Source: Candidatus Altiarchaeota archaeon (lineage in GTDB: Archaea > Altiarchaeota > Altiarchaeia > IMC4 > QMZM01). Taken from it: a DNA stretch of 44,982 bases. Each line of letters starts with the position of its first letter. The first letter of the stretch is position 1. Made by a program: the position numbers and the translations under genes. Positions 1 through 44,982 of this stretch are shown here, piece by piece. The notes beneath the pieces were generated by a model, which worked only from the letters and a program-made list of their open reading frames with translations, was not told the origin of the DNA and ran no database searches. The stretch is from contig JAFGDV010000017.1 of assembly GCA_016931955.1 (NCBI GenBank), forward strand, positions 1-44,982, read 5' to 3'.

Positions 1-33
1 CAAAGGAGGTGCAAGCGCAAGGTAACGGGATAT

Positions 34-75
34 ACGCAATTCCTCCGTGGACTAAAGTCCACGGTATCCTTGCGT
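34..75. mobile_element. Probable terminal hairpin (end) of an IS200/IS605-family element continuing left of the window
   Basis: CCGTGGAC-TAAA-GTCCACGG perfect stem (45-64) inside ACGCAA...TTGCGT (34-75); the CAATTCCTCC..CTAAAG..GGTATCCTTG layout resembles IS605/IscB/TnpB ends. Confidence 0.65.
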
Positions 76-82
76 GTTTGTA

Positions 83-1093
83 ATGAAAAAAACAAAAAAG
101 ATTTATATTTTAATTTTTTTGGCCGTCGTTGTGAGTTTGTTTTATTTATCATGGTCACAGAACACGCCAACTGGCGCATTTATAGGAACAAAGGATGAAC
201 CTGTAAGGATATCTCTTTTAACATATACCGGTTATGCACCATTTTATCTTGCAAAAGAATTGAGTTTTTTTGAAAAAGAGGGTGTGAATGTTGAACTTAT
301 AAGGATAGATGATATTGGTGAAGGCAGAGCCGCATTAAAGTCAAAAAGAGTTGATGCTGCACCCATGACATTGGATATGATGATTGCAGCAGCAGATGCT
401 GGTGTTCCATGTACTGCTGTTTCAATGGTTGATAGATCACTGGGTGCCGATGGGATAGTCACTACAAATGAGATAACGAAAGTTGAGGATTTGCAAGGGA
501 AAAAAATTGCGCTGCAACGAGGTTACCCGTCATATACGCTTATGTTGTATCTCCTCCAGAATAAAGGCATGAAAACAGATGATATAGAGATAATAGAGAT
601 GAATGGAGAAGATGCTGCAGCAACCTTTATAGCAAGAAAAATTGATGCTGCTGGAACATGGGAACCATGGTTGAGTAAAGCAACATCAAGAAAAAATACA
701 CATGTACTTATATCCAGTAGAGACGAACCCGGCATAATATCCGATGTTTTAGTCTTCAATTCAGAGTTCGTAAAAGAAAGACCTGATGAAGTTAGAGCCA
801 TTATGCGAGCATGGTTTGATGCAATCGAATACTGGGAAGAACACAAAGAAGAATCAAACAGGATAATGGCTGATGCATACGATCTAAGTTTAGATGATTT
901 TATTATAATGACCGAAGGTGTTGAATGGTCAGACTACAATATGAGCCAAGAGTATTTTAGAACAGATGTAGAGTGCAAAATTTGTGAGATAAAGAAAACA
1001 ATAGAAAAGGCATACATAAATGAAGGTGTTATATCCGGCAATTCTTTGGCTCGCATAGATTCTTCATTTATGAAGGGACTTTATACGCTTTAG
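83..1093 (+). CDS. ABC-type substrate-binding protein, NMT1/SsuA/THI5-like
   Basis: N-terminal Lys-rich plus hydrophobic anchor; GYAPFYLAKE, DRSLGADGIV, DLQGKKIA, WEPWLSKA motifs; ATG at 83 preferred over GTG at 74. Confidence 0.85.
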   Translation: MKKTKKIYILIFLAVVVSLFYLSWSQNTPTGAFIGTKDEPVRISLLTYTGYAPFYLAKELSFFEKEGVNVELIRIDDIGEGRAALKSKRVDAAPMTLDMMIAAADAGVPCTAVSMVDRSLGADGIVTTNEITKVEDLQGKKIALQRGYPSYTLMLYLLQNKGMKTDDIEIIEMNGEDAAATFIARKIDAAGTWEPWLSKATSRKNTHVLISSRDEPGIISDVLVFNSEFVKERPDEVRAIMRAWFDAIEYWEEHKEESNRIMADAYDLSLDDFIIMTEGVEWSDYNMSQEYFRTDVECKICEIKKTIEKAYINEGVISGNSLARIDSSFMKGLYTL

Positions 1094-2094
1094 GGTATAC
1101 TAATCACCTCGCCAGTTACATCAACAATTGGACGTAATTCCTTAAAGTCTATAAGGGAAAAAACGAACCGCGTATCAGATGTTATACCATACTCTCCCAA
1201 AGCAAAAATTAAGAATTCACCACCTAGTGCAGACACACCAGCGTAGTTCTCTGTAGGTAACACACCCAAAAATGGATGCGCTGGTTTCCCTATCAAGTAA
1301 AGGCCCCCAAATATCTCTGCAATTTTCCTTAGCTTGTCTCTAACCGCAAGTATTGATGTACCAGGATACTCTCGGTAATCTACTGGGATGAAACCATGTC
1401 CTGTTTCTGCTACTGATCGTATTTCTGTCATACCCTTCAGTAGAAAATCTTCGAATGGATCGACAGAACAATCTTTGGTAGGTACGAGATAAACGAACCT
1501 TTGCGGTTTTTTGTCAAAGAACTCTGCCATGCCCCCATATTTTACAATAGTGTATATCCCACTGTTGAGGAATATACCATCTAATATTGTGCTTGATATC
1601 GTGATTAAAGCCATTTTCCCTTCTGGGACTCTATAATCTAAGATGTCCTCCCCTTCATGCGCTGTCGCAACGAAAGGCGGTGCAAAATTTAAATCCATAC
1701 AAATCTTTTCAAGAAGTTTGAAAACTTCGGTTTCTTTTTCTGCGTCGAATAGTGAAAGATTTGCAACAACATTGCCTTTTTTCTTTTCTAAATCAAAAGA
1801 CATTTCAGTACTCAACTGTATAATTTCGTCAATTACGTAATTTAACTTCGTATGCACCATCGCTTTTCTCTTTTCTTCTTTACCTGCCGCGGTTATTAAT
1901 CTCCCATCTCTTCCATGATTTTCACTAAACCCTTTACTATCCAACAATTCAAGGTACTGTGTAATTCGTCTCCTGCTTAAGTCAATCCCGATTTTTTGTA
2001 ATTCTCTTTCTATTTCTGCTGAAGTCACTGCCCGGTTTTTCCGGTCTAGTACTGATAGTATTTCGTATTCTGTTCGGTCTGTTACTATCTCCAT
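1090..2094 (-). CDS. NrpR-family regulator (winged HTH + one NRD/DUF128 domain), paralog 1, most divergent
   Basis: EILSVL..LSRRRITQYLELLDSKG..GRLITAAGKEE wHTH; GNVVANLS, VPEGKMALITISS, DPF, DYREYP NRD motifs. Confidence 0.85.
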   Translation of the reverse strand: MEIVTDRTEYEILSVLDRKNRAVTSAEIERELQKIGIDLSRRRITQYLELLDSKGFSENHGRDGRLITAAGKEEKRKAMVHTKLNYVIDEIIQLSTEMSFDLEKKKGNVVANLSLFDAEKETEVFKLLEKICMDLNFAPPFVATAHEGEDILDYRVPEGKMALITISSTILDGIFLNSGIYTIVKYGGMAEFFDKKPQRFVYLVPTKDCSVDPFEDFLLKGMTEIRSVAETGHGFIPVDYREYPGTSILAVRDKLRKIAEIFGGLYLIGKPAHPFLGVLPTENYAGVSALGGEFLIFALGEYGITSDTRFVFSLIDFKELRPIVDVTGEVISIP

Positions 2095-2132
2095 GGTTAT
2101 TACCTTATCGGTTTCAGGCTAAAAATACTTTC

Positions 2133-3125
2133 CTATAGAAGAAGGACTTCGCCGCGGATGGGAGCGATAGGAGTGAGTTCTTTGAAGTTGATTGTTGATG
2201 CTAATGTGTCGTAGTTTGTTTTCACTCCTTTTGCTTCAAGTACTTCGAAAAGGGACTCAGGTGCTACTGTTATTAGACCAAAGTAGCCGCGTCTCGTTGG
2301 GATGCCGCGGAGGTTGTCTCCGTAGCCTCCAACAATTATCGTACCCCCAAGTATGTGCGCCACCTTCCGTGCTATGTCTACAACTCTTGCTCGGACAGTG
2401 TAAGGGACTTCGTCATACTCGAATAGGACTTGTCCATTACCGTTAGATACACAACCATATGTATCCGCCTGCTTATGTTCTATGAACGACTTAAACGGGT
2501 CGAAGGAAACACCTTCCAGTGAAACGAAATTCGTGCATCTTATGGGTTTCCATTCTCTGAATTCCAAGGTCCCTGTACTGCTAAAGCACATGAAGATTCC
2601 GTTATTGAACAAGATTTGTTCCATGACCGAGCATGTTAGCAGCGTCAACCCGAACATGCCTTCTGGAACTACTCTGCTGCCTATTTTCTCCCCTGAGTGC
2701 GAAATTTTTGCTAACTGAGAAAATAGCGGGCTCTGACAGATTTTTTCGAGAATGCACATAGTCTTCTCCTCGTATTTTTCTTTGATTATGCATGAATTGG
2801 CTAATAGTTCTCCTCTCTGGCGGACAAGATCAAAATTTGCATCCATAATCATCCGCGCGATGAGGTCAAAAATAAAATCCGCCCTAGCATAAACATAACC
2901 AGTCTTCAGCTCACCCCTACCCCCCTCAGTAATCCTCCTACCCTTCTTCCCCAAGTTTTCGGTGAAGCCTTTCTTGTCGAAGTCCTGTAGATAATTCCTA
3001 ATCATACGATCCGTCAGACGAATGCCTAAATCATCCAATTCCTTCTTCAGCTCACCCGAAGTCATCGGCTTATTATTTCGCTCCAACGCAGACAAAATCT
3101 CGAAGACATTATGCTCACGCTTCAC
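2133..3125 (-). CDS. NrpR-family regulator, paralog 2
   Basis: LTDRMIRNYLQDFDKKG..GRRITEGGRGEL wHTH plus NRD motifs; GTG start overlaps stop of paralog 3. Confidence 0.85.
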   Translation of the reverse strand: MKREHNVFEILSALERNNKPMTSGELKKELDDLGIRLTDRMIRNYLQDFDKKGFTENLGKKGRRITEGGRGELKTGYVYARADFIFDLIARMIMDANFDLVRQRGELLANSCIIKEKYEEKTMCILEKICQSPLFSQLAKISHSGEKIGSRVVPEGMFGLTLLTCSVMEQILFNNGIFMCFSSTGTLEFREWKPIRCTNFVSLEGVSFDPFKSFIEHKQADTYGCVSNGNGQVLFEYDEVPYTVRARVVDIARKVAHILGGTIIVGGYGDNLRGIPTRRGYFGLITVAPESLFEVLEAKGVKTNYDTLASTINFKELTPIAPIRGEVLLL

Positions 3126-4114
3126 AGCAATATCACCTCACCTCTGACGGGAGCGATTGGTTCAAGCTCCTTAAAGTTAGTTTTTGTTGTGAATGTGTCG
3201 TAGTTCGTTTTTATGCCTTTTTCTTCGAGGGCGGCGATTATTGATTCTCCTGCGATTGGTATGATGCCGAAGTATCCTCTTTTTGTGGGTATGCCTAGGA
3301 GGTTGTCTCTGTAGCCTCCGACGACTACTGTGCCGCCTAGTACGCTCACCATCTTCTGGAGTACTTTTATTGTCTTGGATCTGACGGTGTATGGTATATC
3401 ATCGTATTCGACGAGGACGCCTCCGCGTCCTCTGGTTGCTGCATCATATACACCAACCATTTTGTAGTCTATGAACAACTTCCATGGGTCGAATGATACC
3501 CCTAAGCCCGATGCGAATTCCGTGCATCTAACGGGCGTATGGTCTTCGATTTTAGCTATGCCGCTATAACCGAAGTCGACAAATATTCCATTATTGAAGA
3601 TGCATTGATCTACTGCGCCGCTGCTGACAACAGAAAGACCGAACATATCCTTTGGCACTTCTCTGCCAGATATTTTTTCGCCTGCGTGGCTTATTTTAAC
3701 GAGCGGCGAGAACAGGCTGCTTTGACAGACTTCTTCAAGAATATGCAAAGTCTTCTCTTCATGGCTTTCTTTAATTAATACGTGGCAGGTCACCACTTCC
3801 CCTTTCAGCCTATCCAAATCAAACTTAGCGTCCATCATCAAACGCTTAACCAAATCAGAGATCAAGTCTGTGCGAGCATATATAAAAGAATTCTTCAATT
3901 CATCTCTTCCTCTTTCCGTGATCTTACGACCTTCTTTCCCAAACGTCTGAGTGAATCCCTTCCTGTCGAAGTCCTGCAGGTAGTTACGGATCATACGATC
4001 AGTTAGACAAATACCGATATCATCCAACTCCGCCTTTATTTCAGCCGAAGTCATGAATTTATTGCTCCGCTCTAAAGCAGAGAGTATCTCGAATATTTTA
4101 GGCCGATTCTTCAT
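3122..4114 (-). CDS. NrpR-family regulator, paralog 3
   Basis: Same wHTH+NRD architecture; ATGA start/stop overlap with paralog 4. Confidence 0.85.
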   Translation of the reverse strand: MKNRPKIFEILSALERSNKFMTSAEIKAELDDIGICLTDRMIRNYLQDFDRKGFTQTFGKEGRKITERGRDELKNSFIYARTDLISDLVKRLMMDAKFDLDRLKGEVVTCHVLIKESHEEKTLHILEEVCQSSLFSPLVKISHAGEKISGREVPKDMFGLSVVSSGAVDQCIFNNGIFVDFGYSGIAKIEDHTPVRCTEFASGLGVSFDPWKLFIDYKMVGVYDAATRGRGGVLVEYDDIPYTVRSKTIKVLQKMVSVLGGTVVVGGYRDNLLGIPTKRGYFGIIPIAGESIIAALEEKGIKTNYDTFTTKTNFKELEPIAPVRGEVILL

Positions 4115-5106
4115 AACAATATCACCTCACCTCTGACGGGAGCTATTGGCTCTAACTCCTTGAAGTTGATGGCTGATAAAAGCGTTGAATAATTGGTTTT
4201 GATTCCTTTTTCTTCCAATGCCGCGAAAATAGACTCACTGCCAACCAAGACAAGACCACAATAACCAGCCCTCGTTGGCACCCCAAGAAGATTATCGCCA
4301 TAGGAGCCGACTACCACTATACCGCCGATTATGTCCACAGTCTTCCTCAGCAAACTTATAACCCTTGCCCGGGCAGTGTATGGTATTTCACAATACTCTG
4401 CTAGAACACTTCCACCCCCCTTAGTGACGCAGTCATAGACCTGCACATATTTATGTCTTATAAACATCTCCCACGGATCAAAGGAAACACCTGAACCTGA
4501 AACGAATTTTGTGCATTTAACCGGATTCCAATTCTTGACCTCTAATATGGTGCTGTTTCCAAAATGCATAAAAACCCCATTATTAACTAAGATCTGATCC
4601 ATCACAGTAGCTGTGCTCAGCACAGCTAAACCAAACATTCCTTCAGGTACTACCCTATTACAGAGTCTCTCCCCTGAGTGGGCAGTTTTCACAAGAGGAG
4701 ATAAAAGACCACTCTGACAGATTTCACCTAAAATTTCCATGACTTTATCTTCCTTACTTCCCTTAATCATCACCAATGAAACTATAAGCTCGCCACGCTG
4801 CCTATTTAAATCAAATCTTGTGTCTGTTACCATTCGCGCGATTAAATCAAAAACAAAATCAGAGTGAGCATAAATAAAAGACGTCTTAAGTTCGTCTCGG
4901 CCTTTTTCTGTGATCTTCCTGCCTTCTTTCCCGAACGGCTGAGTGAAGCCCTGCTTGTCGAATTTCTGTAAATAGTTGCGGATCATGCGGTCAGTTAAAC
5001 GAATACCTATGTCAACTAGTTCGGCCTTAATTTCATTAGACGTCAGCGGCTTATTATTCTTTTCAAGCACGGACAAAATCTCGAAGACATTATGCTCTCG
5101 CTTCAC
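4111..5106 (-). CDS. NrpR-family regulator, paralog 4
   Basis: Same architecture; GTGA overlap with paralog 5. Confidence 0.85.
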   Translation of the reverse strand: MKREHNVFEILSVLEKNNKPLTSNEIKAELVDIGIRLTDRMIRNYLQKFDKQGFTQPFGKEGRKITEKGRDELKTSFIYAHSDFVFDLIARMVTDTRFDLNRQRGELIVSLVMIKGSKEDKVMEILGEICQSGLLSPLVKTAHSGERLCNRVVPEGMFGLAVLSTATVMDQILVNNGVFMHFGNSTILEVKNWNPVKCTKFVSGSGVSFDPWEMFIRHKYVQVYDCVTKGGGSVLAEYCEIPYTARARVISLLRKTVDIIGGIVVVGSYGDNLLGVPTRAGYCGLVLVGSESIFAALEEKGIKTNYSTLLSAINFKELEPIAPVRGEVILL

Positions 5107-6092
5107 AGCAAAATCACCTCACCCTTAACCGGAGCTATTGGTTCAAGCTCCCTGAAATTGATGGCGCCATCTATCGTCTCAGTATTAGTCTCTATACCCT
5201 TCTCCTCCAAGGCAGCGGGCAGAGACTCTCCACTGAATGCCACAACGGGGGTATATGTTTCTTTGGGATGGATCCCGAAAATATCTTCCCCCGCCCTGCC
5301 CACAGCAACTTTACCTCCTAAAACCTCCAATCCCCCCCTGAGCAGCTTTATCGCCTTAACCCTTGAAGTATAGGGAAACTCCCGGTAATCCCCAAGTATC
5401 CTCCCAGTCCCAGTGGTTGCCGCACCGTAAACAGAGGCTGCTTTTTTTTCAATAAAGAATCCTAGTGGATCAAAAGAACAACCTATTGCATTTACAATAT
5501 CAACGCAACGCGTCGGCCTGTGATTTTTGATTTCAAGAATAATACCCCAAGAGATAATAGAGTATATGCCTTCATTCAACAACATTTGGTCGACTGTTAT
5601 GCTACTCATGGTGACGATGCCTATTTTGCCTTCAGGCACAAACCTATTACAGAGCTTCTCCCCCTCATGCCGGACACAGATAAAAGGTGGGAAAACCCCG
5701 GATGAACAAACATCCTCAAGAACCTTCAGAGCCCGGCTTTCTTCCTTTTCGAGGATATAGGACAGATTAACTATTACTTCGCCTCGACATCGATTGACAT
5801 CAAATTTCGTTTCAGTAATCATCCTCACAATCTTATCAAAAATAAAATCTGTCCGAGCATAAACATAACCGGTCTTCAGCTCATCCCTACCCACATCAGT
5901 TATACACCGACCTTCTTTGCCAAGATTCTTAGTGAAGCCTTTTTTGTCAAAATCCTGGAGATAGTTGCGGATCATGCGGTCAGTTAAACGAATACCTATG
6001 TCATCGAGTTCCGCCTTAATTTCTCCAGAAGTCATAGGCCGATTATTCCTCTCCAACACCGATAAGATCTCGAAGACGTTGCGTTCCTTCAT
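5103..6092 (-). CDS. NrpR-family regulator, paralog 5 (first gene of the tandem operon)
   Basis: Start moved to ATG 6092 (MKERNVFEILS) by alignment with paralogs; GEVIVNLS, VPEGKIGIVTMSSITVD, DPL, GDYREFP. Confidence 0.88.
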   Translation of the reverse strand: MKERNVFEILSVLERNNRPMTSGEIKAELDDIGIRLTDRMIRNYLQDFDKKGFTKNLGKEGRCITDVGRDELKTGYVYARTDFIFDKIVRMITETKFDVNRCRGEVIVNLSYILEKEESRALKVLEDVCSSGVFPPFICVRHEGEKLCNRFVPEGKIGIVTMSSITVDQMLLNEGIYSIISWGIILEIKNHRPTRCVDIVNAIGCSFDPLGFFIEKKAASVYGAATTGTGRILGDYREFPYTSRVKAIKLLRGGLEVLGGKVAVGRAGEDIFGIHPKETYTPVVAFSGESLPAALEEKGIETNTETIDGAINFRELEPIAPVKGEVILL

Positions 6093-6193
6093 TCTGGAAT
6101 AATATTTAGGGGAGCAGACGCTATAAAGAATCCTAAGGGGGATGATCACGATGAATAGATCCCGCAATTAGTCAAAATAAAAGAAGAAAAAAC

Positions 6194-6481
6194 TTAGAGG
6201 TGCTTTTCAGCGTACTCCATAGCAGACTTCGCGTCCCCCAGCTCAAGGTTCACTGGAATACAGTAGGTCTTAAGCAGATCAAGGAACTCGGAAAGAGAGA
6301 CTCCGGCGAATCTCGCACCCAAGCCAAGGCTGACCTTACCCTCCCTGTAAAGCTCCAACGCCTCCATCTGCCTCCCCTTAAACAAAAGACTTCTTATAAC
6401 CTTGGACCTCTTCTTCCTCAGAATCCTGCCGATAAAATCCAAATCCTTCACACGCTCCAATCGAACAGATACCGTCTCCAT
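6194..6481 (-). CDS. UPF0175-family putative antitoxin
   Basis: ALELYREGKVSLGLGARFAGVSLSEFLDLL signature; next to PIN gene. Confidence 0.8.
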   Translation of the reverse strand: METVSVRLERVKDLDFIGRILRKKRSKVIRSLLFKGRQMEALELYREGKVSLGLGARFAGVSLSEFLDLLKTYCIPVNLELGDAKSAMEYAEKHL

Positions 6482-6486
6482 TTTTT

Positions 6487-6972
6487 TTACTCCAACCTGC
6501 TTTTAAAGTAAGCATAAACCTCCTTCGAATACCTCCCATAATCATAAAGCCTGTCCAGCTTCCCCTCAGCCTCCTCTTTCGTAAAAAGCCCCTTCTCAAA
6601 CAACCTGACGACCACAGCCATCGCACAAACGAAGGGGATCCTCTCAACCCTGCACAACTTTATAAGCTCCCCGTCATCTGTCAACAAAGCCTTGGCTTCG
6701 GCTTCATTAAACAAAACATAAGCAGCTGCCTCGCCTTCATGGAGCCTGAACTGCTTAAGCACTGCCGTCAATTTACTCTTTTTTATTTCCCTCACCTCAA
6801 GTCTACCCCTCTCCACTTCCTTCCGGATGAGCACGGAATCAAATGCGTCCTTGTTCACAGACACCTCCCCTAAAACCTCCCCAGGAATAACCACCCTAAA
6901 GTTATCTAAAAACTCCTGGATAACAGACGCCTTCGCCAACAAAATCAAAGTCGACGCATTAGAAACCAACAT
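6487..6972 (-). CDS. DUF3368-type PIN-domain nuclease (putative toxin)
   Basis: MLVSNASTLILLAK, VVIPGEV, LHEGEAAA, LLTDD PIN motifs; start moved to ATG 6972. Confidence 0.8.
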   Translation of the reverse strand: MLVSNASTLILLAKASVIQEFLDNFRVVIPGEVLGEVSVNKDAFDSVLIRKEVERGRLEVREIKKSKLTAVLKQFRLHEGEAAAYVLFNEAEAKALLTDDGELIKLCRVERIPFVCAMAVVVRLFEKGLFTKEEAEGKLDRLYDYGRYSKEVYAYFKSRLE

Positions 6973-7003
6973 ATTACAAATATATACATTTGCAATATAA
7001 AAA

Positions 7004-7200
7004 TCACAGCAACAAAAACTCGCCACAGACGGAGGCAACCGATTCAAGCTCCCTGAAGTCCATCATAGTGCACAAAAACATGAAAATATGTGCAGTACAT
7101 TTTATCCACAGCCCAACCCGGATCCGATCCCGCCCGACATCATAGGCCGATTATTCCTCTCCAACACAGACAAGATCTCGAAGACTTTGCGTTCCTTCAT
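7004..7200 (-). pseudogene. Internally deleted seventh NrpR-family copy
   Basis: 7200-7102 translates MKERKVFEILSVLERNNRPMMSGGIGSGLGCG* (near-identical to paralog 5 start); 7066-7004 translates MMDFRELESVASVCGEFLLL*, matching the paralog C-terminus INFRELEPIAPVKGEVILL*. Confidence 0.85.
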
Positions 7201-7340
7201 TTTCTTGGGTTATTGTTTAGGGAACACTGAGTTATAAGGGGGGGAGAACTTGGCTTATTTGTTTCTTGCAGACAATATTTAAGAGGACGTATTTTTATAA
7301 TTATACAACAAACCCCACACAGGCCCTGGAAAAACATAAA

Positions 7341-8801
7341 ATGATGCATTGGATAATGGCGGCCGTGGTAGGATTCTTCGCCATAATAATATTGGTAGGC
7401 TTATACCTCTCCAAGTCAGTGAAGGGGAGAAGCGAAAACTACATAGTAGCAGACAGAAAACTGATCCTCGGAGTAACAGCGGCAACGCTGACCGCCCAAA
7501 GCATCGACGCAGACATAACACTGGGGTTGACGAATTTCACCTTCCAATACGGTTTCTGGTCGGGTGCGGCAATGATCCTGGGCCTAGGCGGCGCACTAAT
7601 CCTGATAGGATTATTCTTCGCCGAACCACTGAACAAGATGAAACTACTCACACTACCAGACTTCTACCGGAAAACCTACGGAAGACACATGGAAGCCATG
7701 GTATCCATGCTAATGGCCCTAAGCGCCTCAATATTCATCGGCGGATGCCTCGTCGCCCTAGGCTTCATCTTCCAAAGCTTCCTCGGAATACCCTACTGGC
7801 CCGCCATAATACTCGTCTCGGCAGGCATACTAACATACACTATGGCAGGCGGCCTGGTCTCAATATCCAAGACAGACATCATACAGTTAGTCTTCGTTCT
7901 ATTAGGAGCAGCAGCCCTCATGTTCATCGTATTAGATTATGGATTACTATCCAACATAACACAGGGAATAGAAAACCCGAGCAAGATGCTGGACTCGAAC
8001 ACGGGTCCGGCAGTCAACATAGCGATCCTACTGGCCCTAGGGTTAGGGAACATTGTCGCAATAGACTTCATGGAGCGCGTATTCGCGACCGACAAACCAG
8101 AAACATCCAAGAAAGCATGCTACATCGCAGGAATAGGGACCATACTCATAGGGATACCCTTCATCCTCGTAGGAGTGTCCTCCAACAGCCTATTCACTGA
8201 ATTAGACATCCCAGTCAACCCAGACGCTGAGCCCGTGCTGCTGACCTTCCTATCCAATGTGCAGCCTCAGATCCTTACTTACCTGATCCTGTTGGGGCTT
8301 ATCGCGGCCGCCGTGTCTACGGCAGACGGATTGATTCTGGCGGCCTCCTCTATAACCTCCCACAACCTGCTGGGGTATAAGCCAGGTTCTTTGAATAAGA
8401 GAGGAGACCGGCTGCTGTACATGTCGAGGCTGTGCATGATACCTGTTCTCGCATTCAGCATAGTGTGCGCCATCACCCTGCCCTTCCCAGGCACGCTAAT
8501 AATACTATCATTCGACATACTGCTCTCCGGGGCAGCTATTCCATTCATACTGGGGGTGCACTGGAAGAAAGCCAACAAGCCGGCGGCCATCGCATCCTTT
8601 GTGGCGGGAGTGCTCACACGCCTCCTCCTCTTTGTGCTGACGCCGACCTTCTACGGCATAGAGAACAACATACTGTTCATAGAAGGCTTCCTAACACCAG
8701 CCTTCGATGGAGTGCCGACCATCCTATCACCCCTCATCGGCTTGGTGGTCTTCGTCGCAGTCGCCTCGATAACGCAAGAAAACAACATAAAGACGGGCTA
8801 A
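7341..8801 (+). CDS. Sodium:solute symporter (SSS/PutP/DUR3-like)
   Basis: ENYIVADRKL, LLTLPDFY..YG, YTMAGGLVSISKTDIIQ, AAAVSTADG; many TM segments; ATG 7341 downstream of TTTTATAA (~7293). Confidence 0.9.
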   Translation: MMHWIMAAVVGFFAIIILVGLYLSKSVKGRSENYIVADRKLILGVTAATLTAQSIDADITLGLTNFTFQYGFWSGAAMILGLGGALILIGLFFAEPLNKMKLLTLPDFYRKTYGRHMEAMVSMLMALSASIFIGGCLVALGFIFQSFLGIPYWPAIILVSAGILTYTMAGGLVSISKTDIIQLVFVLLGAAALMFIVLDYGLLSNITQGIENPSKMLDSNTGPAVNIAILLALGLGNIVAIDFMERVFATDKPETSKKACYIAGIGTILIGIPFILVGVSSNSLFTELDIPVNPDAEPVLLTFLSNVQPQILTYLILLGLIAAAVSTADGLILAASSITSHNLLGYKPGSLNKRGDRLLYMSRLCMIPVLAFSIVCAITLPFPGTLIILSFDILLSGAAIPFILGVHWKKANKPAAIASFVAGVLTRLLLFVLTPTFYGIENNILFIEGFLTPAFDGVPTILSPLIGLVVFVAVASITQENNIKTG

Positions 8802-9793
8802 TAGAGTAATAGACCGCCTCTCAATTCAGCGATCGGTTGAAGCTCATTGAAGTCCATGCTCGCCTCCACCGTCGTTGTGTTCGTTTTTATGTTACGCTCT
8901 TCTAGAGCAGACAACAGAAGTTCTCCGCCGAATCCAACTATTCCAGTATAGCCCTCCTTGGTCTTTAAGCCGAGCACTTCAGACCCTGTTCTGCCGATAA
9001 CGACCAAGCCGCCGAAGACGTCGACGAACTCTTTCAGTACTTTAAGCGCCCTCAGCCTGGCTGTTGAAGGTATCTCCCTGTAGTCGGCTGGTATGCCCCC
9101 AAGATTCTTCTTCACTGCCTCATAGACGCTGCCCATCCTGTTCGAGATAAAGATCTGGAGAGGGTCTATGGAGCTTCCCTCATAGGAGATCAGTTCAGTG
9201 AATCTCTTCGGCTTATGTTCTAGGAACTCAATAAGGCCGCCGTAGAGGGGGTTCACATAGATCCTCTCATTCAGGAGTACTTCCTCTATCGTCACACTCG
9301 ATATGGTGGCTAAACCGAACATGCCCTCAGGAACCTCTCTATTGCACAGGTTATCCCCCTGTCTCGCTGTTTTTATGAACGGGGGAGTCAGGTTTATTCC
9401 ATCGCAGATTTCCTTGAGTGTTTTTATGGTCTCATCCTCCTGGTCTTCTTGGATGAATGAAAGATTCACTATGACGTCGCCCTTCCCCCTCTCCAAGTCG
9501 AATCTAGTATCCGTGATAAGCCTGACGATCCTATCCAGTATGAAATCCGACCTACCAAAGATGTAGGCCTTCTTCAGCTCTTCCCTCCCAAGCTCGTTTA
9601 TCTGTCTCCCGGATCTGCCGAGTTTTCGGGTGAAGCCCATCCCATCAAGGGATTCCATATAGTTTCTGACCATCCTCTCAGTCAGATCAATACCGATATC
9701 ATGTAGTTCGTCCCTGATCTCTCCAGAAGTCATGGGCTTGTTCGCCCGATCCAACGCAGACAAGATCTCGAAGACGTTTTTTTCTTTGGTCAT
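8798..9793 (-). CDS. nrpR: NrpR-family regulator, paralog 6 (closest to canonical NrpR)
   Basis: LTERMVRNYMESLDGMG wHTH; KGDVIVNLS, YGGLIEF, RFTELISYEGSSIDPLQIF, ADYREIP. Confidence 0.85.
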   Translation of the reverse strand: MTKEKNVFEILSALDRANKPMTSGEIRDELHDIGIDLTERMVRNYMESLDGMGFTRKLGRSGRQINELGREELKKAYIFGRSDFILDRIVRLITDTRFDLERGKGDVIVNLSFIQEDQEDETIKTLKEICDGINLTPPFIKTARQGDNLCNREVPEGMFGLATISSVTIEEVLLNERIYVNPLYGGLIEFLEHKPKRFTELISYEGSSIDPLQIFISNRMGSVYEAVKKNLGGIPADYREIPSTARLRALKVLKEFVDVFGGLVVIGRTGSEVLGLKTKEGYTGIVGFGGELLLSALEERNIKTNTTTVEASMDFNELQPIAELRGGLLLY

Positions 9794-9829
9794 CTTATGG
9801 TTATGGCTTAGGTAGGGAGAAGCTATATG

Positions 9830-10714
9830 CTATTTTCGGACGATGAGGTAGTTGGATAACAGGATCAATGCTCCGCCGGCTACTATGTTCAAGGTAATAG
9901 GCTGCTGGAAGAATACACAGGCGAGGAGGGTCGCGCTGATGGGTTCAAGGGGCATGATAACGCCCGCCCTAGAAGCCGACACAAAATCCAAGCCAGTATA
10001 GAACAATGTGTCGGGGATGATGAAGGCGACAAAAACATAGAGAAAGAAGAAAACAGGATACATTAAAGGAAAACCAAGAGAGAAACCGATGATGCTGGAA
10101 TCGTTCACGAAAAAAGACAATACAGGGAAAAACAACAACAGCCAGAAGAGGGGGAAGACCATGGAAGCAAATGTTGTCGTAAAATGATGCTGTTTATGTA
10201 GTTCGCTTTCTCTGCTGTAGATCACCCAAAGAGACAAGAAGACCCCGGAGAGTAGGGCGAGGAATAGCCCAAAGTTACCCGCTACGCCGCCGAAGAGCCG
10301 AGGATCCACTACTATGAAAACCCCCACGAAACTCAAAAGGATGGCTGAAAGCTTGTCTCGGGTGACTGGCTCCCCTAGGAATGGCTTCGCGAATAAGACA
10401 GTCCACAGAGGCTCCGTGTACAGGAGAAGTACTGCTACAGCAATTGGGACGCCTAAGACGATGGCACCGAAACAGGAAAGCTGGAGAAGACATCCAATAA
10501 GACCATAACCGAGGAAAAACAGGAACATACCCTTCTGGATCATGTACTGTCTCCTCAAAAGGAGGACGGAAGACATGAACAAGGAACCGGAGAGGAAGGT
10601 GTAGAAGGCGATCTCGTAGAGAGAGAAGCCAAGCTCTTTGAAGAACTGGCAGCCTACGGATATGAAGCCATAGAATACGGCAGCCAGCATGACAAAGGAG
10701 TAACCCTCGCGCAT
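9830..10714 (-). CDS. EamA/DMT family transporter
   Basis: About 10 TM; AVLLLYTEPLWTVL, LGEPVT, AGVIMPLEPISATLLA. Confidence 0.9.
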   Translation of the reverse strand: MREGYSFVMLAAVFYGFISVGCQFFKELGFSLYEIAFYTFLSGSLFMSSVLLLRRQYMIQKGMFLFFLGYGLIGCLLQLSCFGAIVLGVPIAVAVLLLYTEPLWTVLFAKPFLGEPVTRDKLSAILLSFVGVFIVVDPRLFGGVAGNFGLFLALLSGVFLSLWVIYSRESELHKQHHFTTTFASMVFPLFWLLLFFPVLSFFVNDSSIIGFSLGFPLMYPVFFFLYVFVAFIIPDTLFYTGLDFVSASRAGVIMPLEPISATLLACVFFQQPITLNIVAGGALILLSNYLIVRK

Positions 10715-10775
10715 AAGCTATAATACAACGAAGGAGGTAAAAAACTTGACGGTTTCGGAAGAACCATTGAGTTAT

Positions 10776-10789
10776 GGAAGGGGGTTTCC
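10776..10789. promoter_or_regulatory. Candidate NrpR operator GGAA-N6-TTCC
   Basis: GGAA GGGGGT TTCC, exact consensus, intergenic, upstream of the EamA-nrpR6 pair. Confidence 0.5.
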
Positions 10790-10943
10790 GTTTGCGGGGA
10801 CCAAAACACCCATTTTAAGGAACTTTAGAGTATTTATATCATCTTACTGCATAACATCCAGCATCATAGAACCCCAATACATATAAAAAAAGGATTTGTC
10901 TGGCTTATTTCCATTTCTAAGGCTGTCTGTGGCTGAATCAAGG

Positions 10944-10959
10944 CGGTAATGGGTTTCCG
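10944..10959. promoter_or_regulatory. Second candidate NrpR operator (one mismatch)
   Basis: CGGTA ATGGGT TTCCG just upstream of TATA-like TTTTTAAA (~10965). Confidence 0.35.
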
Positions 10960-11015
10960 TAAGCTTTTTAAAGGCATGATACAGATATTAAGATTACATA
11001 GGGGCTTGTGAAAAA

Positions 11016-11054
11016 AAGGGTGCGCCCACGGAAAATACGGTGGGCGCATCCCTT
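11016..11054. terminator. GC-rich hairpin flanked by A/T runs (terminator of the minus-strand gene or leader structure of the small plus-strand ORF)
   Basis: TGCGCCCAC/GTGGGCGCA 9-bp stem plus AAGGG/CCCTT; T7 run follows on the minus strand. Confidence 0.55.
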
Positions 11055-11074
11055 ACAAAAAAAAGGTGATTTAA

Positions 11075-11260
11075 GTGAACCGAAAATTTGTTGGGGTGTT
11101 CTCGATAGACGGTTCAGGTAACGGCATCATAGAGGTAACGGAAGAATCCTTAGGGATAGAGGATGGCGAAGAAGTGAGTATCCTATGGGAGAGATCAGGC
11201 AAGGCTGAAACGCTTAAGGACGTCGTAGATGGAGAGAACGTTATACATCCCCCTGCTTAG
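11075..11260 (+). CDS. Small protein, possibly AbrB/SpoVT-like swapped hairpin
   Basis: GGTGA SD 5 nt before GTG; IDGSGNGIIEV..SLGIEDGEEVSI pattern; overlaps 3' end of convergent gene. Confidence 0.45.
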   Translation: MNRKFVGVFSIDGSGNGIIEVTEESLGIEDGEEVSILWERSGKAETLKDVVDGENVIHPPA

Positions 11261-12253
11261 GTCCACTACGTAGTGGTTGTGTTCGAAGCCATCCCCCTTC
11301 TTAAACAATTGCAGAAGGGTTGTATCCCCTGATATGATCTGGCCTCGTTCTATGGGAGTCATTATCTGCTCCACAGTGGTCTCCGCAAGAAAGCCCACAT
11401 TACCCAGGTTACTGCCTATCTTGTTCATTACGTTCTTCGTCGTTATAATACCCTTCGGCTCAGTGGAGAAGGCTATCACGAAATCGTTTGTGTGTAGGAT
11501 CCTCAGAAGCTTATGCGCTGAATCCCTCAGATCGGCTATAGGAACGGTCTCCGTAGTAAGATCACTCAGAGGGAGCTTCCACATGTCATGAATCCACTTC
11601 TCAATGGAGTTCTCATATTCCTTAAGGAATCTGTCGAAGATTTCATGAAGCCTTACGCCGTCCTCTGTCAGATGGTAGTCTCGCCCCTTGATGCCGAAGA
11701 TGCTTATCTTGGTGTCCCCGATCCTTATCTTTCTCGTCGAGAGGTGATAGCGTAGGGTGCTTGCTGGTAGATAGCCGTGGGCGCTCCGATACATGTCACC
11801 TATCTCGTTGAATTTTCTCGGCTTCATCATCAGCACATGTATGAGTATGTTGCTCACGTTGTCGAAGAACAGTTCAGAGAACACGTTCGCCGTATTCTGT
11901 AAGTCTTTGTCGTTTATCTTCCCGTCCTTCGGCTTATCCCCCACGAGGTCCAGTACCTGTAGGGCGGTCTCTGAGAGCAGGCGGAAAAATATGTCATTCT
12001 TTAAGACGTAGGTCTTCTCCACCTTGTCTACTATGTTGTGGTTCCTTAGCAGGGAAAGGGATTTGCTCACCACGAAGCTCTGCACATCCCTTAGGCTTCT
12101 GCGTATTTCGCGGACCTCCATTTCTTTTTTCTCATCGAGGAGGAACATTATCTTGCACACAGGCGACTGGGAGAATATGCTGAGCAGGCTTCCTATGTGT
12201 TCGTATGTGTAGCCGAACCTGCTGAGCTTTGAGATGTTGTATCCCTTTGGCAT
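11195..12253 (-). CDS. Putative regulator: two winged-HTH domains plus degenerate CBS pair
   Basis: VSKSLSLLRNHNIV and STLRYHL..YHLTEDG wHTH-like motifs; KGIITTKNVM, TTVEQIMTP, VLSIYDVLK CBS-like motifs. Confidence 0.6.
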   Translation of the reverse strand: MPKGYNISKLSRFGYTYEHIGSLLSIFSQSPVCKIMFLLDEKKEMEVREIRRSLRDVQSFVVSKSLSLLRNHNIVDKVEKTYVLKNDIFFRLLSETALQVLDLVGDKPKDGKINDKDLQNTANVFSELFFDNVSNILIHVLMMKPRKFNEIGDMYRSAHGYLPASTLRYHLSTRKIRIGDTKISIFGIKGRDYHLTEDGVRLHEIFDRFLKEYENSIEKWIHDMWKLPLSDLTTETVPIADLRDSAHKLLRILHTNDFVIAFSTEPKGIITTKNVMNKIGSNLGNVGFLAETTVEQIMTPIERGQIISGDTTLLQLFKKGDGFEHNHYVVDLSRGMYNVLSIYDVLKRFSLA

Positions 12254-12287
12254 TTTAAGTCAGATTTGATGCAATTTTTCGGAATAT

Positions 12288-12337
12288 TATTACATGTGCA
12301 GTCAAGATTAAAAAACTATTCTTGACAAAATGTAATA
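12288..12337. promoter_or_regulatory. Nested inverted repeat in divergent promoter (candidate operator)
   Basis: TATTACAT-N5-GTCAAGA-N12-TCTTGAC-N3-ATGTAATA. Confidence 0.5.
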
Positions 12338-12398
12338 TATTGTAATTAGATGGTTTACTTTCTGTTAGGTATATAAGCCTGTGAGAGTAATTTATACC

Positions 12399-13436
12399 AT
12401 GCTGAAGCTCACAGAACGAGAGAAGAAGGTCTTCTACGGCCTGATAAGGTGGCCGGAGCTGACAGACAAAGAGCTTTCAGAGAAGCTAGGTATTGGAAGG
12501 TCAACGGTAACCACAATAAGGAACCGATTAGAGGGACATGATTTATACAAAACGATAAACGTCCCCGACTTCGAGCGTATAGGCTGCGAGGTCTTCACCG
12601 CACTGTATGGAGAATACCATCCGAAAGCAAGCTACAGCAAGATCAGAGAAGACATAGAAAAAGAATTCGGTAGCATGTTCTTCATGATGTCGATGGGCGT
12701 CCACAAGCTCTCACTGGGGGCGTCAAAAACCTTCACCGAGGTAAAGAAGCACATAGAGGAATACCACCTCAGACACCACGAGATAGGGGTCTCATATGAG
12801 AAAAAACACACCTACGTTCTATTTCCGCTAAAACTGAGCAGGATCTTCAGGTTCTTCGACTACTCTCCGCTGCTGAAGGAACACTTCAAGCTGGATATAG
12901 AGGAAGAAGGAGAGAAAGGGGATGAGAGGAAGATAACGCTAACCAGAAACGAAAAAGAAGTGTATCACGCATTGATAAGGCATCCTGAGCTCACGGATGG
13001 GAAAATAGCCTCAAAGACTGGGATGAGCAGGCAGACAGTAAGCGCGATAAAAAAGAAGATCATGGAGCATGGGCTCATAAAGAGGATAAGGGTACCAGAT
13101 GTTGGGAAGCTCGGATTCGAGCTGCTGGCGTTCACGCACATGCACATGAACCCCAAGATGCCCATAGAAAAGAGGAGTGAAGGAATAGAGCTGATGATGG
13201 AAAGCCCGGCGAACATACTCAAAGTCTCAGGAAACCTGGAAAGCATCATGCTGTCCGTATTCAAGGACTACACTGAATACCTGAATACGTATGATAAACT
13301 GTTCTCATACTACAAGGAAAACGATTTCCTGTTAGAGGAGCCCACGGTCAAGATATTCTCCACCAGGGAGGCGGACTTGGAGATGCACCACCGCTATCAT
13401 CCCCTCGTAGAAAGTGTCTTTATGTCGACTGAATAG
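12399..13436 (+). CDS. Internally duplicated Lrp/AsnC-like transcriptional regulator
   Basis: Two repeats LT..EK.V...LIR.PELTD..(S/A).K.G..R.TV..I followed by VPD..(R/K)(I/L)G.E; ATG 12399 after TATATAA. Confidence 0.8.
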   Translation: MLKLTEREKKVFYGLIRWPELTDKELSEKLGIGRSTVTTIRNRLEGHDLYKTINVPDFERIGCEVFTALYGEYHPKASYSKIREDIEKEFGSMFFMMSMGVHKLSLGASKTFTEVKKHIEEYHLRHHEIGVSYEKKHTYVLFPLKLSRIFRFFDYSPLLKEHFKLDIEEEGEKGDERKITLTRNEKEVYHALIRHPELTDGKIASKTGMSRQTVSAIKKKIMEHGLIKRIRVPDVGKLGFELLAFTHMHMNPKMPIEKRSEGIELMMESPANILKVSGNLESIMLSVFKDYTEYLNTYDKLFSYYKENDFLLEEPTVKIFSTREADLEMHHRYHPLVESVFMSTE

Positions 13437-14203
13437 ATGGCTCCGCCCATGTCAGCTAAGGCGTATACGAGGATGTTCAAAGCCTGGTTTATAGCGTTTT
13501 CATCCATTCCAGTGACATCGATGAATAGATCAGTAGTGTCATAGGTCACCCTAGTAAGTTCGCCATTGATTATCGGGGGAAAGGAGAGAACATCATTGTT
13601 TCGGTCGACTATGATGGGATACCTGTCGCAGGATTCAAGAGTCCAGGCGTAGTCCACGCCCTTAGGATGATCTCTGAGGATCTGCTGCAGATTCATCCTC
13701 TCGCTCATGTCTAAGGGAACGAAGGAAATCTCTGTAGGCTTAACCGCTTTGTAGAGGAAGGGAGGCACCACCTTGCTTAGGTCGTGGACTCCGATGGCTA
13801 CCTTCTTGCGCTTTCTCCCATGCGTTATGTGGAGTTTCTCCTGCAGGTCCATCAGGGAGACCAGTTTTCCCTCATCAAAGCACAGGTTTCTCACAACGGC
13901 GGAGGTGACATATGGTCTGACTGAGGAAACGGAGGGATCCACCCTTAGCTGGATCCCCGAGTCTTTAAGGTGGATCTCACTGAATCCAGTCTCCAAGCCA
14001 AGTTTGCCCTTCAATGCTCTAGCAAAACCTTCAACTGAGAGGAGGTCAGGCCTGTTCGGGAAGACTTCCAAAGAGATCTTCTCTGTGTCTATGTGTTCTA
14101 AGTCGACGCCCAGCATGGATATCTCGTTCCTCAGATTCTCTGGCTTGTATTCTCTTCCAAGAAGGGATACAAGCTCCTGGAAACTAAACTCGACTGAAGG
14201 CAT
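13397..14203 (-). CDS. pheT: Phenylalanyl-tRNA synthetase beta subunit, N-terminal half only (B1/B3/B4)
   Basis: PNRPDLLSVEGFARAL, VRPY, QEKLH..GRKRKKVAIGVHD, LSFPPIING..TRVT, LFIDVTG; ends before B5. Confidence 0.85.
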   Translation of the reverse strand: MPSVEFSFQELVSLLGREYKPENLRNEISMLGVDLEHIDTEKISLEVFPNRPDLLSVEGFARALKGKLGLETGFSEIHLKDSGIQLRVDPSVSSVRPYVTSAVVRNLCFDEGKLVSLMDLQEKLHITHGRKRKKVAIGVHDLSKVVPPFLYKAVKPTEISFVPLDMSERMNLQQILRDHPKGVDYAWTLESCDRYPIIVDRNNDVLSFPPIINGELTRVTYDTTDLFIDVTGMDENAINQALNILVYALADMGGAIYSVDIKTLSTRG

Positions 14204-14239
14204 GTAATTTATAGTGTTTTCATCCATAATTAATCCACA

Positions 14240-15745
14240 ATGTTGACCCTACGCATGGAAGACCTAAAGATCGTAGCAAACGACCTTCGGGAGATATGCA
14301 AGATAGGCTCCTTCATCATGTTCGTGCCTCTCATAGTGACCATTTTTTTTCTTATAAAACAAGGCAACTCCGACTCTTTACACATACTGAAGAAGTTCGC
14401 AGCATTCATAATCCCGTCAATAGCACTACACCTCATGTATCTGGGATTGGGCAGGATACGCTCAGAAACCCAACCGAGGACAAAGCACAGAATGATCACG
14501 GTATCGCTAGCATGGCTCATCATCGCCTTGATAGGCTCCCTACCATACATCATCAACGGAACACTGGATCCACTAAGCTCGGTCTTCGAATCCATGTCAG
14601 GGTGGACGACCACTGGCATGACCATGATTTCGGCACCCGAAGAATTCGACATGGACGTTATATTCTACCGCAGCTTCACCCAGTGGGTGGGCGGCGTCGG
14701 CATAATAGTGCTAGCATTGGTTGTCTTCATGAGGAAGGGGACGTTCGCCATGGACTACTACGCATCAGAGGTTGGGGAGCAGAGGATAAAGCCAAGACTG
14801 AAGGGCACCATCAAGGAGACATGGAAGATCTACACAGTATACACGCTAGCATGTATCGTGCTCCTTTATGTACTTGGTGTGGAGCCATTCGATGCAATAG
14901 TCCACGCCTTATCTGCGTTGTCTACTGGGGGATTCTCAAGCCACGCAGACAGCGTGGGATACTACAACAACCACGCAAACGGTCTGCTGATACAGCTGAC
15001 ACTAATCGTGTTCATGATCATCGGGGCGATAAGCTTCTTGCTGCACTTCAGACTCTTTGAAGGCAAGTATAAGACCATGTTCAACAACGTTGAATTGAGG
15101 TACATGGTCTGGATTCTCTCCACCGCGACACTGATTACGTTCCTCCTTCTCCACACCTCAAACCCGGAAGACCCTATGAAAACGTTCATGGACAGCCTCT
15201 TCCACATGGTTGCTGCAATGACCTGCACTGGTTTCTCCACTGTTGACTTGCGCGCTTGGTCTGATCTGCCGCAGAGCATAGTGATAGTTCTGATGTACAT
15301 AGGCGGACTATATGGTTCAACTGCAGGCGGAATAAAGATCCTTAGACTGGTATTGATCGTCCAGGTGATAATGCATAGCATAAAGAGACTGCTTCTGCCG
15401 AAAACCGCGGTCCTGAGAATGAAGATCGAGGGAAAACAGGTGGAAGGCAACGAAATAATCTACGTATTCGCCCTCTGCTCAGTGTATTTGCTGGTCTCTG
15501 TCGTAGGGGCGGGATTTCTCATGTACTCCGGATATGGTGGAATACAGTCCATGTTCCTAAGCTTCTCCGCCATGGGCAATACCGGACTTACTGCGGTAAG
15601 CAATGACCTGTGGTTCACCATGCCGTGGACCGACAAGATCGTTTTAACGCTTTTGATGTGGATAGGCAGGTTGGAGATATTCCCTGTTCTAGTCTTATTC
15701 TCTTCATTGATTTACCGGGGAAAACAGATTAGGAGGGATACGTAA
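14240..15745 (+). CDS. trkH: TrkH-type potassium uptake protein
   Basis: FESMSGWTTTG, QWVGGVGI, STGGFS, GSTAGGIK, MWIGRLEI. Confidence 0.93.
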   Translation: MLTLRMEDLKIVANDLREICKIGSFIMFVPLIVTIFFLIKQGNSDSLHILKKFAAFIIPSIALHLMYLGLGRIRSETQPRTKHRMITVSLAWLIIALIGSLPYIINGTLDPLSSVFESMSGWTTTGMTMISAPEEFDMDVIFYRSFTQWVGGVGIIVLALVVFMRKGTFAMDYYASEVGEQRIKPRLKGTIKETWKIYTVYTLACIVLLYVLGVEPFDAIVHALSALSTGGFSSHADSVGYYNNHANGLLIQLTLIVFMIIGAISFLLHFRLFEGKYKTMFNNVELRYMVWILSTATLITFLLLHTSNPEDPMKTFMDSLFHMVAAMTCTGFSTVDLRAWSDLPQSIVIVLMYIGGLYGSTAGGIKILRLVLIVQVIMHSIKRLLLPKTAVLRMKIEGKQVEGNEIIYVFALCSVYLLVSVVGAGFLMYSGYGGIQSMFLSFSAMGNTGLTAVSNDLWFTMPWTDKIVLTLLMWIGRLEIFPVLVLFSSLIYRGKQIRRDT

Positions 15746-15778
15746 CGGTTATAAGGGTGAACAGTGTAAGATATAATC

Positions 15779-17074
15779 ATGAATGGGTTCCTGATAGTAT
15801 TCACGCTCTTCCTGACAGTGTCGTTCCTCATATCGGAGGTATTCTATAAGCTAAGATATCCGAGGGTTATTGGTTTAATCCTTGCCGGGATACTGCTAGG
15901 ATTCTTCTCCGGTCTCATATTCCCAGAAGGGAGCTTCATGTCCGCCCTTGAGAAGGAAAACCCGATAGCGTTGGTCATCAAGGGTCTGGGTGACGTGGGT
16001 GCTATATTCCTCCTCCTTATTGTGGGGTTGGAGATAGACCTGAACAAGTTGAAGACGGTCTCCAGGGATGTTTTCGCCATCGGCATATTCGCCTCCTTGA
16101 CCCCATTCATCGCAGGTTTTCTCTTGATGAGGTTAATCTTCCAAGTAACAATGACTGTGTCCTTTATCGTGGCTGCGTGCCTGGCCATATCAGCTGAAGC
16201 GACAACGAGTATGATGCTGCTTGAGGAGGGGAAACTCAAGAGCAGGGTCGGCGGGATCATGCTGGGCGCCGGGGCGATAGATGACGTCCTTGCAGTGATA
16301 TTCCTCAGCGCAATCATCGTCCTCACCCATGGAGTGGATCCCTCCAACATAGGAGCCTTCGCAGTTCACATAGTACCGTCCCTACAGGTATTAAATGAAA
16401 GCAGTAACGGTTTGTTTCTTCTACTGCTCCTGCCAGCGGAATTCTTCATATTCCTCATACTCTGCCGCCTCCTCTTCAACATAGTCCCGCAGGTGGTCGA
16501 GTACTCCAAACAGGAGCGCTCAGAGATAGCTGAATTCATGACCGTGGTCATAATCGGGCTCTCAATAGCCATAATCTCACAGTTCTTCGGGCTTGAGACC
16601 ATCCTCGGGGCATTGATTGCCGGCATTATAATGCAGACCTCCGTGAAAGACACTAAAGAGGAGGAGAGGATAATCAACACGCTCAAGATAGTAAGCCTCA
16701 GCCTTATAGTTCCATTCTTCTTCATAAGCATAGGTCTGTATTTTGATCCGACCTCCTTGTTTAGGACATACGCGCTCATCCTATCGGTATTAGTCATCTC
16801 GATCTTGGGGAAACTGGTCGGCAGCCTTGTCTCTAAGCCGTTCACTGACCTCAGTTACAGACAACTCTACCTGATAGGTTGGGGGTTGAATTCCCGGGGA
16901 GCTATAGAAATCGTCATAGCCTCCGTTGCGCTGCCCCTGCTGATCGAGGAGATGGGTGTTAAATACGCGACCGACATCTTCTCCGTCATAATAACAATGG
17001 CAATAGTGACGACATTCATATTCCCGTTCTTCATGAGGCGCGAGATAGGGAAATACCCGAAGATAATGGATTAA
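15779..17074 (+). CDS. CPA2 cation:proton antiporter (NapA/KefB-like)
   Basis: GLILAGILLG, LLIVGLEID, GAGAIDD, ILGALIAG, PFFFISIG, NSRG. Confidence 0.9.
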   Translation: MNGFLIVFTLFLTVSFLISEVFYKLRYPRVIGLILAGILLGFFSGLIFPEGSFMSALEKENPIALVIKGLGDVGAIFLLLIVGLEIDLNKLKTVSRDVFAIGIFASLTPFIAGFLLMRLIFQVTMTVSFIVAACLAISAEATTSMMLLEEGKLKSRVGGIMLGAGAIDDVLAVIFLSAIIVLTHGVDPSNIGAFAVHIVPSLQVLNESSNGLFLLLLLPAEFFIFLILCRLLFNIVPQVVEYSKQERSEIAEFMTVVIIGLSIAIISQFFGLETILGALIAGIIMQTSVKDTKEEERIINTLKIVSLSLIVPFFFISIGLYFDPTSLFRTYALILSVLVISILGKLVGSLVSKPFTDLSYRQLYLIGWGLNSRGAIEIVIASVALPLLIEEMGVKYATDIFSVIITMAIVTTFIFPFFMRREIGKYPKIMD

Positions 17075-17080
17075 ATTGGG

Positions 17081-18835
17081 TTGGATTCTTTATTATATGA
17101 TGTTCAGAGGATGGTGCGTTATCCAGCACAGACCAGGGAGGCGTTATACCATATAACGCTGGCCATATTCGTCGGCTTATGCGGCGGAGTCGGCGCGATA
17201 GTACTGCGTCAAATGATTTCCCTAAACCTTAAACTCTTCTTTGAATGGGTTCTACCGTCGATATCAGTCATCTTTGGATACAATGCTGCGATAATAATGC
17301 TGCCTATGTTGGGTGGCCTGCTCGTTGGATTGATAACGGTGAAGACGACTGCTGAAGCGAGAGGCCACGGCATCCCGGAGGTTATAGAAGCCGTGAACGT
17401 GTACGGGGGCAGGATCCGAGGCAGGGTGGCGTTCATCAAGGCGTTTGTTTCATCCATAACATTGGGTTCTGGGGGGAGCGGAGGACGAGAAGGCCCCATA
17501 GGACAGATCGGCGCCTCCCTCGGCTCCTTACTAGGTCAGACACTAAAGCTGGGTGAGAGAGAGACTAAGCTGTTGGTAGCGTGTGGGTTGGCCTCCGGCA
17601 TAGGTGCGACCTTCAACGCACCGCTGGGTGGGGCAATATTTGCCATGGAGATACTGTTGACTGAATTCGAGGCCGTCTCAGCTACCTACATAATACTGGC
17701 CTCAGTTGTTGGTACAACATTCGCAGTCTACCTTCCAATACCTGGGCTGGAATCCTATGCCCTGGGGGCCTCCCCAGCCTTCAACGCCGTGGGGCTTAGT
17801 TTCAACCATCCCCTGGAGATTATATTTTACTTGATCATGGGCCTGGCCTTCGGTGTGCTCTCAATCATCTGGGTGAAATCCTTCTATGGGGTGGAGGGAT
17901 TCTTCGACAGACTCAATACTTCTCCTATCATAAAGCCTGCGATCGGCGGCTTTCTTACAGGGATCGTGGGTATCTTCGCCCTCGAATACGGGATACTTGG
18001 AGGTGGCTATGAAGGAGTAGACATCGCTCTCTTGGGCGGGATTCCATTCATCGTATTGCTACTTCTCGGTTTGGGTAAGATCATCGCAACATCCCTCACA
18101 GTAGGCTCTGGCGGCAGCGGAGGAACCCTGGCCCCATCGCTCTACATAGGCTGTATGTTCGGCGGAGCCTTCGGCATATTCTTCCATGGTGTATCACCGG
18201 ATATAGCGATTAATTCAGCAACCTATGCACTTGTGGGAATGGGCGCCCTCTTCGCCGGAGCCGCTAAGGCCCCTTTGACATGCATCATAATGATACCTGA
18301 GATGGTGAGTGACTGGGGTCTTCTAGCACCGATGATGGCTGCCTGCGTCTCAAGTTATCTTGTCTTCTCGTTGTTCACGAAAGAGAACCTGTTCACGTTG
18401 AAGCTCCACCGGCGCGGAGTTCCATTGGATGTCGACCACGTGCTAAGCGAGGTGCGCGTCGGAGACATAATGACGACTAACATAGACTATGTGCCAAACG
18501 ATGTAAGGGTCTCTGAATTGATATCAAAGATGCTGGTTCTGGGTCATACAGGATACCCTGTCATGAAAGACGGTAGATTGTTCGGTATCGTAACCTTCGA
18601 CGACATACAGCGGGCTGACCTCAATAAGACTGTTGAAGAGATATGCAGCAAGGATGTGTTCAAGCTCACCAACAGGAACTCAGTGCAGAAGGCTGTTAGG
18701 ATGCTCTACGAAAAAGACGTCGGAAGGCTTATTGTCGTGGACAAGGATGACCCGGAGAAGGTCGTCGGAATAGTCTCCAGGTCGGACATAATAAAGGCCT
18801 ACCAGAGGATGCTGGACGCAAAGAAGAAGTGGTGA
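17081..18835 (+). CDS. ClC-family chloride channel/transporter with C-terminal CBS pair
   Basis: GHGIPEV, GREGP, FNAPLGG motifs; CBS domains; true start may be ATG 17111. Confidence 0.92.
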   Translation: MDSLLYDVQRMVRYPAQTREALYHITLAIFVGLCGGVGAIVLRQMISLNLKLFFEWVLPSISVIFGYNAAIIMLPMLGGLLVGLITVKTTAEARGHGIPEVIEAVNVYGGRIRGRVAFIKAFVSSITLGSGGSGGREGPIGQIGASLGSLLGQTLKLGERETKLLVACGLASGIGATFNAPLGGAIFAMEILLTEFEAVSATYIILASVVGTTFAVYLPIPGLESYALGASPAFNAVGLSFNHPLEIIFYLIMGLAFGVLSIIWVKSFYGVEGFFDRLNTSPIIKPAIGGFLTGIVGIFALEYGILGGGYEGVDIALLGGIPFIVLLLLGLGKIIATSLTVGSGGSGGTLAPSLYIGCMFGGAFGIFFHGVSPDIAINSATYALVGMGALFAGAAKAPLTCIIMIPEMVSDWGLLAPMMAACVSSYLVFSLFTKENLFTLKLHRRGVPLDVDHVLSEVRVGDIMTTNIDYVPNDVRVSELISKMLVLGHTGYPVMKDGRLFGIVTFDDIQRADLNKTVEEICSKDVFKLTNRNSVQKAVRMLYEKDVGRLIVVDKDDPEKVVGIVSRSDIIKAYQRMLDAKKKW

Positions 18836-18836
18836 G

Positions 18837-19583
18837 TTAGGGCAGAAAAACCTTGATTCCCTCACCTTCCACGAACTCTATTGGGTGGATCATCTCGCTG
18901 TGTTTTGTAGCCCTCATCTTCCTGATCACGAGATTCCTTCCCTGCATGGAATCACCTATCGAATAATGCAGGGTTATCACCCCATCCGCCAAGAACTCTG
19001 ATATCGTGTCCCTGCTAAGCCCCTTAGACCCCTCCAATAATTCGGATATTATTATCGAAGTGCAGTCCATTTCCCTGATCTCTGTTAGTATCTTGTTAAG
19101 CAGGATCCTCGACGCAACCATGAGATTCTGCGGATCCGGTATGAGCTCATCCAGCTTTCCGGTGAAGATATACGGCACATCCATGTCCTTCCAGGCTATG
19201 GGATGCAAGAGGATGGCTGAAAGGGAGTCTATCACAACCCGCTTGTATCCCCCAGACCTTATCTCCCTCAGTATGTCATCTATCCGGATGTCCTTTATGT
19301 CATAAGACTTTAGTTTGAGCATTCCATTATCCATCAAGGTGCGAAGATCCCATCCAAAGACCCCCCCCTGCAGGATGACGTCATCGACCCTTTGGTCGAA
19401 GCCTATGTAGATGCCCTTCTCTCCTTTACGCGCTCCATGATACAGAAACTGCATAGCAAATATTGTCTTCCCTGTCCCGGGAGAACCAGAAATCAGGATC
19501 GTGTGATCCTTGGGAAAGCCTCCTTGAATCAACTCATCAAGACCCCCGACCCCAGTACTCACCCTTTCTATAACCATCCCCAT
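18837..19583 (-). CDS. KaiC-like/RAD55 RecA-superfamily ATPase (single domain)
   Basis: STGVGGLDELIQGGFP, GSPGTGKT, RVVIDS, ADGVITL, IRKMRATKHS. Confidence 0.92.
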   Translation of the reverse strand: MGMVIERVSTGVGGLDELIQGGFPKDHTILISGSPGTGKTIFAMQFLYHGARKGEKGIYIGFDQRVDDVILQGGVFGWDLRTLMDNGMLKLKSYDIKDIRIDDILREIRSGGYKRVVIDSLSAILLHPIAWKDMDVPYIFTGKLDELIPDPQNLMVASRILLNKILTEIREMDCTSIIISELLEGSKGLSRDTISEFLADGVITLHYSIGDSMQGRNLVIRKMRATKHSEMIHPIEFVEGEGIKVFLP

Positions 19584-19604
19584 CAGTTAGATATTATCTT
19601 CAGA

Positions 19605-20876
19605 TTAAAAATAGTCGGAGAGTTTTCTCTGCCTTAGGATCTCTGATCGTTCAGTGTACTCCTTTATGGGGATCCTCAGCCTGGAGCTGATGTCGTCTAA
19701 GGCCTCCTTTAGTGTTGTGAACCTGCTTGGTTTTTTCTCTAATGCGTGCCTGACGTTCTCTCTGACCTCCCACACTCCTACTGGAATCGTATACCCCCCA
19801 TATATTTCCCTGAACACTACGACTCGGGCTTGTTTTTTCATTCCGTGGAGCTTCTCTACCACAGCTATCCTCCCAGCGTAGTAGCCGCCGCCTTCCTTGT
19901 CGGCGTATCTTGTCCTGCCCTTAAAGCCCTCGTATTCCTCTTGGATCACGGGCTGATCATATGCCATCGTCCACAGCGTCTTGGGAGCCCACGCCTCGAA
20001 CTGCTCGAACTCCCATCCCCCCGGCATCATCAATACCTCAAAGTGGTTTTCAAGGTACGTGTTCTCGTATACCAGAAATCCGTTAAGCTCTGGGAAATCT
20101 CTTATATCCGCTATAAGCCCCTTCGCTATGATGTCGTCTATTGCGGTGATGGACCAACGTGTTGGCACAAGTCTTCTGTCTTCCTGAAGACCTAAGGCGC
20201 CTGAGGAGAGAACATTTGTGAGATAGTACACGTCAAGGTTTTTATTGTATAGTTGCAGGACGGCCTCACCTGCCCGGATTTCGTCCGAGACTACCGAGTC
20301 AACCCTTCTCGGAATCGTCGGATTCTCAGTTATCCTGAACCTCTCCACTACCCCGGAAGGACCCATTGGCTGGGTTATCGGGGAGAAGCTTACCCTGTAT
20401 GTGGGTTTCTCTTTGAATAAAACTTCGACGTCGGTGGGCTTTACTGAGAGCGCCAGCTCCTTCGAATTTTCAACGTACTTTGTTCTCTCCCTGATGCCCT
20501 GCCGCTTCTTAGACCTAACAAGAAGAGAACGCATATCTATTATTTCATCGATGCTTGAGCCGTACCATTTCTGGGGATTGTCCAATAGACAGGCCTTTTC
20601 TGGCTCCAAGGACGTCATGGGGCCGATGAATACGTCAGGGTACCCTTGTCGGCCGACGAAAATCGAGGGTGATGGCCCGAAGAAGTCCTCGACCAGTTTC
20701 TCCCTTACCGGATTCTGGATGTGTATCTTCTTGAGAAGAGGGCATGGCGTGATTCCGCATAAAGCCCGGCCGCCCTTGCATATAAGACAAAGCTGCTTTG
20801 ACATCGGCCGCTTCTTCTGCATGGCCCGCACTATCTCGCAGCCCTTCCTCTTGGGATAAGATAACTGACGACGCAT
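19605..20876 (-). CDS. nreA: Nre-family DNA repair protein with C-terminal PIP box
   Basis: CLICKG..LCG..PCP, RRLVPTRWSITAID, GGYYA, PVGVWEVRE, terminal QRKLSDYF; start may be a downstream ATG. Confidence 0.92.
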   Translation of the reverse strand: MRRQLSYPKRKGCEIVRAMQKKRPMSKQLCLICKGGRALCGITPCPLLKKIHIQNPVREKLVEDFFGPSPSIFVGRQGYPDVFIGPMTSLEPEKACLLDNPQKWYGSSIDEIIDMRSLLVRSKKRQGIRERTKYVENSKELALSVKPTDVEVLFKEKPTYRVSFSPITQPMGPSGVVERFRITENPTIPRRVDSVVSDEIRAGEAVLQLYNKNLDVYYLTNVLSSGALGLQEDRRLVPTRWSITAIDDIIAKGLIADIRDFPELNGFLVYENTYLENHFEVLMMPGGWEFEQFEAWAPKTLWTMAYDQPVIQEEYEGFKGRTRYADKEGGGYYAGRIAVVEKLHGMKKQARVVVFREIYGGYTIPVGVWEVRENVRHALEKKPSRFTTLKEALDDISSRLRIPIKEYTERSEILRQRKLSDYF

Positions 20877-20902
20877 TTGAATTTATCTCAATGCCTCAAA
20901 AA

Positions 20903-21556
20903 CTACATTAATTTAATGCTTTTGAAATATTTTCTCATTTTTTGGAATCGCTTGAAATCTAATCTATACATTTTGTGTGTTTGCTTGATGTCGGAGAGTA
21001 AAATCCTTACTACGTTGCTGGTTTCTTTTTTCCCGACAATTTCTGTTACAGTAGACCAGTTGATGTTCTTGTGGTTTTCATCTAAGATGGCAAGTAGATC
21101 AGACAGGTCTTTCTCACCCTTTGCACTCCCCATTCTATCGATTACTGATCTCAGCTTCATTATCGTCAAATCTGTGATTGAGGCTATATCTACTTTTTTA
21201 TCGTCGATCCTCTCTTTGATGGCGTTCTCTATCACGGTGTTAACGTCAAAGCTCGCGACGGTTTCATCATAAACGTCAATCTCTATTTTATCGCCTTGGT
21301 ACAGCATAACAAATCCTTTTTTATCTAAATGTTCGCCGTATGTCTCGGAAAAGCCGAAGGATAAAAGAAATTCCTTAAGCCTCCAGTAATCCTTTCTGCC
21401 TACGACAAGGTCTATGTCTCTGGATTTCATATAGGGGTTGTAGGCATACACAGCCCAACCTCCAACCAATACAATCTTGAAGTTATTTCTCTCTTGGGCG
21501 TCGATTATCTGTTTCAATACCTCCAGTGATCTGTCATAGATATCCATCTCAACCAA
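20903..21556 (-). CDS. Nucleotidyltransferase, AbiEii/type IV toxin-like
   Basis: LVGGWAV..SRDIDL NTase motif, K..R..KD..D C-terminal motif. Confidence 0.75.
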   Translation of the reverse strand: MVEMDIYDRSLEVLKQIIDAQERNNFKIVLVGGWAVYAYNPYMKSRDIDLVVGRKDYWRLKEFLLSFGFSETYGEHLDKKGFVMLYQGDKIEIDVYDETVASFDVNTVIENAIKERIDDKKVDIASITDLTIMKLRSVIDRMGSAKGEKDLSDLLAILDENHKNINWSTVTEIVGKKETSNVVRILLSDIKQTHKMYRLDFKRFQKMRKYFKSIKLM

Positions 21557-22148
21557 TCAATCCATATTTTTCAGCCAAGTTAAATGCAACCCTTGACCCT
21601 GTTCCGCCAAGACTCATAAGATCTGTATAGTTCTGCACTACGGAGACCAATCTAAGTTTGTTAATGGTCTCCATGCCCTCAAAGACCTGTTCCTCACATT
21701 CATAGACGATGAAATTTGTTGGATTCTCTGTTCTGGCACCTAATTTTTTAGTGAATCCTTCAATCTTATCCGACACTACATAAACTTCAAAGGAATCTGT
21801 TTTCATGAACTTTGTCCTATGCCATGCAGCCCTAAATAATGTCAATACATAGCCTTTTTCTCTTCTAAGTAATCCTTCAATTTTCTCTTCAGAAAATGAT
21901 GTTCTTATGTAAATTGGTTGAGGTAGTTTTCTCGTGCTACTCCATCTATTCAAAAGCTTTGAGAATCCGATCAACACAACCTGGTTTTTATAGGGTCTTG
22001 CTATGATGTTTTCTGATTGAAATTTTTTCATTAGTTTGCTTACGAATGCTGTGGAACAATGCGTTTTCTCTGCCAGATCCTTTTGCACCCATCTCCTCTT
22101 TGGGTGTGTGAGTAACAAACGGATTATCCTCTCAGTTGAATTTTCCAT
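21549..22148 (-). CDS. wHTH-containing AbiEi-like type IV antitoxin
   Basis: QKDLAEKTHCSTAFVSKLMK HTH, LLNRW, VSVVQNYTDL; overlaps NTase start. Confidence 0.7.
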   Translation of the reverse strand: MENSTERIIRLLLTHPKRRWVQKDLAEKTHCSTAFVSKLMKKFQSENIIARPYKNQVVLIGFSKLLNRWSSTRKLPQPIYIRTSFSEEKIEGLLRREKGYVLTLFRAAWHRTKFMKTDSFEVYVVSDKIEGFTKKLGARTENPTNFIVYECEEQVFEGMETINKLRLVSVVQNYTDLMSLGGTGSRVAFNLAEKYGLIG

Positions 22149-22194
22149 ATATAAATAAGGGTTTTATTTATAAAAAGTTAACCTTTAGGTTAAT

Positions 22195-22566
22195 TCACGC
22201 CTTCAGTTTCTCCACCAACTCCCCTCTTGAAGGAACGTCCTTGATGAACGCGAGCTCTCCGTCAACCACCAATGCGGGGGTGGAGGCTATCTGGTATTGG
22301 AGGGCCTCTATCGTGAAATCCTGACCGCCTATTGCCGCTGGCGTCTCCGTGATGTTCACAATGGAATCTGCGATATAGATATCCATTCCTTCGAGGTTCA
22401 TTCTCTTTCCTGGCTTCACGTTTTCCCCGTCTATCAGCTTCTCCACAAAGTCTCTGCCTTCCACCAAGCCCAGCTCCCCAGCAACCTCCCTGAGGAGTTT
22501 CCTGAAAGCGGGACAGTTAGGGCAGCTTGTGGACGTGTAGAGTATCGCCTTCATTTTTTTTCCCAC
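22195..22566 (-). CDS. Thioredoxin/NrdH-like redoxin
   Basis: LYTSTSCPNCP, YQIASTPALVVDG; immediately downstream of nrdD. Confidence 0.85.
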   Translation of the reverse strand: MGKKMKAILYTSTSCPNCPAFRKLLREVAGELGLVEGRDFVEKLIDGENVKPGKRMNLEGMDIYIADSIVNITETPAAIGGQDFTIEALQYQIASTPALVVDGELAFIKDVPSRGELVEKLKA

Positions 22567-22567
22567 G

Positions 22568-24886
22568 CTATAGGTCGGTCTGCGTCGAGGTCCCGTATCT
22601 TCTCCGGTCCTTTAATTCAGCTATCTTTCCCTTATTCCAGCCCCCGACATTCTGGTAGTATCCTGTAATGCGAGACCACCAATCGATTTCCTTGTTCCCG
22701 CAGTTGGGGCATTTATTCAGTAGGCCGCCTGCAGTGAAAGAACAAGCCCTGCAGACTGAGAGGTCTTTAGTGAACGCGAAATATTGTATTGCTGTCTTCG
22801 TGGCTATCTTCTTCGTCAGCTCGTATATTCCTTCAGGTGAGGGATTCGCCTCGCCGAGGAAGACATGGCTCATGGCGCCTCCATCCGTCAGAGGATGGAA
22901 TGCCCCCTCTATGGTAAGCCTCTTCCATAGTGGAACGTCCGCTGAAGGCCTCACGTGGAATGAATTGGTGTAGTAGGCTGAATCTGCTGATCCGTTAAAC
23001 ACGGCTTTTCCATCATATCTGGCTAAGTCTATCTGAGGAAGCCGATGAGAGCAGCTTTCTGCAGGGGTCCTGGCGAGCGCGAAATTCAATCCTGTTTCCT
23101 GCCTGAACTCTGAGACGATTTCCTTCATCCTCTTCATGACCTTAAGACCAAAGCGCCAAGCATAGTCTGATTCATGTAGTTCGTCTCCGGTATGGGCCTT
23201 GACCATCTCATTTATCCCTAAGACGCCGATGATGTAGCTCTGCTTGTCCGGCTCCAAGTATCTTTCCTTGTCATTCACTGGCTGGCTCATGAAGGGCAGT
23301 AGATTGTTTTCCAGGTTCTTGTGTATGATATCCCTCTTCAGTTTATGGACGCTCTCTGCCTTCTTCATAGACTCCATCAGTATCTCAAACAATCTGTCGT
23401 CGTCTCCGTCGGCCCTGTAGGCCACTTGGGGCAGGTTTATCGTCACAACCTGCAGTCCTCCCCCCCTTATGGTTCCATTTATCTTGTCCTCGTCGGTGGA
23501 TGATTCAGAGAGGGGCATGAGGAAACTGCAGCATTGATAGCATGCGAATTCTGGCATGTAGGGCTGGTTTATTATGTAGTAGGGTGTCCCGAACTTTGCG
23601 GCAAGCTGAGAGACCTTAATCAACTCCTCCTCATTCCTACCCTGTCTTATGTCGCTTGGATAGACTTGGACCTCAAATTTCGGGAAATTGAAAAGCTTCC
23701 CTATGTAGTCGCCTTCCATGTAAACGTCTATGAGTGCGTTGAATATTGTTTTGGCTTCATCCTCGAAGTCTGCATAGGTCATTGAGTCCGCTACCTTCCC
23801 ACCTGGAAGAACAGCTGGTACGTCGAGGAATTGCTTTGGGATTGACATGTCGCAGTCTATTGATGAAAAAACGGTCTGCCCTCCCCTCGCAACATACATC
23901 TGGCTCAGCTCGTAGATAAACATCTGGGCTAGCTGCTTCACCTCCTTGTATCCCAAACCCCTCACGTATGGAGCCAGGAATGTGTTGAAATAGCTGAATC
24001 CCTGTCCGCCGGCGCAGTTCGTCTGGGATGCTGCGAGAACCTTCGTGGCATGCAGGAATGCAACCTCTGGTCTCTTGGCGGGAGCTGCTATCGCCGTATG
24101 GTTTCCAATCCCGTCCGCCTTGAATCCATTCCTAAGGAAGAACCTGATGTCATGGGAGAAGCAGAACGGCCTGATGAAGTAGTCGAGGTCATGTATGTGT
24201 ATTTCGCCGCACATGTGAGAGTCTGCAAGGTCTGTGGGCAGAATATTTATCAGAGCGTATTCTCTGGATATCTGATCTGCCATCAGTTTGTGGATTGATT
24301 CGGGATTGTATTGGAGGTTTGCGTTCTCCTTCGACGGCTTATCTATCAGATTCTTTACGTCGTAGACCGGCATACCCAACCTAGTGTACCGTGCCCTGTG
24401 TGCTTCTAAACCATACTCCAGGAGTTTGACGCTAACGATTTCCCTGATTAATGGAGCGGTCACGTAGCCCAACCGCATCCTACCAAGTTCTTTCTCAACA
24501 TCTCTGGCTATTGTTTCAGCCAGCCTCTCATCCAGTTTCGTCTCCCTTATCAGGGACTCCACGATCTTCTGTTTGTCGAATCTGTCCAGTGTGGTCTTCG
24601 ATGTCCTGACCCTGAGGTTCTCCCTGTACTTGAATCTTTCCGCGAGTTTCAGGTTTGTCTTCCTCAGCTGTGCGTATATCATGGAGCGGATTTCTTTGGT
24701 GCTTACCCCATCATACACTTTTTTCGATATTTCAGAAGCTGCCGCTGAAGCTGTTGCATAAGGGGCTCCGGCGTTCATACAGCTCGTGACTATCTTGTTG
24801 AAGTCGAAGCGCTCTGTGGAGTTGTCGCTTTTTACCACGCTTATTCTGTCGTCCTTAAAAAAAGCCAGATCAACCAAAACAATCAC
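22568..24886 (-). CDS. nrdD: Class III anaerobic ribonucleoside-triphosphate reductase with two ATP-cone domains
   Basis: GEIHIHDLDY, YQCCSF, TPAES, YYTNS, CRAC..CPNCG Zn site, RITGY glycyl-radical loop. Confidence 0.95.
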   Translation of the reverse strand: MIVLVDLAFFKDDRISVVKSDNSTERFDFNKIVTSCMNAGAPYATASAAASEISKKVYDGVSTKEIRSMIYAQLRKTNLKLAERFKYRENLRVRTSKTTLDRFDKQKIVESLIRETKLDERLAETIARDVEKELGRMRLGYVTAPLIREIVSVKLLEYGLEAHRARYTRLGMPVYDVKNLIDKPSKENANLQYNPESIHKLMADQISREYALINILPTDLADSHMCGEIHIHDLDYFIRPFCFSHDIRFFLRNGFKADGIGNHTAIAAPAKRPEVAFLHATKVLAASQTNCAGGQGFSYFNTFLAPYVRGLGYKEVKQLAQMFIYELSQMYVARGGQTVFSSIDCDMSIPKQFLDVPAVLPGGKVADSMTYADFEDEAKTIFNALIDVYMEGDYIGKLFNFPKFEVQVYPSDIRQGRNEEELIKVSQLAAKFGTPYYIINQPYMPEFACYQCCSFLMPLSESSTDEDKINGTIRGGGLQVVTINLPQVAYRADGDDDRLFEILMESMKKAESVHKLKRDIIHKNLENNLLPFMSQPVNDKERYLEPDKQSYIIGVLGINEMVKAHTGDELHESDYAWRFGLKVMKRMKEIVSEFRQETGLNFALARTPAESCSHRLPQIDLARYDGKAVFNGSADSAYYTNSFHVRPSADVPLWKRLTIEGAFHPLTDGGAMSHVFLGEANPSPEGIYELTKKIATKTAIQYFAFTKDLSVCRACSFTAGGLLNKCPNCGNKEIDWWSRITGYYQNVGGWNKGKIAELKDRRRYGTSTQTDL

Positions 24887-25006
24887 CAGACATTAGGGTA
24901 AACTATTAGAGACTTCGGGAATAAATACGTTATGGTGGGATTTTTATAGATTAAACATTGACCCTTAACTCTAGACTTATTTATATTTCTAAAAGTAAAT
25001 AGATAC

Positions 25007-26209
25007 GTGTTAGACATACTATTGCTCGCTGTTCTGGGGTGTGTGCTCGGCGTTATAACAGGTCTGACGCCTGGGCTTCACGTGAACACTGTGGCAGTAA
25101 TCGGTCTCTCCGTCTTCCCTTCACTGGAACTCACGCCAACGCAGTTCGCCGTCGTTATGGTTGGGATGGCAGTAACGCACACCTTCCTGGACTTCATACC
25201 AGCCATATTCCTTGGAGTCCCGGAAGAGGAAACAGCGTTAAGTGTTCTGCCGACTCATCAACTCCTGCTCCAGGGAAAAGCCATCGAAGCAGTAAAGTTA
25301 ACAGCGTTGGGAAGCCTCCTAGGCCTAGGTTTCGCTCTACTAATGCTGGTGCCGACACTGATCTTGATCCCCTTGATCTACGAAGGCTTAAGGGGTTTCA
25401 TCGTATACGTGCTCATCCTGGCTGTTCTGTTCCTCATATTGAGGGAGAAATCCAAGGAGAGAATACTCTGGTCTTCTGCCACATTTATCCTATCAGGCTG
25501 CCTAGGAATCATCATGTTCGACCTGAAGATCCTGTCCACAACCCAGGTGTTGTTCCCCGTCTTCGTGGGCTTGTTTGGTTTAAGCAACATCCTCTACTCC
25601 CTAGGATCGAAGACCACAAACATCCCGCAGGAGCAGTTTATTCCATTAAAGATGAAAAAGGGTTACCTATCATCCGGCTTCCTGGGGGCCTTAGCAGGTC
25701 TTTTGGTCGGAGTCCTCCCAGCGATGAGCCCATCACAGCTTGGAATCCTTATGTACGGCCTGCTTAAATCAGACGTCAGGAACTTTCTGGTGTCGGTGTC
25801 TGCAATAAACACCTCCGACGCCATCTTTTCCTTTGTCTCCCTCTACACCATAAACAACCCCAGAAGCGGCGTCGCCACCATGGTAGGTAAGGTGCTAGAA
25901 TTCGATTTCCCCACACTATTATTGCTTGTAGGCGTTACCTCCTTCATCGCCGTCTTCGCCACCTATCTGCATATACGGATCGGGGGATTCACCATGAACG
26001 TTGTGGGAAGAATCAACTACCGGAATCTATCCATTGCCACCATCTTGCTCGTGCTGTCGCTAGTCTACCTGATCACCGGCTGGTTTGGCTCTCTCTTAGC
26101 GTTATTGGCAACGTCCATCGGCTTGCTGCCGATCTTCGCCGGCGTGTCGAGGACGCACTGCATGGGGGTGCTGCTGGTTCCTACCATATTGTATTTTCTG
26201 GGATTCTGA
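25007..26209 (+). CDS. Archaeal TctA-like (tripartite tricarboxylate transporter) membrane protein
   Basis: GLTPGLHVNT, HTFLDFIPAIFLGVP, LSVLPTH, NPRSG, RTHCMG. Confidence 0.85.
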   Translation: MLDILLLAVLGCVLGVITGLTPGLHVNTVAVIGLSVFPSLELTPTQFAVVMVGMAVTHTFLDFIPAIFLGVPEEETALSVLPTHQLLLQGKAIEAVKLTALGSLLGLGFALLMLVPTLILIPLIYEGLRGFIVYVLILAVLFLILREKSKERILWSSATFILSGCLGIIMFDLKILSTTQVLFPVFVGLFGLSNILYSLGSKTTNIPQEQFIPLKMKKGYLSSGFLGALAGLLVGVLPAMSPSQLGILMYGLLKSDVRNFLVSVSAINTSDAIFSFVSLYTINNPRSGVATMVGKVLEFDFPTLLLLVGVTSFIAVFATYLHIRIGGFTMNVVGRINYRNLSIATILLVLSLVYLITGWFGSLLALLATSIGLLPIFAGVSRTHCMGVLLVPTILYFLGF

Positions 26210-26223
26210 GTTAGGCACTACAT
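26209..26223 (+). repeat. Dispersed 15-bp repeat AGTTAGGCACTACAT, copy 1
   Basis: Exact copy; runs into hairpin ATGAACCTTT-GAT-AAAGGTTCAT (26222-26244). Confidence 0.9.
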
Positions 26224-26342
26224 GAACCTTTGATAAAGGTTCATCAAAGATGCTGCATGCGCTTACGCTTAGCCGCGCTGTACAATCCGCCCTTTGTCCA
26301 CCCCTGCCCGCAACCCTTATAGATCCACCCTGAAGAGAGAGA

Positions 26343-26357
26343 AGTTAGGCACTACAT
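26343..26357 (+). repeat. Dispersed 15-bp repeat, copy 2
   Basis: Exact copy; followed by hairpin CGAGCTTT-AGG-AAAGCTCG (26359-26377). Confidence 0.9.
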
Positions 26358-26485
26358 CCGAGCTTTAGGAAAGCTCGAGCAAAAGAAACTCGATGATTAG
26401 CAGACCCAGTAAAGCGAAAGCTATTTTAACAAGGAATTATAAATATATTCACCCTAATTGGGGTATTAGGTTGTGTAACAAGAAA

Positions 26486-26731
26486 ATGGCGGAAATAGAC
26501 AAGGACAGGGTCGGTATAAGGATGGATGTGTTGTATAAAATTATCAAAGACCTTAACAACGACGTGGAGCTCCAACGGCTGTTCGGTGCACCAGTTGCAA
26601 AATCACTGTTCGCCGTCGCAGAAGAAAACGACTTCCGGATAGAGGAAGGCGGCAACGTCGAATTAAGCGACGAAGAGATCCAACAATTTCTCCAAAGGCT
26701 GAACAAGATTATAAAATCAAACACGGTCTGA
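26486..26731 (+). CDS. Hypothetical protein (81 aa)
   Basis: ATG 26486 downstream of TTATAAATAT; protein-like composition; co-oriented with next gene. Confidence 0.7.
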   Translation: MAEIDKDRVGIRMDVLYKIIKDLNNDVELQRLFGAPVAKSLFAVAEENDFRIEEGGNVELSDEEIQQFLQRLNKIIKSNTV

Positions 26732-26739
26732 ATTCTGAA

Positions 26740-27033
26740 ATGCTAGAATGCATCCGATCCAGCAGAGCAGGAACATCAATAGACATACTTGTGATCCCAG
26801 AATCGCGAAAAGAGGGTCTGGAATATGATAAAACAAGAAAACGGCTTAAGATAAGGATTGCTGAACCGGCTGTAAAAGGAAAAGCAAACAAGGCCGCCCT
26901 GAAAAAGTTCAACAACCTCCTTGGGGAATGCGTAATCGTCTCCGGAAGACTCTCAAGAAAAAAGACCATCTTGGTGAAGGGGAAAAGCATCGAAGAAGTC
27001 GCCCAAATACTGGAAAAGGGGGGTTTTTATTGA
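26740..27033 (+). CDS. DUF167/UPF0235 (YggU-like) protein
   Basis: LKIRIAEPAVKGKANKA, IVSGRLSRKK. Confidence 0.88.
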   Translation: MLECIRSSRAGTSIDILVIPESRKEGLEYDKTRKRLKIRIAEPAVKGKANKAALKKFNNLLGECVIVSGRLSRKKTILVKGKSIEEVAQILEKGGFY

Positions 27034-27214
27034 TTAAATACAAAATATTATAGCTTACATGAAGATTATATCAAATTCATTAAGTCAAGAAAGCTGAGGT
27101 TTACCTCATCATGCTAATCAATCAGTTCATTTCATTAGATTAGGGGTATTTAGGAACTCTTTCTTGACTAAAGGATATAATCTGATTCTTAGGATTTTTT
27201 GTGAGGTGATTTAA

Positions 27215-28357
27215 ATGGCGAAAGCGCCAGCAGACACAATAAAATACAACATCTATGCGGAGATCTCAATAGACGGCGTAGTTGAGAAACCAGACGTCGT
27301 TGGAGCGATCTTCGGCCAATCTGAGGGATTGCTTGGAGAAGACCTAGAACTGAGGGAACTGCAGAAGACGGGCAGGATAGGTAGAATAGAGGTAGATATA
27401 AAGACGAAGGTTGGTAAATCCGTTGGTACGGTAATAGTGCCCTCGAGCCTGGACATGGTTGAGACATCTATAATCGCCGCGGCAGTCGAAACAGTAGACC
27501 GCGTCGGACCATGTAATGCGAAGATAAAGGTCAACGAAATCGAAGACGCCCGTTCATCGAAGAGAAAACACATCATCGATAGAGCGAAGGAACTGCTCAA
27601 GAAGCTGGTTGAGGAGGAGATCCCAGAAAGCGACCAGTTGACTGATGAAGTCAAGAAGTCGGTCCAGTTAAGCGAGATCACCAACTACCAAGGCCTGCCT
27701 TCCGGGCCTGGAATAGATGTGGCTGAAAGCGTGATCCTTGTGGAGGGAAGAGCGGACGTTCTAACATTGCTTAAATGCGGCATAAAGAACGTCGTCGCAG
27801 TCGGAGGCACAAACATACAGAAGCAGATAATAGACTTGAGCAAGGAGAAAACAACCATCGCCTTCTTGGACGGCGACCGTGGCGGGGAAATAATACTGAA
27901 GGAGTTAACCCAGGTTGCTGATGTTGACTTCGTCGCCAGAGCCCCGAGGGGTAAGGAGGTTGAGGAGTTAGGTAAGAAAGAGATAATAATGGCCCTCCGC
28001 AGAAAGGCCCCATTAAGTCAAGTGAGGGGATATGAGTCAAAGAAGGGACAACCGCAGAAGACTGAAGAAAAGGTGGGAGAAGACGATAAAAAACTGCTCG
28101 AGCTCCTGAAGGAGGTTAAAGGCAACCTGACTGCGCGATTATACGATAAAAACCTTGAATTGATAACCGAAATCGAGATTAAGGATCTTGTAGACAGCCT
28201 GAAGGACGTACAACCCTACTGCATCGTCTTCGACGGCATAGTAACCCAACGCCTCGTTGACGCTGCCGCAGATAGTAAGGTGGGGTATATCGTCGGTGTC
28301 AACAAGTCCGCAATCTCGAACACACGGAAGGTGAACATCCTAACAGAGAAGGAATAG
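27215..28357 (+). CDS. dnaG: Archaeal DnaG-like primase/exosome-associated protein
   Basis: GVVEKPDVVGAIFGQSEGLLG, TOPRIM VEGRADV and DGDRGG; GAGGTGA SD. Confidence 0.95.
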   Translation: MAKAPADTIKYNIYAEISIDGVVEKPDVVGAIFGQSEGLLGEDLELRELQKTGRIGRIEVDIKTKVGKSVGTVIVPSSLDMVETSIIAAAVETVDRVGPCNAKIKVNEIEDARSSKRKHIIDRAKELLKKLVEEEIPESDQLTDEVKKSVQLSEITNYQGLPSGPGIDVAESVILVEGRADVLTLLKCGIKNVVAVGGTNIQKQIIDLSKEKTTIAFLDGDRGGEIILKELTQVADVDFVARAPRGKEVEELGKKEIIMALRRKAPLSQVRGYESKKGQPQKTEEKVGEDDKKLLELLKEVKGNLTARLYDKNLELITEIEIKDLVDSLKDVQPYCIVFDGIVTQRLVDAAADSKVGYIVGVNKSAISNTRKVNILTEKE

Positions 28358-28416
28358 CTTCGCCTTTTATTTCTTTTTTAAGGCTTTTATATCCAAGAAT
28401 CTACATTATACTTAGC

Positions 28417-29898
28417 ATGACTTCTCCAGGAGGAACGTATCTAGATGACATAGAGACTACAGAGGATGTTGAGATACCCCGAAATCCAATAGAGAGGATC
28501 ATCGGACAAGGCCATGCCATCAACAAGGTAACAAGCGCCGTAAAACAGCGGAGGAATCTTCTTCTCGTCGGCCCACCCGGCATAGGTAAGAGCATGATTG
28601 CCCAAGCCCTCGCATTAAATCTGCCGAAGCCTACTGAGGAGGTAAGGGTCGTGCATAACCCACATAACCCTGAGAGGCCGATTCTTGAGACCATAAAGGG
28701 GGAAGAGATGGAGAAGGAACATAAAAGCCAGTACATTAGCGGCTTCGTCGTCTCCGCCAAAGAGGTTCCGTCATTTGTTGCAGAGCAACTGGGTTTCAGG
28801 TGCAAGACCTGCGGCGAAATCAGCGACGTCAGTGAGACCATATGCCCCAAATGCGGTACAAACAAGTACAGCAAGATTTCATGGGGTAGACGGAACACGC
28901 CATTCGGTGACATAATAACTGAGGTCTTTGAAATAGGGACTAAGAGGCCTGAGAGGGAGGTTAGAACCACAAGGATAGGCAGCGATGGAAAAGAAACGAT
29001 TATCGTCTACCAGCATGCCGGCGACGGAAAGATTCGAGTCATGGACCAGTCTGCCATTGAGAATATAAAACAGAAAGACTGCAAGACGCAGATGAAGATC
29101 ATTGTTCCGCTAGACCGCTTCCCCTTCGTGCAGGCAACTGGTGCCTCTGAGACTGAACTGTTAGGTGACGTGCGGCATGATCCATACGGCAGTCATCCTG
29201 AGATAGGGACTCCTGCGTATCAGCGGGTTGTTCCGGGAGCGGTTCACGAAGCGCATGAGGGTGTTTTGTTTATAGACGAACTGCCTCAGATGGAGTATCT
29301 GCAGACCTACATACTTACGGCAATGCAGGAAAAGAAATTCGCAATAATCGGTAGAAACCCGCATTCTGCGGGGGCGTCTGTGAAGGTGGATAATGTTCCA
29401 TGCGACTTCATCTTCGTGGGGGCCTGTAACATAGGAGACATCGCTAGGATTCTCCCGCCTTTGAGGTCGAGGATACTGGGCAACGGATATGAGATTCTAT
29501 TGGAGACCTTGATGGAGGACAACGAAGAAAACAGAAAGAAGCTTACGCAGTTCATCGCCCAGGAGATAGAAAGCGATGGCAGAATACCCCACGCCAGCGC
29601 AGGGGCTGCTTTGGAGATAATCAACGAATCGAGGAAAAGGGCCTTCGAGCTGGATGGGAAGAGGAACATGCTAACCTTAAGGCTGCGGGACCTTGGGGGG
29701 TTGATACGGCTTGCTGGCGACCTAGCAATCCTTGACGAATCTGATGTGATAGAAGCAGAACACGTCAAGAGGAGCGTTAAAGAATCAACGCCTATAGAGC
29801 ACCAGATACAGGAGAGGTATGGTTCCATGTGGCTGGGCGCTGAAAAGGATCGCAACATCTCCTTTAGACGCGACAGACCGGATGAAGGATACATATGA
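28417..29898 (+). CDS. LonB-like AAA+ ATPase with Zn-ribbon insert, lacking protease domain
   Basis: IIGQ, GPPGIGKS, LLGDVRHDPY, VLFIDE, LRSRI, LTLRLRDLGGLIR; CKTC/CPKC insert; ends after the AAA lid. Confidence 0.85.
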   Translation: MTSPGGTYLDDIETTEDVEIPRNPIERIIGQGHAINKVTSAVKQRRNLLLVGPPGIGKSMIAQALALNLPKPTEEVRVVHNPHNPERPILETIKGEEMEKEHKSQYISGFVVSAKEVPSFVAEQLGFRCKTCGEISDVSETICPKCGTNKYSKISWGRRNTPFGDIITEVFEIGTKRPEREVRTTRIGSDGKETIIVYQHAGDGKIRVMDQSAIENIKQKDCKTQMKIIVPLDRFPFVQATGASETELLGDVRHDPYGSHPEIGTPAYQRVVPGAVHEAHEGVLFIDELPQMEYLQTYILTAMQEKKFAIIGRNPHSAGASVKVDNVPCDFIFVGACNIGDIARILPPLRSRILGNGYEILLETLMEDNEENRKKLTQFIAQEIESDGRIPHASAGAALEIINESRKRAFELDGKRNMLTLRLRDLGGLIRLAGDLAILDESDVIEAEHVKRSVKESTPIEHQIQERYGSMWLGAEKDRNISFRRDRPDEGYI

Positions 29899-29946
29899 GG
29901 GGGGGGTCACTTCCTGTATTATTGGATGGGTTCTTGTTCTGGAAGA

Positions 29947-29961
29947 AGTTAGGCACTACAT
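29947..29961 (+). repeat. Dispersed 15-bp repeat, copy 3
   Basis: Exact copy between convergent genes. Confidence 0.9.
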
Positions 29962-29968
29962 GATGTAT

Positions 29969-31180
29969 CTACTTCTTCAAATGCTTTTTAGAAACACCAA
30001 GACAGTACATCAGGCCCTTCAGGTTGTTTTTTGTTATACTGCCGTCGGCGACCTTCTTCAGAACATCCTTCGCGTTAAAGGCTATGCCAAGTCCGGCATT
30101 CCTCAACATGATCTGGTCATTCGCCCCATCACCGACAGCGACAACGTCTTCCCTGGGTATGCCTTCCCTTCTAGCGAGTTCTTGCATGATTTCTGCCTTC
30201 CTTTCTGAGTCTATGATTTCGCCCTTGACTTCGCCGGTTACCCTCCCATCTAGGATAACCAACTCATTACCAAAGGCATAATCAAAGCCAAGCCGCTCCC
30301 TTAAGGCGTCGGTGAAGTAGGTAAATCCCCCACTTATTAATGCGATCCTATAGCCCATGCTCTTCAGTGTTGTTATCAGCTCCTCCGTCCCGGGGGTGAG
30401 CTTCATCTCATCTCTTATCTTCTCTAGAACAGGCTCCGGCAAACCTTCTAGCATCTTAACCCTTCTGCGCAGGGACTCCTTAAAGTCCATTCCCCCCTGC
30501 ATCCCCCTCGCAGTGATTTCCGATACCTGCGGTCCGACACCCGCCGCCTTAGCCAGTTCGTCTATGATCTCGTAATCAACTATGGTTCCATCCATGTCAA
30601 AGACGACCAGCCCCCTCTTAGACCCTGAAACCTCCTCGGGTTGAACTATTATGTCCACTTCTATGGACCTGCTTGTTTCATCCATGATACTTCTCAGCTC
30701 GCTTAGCGAGACATTCTTGGAATCAACGAGCATCTCCATGGCGAGCAAATCGCCACGAGCTATCATCTTGATCCTCTCAATGTTCAGGTTTACGTCAAAC
30801 AAGGCCTTGGAAATCCCTGCAACAATCCCTGGCTTGTCTTTCCCGAATATAGTTATCCTCTGAATGTTTCTTTCATCGTTTGCTTTCTCGCCATCGTATT
30901 CAGATAAGGAGACAATGCTCACTATCATGCCCTGCTTTTTTACGTAGTCACTTAGCATATCCTCTAGCTCATCAGCATTTACGGTCGCTTTACTCAGGTC
31001 CACCAGCATGAACATGGAGAATAAGCCGTGAATGACACTCTGCTCTATGTCTACTATGTTGATTTCGGCTTTCGCTAATTTGCCTGTGATTTCAGAGACA
31101 AGGCCTTCCCTGTCCTTGCCTAACACGGTGACAACAAATAAGTTATCGATCATCTTCAGTGGAATAGAGACTTCCATCAC
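29969..31180 (-). CDS. serB: Phosphoserine phosphatase with two ACT domains
   Basis: GKDREG and GKDKPG ACT motifs; DMDGT, SGGF, GDGAND HAD motifs. Confidence 0.95.
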   Translation of the reverse strand: MMEVSIPLKMIDNLFVVTVLGKDREGLVSEITGKLAKAEINIVDIEQSVIHGLFSMFMLVDLSKATVNADELEDMLSDYVKKQGMIVSIVSLSEYDGEKANDERNIQRITIFGKDKPGIVAGISKALFDVNLNIERIKMIARGDLLAMEMLVDSKNVSLSELRSIMDETSRSIEVDIIVQPEEVSGSKRGLVVFDMDGTIVDYEIIDELAKAAGVGPQVSEITARGMQGGMDFKESLRRRVKMLEGLPEPVLEKIRDEMKLTPGTEELITTLKSMGYRIALISGGFTYFTDALRERLGFDYAFGNELVILDGRVTGEVKGEIIDSERKAEIMQELARREGIPREDVVAVGDGANDQIMLRNAGLGIAFNAKDVLKKVADGSITKNNLKGLMYCLGVSKKHLKK

Positions 31181-31183
31181 ATG

Positions 31184-31468
31184 TTACTCTACAACAATCT
31201 TCCCGAATTTTCCGGCGCCCACCTGAAGCTCTCCTCTGTATTCCTTCGTCCAACCGTTTTCAATCCTTATCTTGACGCCTTGGCTGACTAGATTGATTTC
31301 GTCATTCCATAGAGTGAGCTTAACCTCCCCTGTTTTGTCCTTAACTGTGGCGTTGGCTACCTTTCCACTTCCGCGAAAGCTGCTGAATTCCCTTGGTTCG
31401 CTGACCTCGGAGACCTCTACCTCCAAGACGTCTATGGGCGTGTTCGGCTTCAAATCTTTTATCTGCAT
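31184..31468 (-). CDS. ssb: Single OB-fold ssDNA-binding protein
   Basis: GKVANATVKDKTGEVKLTLW, ENGWTKEYRG; GAGGTGA SD before ATG 31468. Confidence 0.88.
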   Translation of the reverse strand: MQIKDLKPNTPIDVLEVEVSEVSEPREFSSFRGSGKVANATVKDKTGEVKLTLWNDEINLVSQGVKIRIENGWTKEYRGELQVGAGKFGKIVVE

Positions 31469-31526
31469 CAGATTCACCTCTATCCCAGAGTTAAGTATTA
31501 TGTAATGAAGTATAAAAGTCAAATTC

Positions 31527-31541
31527 ATGTAGTGCCTAACT
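31527..31541 (-). repeat. Dispersed 15-bp repeat, copy 4
   Basis: ATGTAGTGCCTAACT, exact reverse complement. Confidence 0.9.
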
Positions 31542-31588
31542 TTTCCCAACCTTCACCCACCGAATCCCACTCAAGGTGTTCCTTCCGT

Positions 31589-31602
31589 TGTAGTGCCTAA
31601 CT
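31589..31602 (-). repeat. Dispersed repeat, copy 5 (14 of 15 bp)
   Basis: TGTAGTGCCTAACT. Confidence 0.85.
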
Positions 31603-31614
31603 CCCCACCAAAAA

Positions 31615-32394
31615 CTATGTGCCGATATGCACAACATTAGTCAACTTCTTCAGTAAGGCGATCGCTGATAGCGCAGCGATCCAGCTGGTCTTGGGGTTCT
31701 GCGTAGAAGGCAGATTCTTCGCGATGGTCGTGAATTCCCCGAAGTCCCCTTTGACATGAACTTCGTGAATGTTTTTGTCGACCTTTGGGTCAGCCACGAT
31801 CCTGAGAAGGGTTCCGTCCAAGCCGACGCCTGCGATGCCTAGGGTTGCGGCAACGTTCACGCTCTTCGGGAATTTCCTCACACCATCGAGAGCCGCACCC
31901 TTGAAGATGACAGTCTCCTCTTTAACGTCTACACCCAAGGTCTTCGGATTCTTCCTTGTCGTTATCTCCACAGAATCTATGGTAGCGAGGCTTGCAGCGT
32001 TCAAACCATCGACTCCGACGATGCCGCCGGAGGGGATGTAGATTTTCACATTCCGTTTCATGGCGGCCTTTTTCATATCCCTGAAGAGTCTGTTGTCCGC
32101 AAGCGCCCCGACACTCATAATCATAAGGCTTTTCCCAGACTCCAAGATTCTTAGTGCGTATTCTGTAACGGCTTCCTGTGAGGCCGCTTCCACGACCAAA
32201 TCTACGCCCTCGATGAGGTCATCTATGTTGTCCACTACCTCGAAGTCTAGGTTAACATCCTTGAGGAAGTCTTTCGATCTGTTTTTGTCTTTGTCGAAGA
32301 CCTTAACCAGCTTGCAGTGTATTATGCCTCGGTAAACTGCGTTGGCGATGAATTCCCCGATGTTCCCGCAACCCAATAAAGCAATCTTGATCAT
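31615..32394 (-). CDS. nadX: L-aspartate dehydrogenase
   Basis: GCGNIG, VVEAAS, SVGAL, PSGGIVGVD, FPKSVNVAA, NPKTS. Confidence 0.93.
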   Translation of the reverse strand: MIKIALLGCGNIGEFIANAVYRGIIHCKLVKVFDKDKNRSKDFLKDVNLDFEVVDNIDDLIEGVDLVVEAASQEAVTEYALRILESGKSLMIMSVGALADNRLFRDMKKAAMKRNVKIYIPSGGIVGVDGLNAASLATIDSVEITTRKNPKTLGVDVKEETVIFKGAALDGVRKFPKSVNVAATLGIAGVGLDGTLLRIVADPKVDKNIHEVHVKGDFGEFTTIAKNLPSTQNPKTSWIAALSAIALLKKLTNVVHIGT

Positions 32395-33191
32395 CTTCTG
32401 AATCTAAATTTGATTTTCATGAATATATACACAAAGATCAGGGAGATGAGAAGCGGCAATAACTGTATCTTGGATACTGGGCGCAGTTCCGATAGCTTCT
32501 CCATCTTGATTCCTTCAGGATTCCTGAGGTAGTGGTCTATCCCCTTAAGGTGGCCGGCGCCAACCACCGCCACGATGTTGGCCTCAGGAAAACACCCCAT
32601 TAGTTTGAGAAGCGCTTGAGCCATGTACATGTCTCGTTCATCGACCAACGCAGAGTATAGCATTGGAAGTGTCTGCCTCAATTCGTGGAGGATCTTTTCT
32701 ATGTTTTTTTCCTCCAGGATATCCTCAATGTTGGTTCCAAGGAGTGAGCCTAGCATCTCCATCTCCTTACCGCCTCGCGAAAAAAGCCTTAATTTCTCTT
32801 TTAATGGTATGCTGAGGACGTGATTCAGTGTTATGTTGATGTCTCTATCGATTAAGGCGATCTTGCAGCCAATTTTTCTAGCTGAATGGATTGCTGCGAG
32901 CATGTCCGAACCTGCGTGCACCCCGAATTGTCTGCCCAGGTCTCGCTGTATCATGGCGAGAAAGCCCTCCAATAATACAGGAAGTGACCCCCCCCTCACA
33001 GCGTCCTTCAGGAGGGAGACAATACTGGTCTCCTCAGGCAAGTCAAGACGCCACCCGCGCGCTTCAAGAGCAGCGAACCTCTTACCATCAAGTTCTATCG
33101 CCACGATGTCGGGTTTCTCGCCATCAACGGATTTTTCAACGGCTTGAACGCTTTTCTCGAAAATATGACCTGTGCCTATCAGACGTATCAT
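32391..33191 (-). CDS. TraB/PrgY family protein
   Basis: IGTGH, PDIVAIELD..R, DRDINITL, LVDERD, VVGAGH; start moved to avoid overlap with divergent gene. Confidence 0.88.
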   Translation of the reverse strand: MIRLIGTGHIFEKSVQAVEKSVDGEKPDIVAIELDGKRFAALEARGWRLDLPEETSIVSLLKDAVRGGSLPVLLEGFLAMIQRDLGRQFGVHAGSDMLAAIHSARKIGCKIALIDRDINITLNHVLSIPLKEKLRLFSRGGKEMEMLGSLLGTNIEDILEEKNIEKILHELRQTLPMLYSALVDERDMYMAQALLKLMGCFPEANIVAVVGAGHLKGIDHYLRNPEGIKMEKLSELRPVSKIQLLPLLISLIFVYIFMKIKFRFRR

Positions 33192-33233
33192 ATTTATACC
33201 CATCTTACATAATTTAATAAATAGGGGATTAAA

Positions 33234-33518
33234 ATGAGCAAACGATTGTCGGAGATATATGGGATGGACATCTTCACGGAAAAGGCAGAATATGTCGGCA
33301 AAGTAGGTGATATCATCCTGAACCTGGAACAGGGGGAAATCATGCAATTAAGCCTTTCGCCTCTGAGAACACTCGGCACAGATGTGAGGAGAGTCCTTCA
33401 GGAGGAGACAATCCCATACGAGGAAGTCATCAGGATCGGAGACATAATAATATGCAAGAAAAACCCCCGCAGGGAAGGGAAGACGAAGGAGGGAAAAGCC
33501 CCCAGAACAACAGTCTAA
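33234..33518 (+). CDS. PRC-barrel protein (CdpB-like)
   Basis: LSEIYGMDIFT..YVGKVGDIIL..IPYEEVIRIGDIII. Confidence 0.85.
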   Translation: MSKRLSEIYGMDIFTEKAEYVGKVGDIILNLEQGEIMQLSLSPLRTLGTDVRRVLQEETIPYEEVIRIGDIIICKKNPRREGKTKEGKAPRTTV

Positions 33519-33584
33519 GGTAAACAGTCAATACACAGTAATTCTATTTAATTATCCTGTAAAATCTAATTCTTATTGTTTAGA

Positions 33585-34364
33585 ATGGGCATATCCAATA
33601 TCGGTGTAATAACACACCCTAGGGTGGGCGACGATTTCGCAAGAAAGGTGTTGGATAGATTAGCCGTTGATGGCATAGTGTTATCCTTAGACCCCATAAC
33701 CGCGGAAAAGATAGGCGAAGAGAAAACGGATGTGAAGGATATGAGGGTAGACCTTGCAGTCATCATCGGTGGAGATGGCACCATCCTGTGGGCGATCAAT
33801 GAACTGCAGAAGGATCCATTGGTTCTCGGCATTAATGTGGGAAATGTTGGATACCTGACGGAGCTGACACCGGAAGACGTTATGGATAAGCTTGATCTAC
33901 TATTAAAGGGAGACTATGAAGTAGAAGAGAGGATGAAGCTGTTGGTTGACGACCGCGTTGAGGCGTTGAACGAGGTCCTGGTAGTATCTGCCGAACCTGC
34001 AACGCTCCTCGAGTTCGGGGTAAGGTTGGACAATCTGGAAATCGCACGCTTTCGTGCTGATGGCGTCATCGTTTCCACACCGACTGGTTCAACAGCGTAT
34101 TCCCTGTCTGCAGGAGGCGCCTTGTTGCATCCAAAGGTGAAAGGATACGTAATAACCCCCGTAAACCCATTCCAGCGTAAACAGCACCCATTGGTCGTGC
34201 CCGAGGATTCGGAGACAACAATAGAGTTGCTCAGAGAGGAGAGGGAAGCATGCCTCATAGTTGACGGCAGGCGTGTGAAAAAAATAGGCGCGCACCAAAA
34301 AATATCCATAAGAAAAGCGCAACATAAGGCGAGATTCGTCAGATTCACGCAAAAAAGAGGATGA
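33585..34364 (+). CDS. nadK: NAD kinase
   Basis: GGDGT, GIN.G.VGYL, LNE, ADGVIVSTPTGSTAYSLSAGG. Confidence 0.95.
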   Translation: MGISNIGVITHPRVGDDFARKVLDRLAVDGIVLSLDPITAEKIGEEKTDVKDMRVDLAVIIGGDGTILWAINELQKDPLVLGINVGNVGYLTELTPEDVMDKLDLLLKGDYEVEERMKLLVDDRVEALNEVLVVSAEPATLLEFGVRLDNLEIARFRADGVIVSTPTGSTAYSLSAGGALLHPKVKGYVITPVNPFQRKQHPLVVPEDSETTIELLREEREACLIVDGRRVKKIGAHQKISIRKAQHKARFVRFTQKRG

Positions 34365-34909
34365 ATAAAAGAAAAAGGCTTCTGGAATTGATACGAGAGA
34401 AGGCATTATCCAAGGAAGCCATGACCCTATCATCAGGGAAAAAGAGCGACTACTACGTGGACTGTAGATTGATTACAATGGAGCCTGAGGGGGCGACCCT
34501 CATATCAGAGATATTCTTCGACATGTTGAAGGACAAGGGCGTGGATTCGCTTGGTGGGCCGACCATCGGTGCAGACCCGATAGCGGGGTCATTCGCAGTG
34601 ATAAGTCTCCAGCACGGGCAACCAATCCCTACATTCATCATCAGGAAGGAGCAGAAGACTCATGGAAAACAGAAAACAGTAGAGGGCCCCCTTAGAGAAG
34701 GATCGAGGGTTGCGATAGTGGATGATGTTGCCACCACAGGAAACTCACTACTTAACGCAATCCGGGCGGTTGAGGAATATGAATGTAAAGTTGAGGCTGT
34801 TTTGGTTGTAGTAGACCGCCTTGAAGGCGCTAAAGAAAAACTTGCCGAAAGAGGGTATGAGTTGATGAGCATCTTCACCAAAGAAGACCTTCTGAAGAAT
34901 GAACCCTGA
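34361..34909 (+). CDS. pyrE: Orotate phosphoribosyltransferase
   Basis: LSSGKKSDYYVD, IRKEQKTHG, IVDDVATTG, VVDR. Confidence 0.95.
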   Translation: MNKRKRLLELIREKALSKEAMTLSSGKKSDYYVDCRLITMEPEGATLISEIFFDMLKDKGVDSLGGPTIGADPIAGSFAVISLQHGQPIPTFIIRKEQKTHGKQKTVEGPLREGSRVAIVDDVATTGNSLLNAIRAVEEYECKVEAVLVVVDRLEGAKEKLAERGYELMSIFTKEDLLKNEP

Positions 34910-35735
34910 GGTACTGGAGGAGAAACTCCTCAAGATGGTTGAAGAAGATGAGGGAAGCGGGGACATTACATCAGCCCTAACGCCGAACAAGACCGTTGAG
35001 GCAGAGATCATAGTAAAAGAGCAATGCGTCCTTTCCGGCATATCTGAATTAAAGACACTATTCAGGCTCTTCAACATAAAGGTCCTTAAGTCCGCCGACG
35101 ATGGTGAATCGATAAAAAAAGGGCAACAGGTCCTCATGCTATCAGGGAAAGCCCACGATATACTCCTTACTGAGAGAACGGCGTTGAACATACTGTCGAG
35201 GATGAGCGGTATAACCTCCCTTACGAGAGAATTCATCAAGCAGGCACGGAAGGGGAATACCAGGGTTAGGGTCGCAGCCACAAGGAAGGTCACCCCCCTC
35301 TTTGGGTACTTCGAGAAAAAGGCGGTGATGGTTGGGGGAGGAGATCCGCATCGTCTGGGATTATATGACATGGTCCTGATAAAAGACAACCACATCAGGC
35401 TGTTCAAGGACGTGAGGGCTGCCGTCAGAAAGGCCAGAGAGTCCTCTTTTGCCCACAAGGTAGAGATCGAGGTCGAAACGGTTGAGGGGGCCGTTACAGC
35501 AGCTGAGGAGAAGGCGGACATAATAATGCTGGACAACATGTCTGTGAAGCAGGTCAGGTCTGCGATCTTGAAGCTGGGGGAAAAGGGTTTGCGTAACAAC
35601 GTATTGATTGAGGTCTCAGGTGGGGTAACCCTGGGAAATATTGCAGAATATGCTGCGTGCAGCCCAGATATTATCTCAGTCGGTAGATTAACGCATTCTG
35701 TGGGGGCTAAAGACTTCTCCCTTAAAATCCTCTAA
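34899..35735 (+). CDS. nadC: Quinolinate phosphoribosyltransferase
   Basis: GDITS, ERTALN, ATRK, HRLGL.D.VLIKDNH, EIEV, MLDN, SGG. Confidence 0.95.
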   Translation: MNPEVLEEKLLKMVEEDEGSGDITSALTPNKTVEAEIIVKEQCVLSGISELKTLFRLFNIKVLKSADDGESIKKGQQVLMLSGKAHDILLTERTALNILSRMSGITSLTREFIKQARKGNTRVRVAATRKVTPLFGYFEKKAVMVGGGDPHRLGLYDMVLIKDNHIRLFKDVRAAVRKARESSFAHKVEIEVETVEGAVTAAEEKADIIMLDNMSVKQVRSAILKLGEKGLRNNVLIEVSGGVTLGNIAEYAACSPDIISVGRLTHSVGAKDFSLKIL

Positions 35736-35780
35736 AATTGTCTTTTAAAGAAATGTTTCTAATTAATAACCCGAGGGCTG

Positions 35781-36215
35781 ATGATACCCAACAATAATCC
35801 GGTCTATAAGAGGCTTGAGAAGAGCCTTTTCCTCTTTGGTTTATTGTTGGTAATCTCCTTTCTCTCGTATTTCGTGTTCATGGATGAGGTCTTCATGTGG
35901 AGGTTTTTCGCATTCGGCCTTGGTGCTTCAATATCATTGTTCATCTTCTATCCGACAATCCGCGGTATCAAGGCAGGTGACATAGTCATGGTCCCCATAT
36001 GGAAGGAGATAGAGACCCCATTCATGGAGGAATCCTACATGGATTCTGTTCCCACTGTGGCGATGGAAGGCGGCAGGAGGAACGAGTTAATAGAAGTCCG
36101 CCTCGGCGATGGAACCTCTGGTCTGGTTAAACTACTGCACTACGGGCTTATCTCGTTCCCAGAAGGCAGGTTGATAGAGATAGAGAAACCATTGAGTGAT
36201 GTGCAGTCTATGTAG
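35781..36215 (+). CDS. Hypothetical membrane protein (2 TM + small beta domain)
   Basis: ATG ORF filling the gap; two hydrophobic segments. Confidence 0.7.
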   Translation: MIPNNNPVYKRLEKSLFLFGLLLVISFLSYFVFMDEVFMWRFFAFGLGASISLFIFYPTIRGIKAGDIVMVPIWKEIETPFMEESYMDSVPTVAMEGGRRNELIEVRLGDGTSGLVKLLHYGLISFPEGRLIEIEKPLSDVQSM

Positions 36216-36789
36216 GCCTAAGGACTCTACCGCTTTTCAGGTCAACCACTTTGGATGGCTTACCTATCCTGCACCTACCAGAATCTATTGCAAGGTCTGC
36301 ATTGGAAAGTATGCCCGCACTTATCTCTTCAAAGCTGGCGGGGTAAGGCTCGCCCGAGACGTTGGCGGAGGTCGTTATTATCGGAACACCAGCGATTTCT
36401 ATGACCTTTTTAACCACCAAGTGGTTTGGGATCCTCACCCCCACAGTATCACCCCCAGAGGTTACTATGTCAGGGATAGATCTTTTCTTTTCAACTATGA
36501 AGGTGTAAGGCTTCAGTATGTTCTCTCTGATGAATGATTCCTCCTTGGGTGTTATGTGGGTGTATTCTTTCACCATGTCCATGTCCGAGCACGCGATGGA
36601 TAATGGCCTATTCAGGGGGCGCTTCTTTATCCTGAACACTTCCATGACCTTCTCTGAGTGGTGGGAGCAGCCGATGCCGTAGACCGTGTCTGTTGGATAT
36701 ACAAGAATCCTACCCTCCTTTAAGGCGGTTGCAGCAAGAAGTATCGAGGATTTGTCTGGTTTCTTGGGGTCTATCCTGAGAACTTTCAT
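36208..36789 (-). CDS. tsaC: L-threonylcarbamoyladenylate synthase (TsaC/YrdC, short form)
   Basis: YPTDTVYGIG, KKR, GVRIP, TTSANVSG; ATGA coupling with upstream gene. Confidence 0.92.
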   Translation of the reverse strand: MKVLRIDPKKPDKSSILLAATALKEGRILVYPTDTVYGIGCSHHSEKVMEVFRIKKRPLNRPLSIACSDMDMVKEYTHITPKEESFIRENILKPYTFIVEKKRSIPDIVTSGGDTVGVRIPNHLVVKKVIEIAGVPIITTSANVSGEPYPASFEEISAGILSNADLAIDSGRCRIGKPSKVVDLKSGRVLRPT

Positions 36790-36941
36790 GGCCCCTCGAA
36801 TTCGCATTCACTGCAGCGGTACTTGGCTCCAAGGGTCCTGCATGAACTACACCTCACTATAAGACCTTTACCGCAGTTGGGGCACTTAAATTCGGTGTGT
36901 CCCTTGTCTGCCTCTGTCCCACAGCTTGTACACTTCTTCAT
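36786..36941 (-). CDS. Zn-ribbon protein, DUF1610/HVO_2753 family
   Basis: CTSC..FKCPNCG..RCSSCR..YRCSECEFEGP; 51 aa from ATG 36941. Confidence 0.9.
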   Translation of the reverse strand: MKKCTSCGTEADKGHTEFKCPNCGKGLIVRCSSCRTLGAKYRCSECEFEGP

Positions 36942-36986
36942 ACATATTATTTTGTATTGAAAAGTAATAAGTAACAACTTAATAAA

Positions 36987-37505
36987 ATGGCGGTTAAAGT
37001 CTTCGCAAAACTGGGGGACATAACAAGGGAGAGGGCTGACGCTATCGTAAACCCGGCTAACTCCCTCGGCGTTATGGGCGGCGGCGTGGCGTGGGCTATC
37101 AAGAGTAAAGGAGGAACCGAGATTGAGAAGGAAGCCGTTGAGAAGGCCCCTACGCCGGTAGGCAAGGCCATTGCGACAACAGCTGGTAGATTGCCTGCCC
37201 GCTTTGTGATACATGCACCTACCATGAGTTCCCCAGCCCAGAGAATAGGCATAAAAAACATTGAGAAGGCGACGTATGCTGCTCTTGAGTGTGCCTCCAG
37301 GCTTGGGGTTAAGTCGATAGCCTTTCCTGGGATGGGTACTGGGGTGGGTGGTGTTTCGAAGAGGGATGCTGCGGAAGCCATGATAAGATCGGTTAAGGGG
37401 TTTATAAGCTCGGAGCTTTCTGGTCTTGATAGTATTTCATTGATAGCGTTCGACCGTGAGTTGTTGGAAGCGTTTGAGGTGAGCCTGAAGGATGCTGGAA
37501 TGTGA
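36987..37505 (+). CDS. Macro-domain (ADP-ribose-binding) protein
   Basis: GDIT, AIVNPANS..MGGGVA, VIHAPT, AFPGMGTGVG. Confidence 0.93.
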   Translation: MAVKVFAKLGDITRERADAIVNPANSLGVMGGGVAWAIKSKGGTEIEKEAVEKAPTPVGKAIATTAGRLPARFVIHAPTMSSPAQRIGIKNIEKATYAALECASRLGVKSIAFPGMGTGVGGVSKRDAAEAMIRSVKGFISSELSGLDSISLIAFDRELLEAFEVSLKDAGM

Positions 37506-38766
37506 GCCTGGTGATTGGGTCGAGATAGAAACCGAGGATGGGAAATACACAGGAATCTTAATGGAAAGACCAGAGTTAGCTGGTGATAAGCATATGGTAA
37601 TAAAACTGGAATCTGGGTACAACATAGGAATAAAGAAAGACAAAATCAAGAAGATACGGAAGATTAGCACAAGAATAAGGGAAGAATTCAAGCTAAAAAA
37701 ACACGAAAGGGATCCCTCAAAGAAGGACATCTCAATCCTGGCTACAGGCGGAACCATAGCAAGCAGAGTAGACTACATAACAGGCGGTGTGCATTCAGCG
37801 TTCTCAGCGGAGGAACTAATCTCAGCCGTACCGGAGCTGGGGGAAATAGCAAACGTACAAGGAAGGCAGATATTCAACAAATTCTCTGAAAACGTTGCCC
37901 CCACTGATTGGGTCACAATAGCGGAAGCCGTCTATGAGGAGATAAAGAAGAAAGCCTCTGGTGTGGTGATAACGCATGGAACGGACACCATGGGTTACAC
38001 CTCAGCAGCCGTGGCATTTATGCTCCAAACTTCAGTTCCTGTGGTTTTAACTGGCGCACAGAGAAGCTCTGATCGAGGAAGCAGCGACGCAGCCACGAAC
38101 CTCATACACTCAGCGATCGTTGCATCTTGCGGAAATTTCTCCGAGGTTGTGGTAGTAATGCACGCCGAAAGCTCAGACTCATACTCTTTTATACATCCGG
38201 CGACGAAGGTAAAGAAGCTGCATTCCAGTAGAAGAGACGCCTTTAAGACGGTGAACACGAAACCCCTCGGCAGGGTTTTCAGGGAGGGGGTAGAGTTCAT
38301 GCAGGAGGTTAAGAAAGACAAGGAACTAACATTAGACACTAAATTGGATGAACAGGTCTTTTTGCTTAAGTATTTCCCCGGGCTTAAGCCCTCAGTAATA
38401 GATTCTCTCGTAGATGGCGGCTATCATGGGATCGTGTTGGAGGGGACCGGCTTAGGGCATACCGCGGAGGGGCTTTTCGAAGGGATACGAGAAGCAATAA
38501 ACAGCGATGTAGTGGTTGCAATGACCTCTCAGACCATCTTTGGCAGGGTTAACATGAACGTCTACTCCACCGGGCGCATCCTGTTGGATACTGGAGTAAT
38601 ACCCTGCGAGGACATGCTTTCGGAGACGGCCTATGTGAAACTCATGTGGGTCCTAGGGCACACAAGAAAGCCAGACAAGGTAAGGGAGATGATGCTAACA
38701 AACTATGCGAGAGAAGTCAGTGAGAGAAGCATTTTCACTCACAAGAACTCAAGGAAAAACCAGTAA
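37492..38766 (+). CDS. gatD: Glu-tRNA(Gln) amidotransferase subunit D
   Basis: KLESGYNIG N-domain, TGGTIASRVDY, HGTDTM, GAQRSSDRGSSD, HSSRRDAF. Confidence 0.95.
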   Translation: MLECEPGDWVEIETEDGKYTGILMERPELAGDKHMVIKLESGYNIGIKKDKIKKIRKISTRIREEFKLKKHERDPSKKDISILATGGTIASRVDYITGGVHSAFSAEELISAVPELGEIANVQGRQIFNKFSENVAPTDWVTIAEAVYEEIKKKASGVVITHGTDTMGYTSAAVAFMLQTSVPVVLTGAQRSSDRGSSDAATNLIHSAIVASCGNFSEVVVVMHAESSDSYSFIHPATKVKKLHSSRRDAFKTVNTKPLGRVFREGVEFMQEVKKDKELTLDTKLDEQVFLLKYFPGLKPSVIDSLVDGGYHGIVLEGTGLGHTAEGLFEGIREAINSDVVVAMTSQTIFGRVNMNVYSTGRILLDTGVIPCEDMLSETAYVKLMWVLGHTRKPDKVREMMLTNYAREVSERSIFTHKNSRKNQ

Positions 38767-39980
38767 ACAACGAAGTTTATAAGAGTCAGAGGCAGTCCGA
38801 CCCGGGAGAACTCTGTAAAGGAGATGGTTTCGCCCGCTTTTTTTTCCGCATTCTGTATCACTATAACGTTGCTAGCAGCTCCTAGGATTGTTAGGTTTCC
38901 TGCGATGGTGCTTCCAGCAGCCAATGCTATCAATCCCGTCTTCGACACACTGGAGTGGAGCAGCAGCGGCAGATACAGCATAACAAGTGGAACATTTGAT
39001 ATCAGTTGGCTGAGGAGGGCGCTTATCAATAAAATAGCTTCATTCGAAGTCGGATCGAAGCCCGCGCCCTCAATGAATCCCTGGAAGAAGTTCGAATCCC
39101 AGACACTCTCCATGAGCACGAACATTGCCGCAAAAAAGATCAGCGTATGCCAGTCGATTTTCTTAGCTATCTCAAACCTTTTAGTGCTTAACGCAAGCAC
39201 CGGCAAGGCAGCAATGAGGGCGATGTACGTAAGTTTTAGATCGACGTTAACCTCAAGGAAGACCGCAGCCACCTTAACCACCACCAATAGGATGATCAGG
39301 ATAAGAGAGAACCGGCAAATAGCGGCAAGTCCAGGGTCTATGATCGGTTCCCTGTAGTGATTCAGAGGATTGTCGTGGAAGTGCTCACGGTAGAAGAACT
39401 TCAACACAAAATAAGCCAAGAATAGATTTATTATCGTTGGAATCAGCAGAAAAAAGAAGAAGTCGACGAATGGATTCTCCATACCCCCATTGATGGCTAT
39501 CAGAAGGTTCTGGGGGTTACCTATAGGGCTCATGACGCTGCCAATAGTCACGGCAAAGCAAAGGGAAAGCAGCAGAATCTTGGGGGGCATGTTATGCTTC
39601 TTCGCGAGCAGAAGGACAACTGGCGTGCCTATTATGGCTAAGGTGTCATTCATCAATAACGCTGAGGAGATGCCAACCACGAAGAGGATGGAGAGCACAA
39701 GGGTGTCAACTGATTTCGCTCGCCTAAAAAACCTATAGGAGATGTGTGAGAGGTAGCCGCTTTCCTCGAGGGCCTGACCTACAACAAACATACAGAAAAG
39801 AAACACCATGACATCGGGGTTTATTGAATTCAGGGCATCTGCGGGCGTTATCTGTCTCGTAAACAATACCGCGAGAGCCCCGAAGAGCATTATCTGCCAT
39901 ATACGGAGATTGATGCCGCCTGTCCTCCTTACAGCGATCAGAAGGAGAACCACGATGAGGATCAATACAGGGATTTCCAC
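38739..39980 (-). CDS. ArsB/NhaD/SLC13-type anion permease
   Basis: SALLMNDT, IGSVMSPIGNPQNL, SQLISNVP, STIAGNLTILGAASN. Confidence 0.9.
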   Translation of the reverse strand: MEIPVLILIVVLLLIAVRRTGGINLRIWQIMLFGALAVLFTRQITPADALNSINPDVMVFLFCMFVVGQALEESGYLSHISYRFFRRAKSVDTLVLSILFVVGISSALLMNDTLAIIGTPVVLLLAKKHNMPPKILLLSLCFAVTIGSVMSPIGNPQNLLIAINGGMENPFVDFFFFLLIPTIINLFLAYFVLKFFYREHFHDNPLNHYREPIIDPGLAAICRFSLILIILLVVVKVAAVFLEVNVDLKLTYIALIAALPVLALSTKRFEIAKKIDWHTLIFFAAMFVLMESVWDSNFFQGFIEGAGFDPTSNEAILLISALLSQLISNVPLVMLYLPLLLHSSVSKTGLIALAAGSTIAGNLTILGAASNVIVIQNAEKKAGETISFTEFSRVGLPLTLINFVVYWFFLEFL

Positions 39981-39998
39981 GTCAGCTTTCCAGGAGGA

Positions 39999-40631
39999 TT
40001 ATTCTTCTTTCCGGTATTCGAGATAGGAGTAGACTACGGTGTAGGCTGTAACCAGCAGCACTGGAGCGAGGATGAAGTACATTGCATAGTCCGGTAGAAG
40101 AACTCCAGCAAGCGCTATCAATCCAGCGGCTTTGAACAGTTTTCCGCCTATTCGGTGGGTTTTCTCCCACACGCGGTCGCTGCTCAGCGTCCAAGGCGTC
40201 CTGATCCCGATGAACCAGTTCCTCTTAGCGTTCTCTATCAGGATGCCGCAGTAATAGAATAACCCGGCTAAGGCGGGGGACAGCACAAGGTTCATATTCA
40301 GCCTGGTTCCGAGATTCCATAGGAGGATTATCACGTGTATGTAGAAAAGGAACAAAACAATTAATACGACGAAAATGTCATAGTATTTCCTGAATTCTTG
40401 GATGTTCTTCTTTAGGGGATCGATTTTTGGGATTAGAATGAACAGCACAAGCAATCCCGCCAATATTACTGGTATGAGGAAGATACTCCATACCTTGGGC
40501 ATGTAGCCGTCGACCTCCCACCTAGCGTTCCAGTGAGACGCCATCCTGTCCGGCATCTGAGGGTAAAGCCAGACACCTAAGGCAAAAGCCAATACGATCA
40601 ATCCCAAGGCCATGTATTCGCTTCGTCTCAT
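39999..40631 (-). CDS. SdpI-family membrane (immunity-like) protein
   Basis: SHWN..VDGY, IPKIDP, NWFIGIRTPWTLSSDRVWEKTHR. Confidence 0.9.
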   Translation of the reverse strand: MRRSEYMALGLIVLAFALGVWLYPQMPDRMASHWNARWEVDGYMPKVWSIFLIPVILAGLLVLFILIPKIDPLKKNIQEFRKYYDIFVVLIVLFLFYIHVIILLWNLGTRLNMNLVLSPALAGLFYYCGILIENAKRNWFIGIRTPWTLSSDRVWEKTHRIGGKLFKAAGLIALAGVLLPDYAMYFILAPVLLVTAYTVVYSYLEYRKEE

Positions 40632-40644
40632 TGCAGTTCCACTT

Positions 40645-42654
40645 TTAATAAGCAGTTGGTTTCTTATCCACTAAGGTCATCTGTGCCTTGTCCTTCAAAT
40701 GCTCTTCCTCTAAGCGCACCCTCAGCCTATGCTCTGCGGACTTCAGGATGGATGCGAGCATCTCGGAGTATTTCATGCCAATGGCCTTCGCCATCTTAGC
40801 CAGATGCCCGTCCCAGCACCATCCGGGGTTGGGGTTGACCTCAAGCAGCTTCGGCTTCCCATCAGAATTCAGTCGCCAATCGAACCTGCAGTAGTCCCTA
40901 CACTCAAGCCGCTCGAACAATTTCAGGCAGCATTCGACCACGAACTTCTCCGTATCCTCCGGGAGGTTGGCTGGGATGGATTTTATTTTCCAGTAAGGCG
41001 AGTCCGGAAGCCACTTGGCCTCGTATCCACATATCTTCGGCAGATCAGAGGGCAGCTCTGAGTAGTCTTCTTCCGTGATCGGCAGAACCGTGTAGGATTC
41101 GGGTGGATTTCCTATGATGCCGACGCTGATGTCGTTCCCTGTCAGAAATTCCTCGATGATGAATGGTTTGTCGTAGCCGAATTTTTCCCTGATGTTGGAG
41201 ATGGCGTTGACGAGTTCTTCACTGTTGCTGGCTATGCTCTTCTGGGTTATCCCGAAGCTCGAGTCGCCGAAGTTCGGTTTAATTATTACCGGAAAGCTGA
41301 AGGGCAGCTCAAATGTGCTGTCCTCAGGCTTGATGAATAAGCCCTTGGGCACTGGGATACCCATCTCCTCAGCGATTCCGCGGACGAGGGATTTGTCGTA
41401 GCAGAAGGCGAGACACTGCGGCCCAGAGCCCGTATATGGGATGTTGAGCATCTCAAGCAATGCTGGAACGTGAAGCTCTTTTCTGGCGTCGTTGTTGTAT
41501 CCCTCATCGCAGAGGTTGAAGATGAAGTCTATCCTACCCTTTATCTTCATCATGTCATGTATCAGTGAGTCGTGGTTGTTCAGATAGACGAACTTGTAGT
41601 TCTTGTTTTCCCTCAACGCAGCCTTCAGTTGGTCGATTGTATAAAAGTCGTCTTCGTCGAATACGCAGCAAGGTTTTAGTGGATCTGGCTTGCTGTAGTC
41701 ACCCAAGACCACGGCAACATTCCTGACAGCCGCCTTCGGTTTTCCTCTAACAGGAGACCACTGCTTTTTCACCACAGCGGTCACAATAAGCCTGCGCTCC
41801 ATCATTCCAAGATCCTGGGCCCTCTGTGATTCAGTCGCTATCCCCCCATTGAACTCTACGTTACTGAAGCCCGCGGTCTTCAGGAACCTATTCAGGTCTT
41901 CCTTGTTGTAGAGGCGTTCAGCGTAGAACTGGTCTGCGATGACCCCCTTGTTTACGTGGGATATGACCTCTCTTGAGATTAAACGTTCTCCGTCTACGGA
42001 GAGGGAGCGCTCCCGGCAGACGAAGTATTTCTTGTCTATCCACTCCCAGGAGCGGGGCTGAAAGTTCTGCTTCATGTGTTCGCCGTCTGCTACATCAATA
42101 AGGAGCCTGCCCCACGGCTTCAGGACCCTGAAGATCTCCCTCAGAACCTTCAGGTCGTCTTGGGAGTTTTCGAAGTATCCGAAGCTGTTCCCGAGAATCA
42201 TCACGACGTCGAACGTATCAGCTGGGTAGGGGATCTTTCTTGCATCGCCTTCCTTGAATTTCACTGGTAGGACGTCGCGTTTTGCGTCAGCCTTTGCCTT
42301 CTGTATCAGGTAATGTGATCTGTCCAGTCCTTCAACGTTCTCGAATCCGCGCCTCGCGATTTCGAGGGAATGTCTTCCTTGGCCGCAGGCGAGGTCTAGG
42401 ATCCTGCTCTTTGGTGAAGGCTTAAGGATGTCGAGAAACATGTCAATCTCTCTGCTGGTTATGTTCTGGTCGTCAACTACATCCGAGTCCGTTTTCAGGT
42501 ACATTGAGTTGAAGATGTAACGCCACCAGTCTGAACGGACGTGTTCTTCGAGATTTAGTACCGGCCCCAGAACCCCCCTCTGGTGTTTGCCGTTTCCCTT
42601 GCTTTGACGGCCTTTCTCCTTTGTTGAATCCCGCTTCACTTCTAAACAACCCAT
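40645..42654 (-). CDS. Fusion of class I SAM methyltransferase and D-Ala-D-Ala-ligase-like ATP-grasp domain
   Basis: ILDLACGQGRH, GLDRS, GNSFGYF; then FNLCDEG, IPYTGS, DKS, IIKP..SSFGI, EEFL.G, RFDWR, LEVNPNPG; start uncertain. Confidence 0.88.
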   Translation of the reverse strand: MGCLEVKRDSTKEKGRQSKGNGKHQRGVLGPVLNLEEHVRSDWWRYIFNSMYLKTDSDVVDDQNITSREIDMFLDILKPSPKSRILDLACGQGRHSLEIARRGFENVEGLDRSHYLIQKAKADAKRDVLPVKFKEGDARKIPYPADTFDVVMILGNSFGYFENSQDDLKVLREIFRVLKPWGRLLIDVADGEHMKQNFQPRSWEWIDKKYFVCRERSLSVDGERLISREVISHVNKGVIADQFYAERLYNKEDLNRFLKTAGFSNVEFNGGIATESQRAQDLGMMERRLIVTAVVKKQWSPVRGKPKAAVRNVAVVLGDYSKPDPLKPCCVFDEDDFYTIDQLKAALRENKNYKFVYLNNHDSLIHDMMKIKGRIDFIFNLCDEGYNNDARKELHVPALLEMLNIPYTGSGPQCLAFCYDKSLVRGIAEEMGIPVPKGLFIKPEDSTFELPFSFPVIIKPNFGDSSFGITQKSIASNSEELVNAISNIREKFGYDKPFIIEEFLTGNDISVGIIGNPPESYTVLPITEEDYSELPSDLPKICGYEAKWLPDSPYWKIKSIPANLPEDTEKFVVECCLKLFERLECRDYCRFDWRLNSDGKPKLLEVNPNPGWCWDGHLAKMAKAIGMKYSEMLASILKSAEHRLRVRLEEEHLKDKAQMTLVDKKPTAY

Positions 42655-42793
42655 GTGTGAGTTTACCTTCCGCCCCCGGGCAATAAATTTTATAGGTTGA
42701 CTCAAAAATGGTTATATATGTTTTTTTGCAAACTCTAATAAATATTTGTTATTATGGTTATATAAGTTTTTAAGTCGAACTTTTTTGGTGAGA

Positions 42794-44095
42794 ATGTTTA
42801 TCGGAGTAGACGACACTGACTCGTTGAAGGGTGGCTGCACCACCTACTTGGCTGCTTTGCTTTGTGATAGCTTAGGGGTTACTGGTTATCCTAAACTTAT
42901 CCGTTTAAACCCTAACATACCCTATAGAACACGCGGTAACGGTGCAATAGCATTCCAAGTTGAAGGTGATGCTGGGAAGATAGAAAAGACGACACTTGAT
43001 CTGGTGAAGAAACACGCTCAACTGGGGGATGATAACACTAACCCTGGGGTAGTGTTCATCCATGAATTAACCCCAGAGCAGAGGAAGAGGCTTGAAGGAT
43101 TCTACCTGAAGACTGTATCGGAGCTGGTCACCTTAGAGGAAGCTGAAAGTGTTGCAGCCGAAGTCAACGCAGAAGTCCATAGGTTCAAGAACGGCCGTGG
43201 CGTCATCGGTGCGCTGGCGGCGGTAGGTTCAAAATTACCCGACAAAACATATGAGCTTATAGCTTACAGGGTGAAGAGGAACTATGGGAAAGAAAAGAGC
43301 GTAGATGAGGAGTCAGTTTACAAGATGGACAGAGAAACATACCCTGAAACCTTCGATAATATAGATCCTGATAAGAAACAGATCCTTATCTCACCTCACG
43401 GATATGATCCAGTGCTATGCGGCATACGCGGCGATTCCGTCGAGGTTGTCCGCCGCGCCTGGAAGCTGCTGAAGGTTTCCGAGGAGGTTGAACGCATCCA
43501 GGTGTTTGAGACCAATCAGGGAACAGATGCGCACTTGAGGGATAGGCGGATATCTGAACTGAAGCCTTACGATTGCGTGATTATCGAGGGCGAGGTGATC
43601 ATATCACCTCAAGACATCGAGGGCGGGCATGTGTTGTTCGGTTTATCTGATGGCTCTGGGAAGATTGCTTGCGCCGCCTATGAACCAACCGGTGACTTCA
43701 GAAAAGTTGTAAGGAAGCTGGCGGAGGGGGACAGGATTCGGGTTTTTGGCGGCATAGGTAAGCATCCGAACACATTGAACCTGGAAAAGCTGCAGGTTTT
43801 GGAGTTAGCCAGGTTGTGTGAGAGGATCCCTCCAGAGTGCTGCGGCAGGAGGATGACCTCGGCTGGAGCAGGTAAGGGTTTTAAGTGCAGGAAGTGCGGC
43901 AAAAAGGCTGGGATGGATGCGGTCGTCTTGAGGGAGGTGGGGAGAGACCTTGGTCCTGGGTTATATGAGGTTCCTCCGAGGGCTAGAAGGCATCTTAGTA
44001 AGCCACTTGTCAGGTTCAGGCAGCCTAAGGGCAGATTTAATTCCCTGAAATCCAAGTTATTTAAGGTGATGAGAAGAGGGTCATCTGAGCCTTAG
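42794..44095 (+). CDS. tiaS: tRNA(Ile2) 2-agmatinylcytidine synthetase
   Basis: IGVDDTDS..GCTT, LIRLNPNIPYRTRGNGA, TNQGTD, YEPTG, RRHLSKPL; GGTGA SD before ATG 42794. Confidence 0.95.
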   Translation: MFIGVDDTDSLKGGCTTYLAALLCDSLGVTGYPKLIRLNPNIPYRTRGNGAIAFQVEGDAGKIEKTTLDLVKKHAQLGDDNTNPGVVFIHELTPEQRKRLEGFYLKTVSELVTLEEAESVAAEVNAEVHRFKNGRGVIGALAAVGSKLPDKTYELIAYRVKRNYGKEKSVDEESVYKMDRETYPETFDNIDPDKKQILISPHGYDPVLCGIRGDSVEVVRRAWKLLKVSEEVERIQVFETNQGTDAHLRDRRISELKPYDCVIIEGEVIISPQDIEGGHVLFGLSDGSGKIACAAYEPTGDFRKVVRKLAEGDRIRVFGGIGKHPNTLNLEKLQVLELARLCERIPPECCGRRMTSAGAGKGFKCRKCGKKAGMDAVVLREVGRDLGPGLYEVPPRARRHLSKPLVRFRQPKGRFNSLKSKLFKVMRRGSSEP

Positions 44096-44148
44096 GCTGT
44101 GATGAGACTTATGAGCGCTGAATTTAGTGTTATGTGTTAAGTCGTTGT

Positions 44149-44167
44149 ATGGGGCCGCAGGCCCCAT
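44149..44167. repeat. Perfect hairpin with GCA triloop between convergent genes
   Basis: ATGGGGCC-GCA-GGCCCCAT. Confidence 0.6.
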
Positions 44168-44182
44168 GAACTCGTTCTGGTC

Positions 44183-44842
44183 TTAGTCTCCGAGGCGGCT
44201 TGTTATGAGCATCATAATAAGGAAGCTTACTAGTTTTATCCCGTCTCTTATGCTGAAGTAGCTCTTATTGGCTTTGTAGTTAATCGATACTGGGGTCTCC
44301 GTTATCCTGCAACCGGTTTTCTTTAACTTGATCAGCATCTCGGTTTCTGTTCGGAAGTCGTCTCCAATCAATTCTATACTCTTTATGGAGTCTCTGGTTA
44401 CTGCCCGGAAACCTACCAAGGGGTCTCTGAATTTTTTGTCTGTAATCAACCACATAGCGAACCTGGTTAGTTCGTTTGTTATGCGCCTCTTTAGGGGGAT
44501 GAGGTTGAAATCCCTGACTCCCAGAACGAGGTCTGCCTTGTTTTCCTGTATTGGCGTGATGAGCTTCTGGATTTCTGAGGAATTGAATTGACCGTCTCCG
44601 TCTAGGAAGACGAGGACTTCGCCGGTGGAGTTTTTTATCCCTGTTTTTATGGCGGCTCCTTTGCCGCTCTTCTTTGGGTGGGTTATCACCTTAACCTGTG
44701 GGAATTTCTCAGCAGCCTGTTTTGTCTTATCTGTTGAGCCGTCGTCTACCACTATTGTTTCATATGCTCTGGGTATCGATTTTAGGACGGAGCCGATGAA
44801 TTTTTCTTCATTGTATGCGGGGATTATGATGGATACTTGCAC
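44183..44842 (-). CDS. GT2 glycosyltransferase (DPM1-like)
   Basis: SIIIPAYNEE, VVDDGSTD, GKG.A, DGDGQ. Confidence 0.93.
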   Translation of the reverse strand: MQVSIIIPAYNEEKFIGSVLKSIPRAYETIVVDDGSTDKTKQAAEKFPQVKVITHPKKSGKGAAIKTGIKNSTGEVLVFLDGDGQFNSSEIQKLITPIQENKADLVLGVRDFNLIPLKRRITNELTRFAMWLITDKKFRDPLVGFRAVTRDSIKSIELIGDDFRTETEMLIKLKKTGCRITETPVSINYKANKSYFSIRDGIKLVSFLIMMLITSRLGD

Positions 44843-44878
44843 GTAAGTATTTTGTTGCGGCCTAAATAAATAGTTTTC

Positions 44879-44893
44879 ATGTAGTGCCTAACT
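44879..44893 (-). repeat. Dispersed 15-bp repeat, copy 6
   Basis: ATGTAGTGCCTAACT exact; adjacent to a palindrome cluster 44895-44982. Confidence 0.9.
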
Positions 44894-44982
44894 TCTTTCT
44901 TTGGGAAAGAAAAGCGTTGGCGGAAAAGAAAGAAGAATTCCCGCAGGGAATTCCTTTGGGATGATAGCCCTTTTTGAAAGGG

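Follow-up and report, generated by a model that had tools for sequence, protein, structure and literature searches.

The window, a 44,982-nucleotide stretch of an Altiarchaeales-type MAG of 1.55 Mb, carries six intact minus-strand ORFs (p1-p6) that each combine a wHTH head with one NRD, as judged from the ORF list and Pfam (Table 1). Five of the six lie in tandem, as the sequence-only reading had stated: p1-p5 are consecutive in the ORF list. The 4-bp overlaps at p5/p4, p4/p3 and p3/p2 fit a single operon, p5-p2, while p2 and p1 are separated by a gap of 38 bp and p1 converges on the gene for an ABC substrate-binding protein (SBP) with a 4-bp overlap. A toxin-antitoxin (TA) pair and an SSF symporter gene lie between p6 and p1-p5; the partner ORF of the UPF0175 gene presumably resembles PIN/DUF3368. 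The NrpR remnant matches p5 over codons 1-20, then diverges, with a stop after codon 32. Comparison with the orthologous locus L009, where the EamA gene is missing, places the likely start of the SSF gene near 7338. For p5, an alternative TTG start at 6167 would yield 354 aa. The hairpin downstream of the 352-aa regulator gene separates the promoter of the EamA-p6 unit from that upstream gene, and neither Rfam nor tRNA scanning gave a match in the window. A seventh copy, p7, is found behind an AAA ATPase gene on contig C37; by synteny, this contig lies ~6.6 kb away. None of the seven copies is truncated or interrupted by a stop.

Table 1. Features of the NrpR-family locus, with positions in the window.
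Feature	Position	Strand	Remarks
NMT1/SsuA-type ABC substrate-binding-protein (SBP) gene	74..1093	+	pairing with p1 kept in L015
p1, NrpR-family wHTH + one NRD, last array gene	1090..2094	-	334 aa; PF08461 + PF01995
p2, NrpR-family, fourth gene of the 4-bp-overlap operon	2133..3125	-	330 aa
p3, NrpR-family	3122..4114	-	330 aa
p4, NrpR-family	4111..5106	-	331 aa; AlphaFold2 model, 3NEK match
p5, NrpR-family, first gene of the operon	5103..6092	-	329 aa from ATG
UPF0175-family antitoxin-like gene	6194..6481	-	PF03683, E 7.8e-10
Partner ORF of the UPF0175 gene	6487..7047	-	0 Pfam families matched
NrpR 5'-end remnant, 32 codons	7102..7200	-	59/62 nt identical to p5 start
Sodium:solute symporter (SSF) gene	7266..8801	+	converges on p6, 4-bp overlap
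p6, NrpR-family	8798..9793	-	331 aa; motif R-F-x3-I-x-Y-x-G-S-S-x-D-P kept
EamA-family transporter gene	9830..10714	-	36 bp upstream of p6, same strand
Perfect GGAA-N6-TTCC site	10776..10789	.	62-75 nt upstream of EamA-p6 unit
GGAAACCCATTACC site	10945..10958	-	6 nt past TATA-like box
Hairpin + T run, 3' of 352-aa regulator gene	11015..11054	-	terminator-like

Membership of the NrpR family, with one NRD in each of the six genes, had been proposed from the letters of the sequence and is borne out by profile and fold matches. The winged helix PF08461 was found in all seven copies (E 4e-09 to 1.6e-15), together with one PF01995 NRD per copy (E 3e-37 to 1e-63; model positions 2-237 of 238). The AlphaFold2 model of p4 has a pLDDT of 93.6, and its NRD finds its best fold match in 3NEK (target-normalised TM 0.91, rmsd 1.9 A, 21% identity). 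The same entry, the regulatory domain of MJ0159, is the only solved relative detected by sequence (E 3e-18). None of the NCBIfam models match the six window paralogues. All 7 PF01995 matches in the genome fall in genes with a head, so that no head-less NRD protein was found there, and a tblastn search of the genome for extra NrpR pieces returned only one, a 22-residue head remnant. A further tblastn match, C46:15386-15496, was rejected because it covers a brief winged-helix segment of a small, unrelated protein, which we take to resemble ribosomal protein S19e. A predicted complex of p4 with p3 scored 0.01 against a mark of 0.32; the run had no controls, and we give it no weight either way.

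We compared the conservation of heads and sensors. Every peptide quoted in the sequence-only reading, including six R[FC]...S.DP segments, is present in the alignment. The recognition-helix segment reads LTDRMIRNYLQ in p2-p5 and LTERMVRNYME in p6, in agreement with the near-invariance claimed for it, but this is no hallmark of the array, since ER.VRYHL occurs in most homologues family-wide and p1 departs from its neighbours with RRRITQYLE. The heads are nonetheless unusually conserved relative to the sensors. The ratio of HTH to NRD identity is 1.41 over the 21 paralog pairs versus 0.96 over 971 outside pairs, the latter being other family pairs at similar NRD divergence, and 16 of the 21 exceed the 95th percentile of that baseline (1.28). 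Taken together, seven full-length, stop-free copies and a head/sensor contrast above the family baseline argue against a chance array.

The diversification claimed for the sensor domains likewise holds, and the differences fall at sites otherwise conserved across the family. Whereas each copy retains 12-14 of 14 family-conserved head positions, only 14-18 of 24 such NRD positions are kept (outside mean 21.1, 5th percentile 16); these 24 are the positions that at least 80% of 87 outside homologues have in common, rows that themselves define the consensus and score high by construction. N292, an N in 90% of the outside rows, is replaced in 17/17 members of the clade to which the copies belong, and at Y204, F198 and T221 the replacement varies from one paralogue to the next. 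Residues kept in all copies include G105, G146, P195, G232 and P242. The motif RF...I.Y.GSS.DP is intact in p6, while p1-p5 and p7 depart from it at F198, Y204 and neighbouring positions. Between the p6 and p7 types, 37 NRD positions and 3 head positions are fixed within each type yet differ. Among p1-type proteins of 6 sources, head identity is 81% and NRD identity 45%. The cleft residues for 2-oxoglutarate are said to have been described by Wisedchaisri et al. in 2010. The conserved positions used here are known by alignment, not by pocket location, and the NRDs could have diverged because constraint was relaxed and not because they took on new ligands.

Substitution rates point to old duplications and to copies held under purifying selection. 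Between paralogues, dS has reached saturation in the heads as well as in the NRDs, and dN among p2-p5 ranges from 0.13 to 0.22 in the heads and from 0.32 to 0.60 in the NRDs. Comparison of the p6- and p7-type copies with their most similar counterparts in other populations gave dN/dS values of about 0.06-0.3. Contigs of two metatranscriptome runs, both belonging to the study of the probable source sample, included none on window positions 1-12300, to which we attach no weight on expression either way.

Phylogeny placed the seven copies, along with 10 metagenomic proteins, in one clade (SH-aLRT 100) whose named members are Candidatus Altiarchaeales, and head and sensor trees disagreed within it. 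In the head tree, p2-p5 cluster apart from the other copies of this genome (SH-aLRT 97); the NRD of p5, in contrast, falls outside the group of p2, p3, p4 and p7. Head data reject the grouping of p2, p3, p4 and P0008 (p-AU 0.002) and NRD data that of p2-p5 (p-AU 1.5e-6), in tests whose groups were named after the trees had been seen, with a head alignment of only 82 columns and p1 on a long branch. A similar mosaic is seen between P0225 and the p1-like protein of L015, with heads 96% and NRDs 41% identical.

The nearest named relatives outside the clade are single-NRD proteins of Methanosarcinales, Methanoperedens and Methanocellales, and two-NRD forms occur in the family. Across 61 genomes, all of this phylum, only 2 contained any NRD match; the present genome has 7. 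The other NRD-bearing genome encodes a p6 orthologue that is 70% identical. A scan of genome contigs with a narrow peptide pattern gave a single locus. The p6-SSF pairing is kept on L009, L014 and L015, tandem NrpR pairs occur on related Altiarchaeales contigs, and in a named public MAG p7-like fragments adjoin a p1-type gene by locus tag. The number of copies before the ABC genes varies: L015 has one, the L010/L011 type no fewer than two or three, and the present genome five. Marsh-metagenome contigs carry array variants that leave out 2970 and 1981 bases. The shared clade and the tandem pairs elsewhere indicate that the expansion is lineage-wide, not unique to this genome. A literature search found no published description of an NrpR expansion in Altiarchaeales, and what it returned on NrpR paralogs, NrpRI and NrpRII was Methanosarcina work only.

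NrpR is the textbook case of an archaeal transcription factor that senses 2-oxoglutarate directly; from methanogens it is known as a single gene or a pair. In Methanococcus maripaludis it represses nif and glnA until 2-oxoglutarate releases the repressor. Its operator, according to what Lie and Leigh reportedly described in 2003 and 2005, has the consensus GGAA-N6-TTCC and is positioned just after the TATA box. A TATA box followed after 6-8 nt by GGAA-N6-T[TAG]CC was found at 10945 in the window, at L009:1601, in L012/L023, at L015:3823 (a perfect site) and at C37:38979 and C37:45046. The position of the window site is conserved, with GGAAGCTCATTACC in L009 and GGAAGCCCCTTGCC in L012/L023. Of 11 relaxed intergenic sites genome-wide, 4 fall in the array neighbourhood, which holds 1.2% of intergenic bases (binomial 7e-6), in a post hoc test framed after the sites had been seen and resting on a crude ORF-based gene set. 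The GGAA-N6-TTCC pattern is not enriched genome-wide (35 versus 23 expected; 4 versus 3.2 expected in intergenic DNA). We set aside three further sites as no part of the regulon: C39:14258, which lies inside a 186-aa ORF beside an aconitase-family gene, and C2:31089 and C21:5063, each of which coincides with the start codon of a radical-SAM gene.

No site of the GGAA-N6-TTCC type lies in the promoter region of the p5-p2 operon (7048-7340). When eight promoter regions were compared for common palindromes, a single AT-rich match turned up, attributable to chance, and an inverted-repeat scan of the window's four intergenic stretches revealed a TATA palindrome and the terminator-like hairpin, nothing operator-like. 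Contig C43, which carries glnA, amtB, two PII genes (including glnK) and gltB-like genes, has neither a perfect nor a one-position-relaxed site, and could still be controlled via a diverged operator. nifH is absent from the genome, where only weak P-loop matches were found. Operator-like sites with NrpR-type half-sites do lie at promoters of the locus, but given the divergent helix of p1 the suggestion that all six proteins read one operator is not supported.

The locus resembles the M. maripaludis system in its N-terminal winged helix of the same Pfam family, in its possession of an NRD, in the head positions kept, and in operator-like sites with GGAA and TTCC half-sites 6 nt apart just past TATA boxes. 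It differs in its single NRD per protein, where M. maripaludis NrpR has two, in its seven copies as opposed to one, in its Altiarchaeales-type host, which is no methanogen, and in that the amtB-glnK-glnA contig lacks a site, the genome lacks nifH and several family-conserved NRD residues are replaced. With MJ0159 it shares the NRD fold, and p6 the ...RF.D.I.Y.GSS.DP... stretch of 3NEK; 3NEK is, however, the isolated NRD of a methanogen protein, and the six other copies leave this conserved stretch.

These data are probably best explained by a lineage-specific expansion of locally acting NrpR-type repressors that would share an operator type and have diverged in their effector domains. p6 is in conserved synteny with the SSF symporter, behind its own promoter; p1 adjoins the ABC importer at the end of the array, and the p5-p2 operon lies between p1 and p6. 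Each protein would bind a GGAA-N6-TTCC-type operator just past the TATA box and block transcription, as described for NrpR. Most targets would belong to the locus itself and to the transporter operons beside it; the genes of ammonium assimilation would not be among the main ones. The heads may have stayed alike because they serve the same operator type, their likeness being maintained by selection together with recombination within the head-coding segment. Since the sensors diverged at family-conserved positions, the copies probably differ in the effectors they sense or in how tightly they bind them, and mixed oligomers may form. A bolder version, which we regard as less likely than not, is a modular arrangement of "one head, many sensors", in which recombination in the head segment would swap and multiply NRDs while the operator-reading head stays constant, and co-translated paralogues, mixed into hetero-oligomers, would integrate several metabolite signals at one GGAA-N6-TTCC operator that governs uptake systems.

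The possibility of mixed oligomers raises the question of whether the four operon-encoded proteins, perhaps with p1, form one obligate mixed repressor and so a single multi-subunit sensor, their different NRDs acting like NRD1 and NRD2 of a two-NRD NrpR or like NrpRI and NrpRII of Methanosarcina. The 4-bp overlaps suggest coupled translation and equal amounts, the grouping of the p2-p5 heads is as expected of partners at one operator, and the two-NRD forms of the family point the same way. NrpRII of Methanosarcina is an NRD without a DNA-binding head, and the architecture of M. mazei NrpRI, wHTH plus one NRD, is that of the copies described here. Here, in contrast to the M. mazei pair, every copy has a complete head, no head-less partner like NrpRII was found in the genome, and the copies are seven, mostly tandem and mosaic in head and sensor history. 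The pair does provide a precedent for two family members acting together: according to PMC3960522, NrpRI binds both DNA and NrpRII, and NrpRII contacts TBP. An array composition that varies among populations is nevertheless hard to square with a fixed set of subunits, and we consider an obligate complex unlikely.

We likewise asked whether the copies could be redundant 2-oxoglutarate sensors that differ mainly in the timing or strength of their expression, the sensor differences being neutral drift or affinity tuning. This would be consistent with the NRD fold and the many family-conserved residues found in all copies, with the intact motif of p6, and with 2-oxoglutarate being the family's only known effector (PMC11957540, PMC4902934). 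The clade-wide replacement of N292, the paralogue-specific replacements at Y204, F198 and T221 and the lack of an operator-like site on the amtB-glnK-glnA contig speak against it, as do the 37 type-specific NRD positions, which indicate constraint on different states rather than drift; redundancy is accordingly quite unlikely. A patchy family and the array variants of the marsh metagenome might instead suggest an accessory, partly mobile cluster in flux, its extra copies transferred out of related lineages together with transporters and TA pairs, of little regulatory role and heading for loss. The TA pair is located inside the duplicated p5 5' end, TA pairs also adjoin NrpR genes on C37 and L016, and a TnpB gene is the neighbour of a p7-like gene in L012, with one also close to the p6-like gene in L014. 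GC3 is likewise low, within the lowest 1% of 1193 genes for p1 (0.33) and the SBP gene and at the 6th-15th percentile for p2-p5 and p7, with p6, SSF and EamA typical. However, p1 and the SBP gene are low in GC3 in L015 too, which is thus no sign of recent arrival in this genome, and seven intact ORFs with saturated dS, low dN and purifying selection relative to their closest counterparts elsewhere make a decaying cluster highly improbable.

In a phylum mostly without NRD genes, the family is thus present here in seven copies with canonical heads and diverged sensors, and its likely operators belong to promoters of the copies themselves and to transporter operons next to them, as opposed to glnA or amtB. 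Were the modular version true, populations would carry arrays differing in size and sensor content, and the NRD would be a general small-molecule sensor fold, not a dedicated 2-oxoglutarate sensor. The conflict between head and sensor trees, together with the array variants of related populations, offers a case study of regulator diversification by domain-level recombination. Should the copies sense different molecules, they would provide a ready comparison set for the determinants of ligand choice in the NRD fold, and a source of repressors with one common operator.

The window carries six intact minus-strand NrpR-family genes (p1-p6) of 329-334 codons at positions 1090-9793, each matching the winged-helix head PF08461 and one NrpR regulatory domain (NRD, PF01995), the latter model being nearly fully covered at E values of 3e-37 to 1e-63. 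All peptides quoted in the sequence-only reading, which described conserved heads joined to diversified sensors, were found in these genes. Packing is operon-like: p5/p4, p4/p3 and p3/p2 each share 4 bp, 38 bp separate p2 from p1, and p6 lies 2.7 kb beyond p5. An AlphaFold2 model of p4 was confident (pLDDT 93.6), and comparison of its sensor half with 3NEK (MJ0159), the only solved NRD, gave a TM score of 0.91 and an rmsd of 1.9 A. By domain content and fold, p1-p6 and a seventh copy on contig C37 (p7) belong to the NrpR family. Two conserved regulator-transporter pairs converge with a 4-bp overlap at their stop codons, p6 with a sodium:solute symporter (SSF) gene (8798-8801) and p1 with an ABC substrate-binding protein (SBP) gene (1090-1093), such that transcription of one gene would enter its partner. 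GC3 is very low in p1 (0.33) and the SBP gene (0.29; window 74-2094, lowest 1% of 1193 genes), and likewise in their counterparts at the related locus L015 (3984-6022; 0.26 and 0.24), with p6 and SSF alongside ordinary; the unusual composition is a lasting trait of the pair.

Seven PF01995 matches were found in the 1.55-Mb assembly (46 contigs, 92% complete). p7 lies directly after a gene for a 941-aa double-AAA ATPase and before a MazE/PIN_3 pair; tblastn found no copy in the genome beyond the seven, the only extra piece being a 22-residue head remnant. At its end C37 carries genes for an ABC permease and ATPase; the matching SBP gene opens the window. Since the SBP gene directly follows the ATPase gene in L015, and the L015 proteins match this genome only at those two ends, the seven copies probably span no more than about 17-20 kb. 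Contig joins are ambiguous here because the assembly breaks at a dispersed repeat, present at both ends and at many further contig ends. This repeat (~160 nt, two hairpins, each with a TAAA loop) sits at, or at most about 100 bases from, many contig ends and also occurs internally on C12 and C42; its window half had no Rfam match. C43 and C23 begin with the same 87 bases as the window, a stretch that takes in the first codons (VFVMKK) of the ORFs downstream. Across the phylum, PF01995 was found in 2 of 61 species genomes (seven in the source genome, one in G011, on a Candidatus Altiarchaeales archaeon contig), and in 1 of the 13 that are at least 90% complete.

With p3 as query, only 290 of 1.84 billion representative proteins matched at E <= 0.001, and the family is therefore small. 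When 61 full-length single-NRD proteins were placed in a tree, the seven copies formed one clade with 10 metagenomic proteins (SH-aLRT 100), divided into p6, p7, p2/p3/p4 with the metagenomic homologue P0008, p5 alone, and p1 on a long branch. Named clade members are Candidatus Altiarchaeales MAGs, and the closest named proteins outside belong to Methanocellales, Hadarchaeota, Methanosarcinales/Methanoperedens and Bathyarchaeota. Two clade genes occur in 5 of the 17 fetched loci (L008-L024), which were scanned by tblastn, and consecutive locus tags of the public MAG ex4484_43 comprise p7-like fragments and a p1-type gene. The expansion is therefore the property of a sublineage whose members differ in array size. 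Relative to L015 and L009, the window has an extra block (remnant, toxin-antitoxin (TA) pair, p5, p4, p3, p2) between SSF and p1, as well as an EamA gene preceding p6. Coordinates and gene orders are summarized in the table. The two regulator-like genes listed there flank the locus; the 352-aa protein was found in only one of five relatives searched, the one with the NrpR gene.

Features of the NrpR array, its neighbourhood and related loci
Feature	Location	Context
Perfect GGAA-N6-TTCC site	window 10776	480-bp region upstream of EamA-p6
GGAAACCCATTACC site	window 10945	480-bp region upstream of EamA-p6; 6 nt past TATA-like box
TATA-linked site	C37	before DUF5518 gene near p7
TATA-linked site	C37	divergent region, AAA-p7 unit/ABC permease gene
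UPF0175 gene and partner ORF	window	between p5 and p6
SSF symporter gene	window	between p5 and p6; convergent with p6
Small antisense ORF	window about 11083-11250 (+); L012:86-304 (-); L009 about 1370-1470	between 352-aa regulator gene and NrpR promoter; conserved between populations; presumably AbrB/SpoVT-like by appearance
352-aa regulator-like protein	window 11195-12253 (-)	no Pfam match; syntenic in L009 and L023
351-aa regulator-like protein	window 12381-13436 (+)	two TrmB/MarR-type HTH regions; syntenic in L009 and L023
686-aa ORF	window 40645-42705 (-)	class I methyltransferase and D-Ala-D-Ala-ligase-type ATP-grasp domains
Dispersed repeat	window 1-87; last ~90 bases of G000:C37
MazE/AbrB + PIN_3 pair	G000:C37:39985-40666 (L006:733-1415)	directly after p7
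TA pair	L016:722-1472	after truncated p7-like gene, before another NrpR start
IS605-type TnpB gene (OrfB_IS605 + Cas12f1-like TNB domain)	L012:1547-2782	directly after p7-like gene
Same TnpB type	L014:44-1279	about 1 kb upstream of p6-like gene
Two clade genes	L010	p4-like then p7-like; 4-bp overlap
Two clade genes	L011	p7-like then p1-like
Two clade genes	L014	p6-like and p1-like
Two clade genes	L015	p6-like and p1-like
Two clade genes	L016	cut p7-like gene, TA pair, NrpR start
Gene order	L015	C39 peptidase, p6-like, SSF (convergent), p1-like, SBP (convergent), ABC ATPase
Gene order	L009	352-aa regulator, p6 orthologue, SSF, 1.5 kb, AAA ATPase

Synonymous sites of paralogue pairs were saturated in both domains (pS 0.66-1.03), dN within p2-p5 was 0.13-0.22 for heads and 0.32-0.60 for NRDs, and nothing points to recent gene conversion. 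The closest p6- and p7-type genes of other populations displayed dN/dS of about 0.06-0.3 where dS could be estimated. Judged by these rates, the copies are old and maintained under purifying selection. The proposal that heads are more conserved than sensors held up: the HTH/NRD identity ratio was 1.41 over 21 paralogue pairs (1.52 within p2-p5), compared to 0.96 (95th percentile 1.28) for 971 outside pairs at the same NRD divergence, and 16 of the 21 exceeded that percentile. The recognition helix itself is not special in this respect, its motif (ER.VRYHL) being found in most homologues of the family. Across populations, p6-type proteins exhibited no head/NRD contrast (0.68 vs 0.71); p1-type proteins exhibited a strong one (0.81 vs 0.45), with a head identity of 96% but an NRD identity of 41% in one pair. 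Judged against residues common to 80% or more of 87 outside homologues, the copies retain 12-14 of 14 head positions but 14-18 of 24 NRD positions. None of the 17 clade members has kept N292, the losses of F198, Y204 and T221 take different forms from copy to copy, and the RF...I.Y.GSS.DP stretch common to p6 and 3NEK is kept among the copies by p6 only. Comparison of the p6 and p7 types gave 37 NRD positions and 3 head positions that are fixed inside each type yet differ between the two.

The domain trees are discordant. Heads of p2-p5 grouped together (SH-aLRT 97), while the NRD tree placed p2-p4 with P0008, next with the p7 type, and p5 outside. AU tests, on groups chosen post hoc from the trees and with a short head alignment, rejected the alternative groupings (p 0.002 for head data, 1.5e-6 for NRD data), as well as p1, whose branch is long, joined to other p1-type NRDs (0.004). 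Upstream of the UPF0175 TA pair lies a copy of the p5 5' end (59 of 62 nt identical, corresponding to the first 20 codons) that diverges from p5 beyond this point and stops at codon 33; the TA pair is therefore embedded in a duplicated 5' end of p5. Two marsh metagenomes yielded contigs 90-99% identical to the window. Within these, p5 codon ~45 was joined to p2 codon ~46 (2970 bases skipped; one contig per run) and p3 codon ~23 to p5 codon ~22 (1981 bases skipped; one contig), with all breakpoints in the head-coding segment. Each join is a single contig at a depth of 2.5-4.25 and may be an assembly chimera; if real, they would show that units are gained and lost through recombination between heads. 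Window 6194-7200 is 98-99% identical in the two metagenomes (4/519 and 7/449 letters differ), compared to about 93-96% for the adjoining SSF, p6 and 352-aa regulator genes, which suggests that the UPF0175 cassette spread later than the divergence of its surroundings.

Operator-like sites at the locus follow, perfectly or in relaxed form, GGAA-N6-TTCC, which we take to be the NrpR operator pattern. The TATA-plus-site architecture seen upstream of EamA-p6 is repeated in L009 and L012/L023 at the orthologous promoters, and the L015 p1-like promoter likewise has a perfect site with this architecture. A neighbourhood with 1.2% of intergenic bases contains four of the genome's 11 relaxed intergenic sites (binomial 7e-6, calculated post hoc on a crude gene set). 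The pattern is not enriched genome-wide (35 vs 23 expected; intergenic 4 vs 3.2), and the p5-p2 operon has no site of this type in its promoter region. An operator at nitrogen assimilation genes was looked for on C43, which carries gltB-like genes, PII, amtB, glnK and glnA, and the pattern is absent from that contig; nitrogen-repressor function is therefore not established for the copies.

The nearest counterparts among known systems are Methanococcus NrpR and Methanosarcina NrpRI/NrpRII. In contrast to these, the present system belongs to another phylum and has seven head-bearing single-NRD copies, tandem arrays of variable size, mosaic head/sensor evolution and apparently local targets. In the openly accessible main texts searched, we found no literature linking NrpR with Altiarchaeales and no published description of such arrays. 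The proteins would repress by binding the operator-like sites just past the TATA box, with a regulon that may be mainly local (the NrpR copies themselves, the EamA gene and the ABC importer) and perhaps also includes the AAA-p7 unit and the SSF gene. Given the coupled operon, hetero-oligomers among the copies are plausible, NrpRI/NrpRII (PMC3960522) providing a precedent for family members acting together. The diverged NRDs may differ in effector or in affinity.
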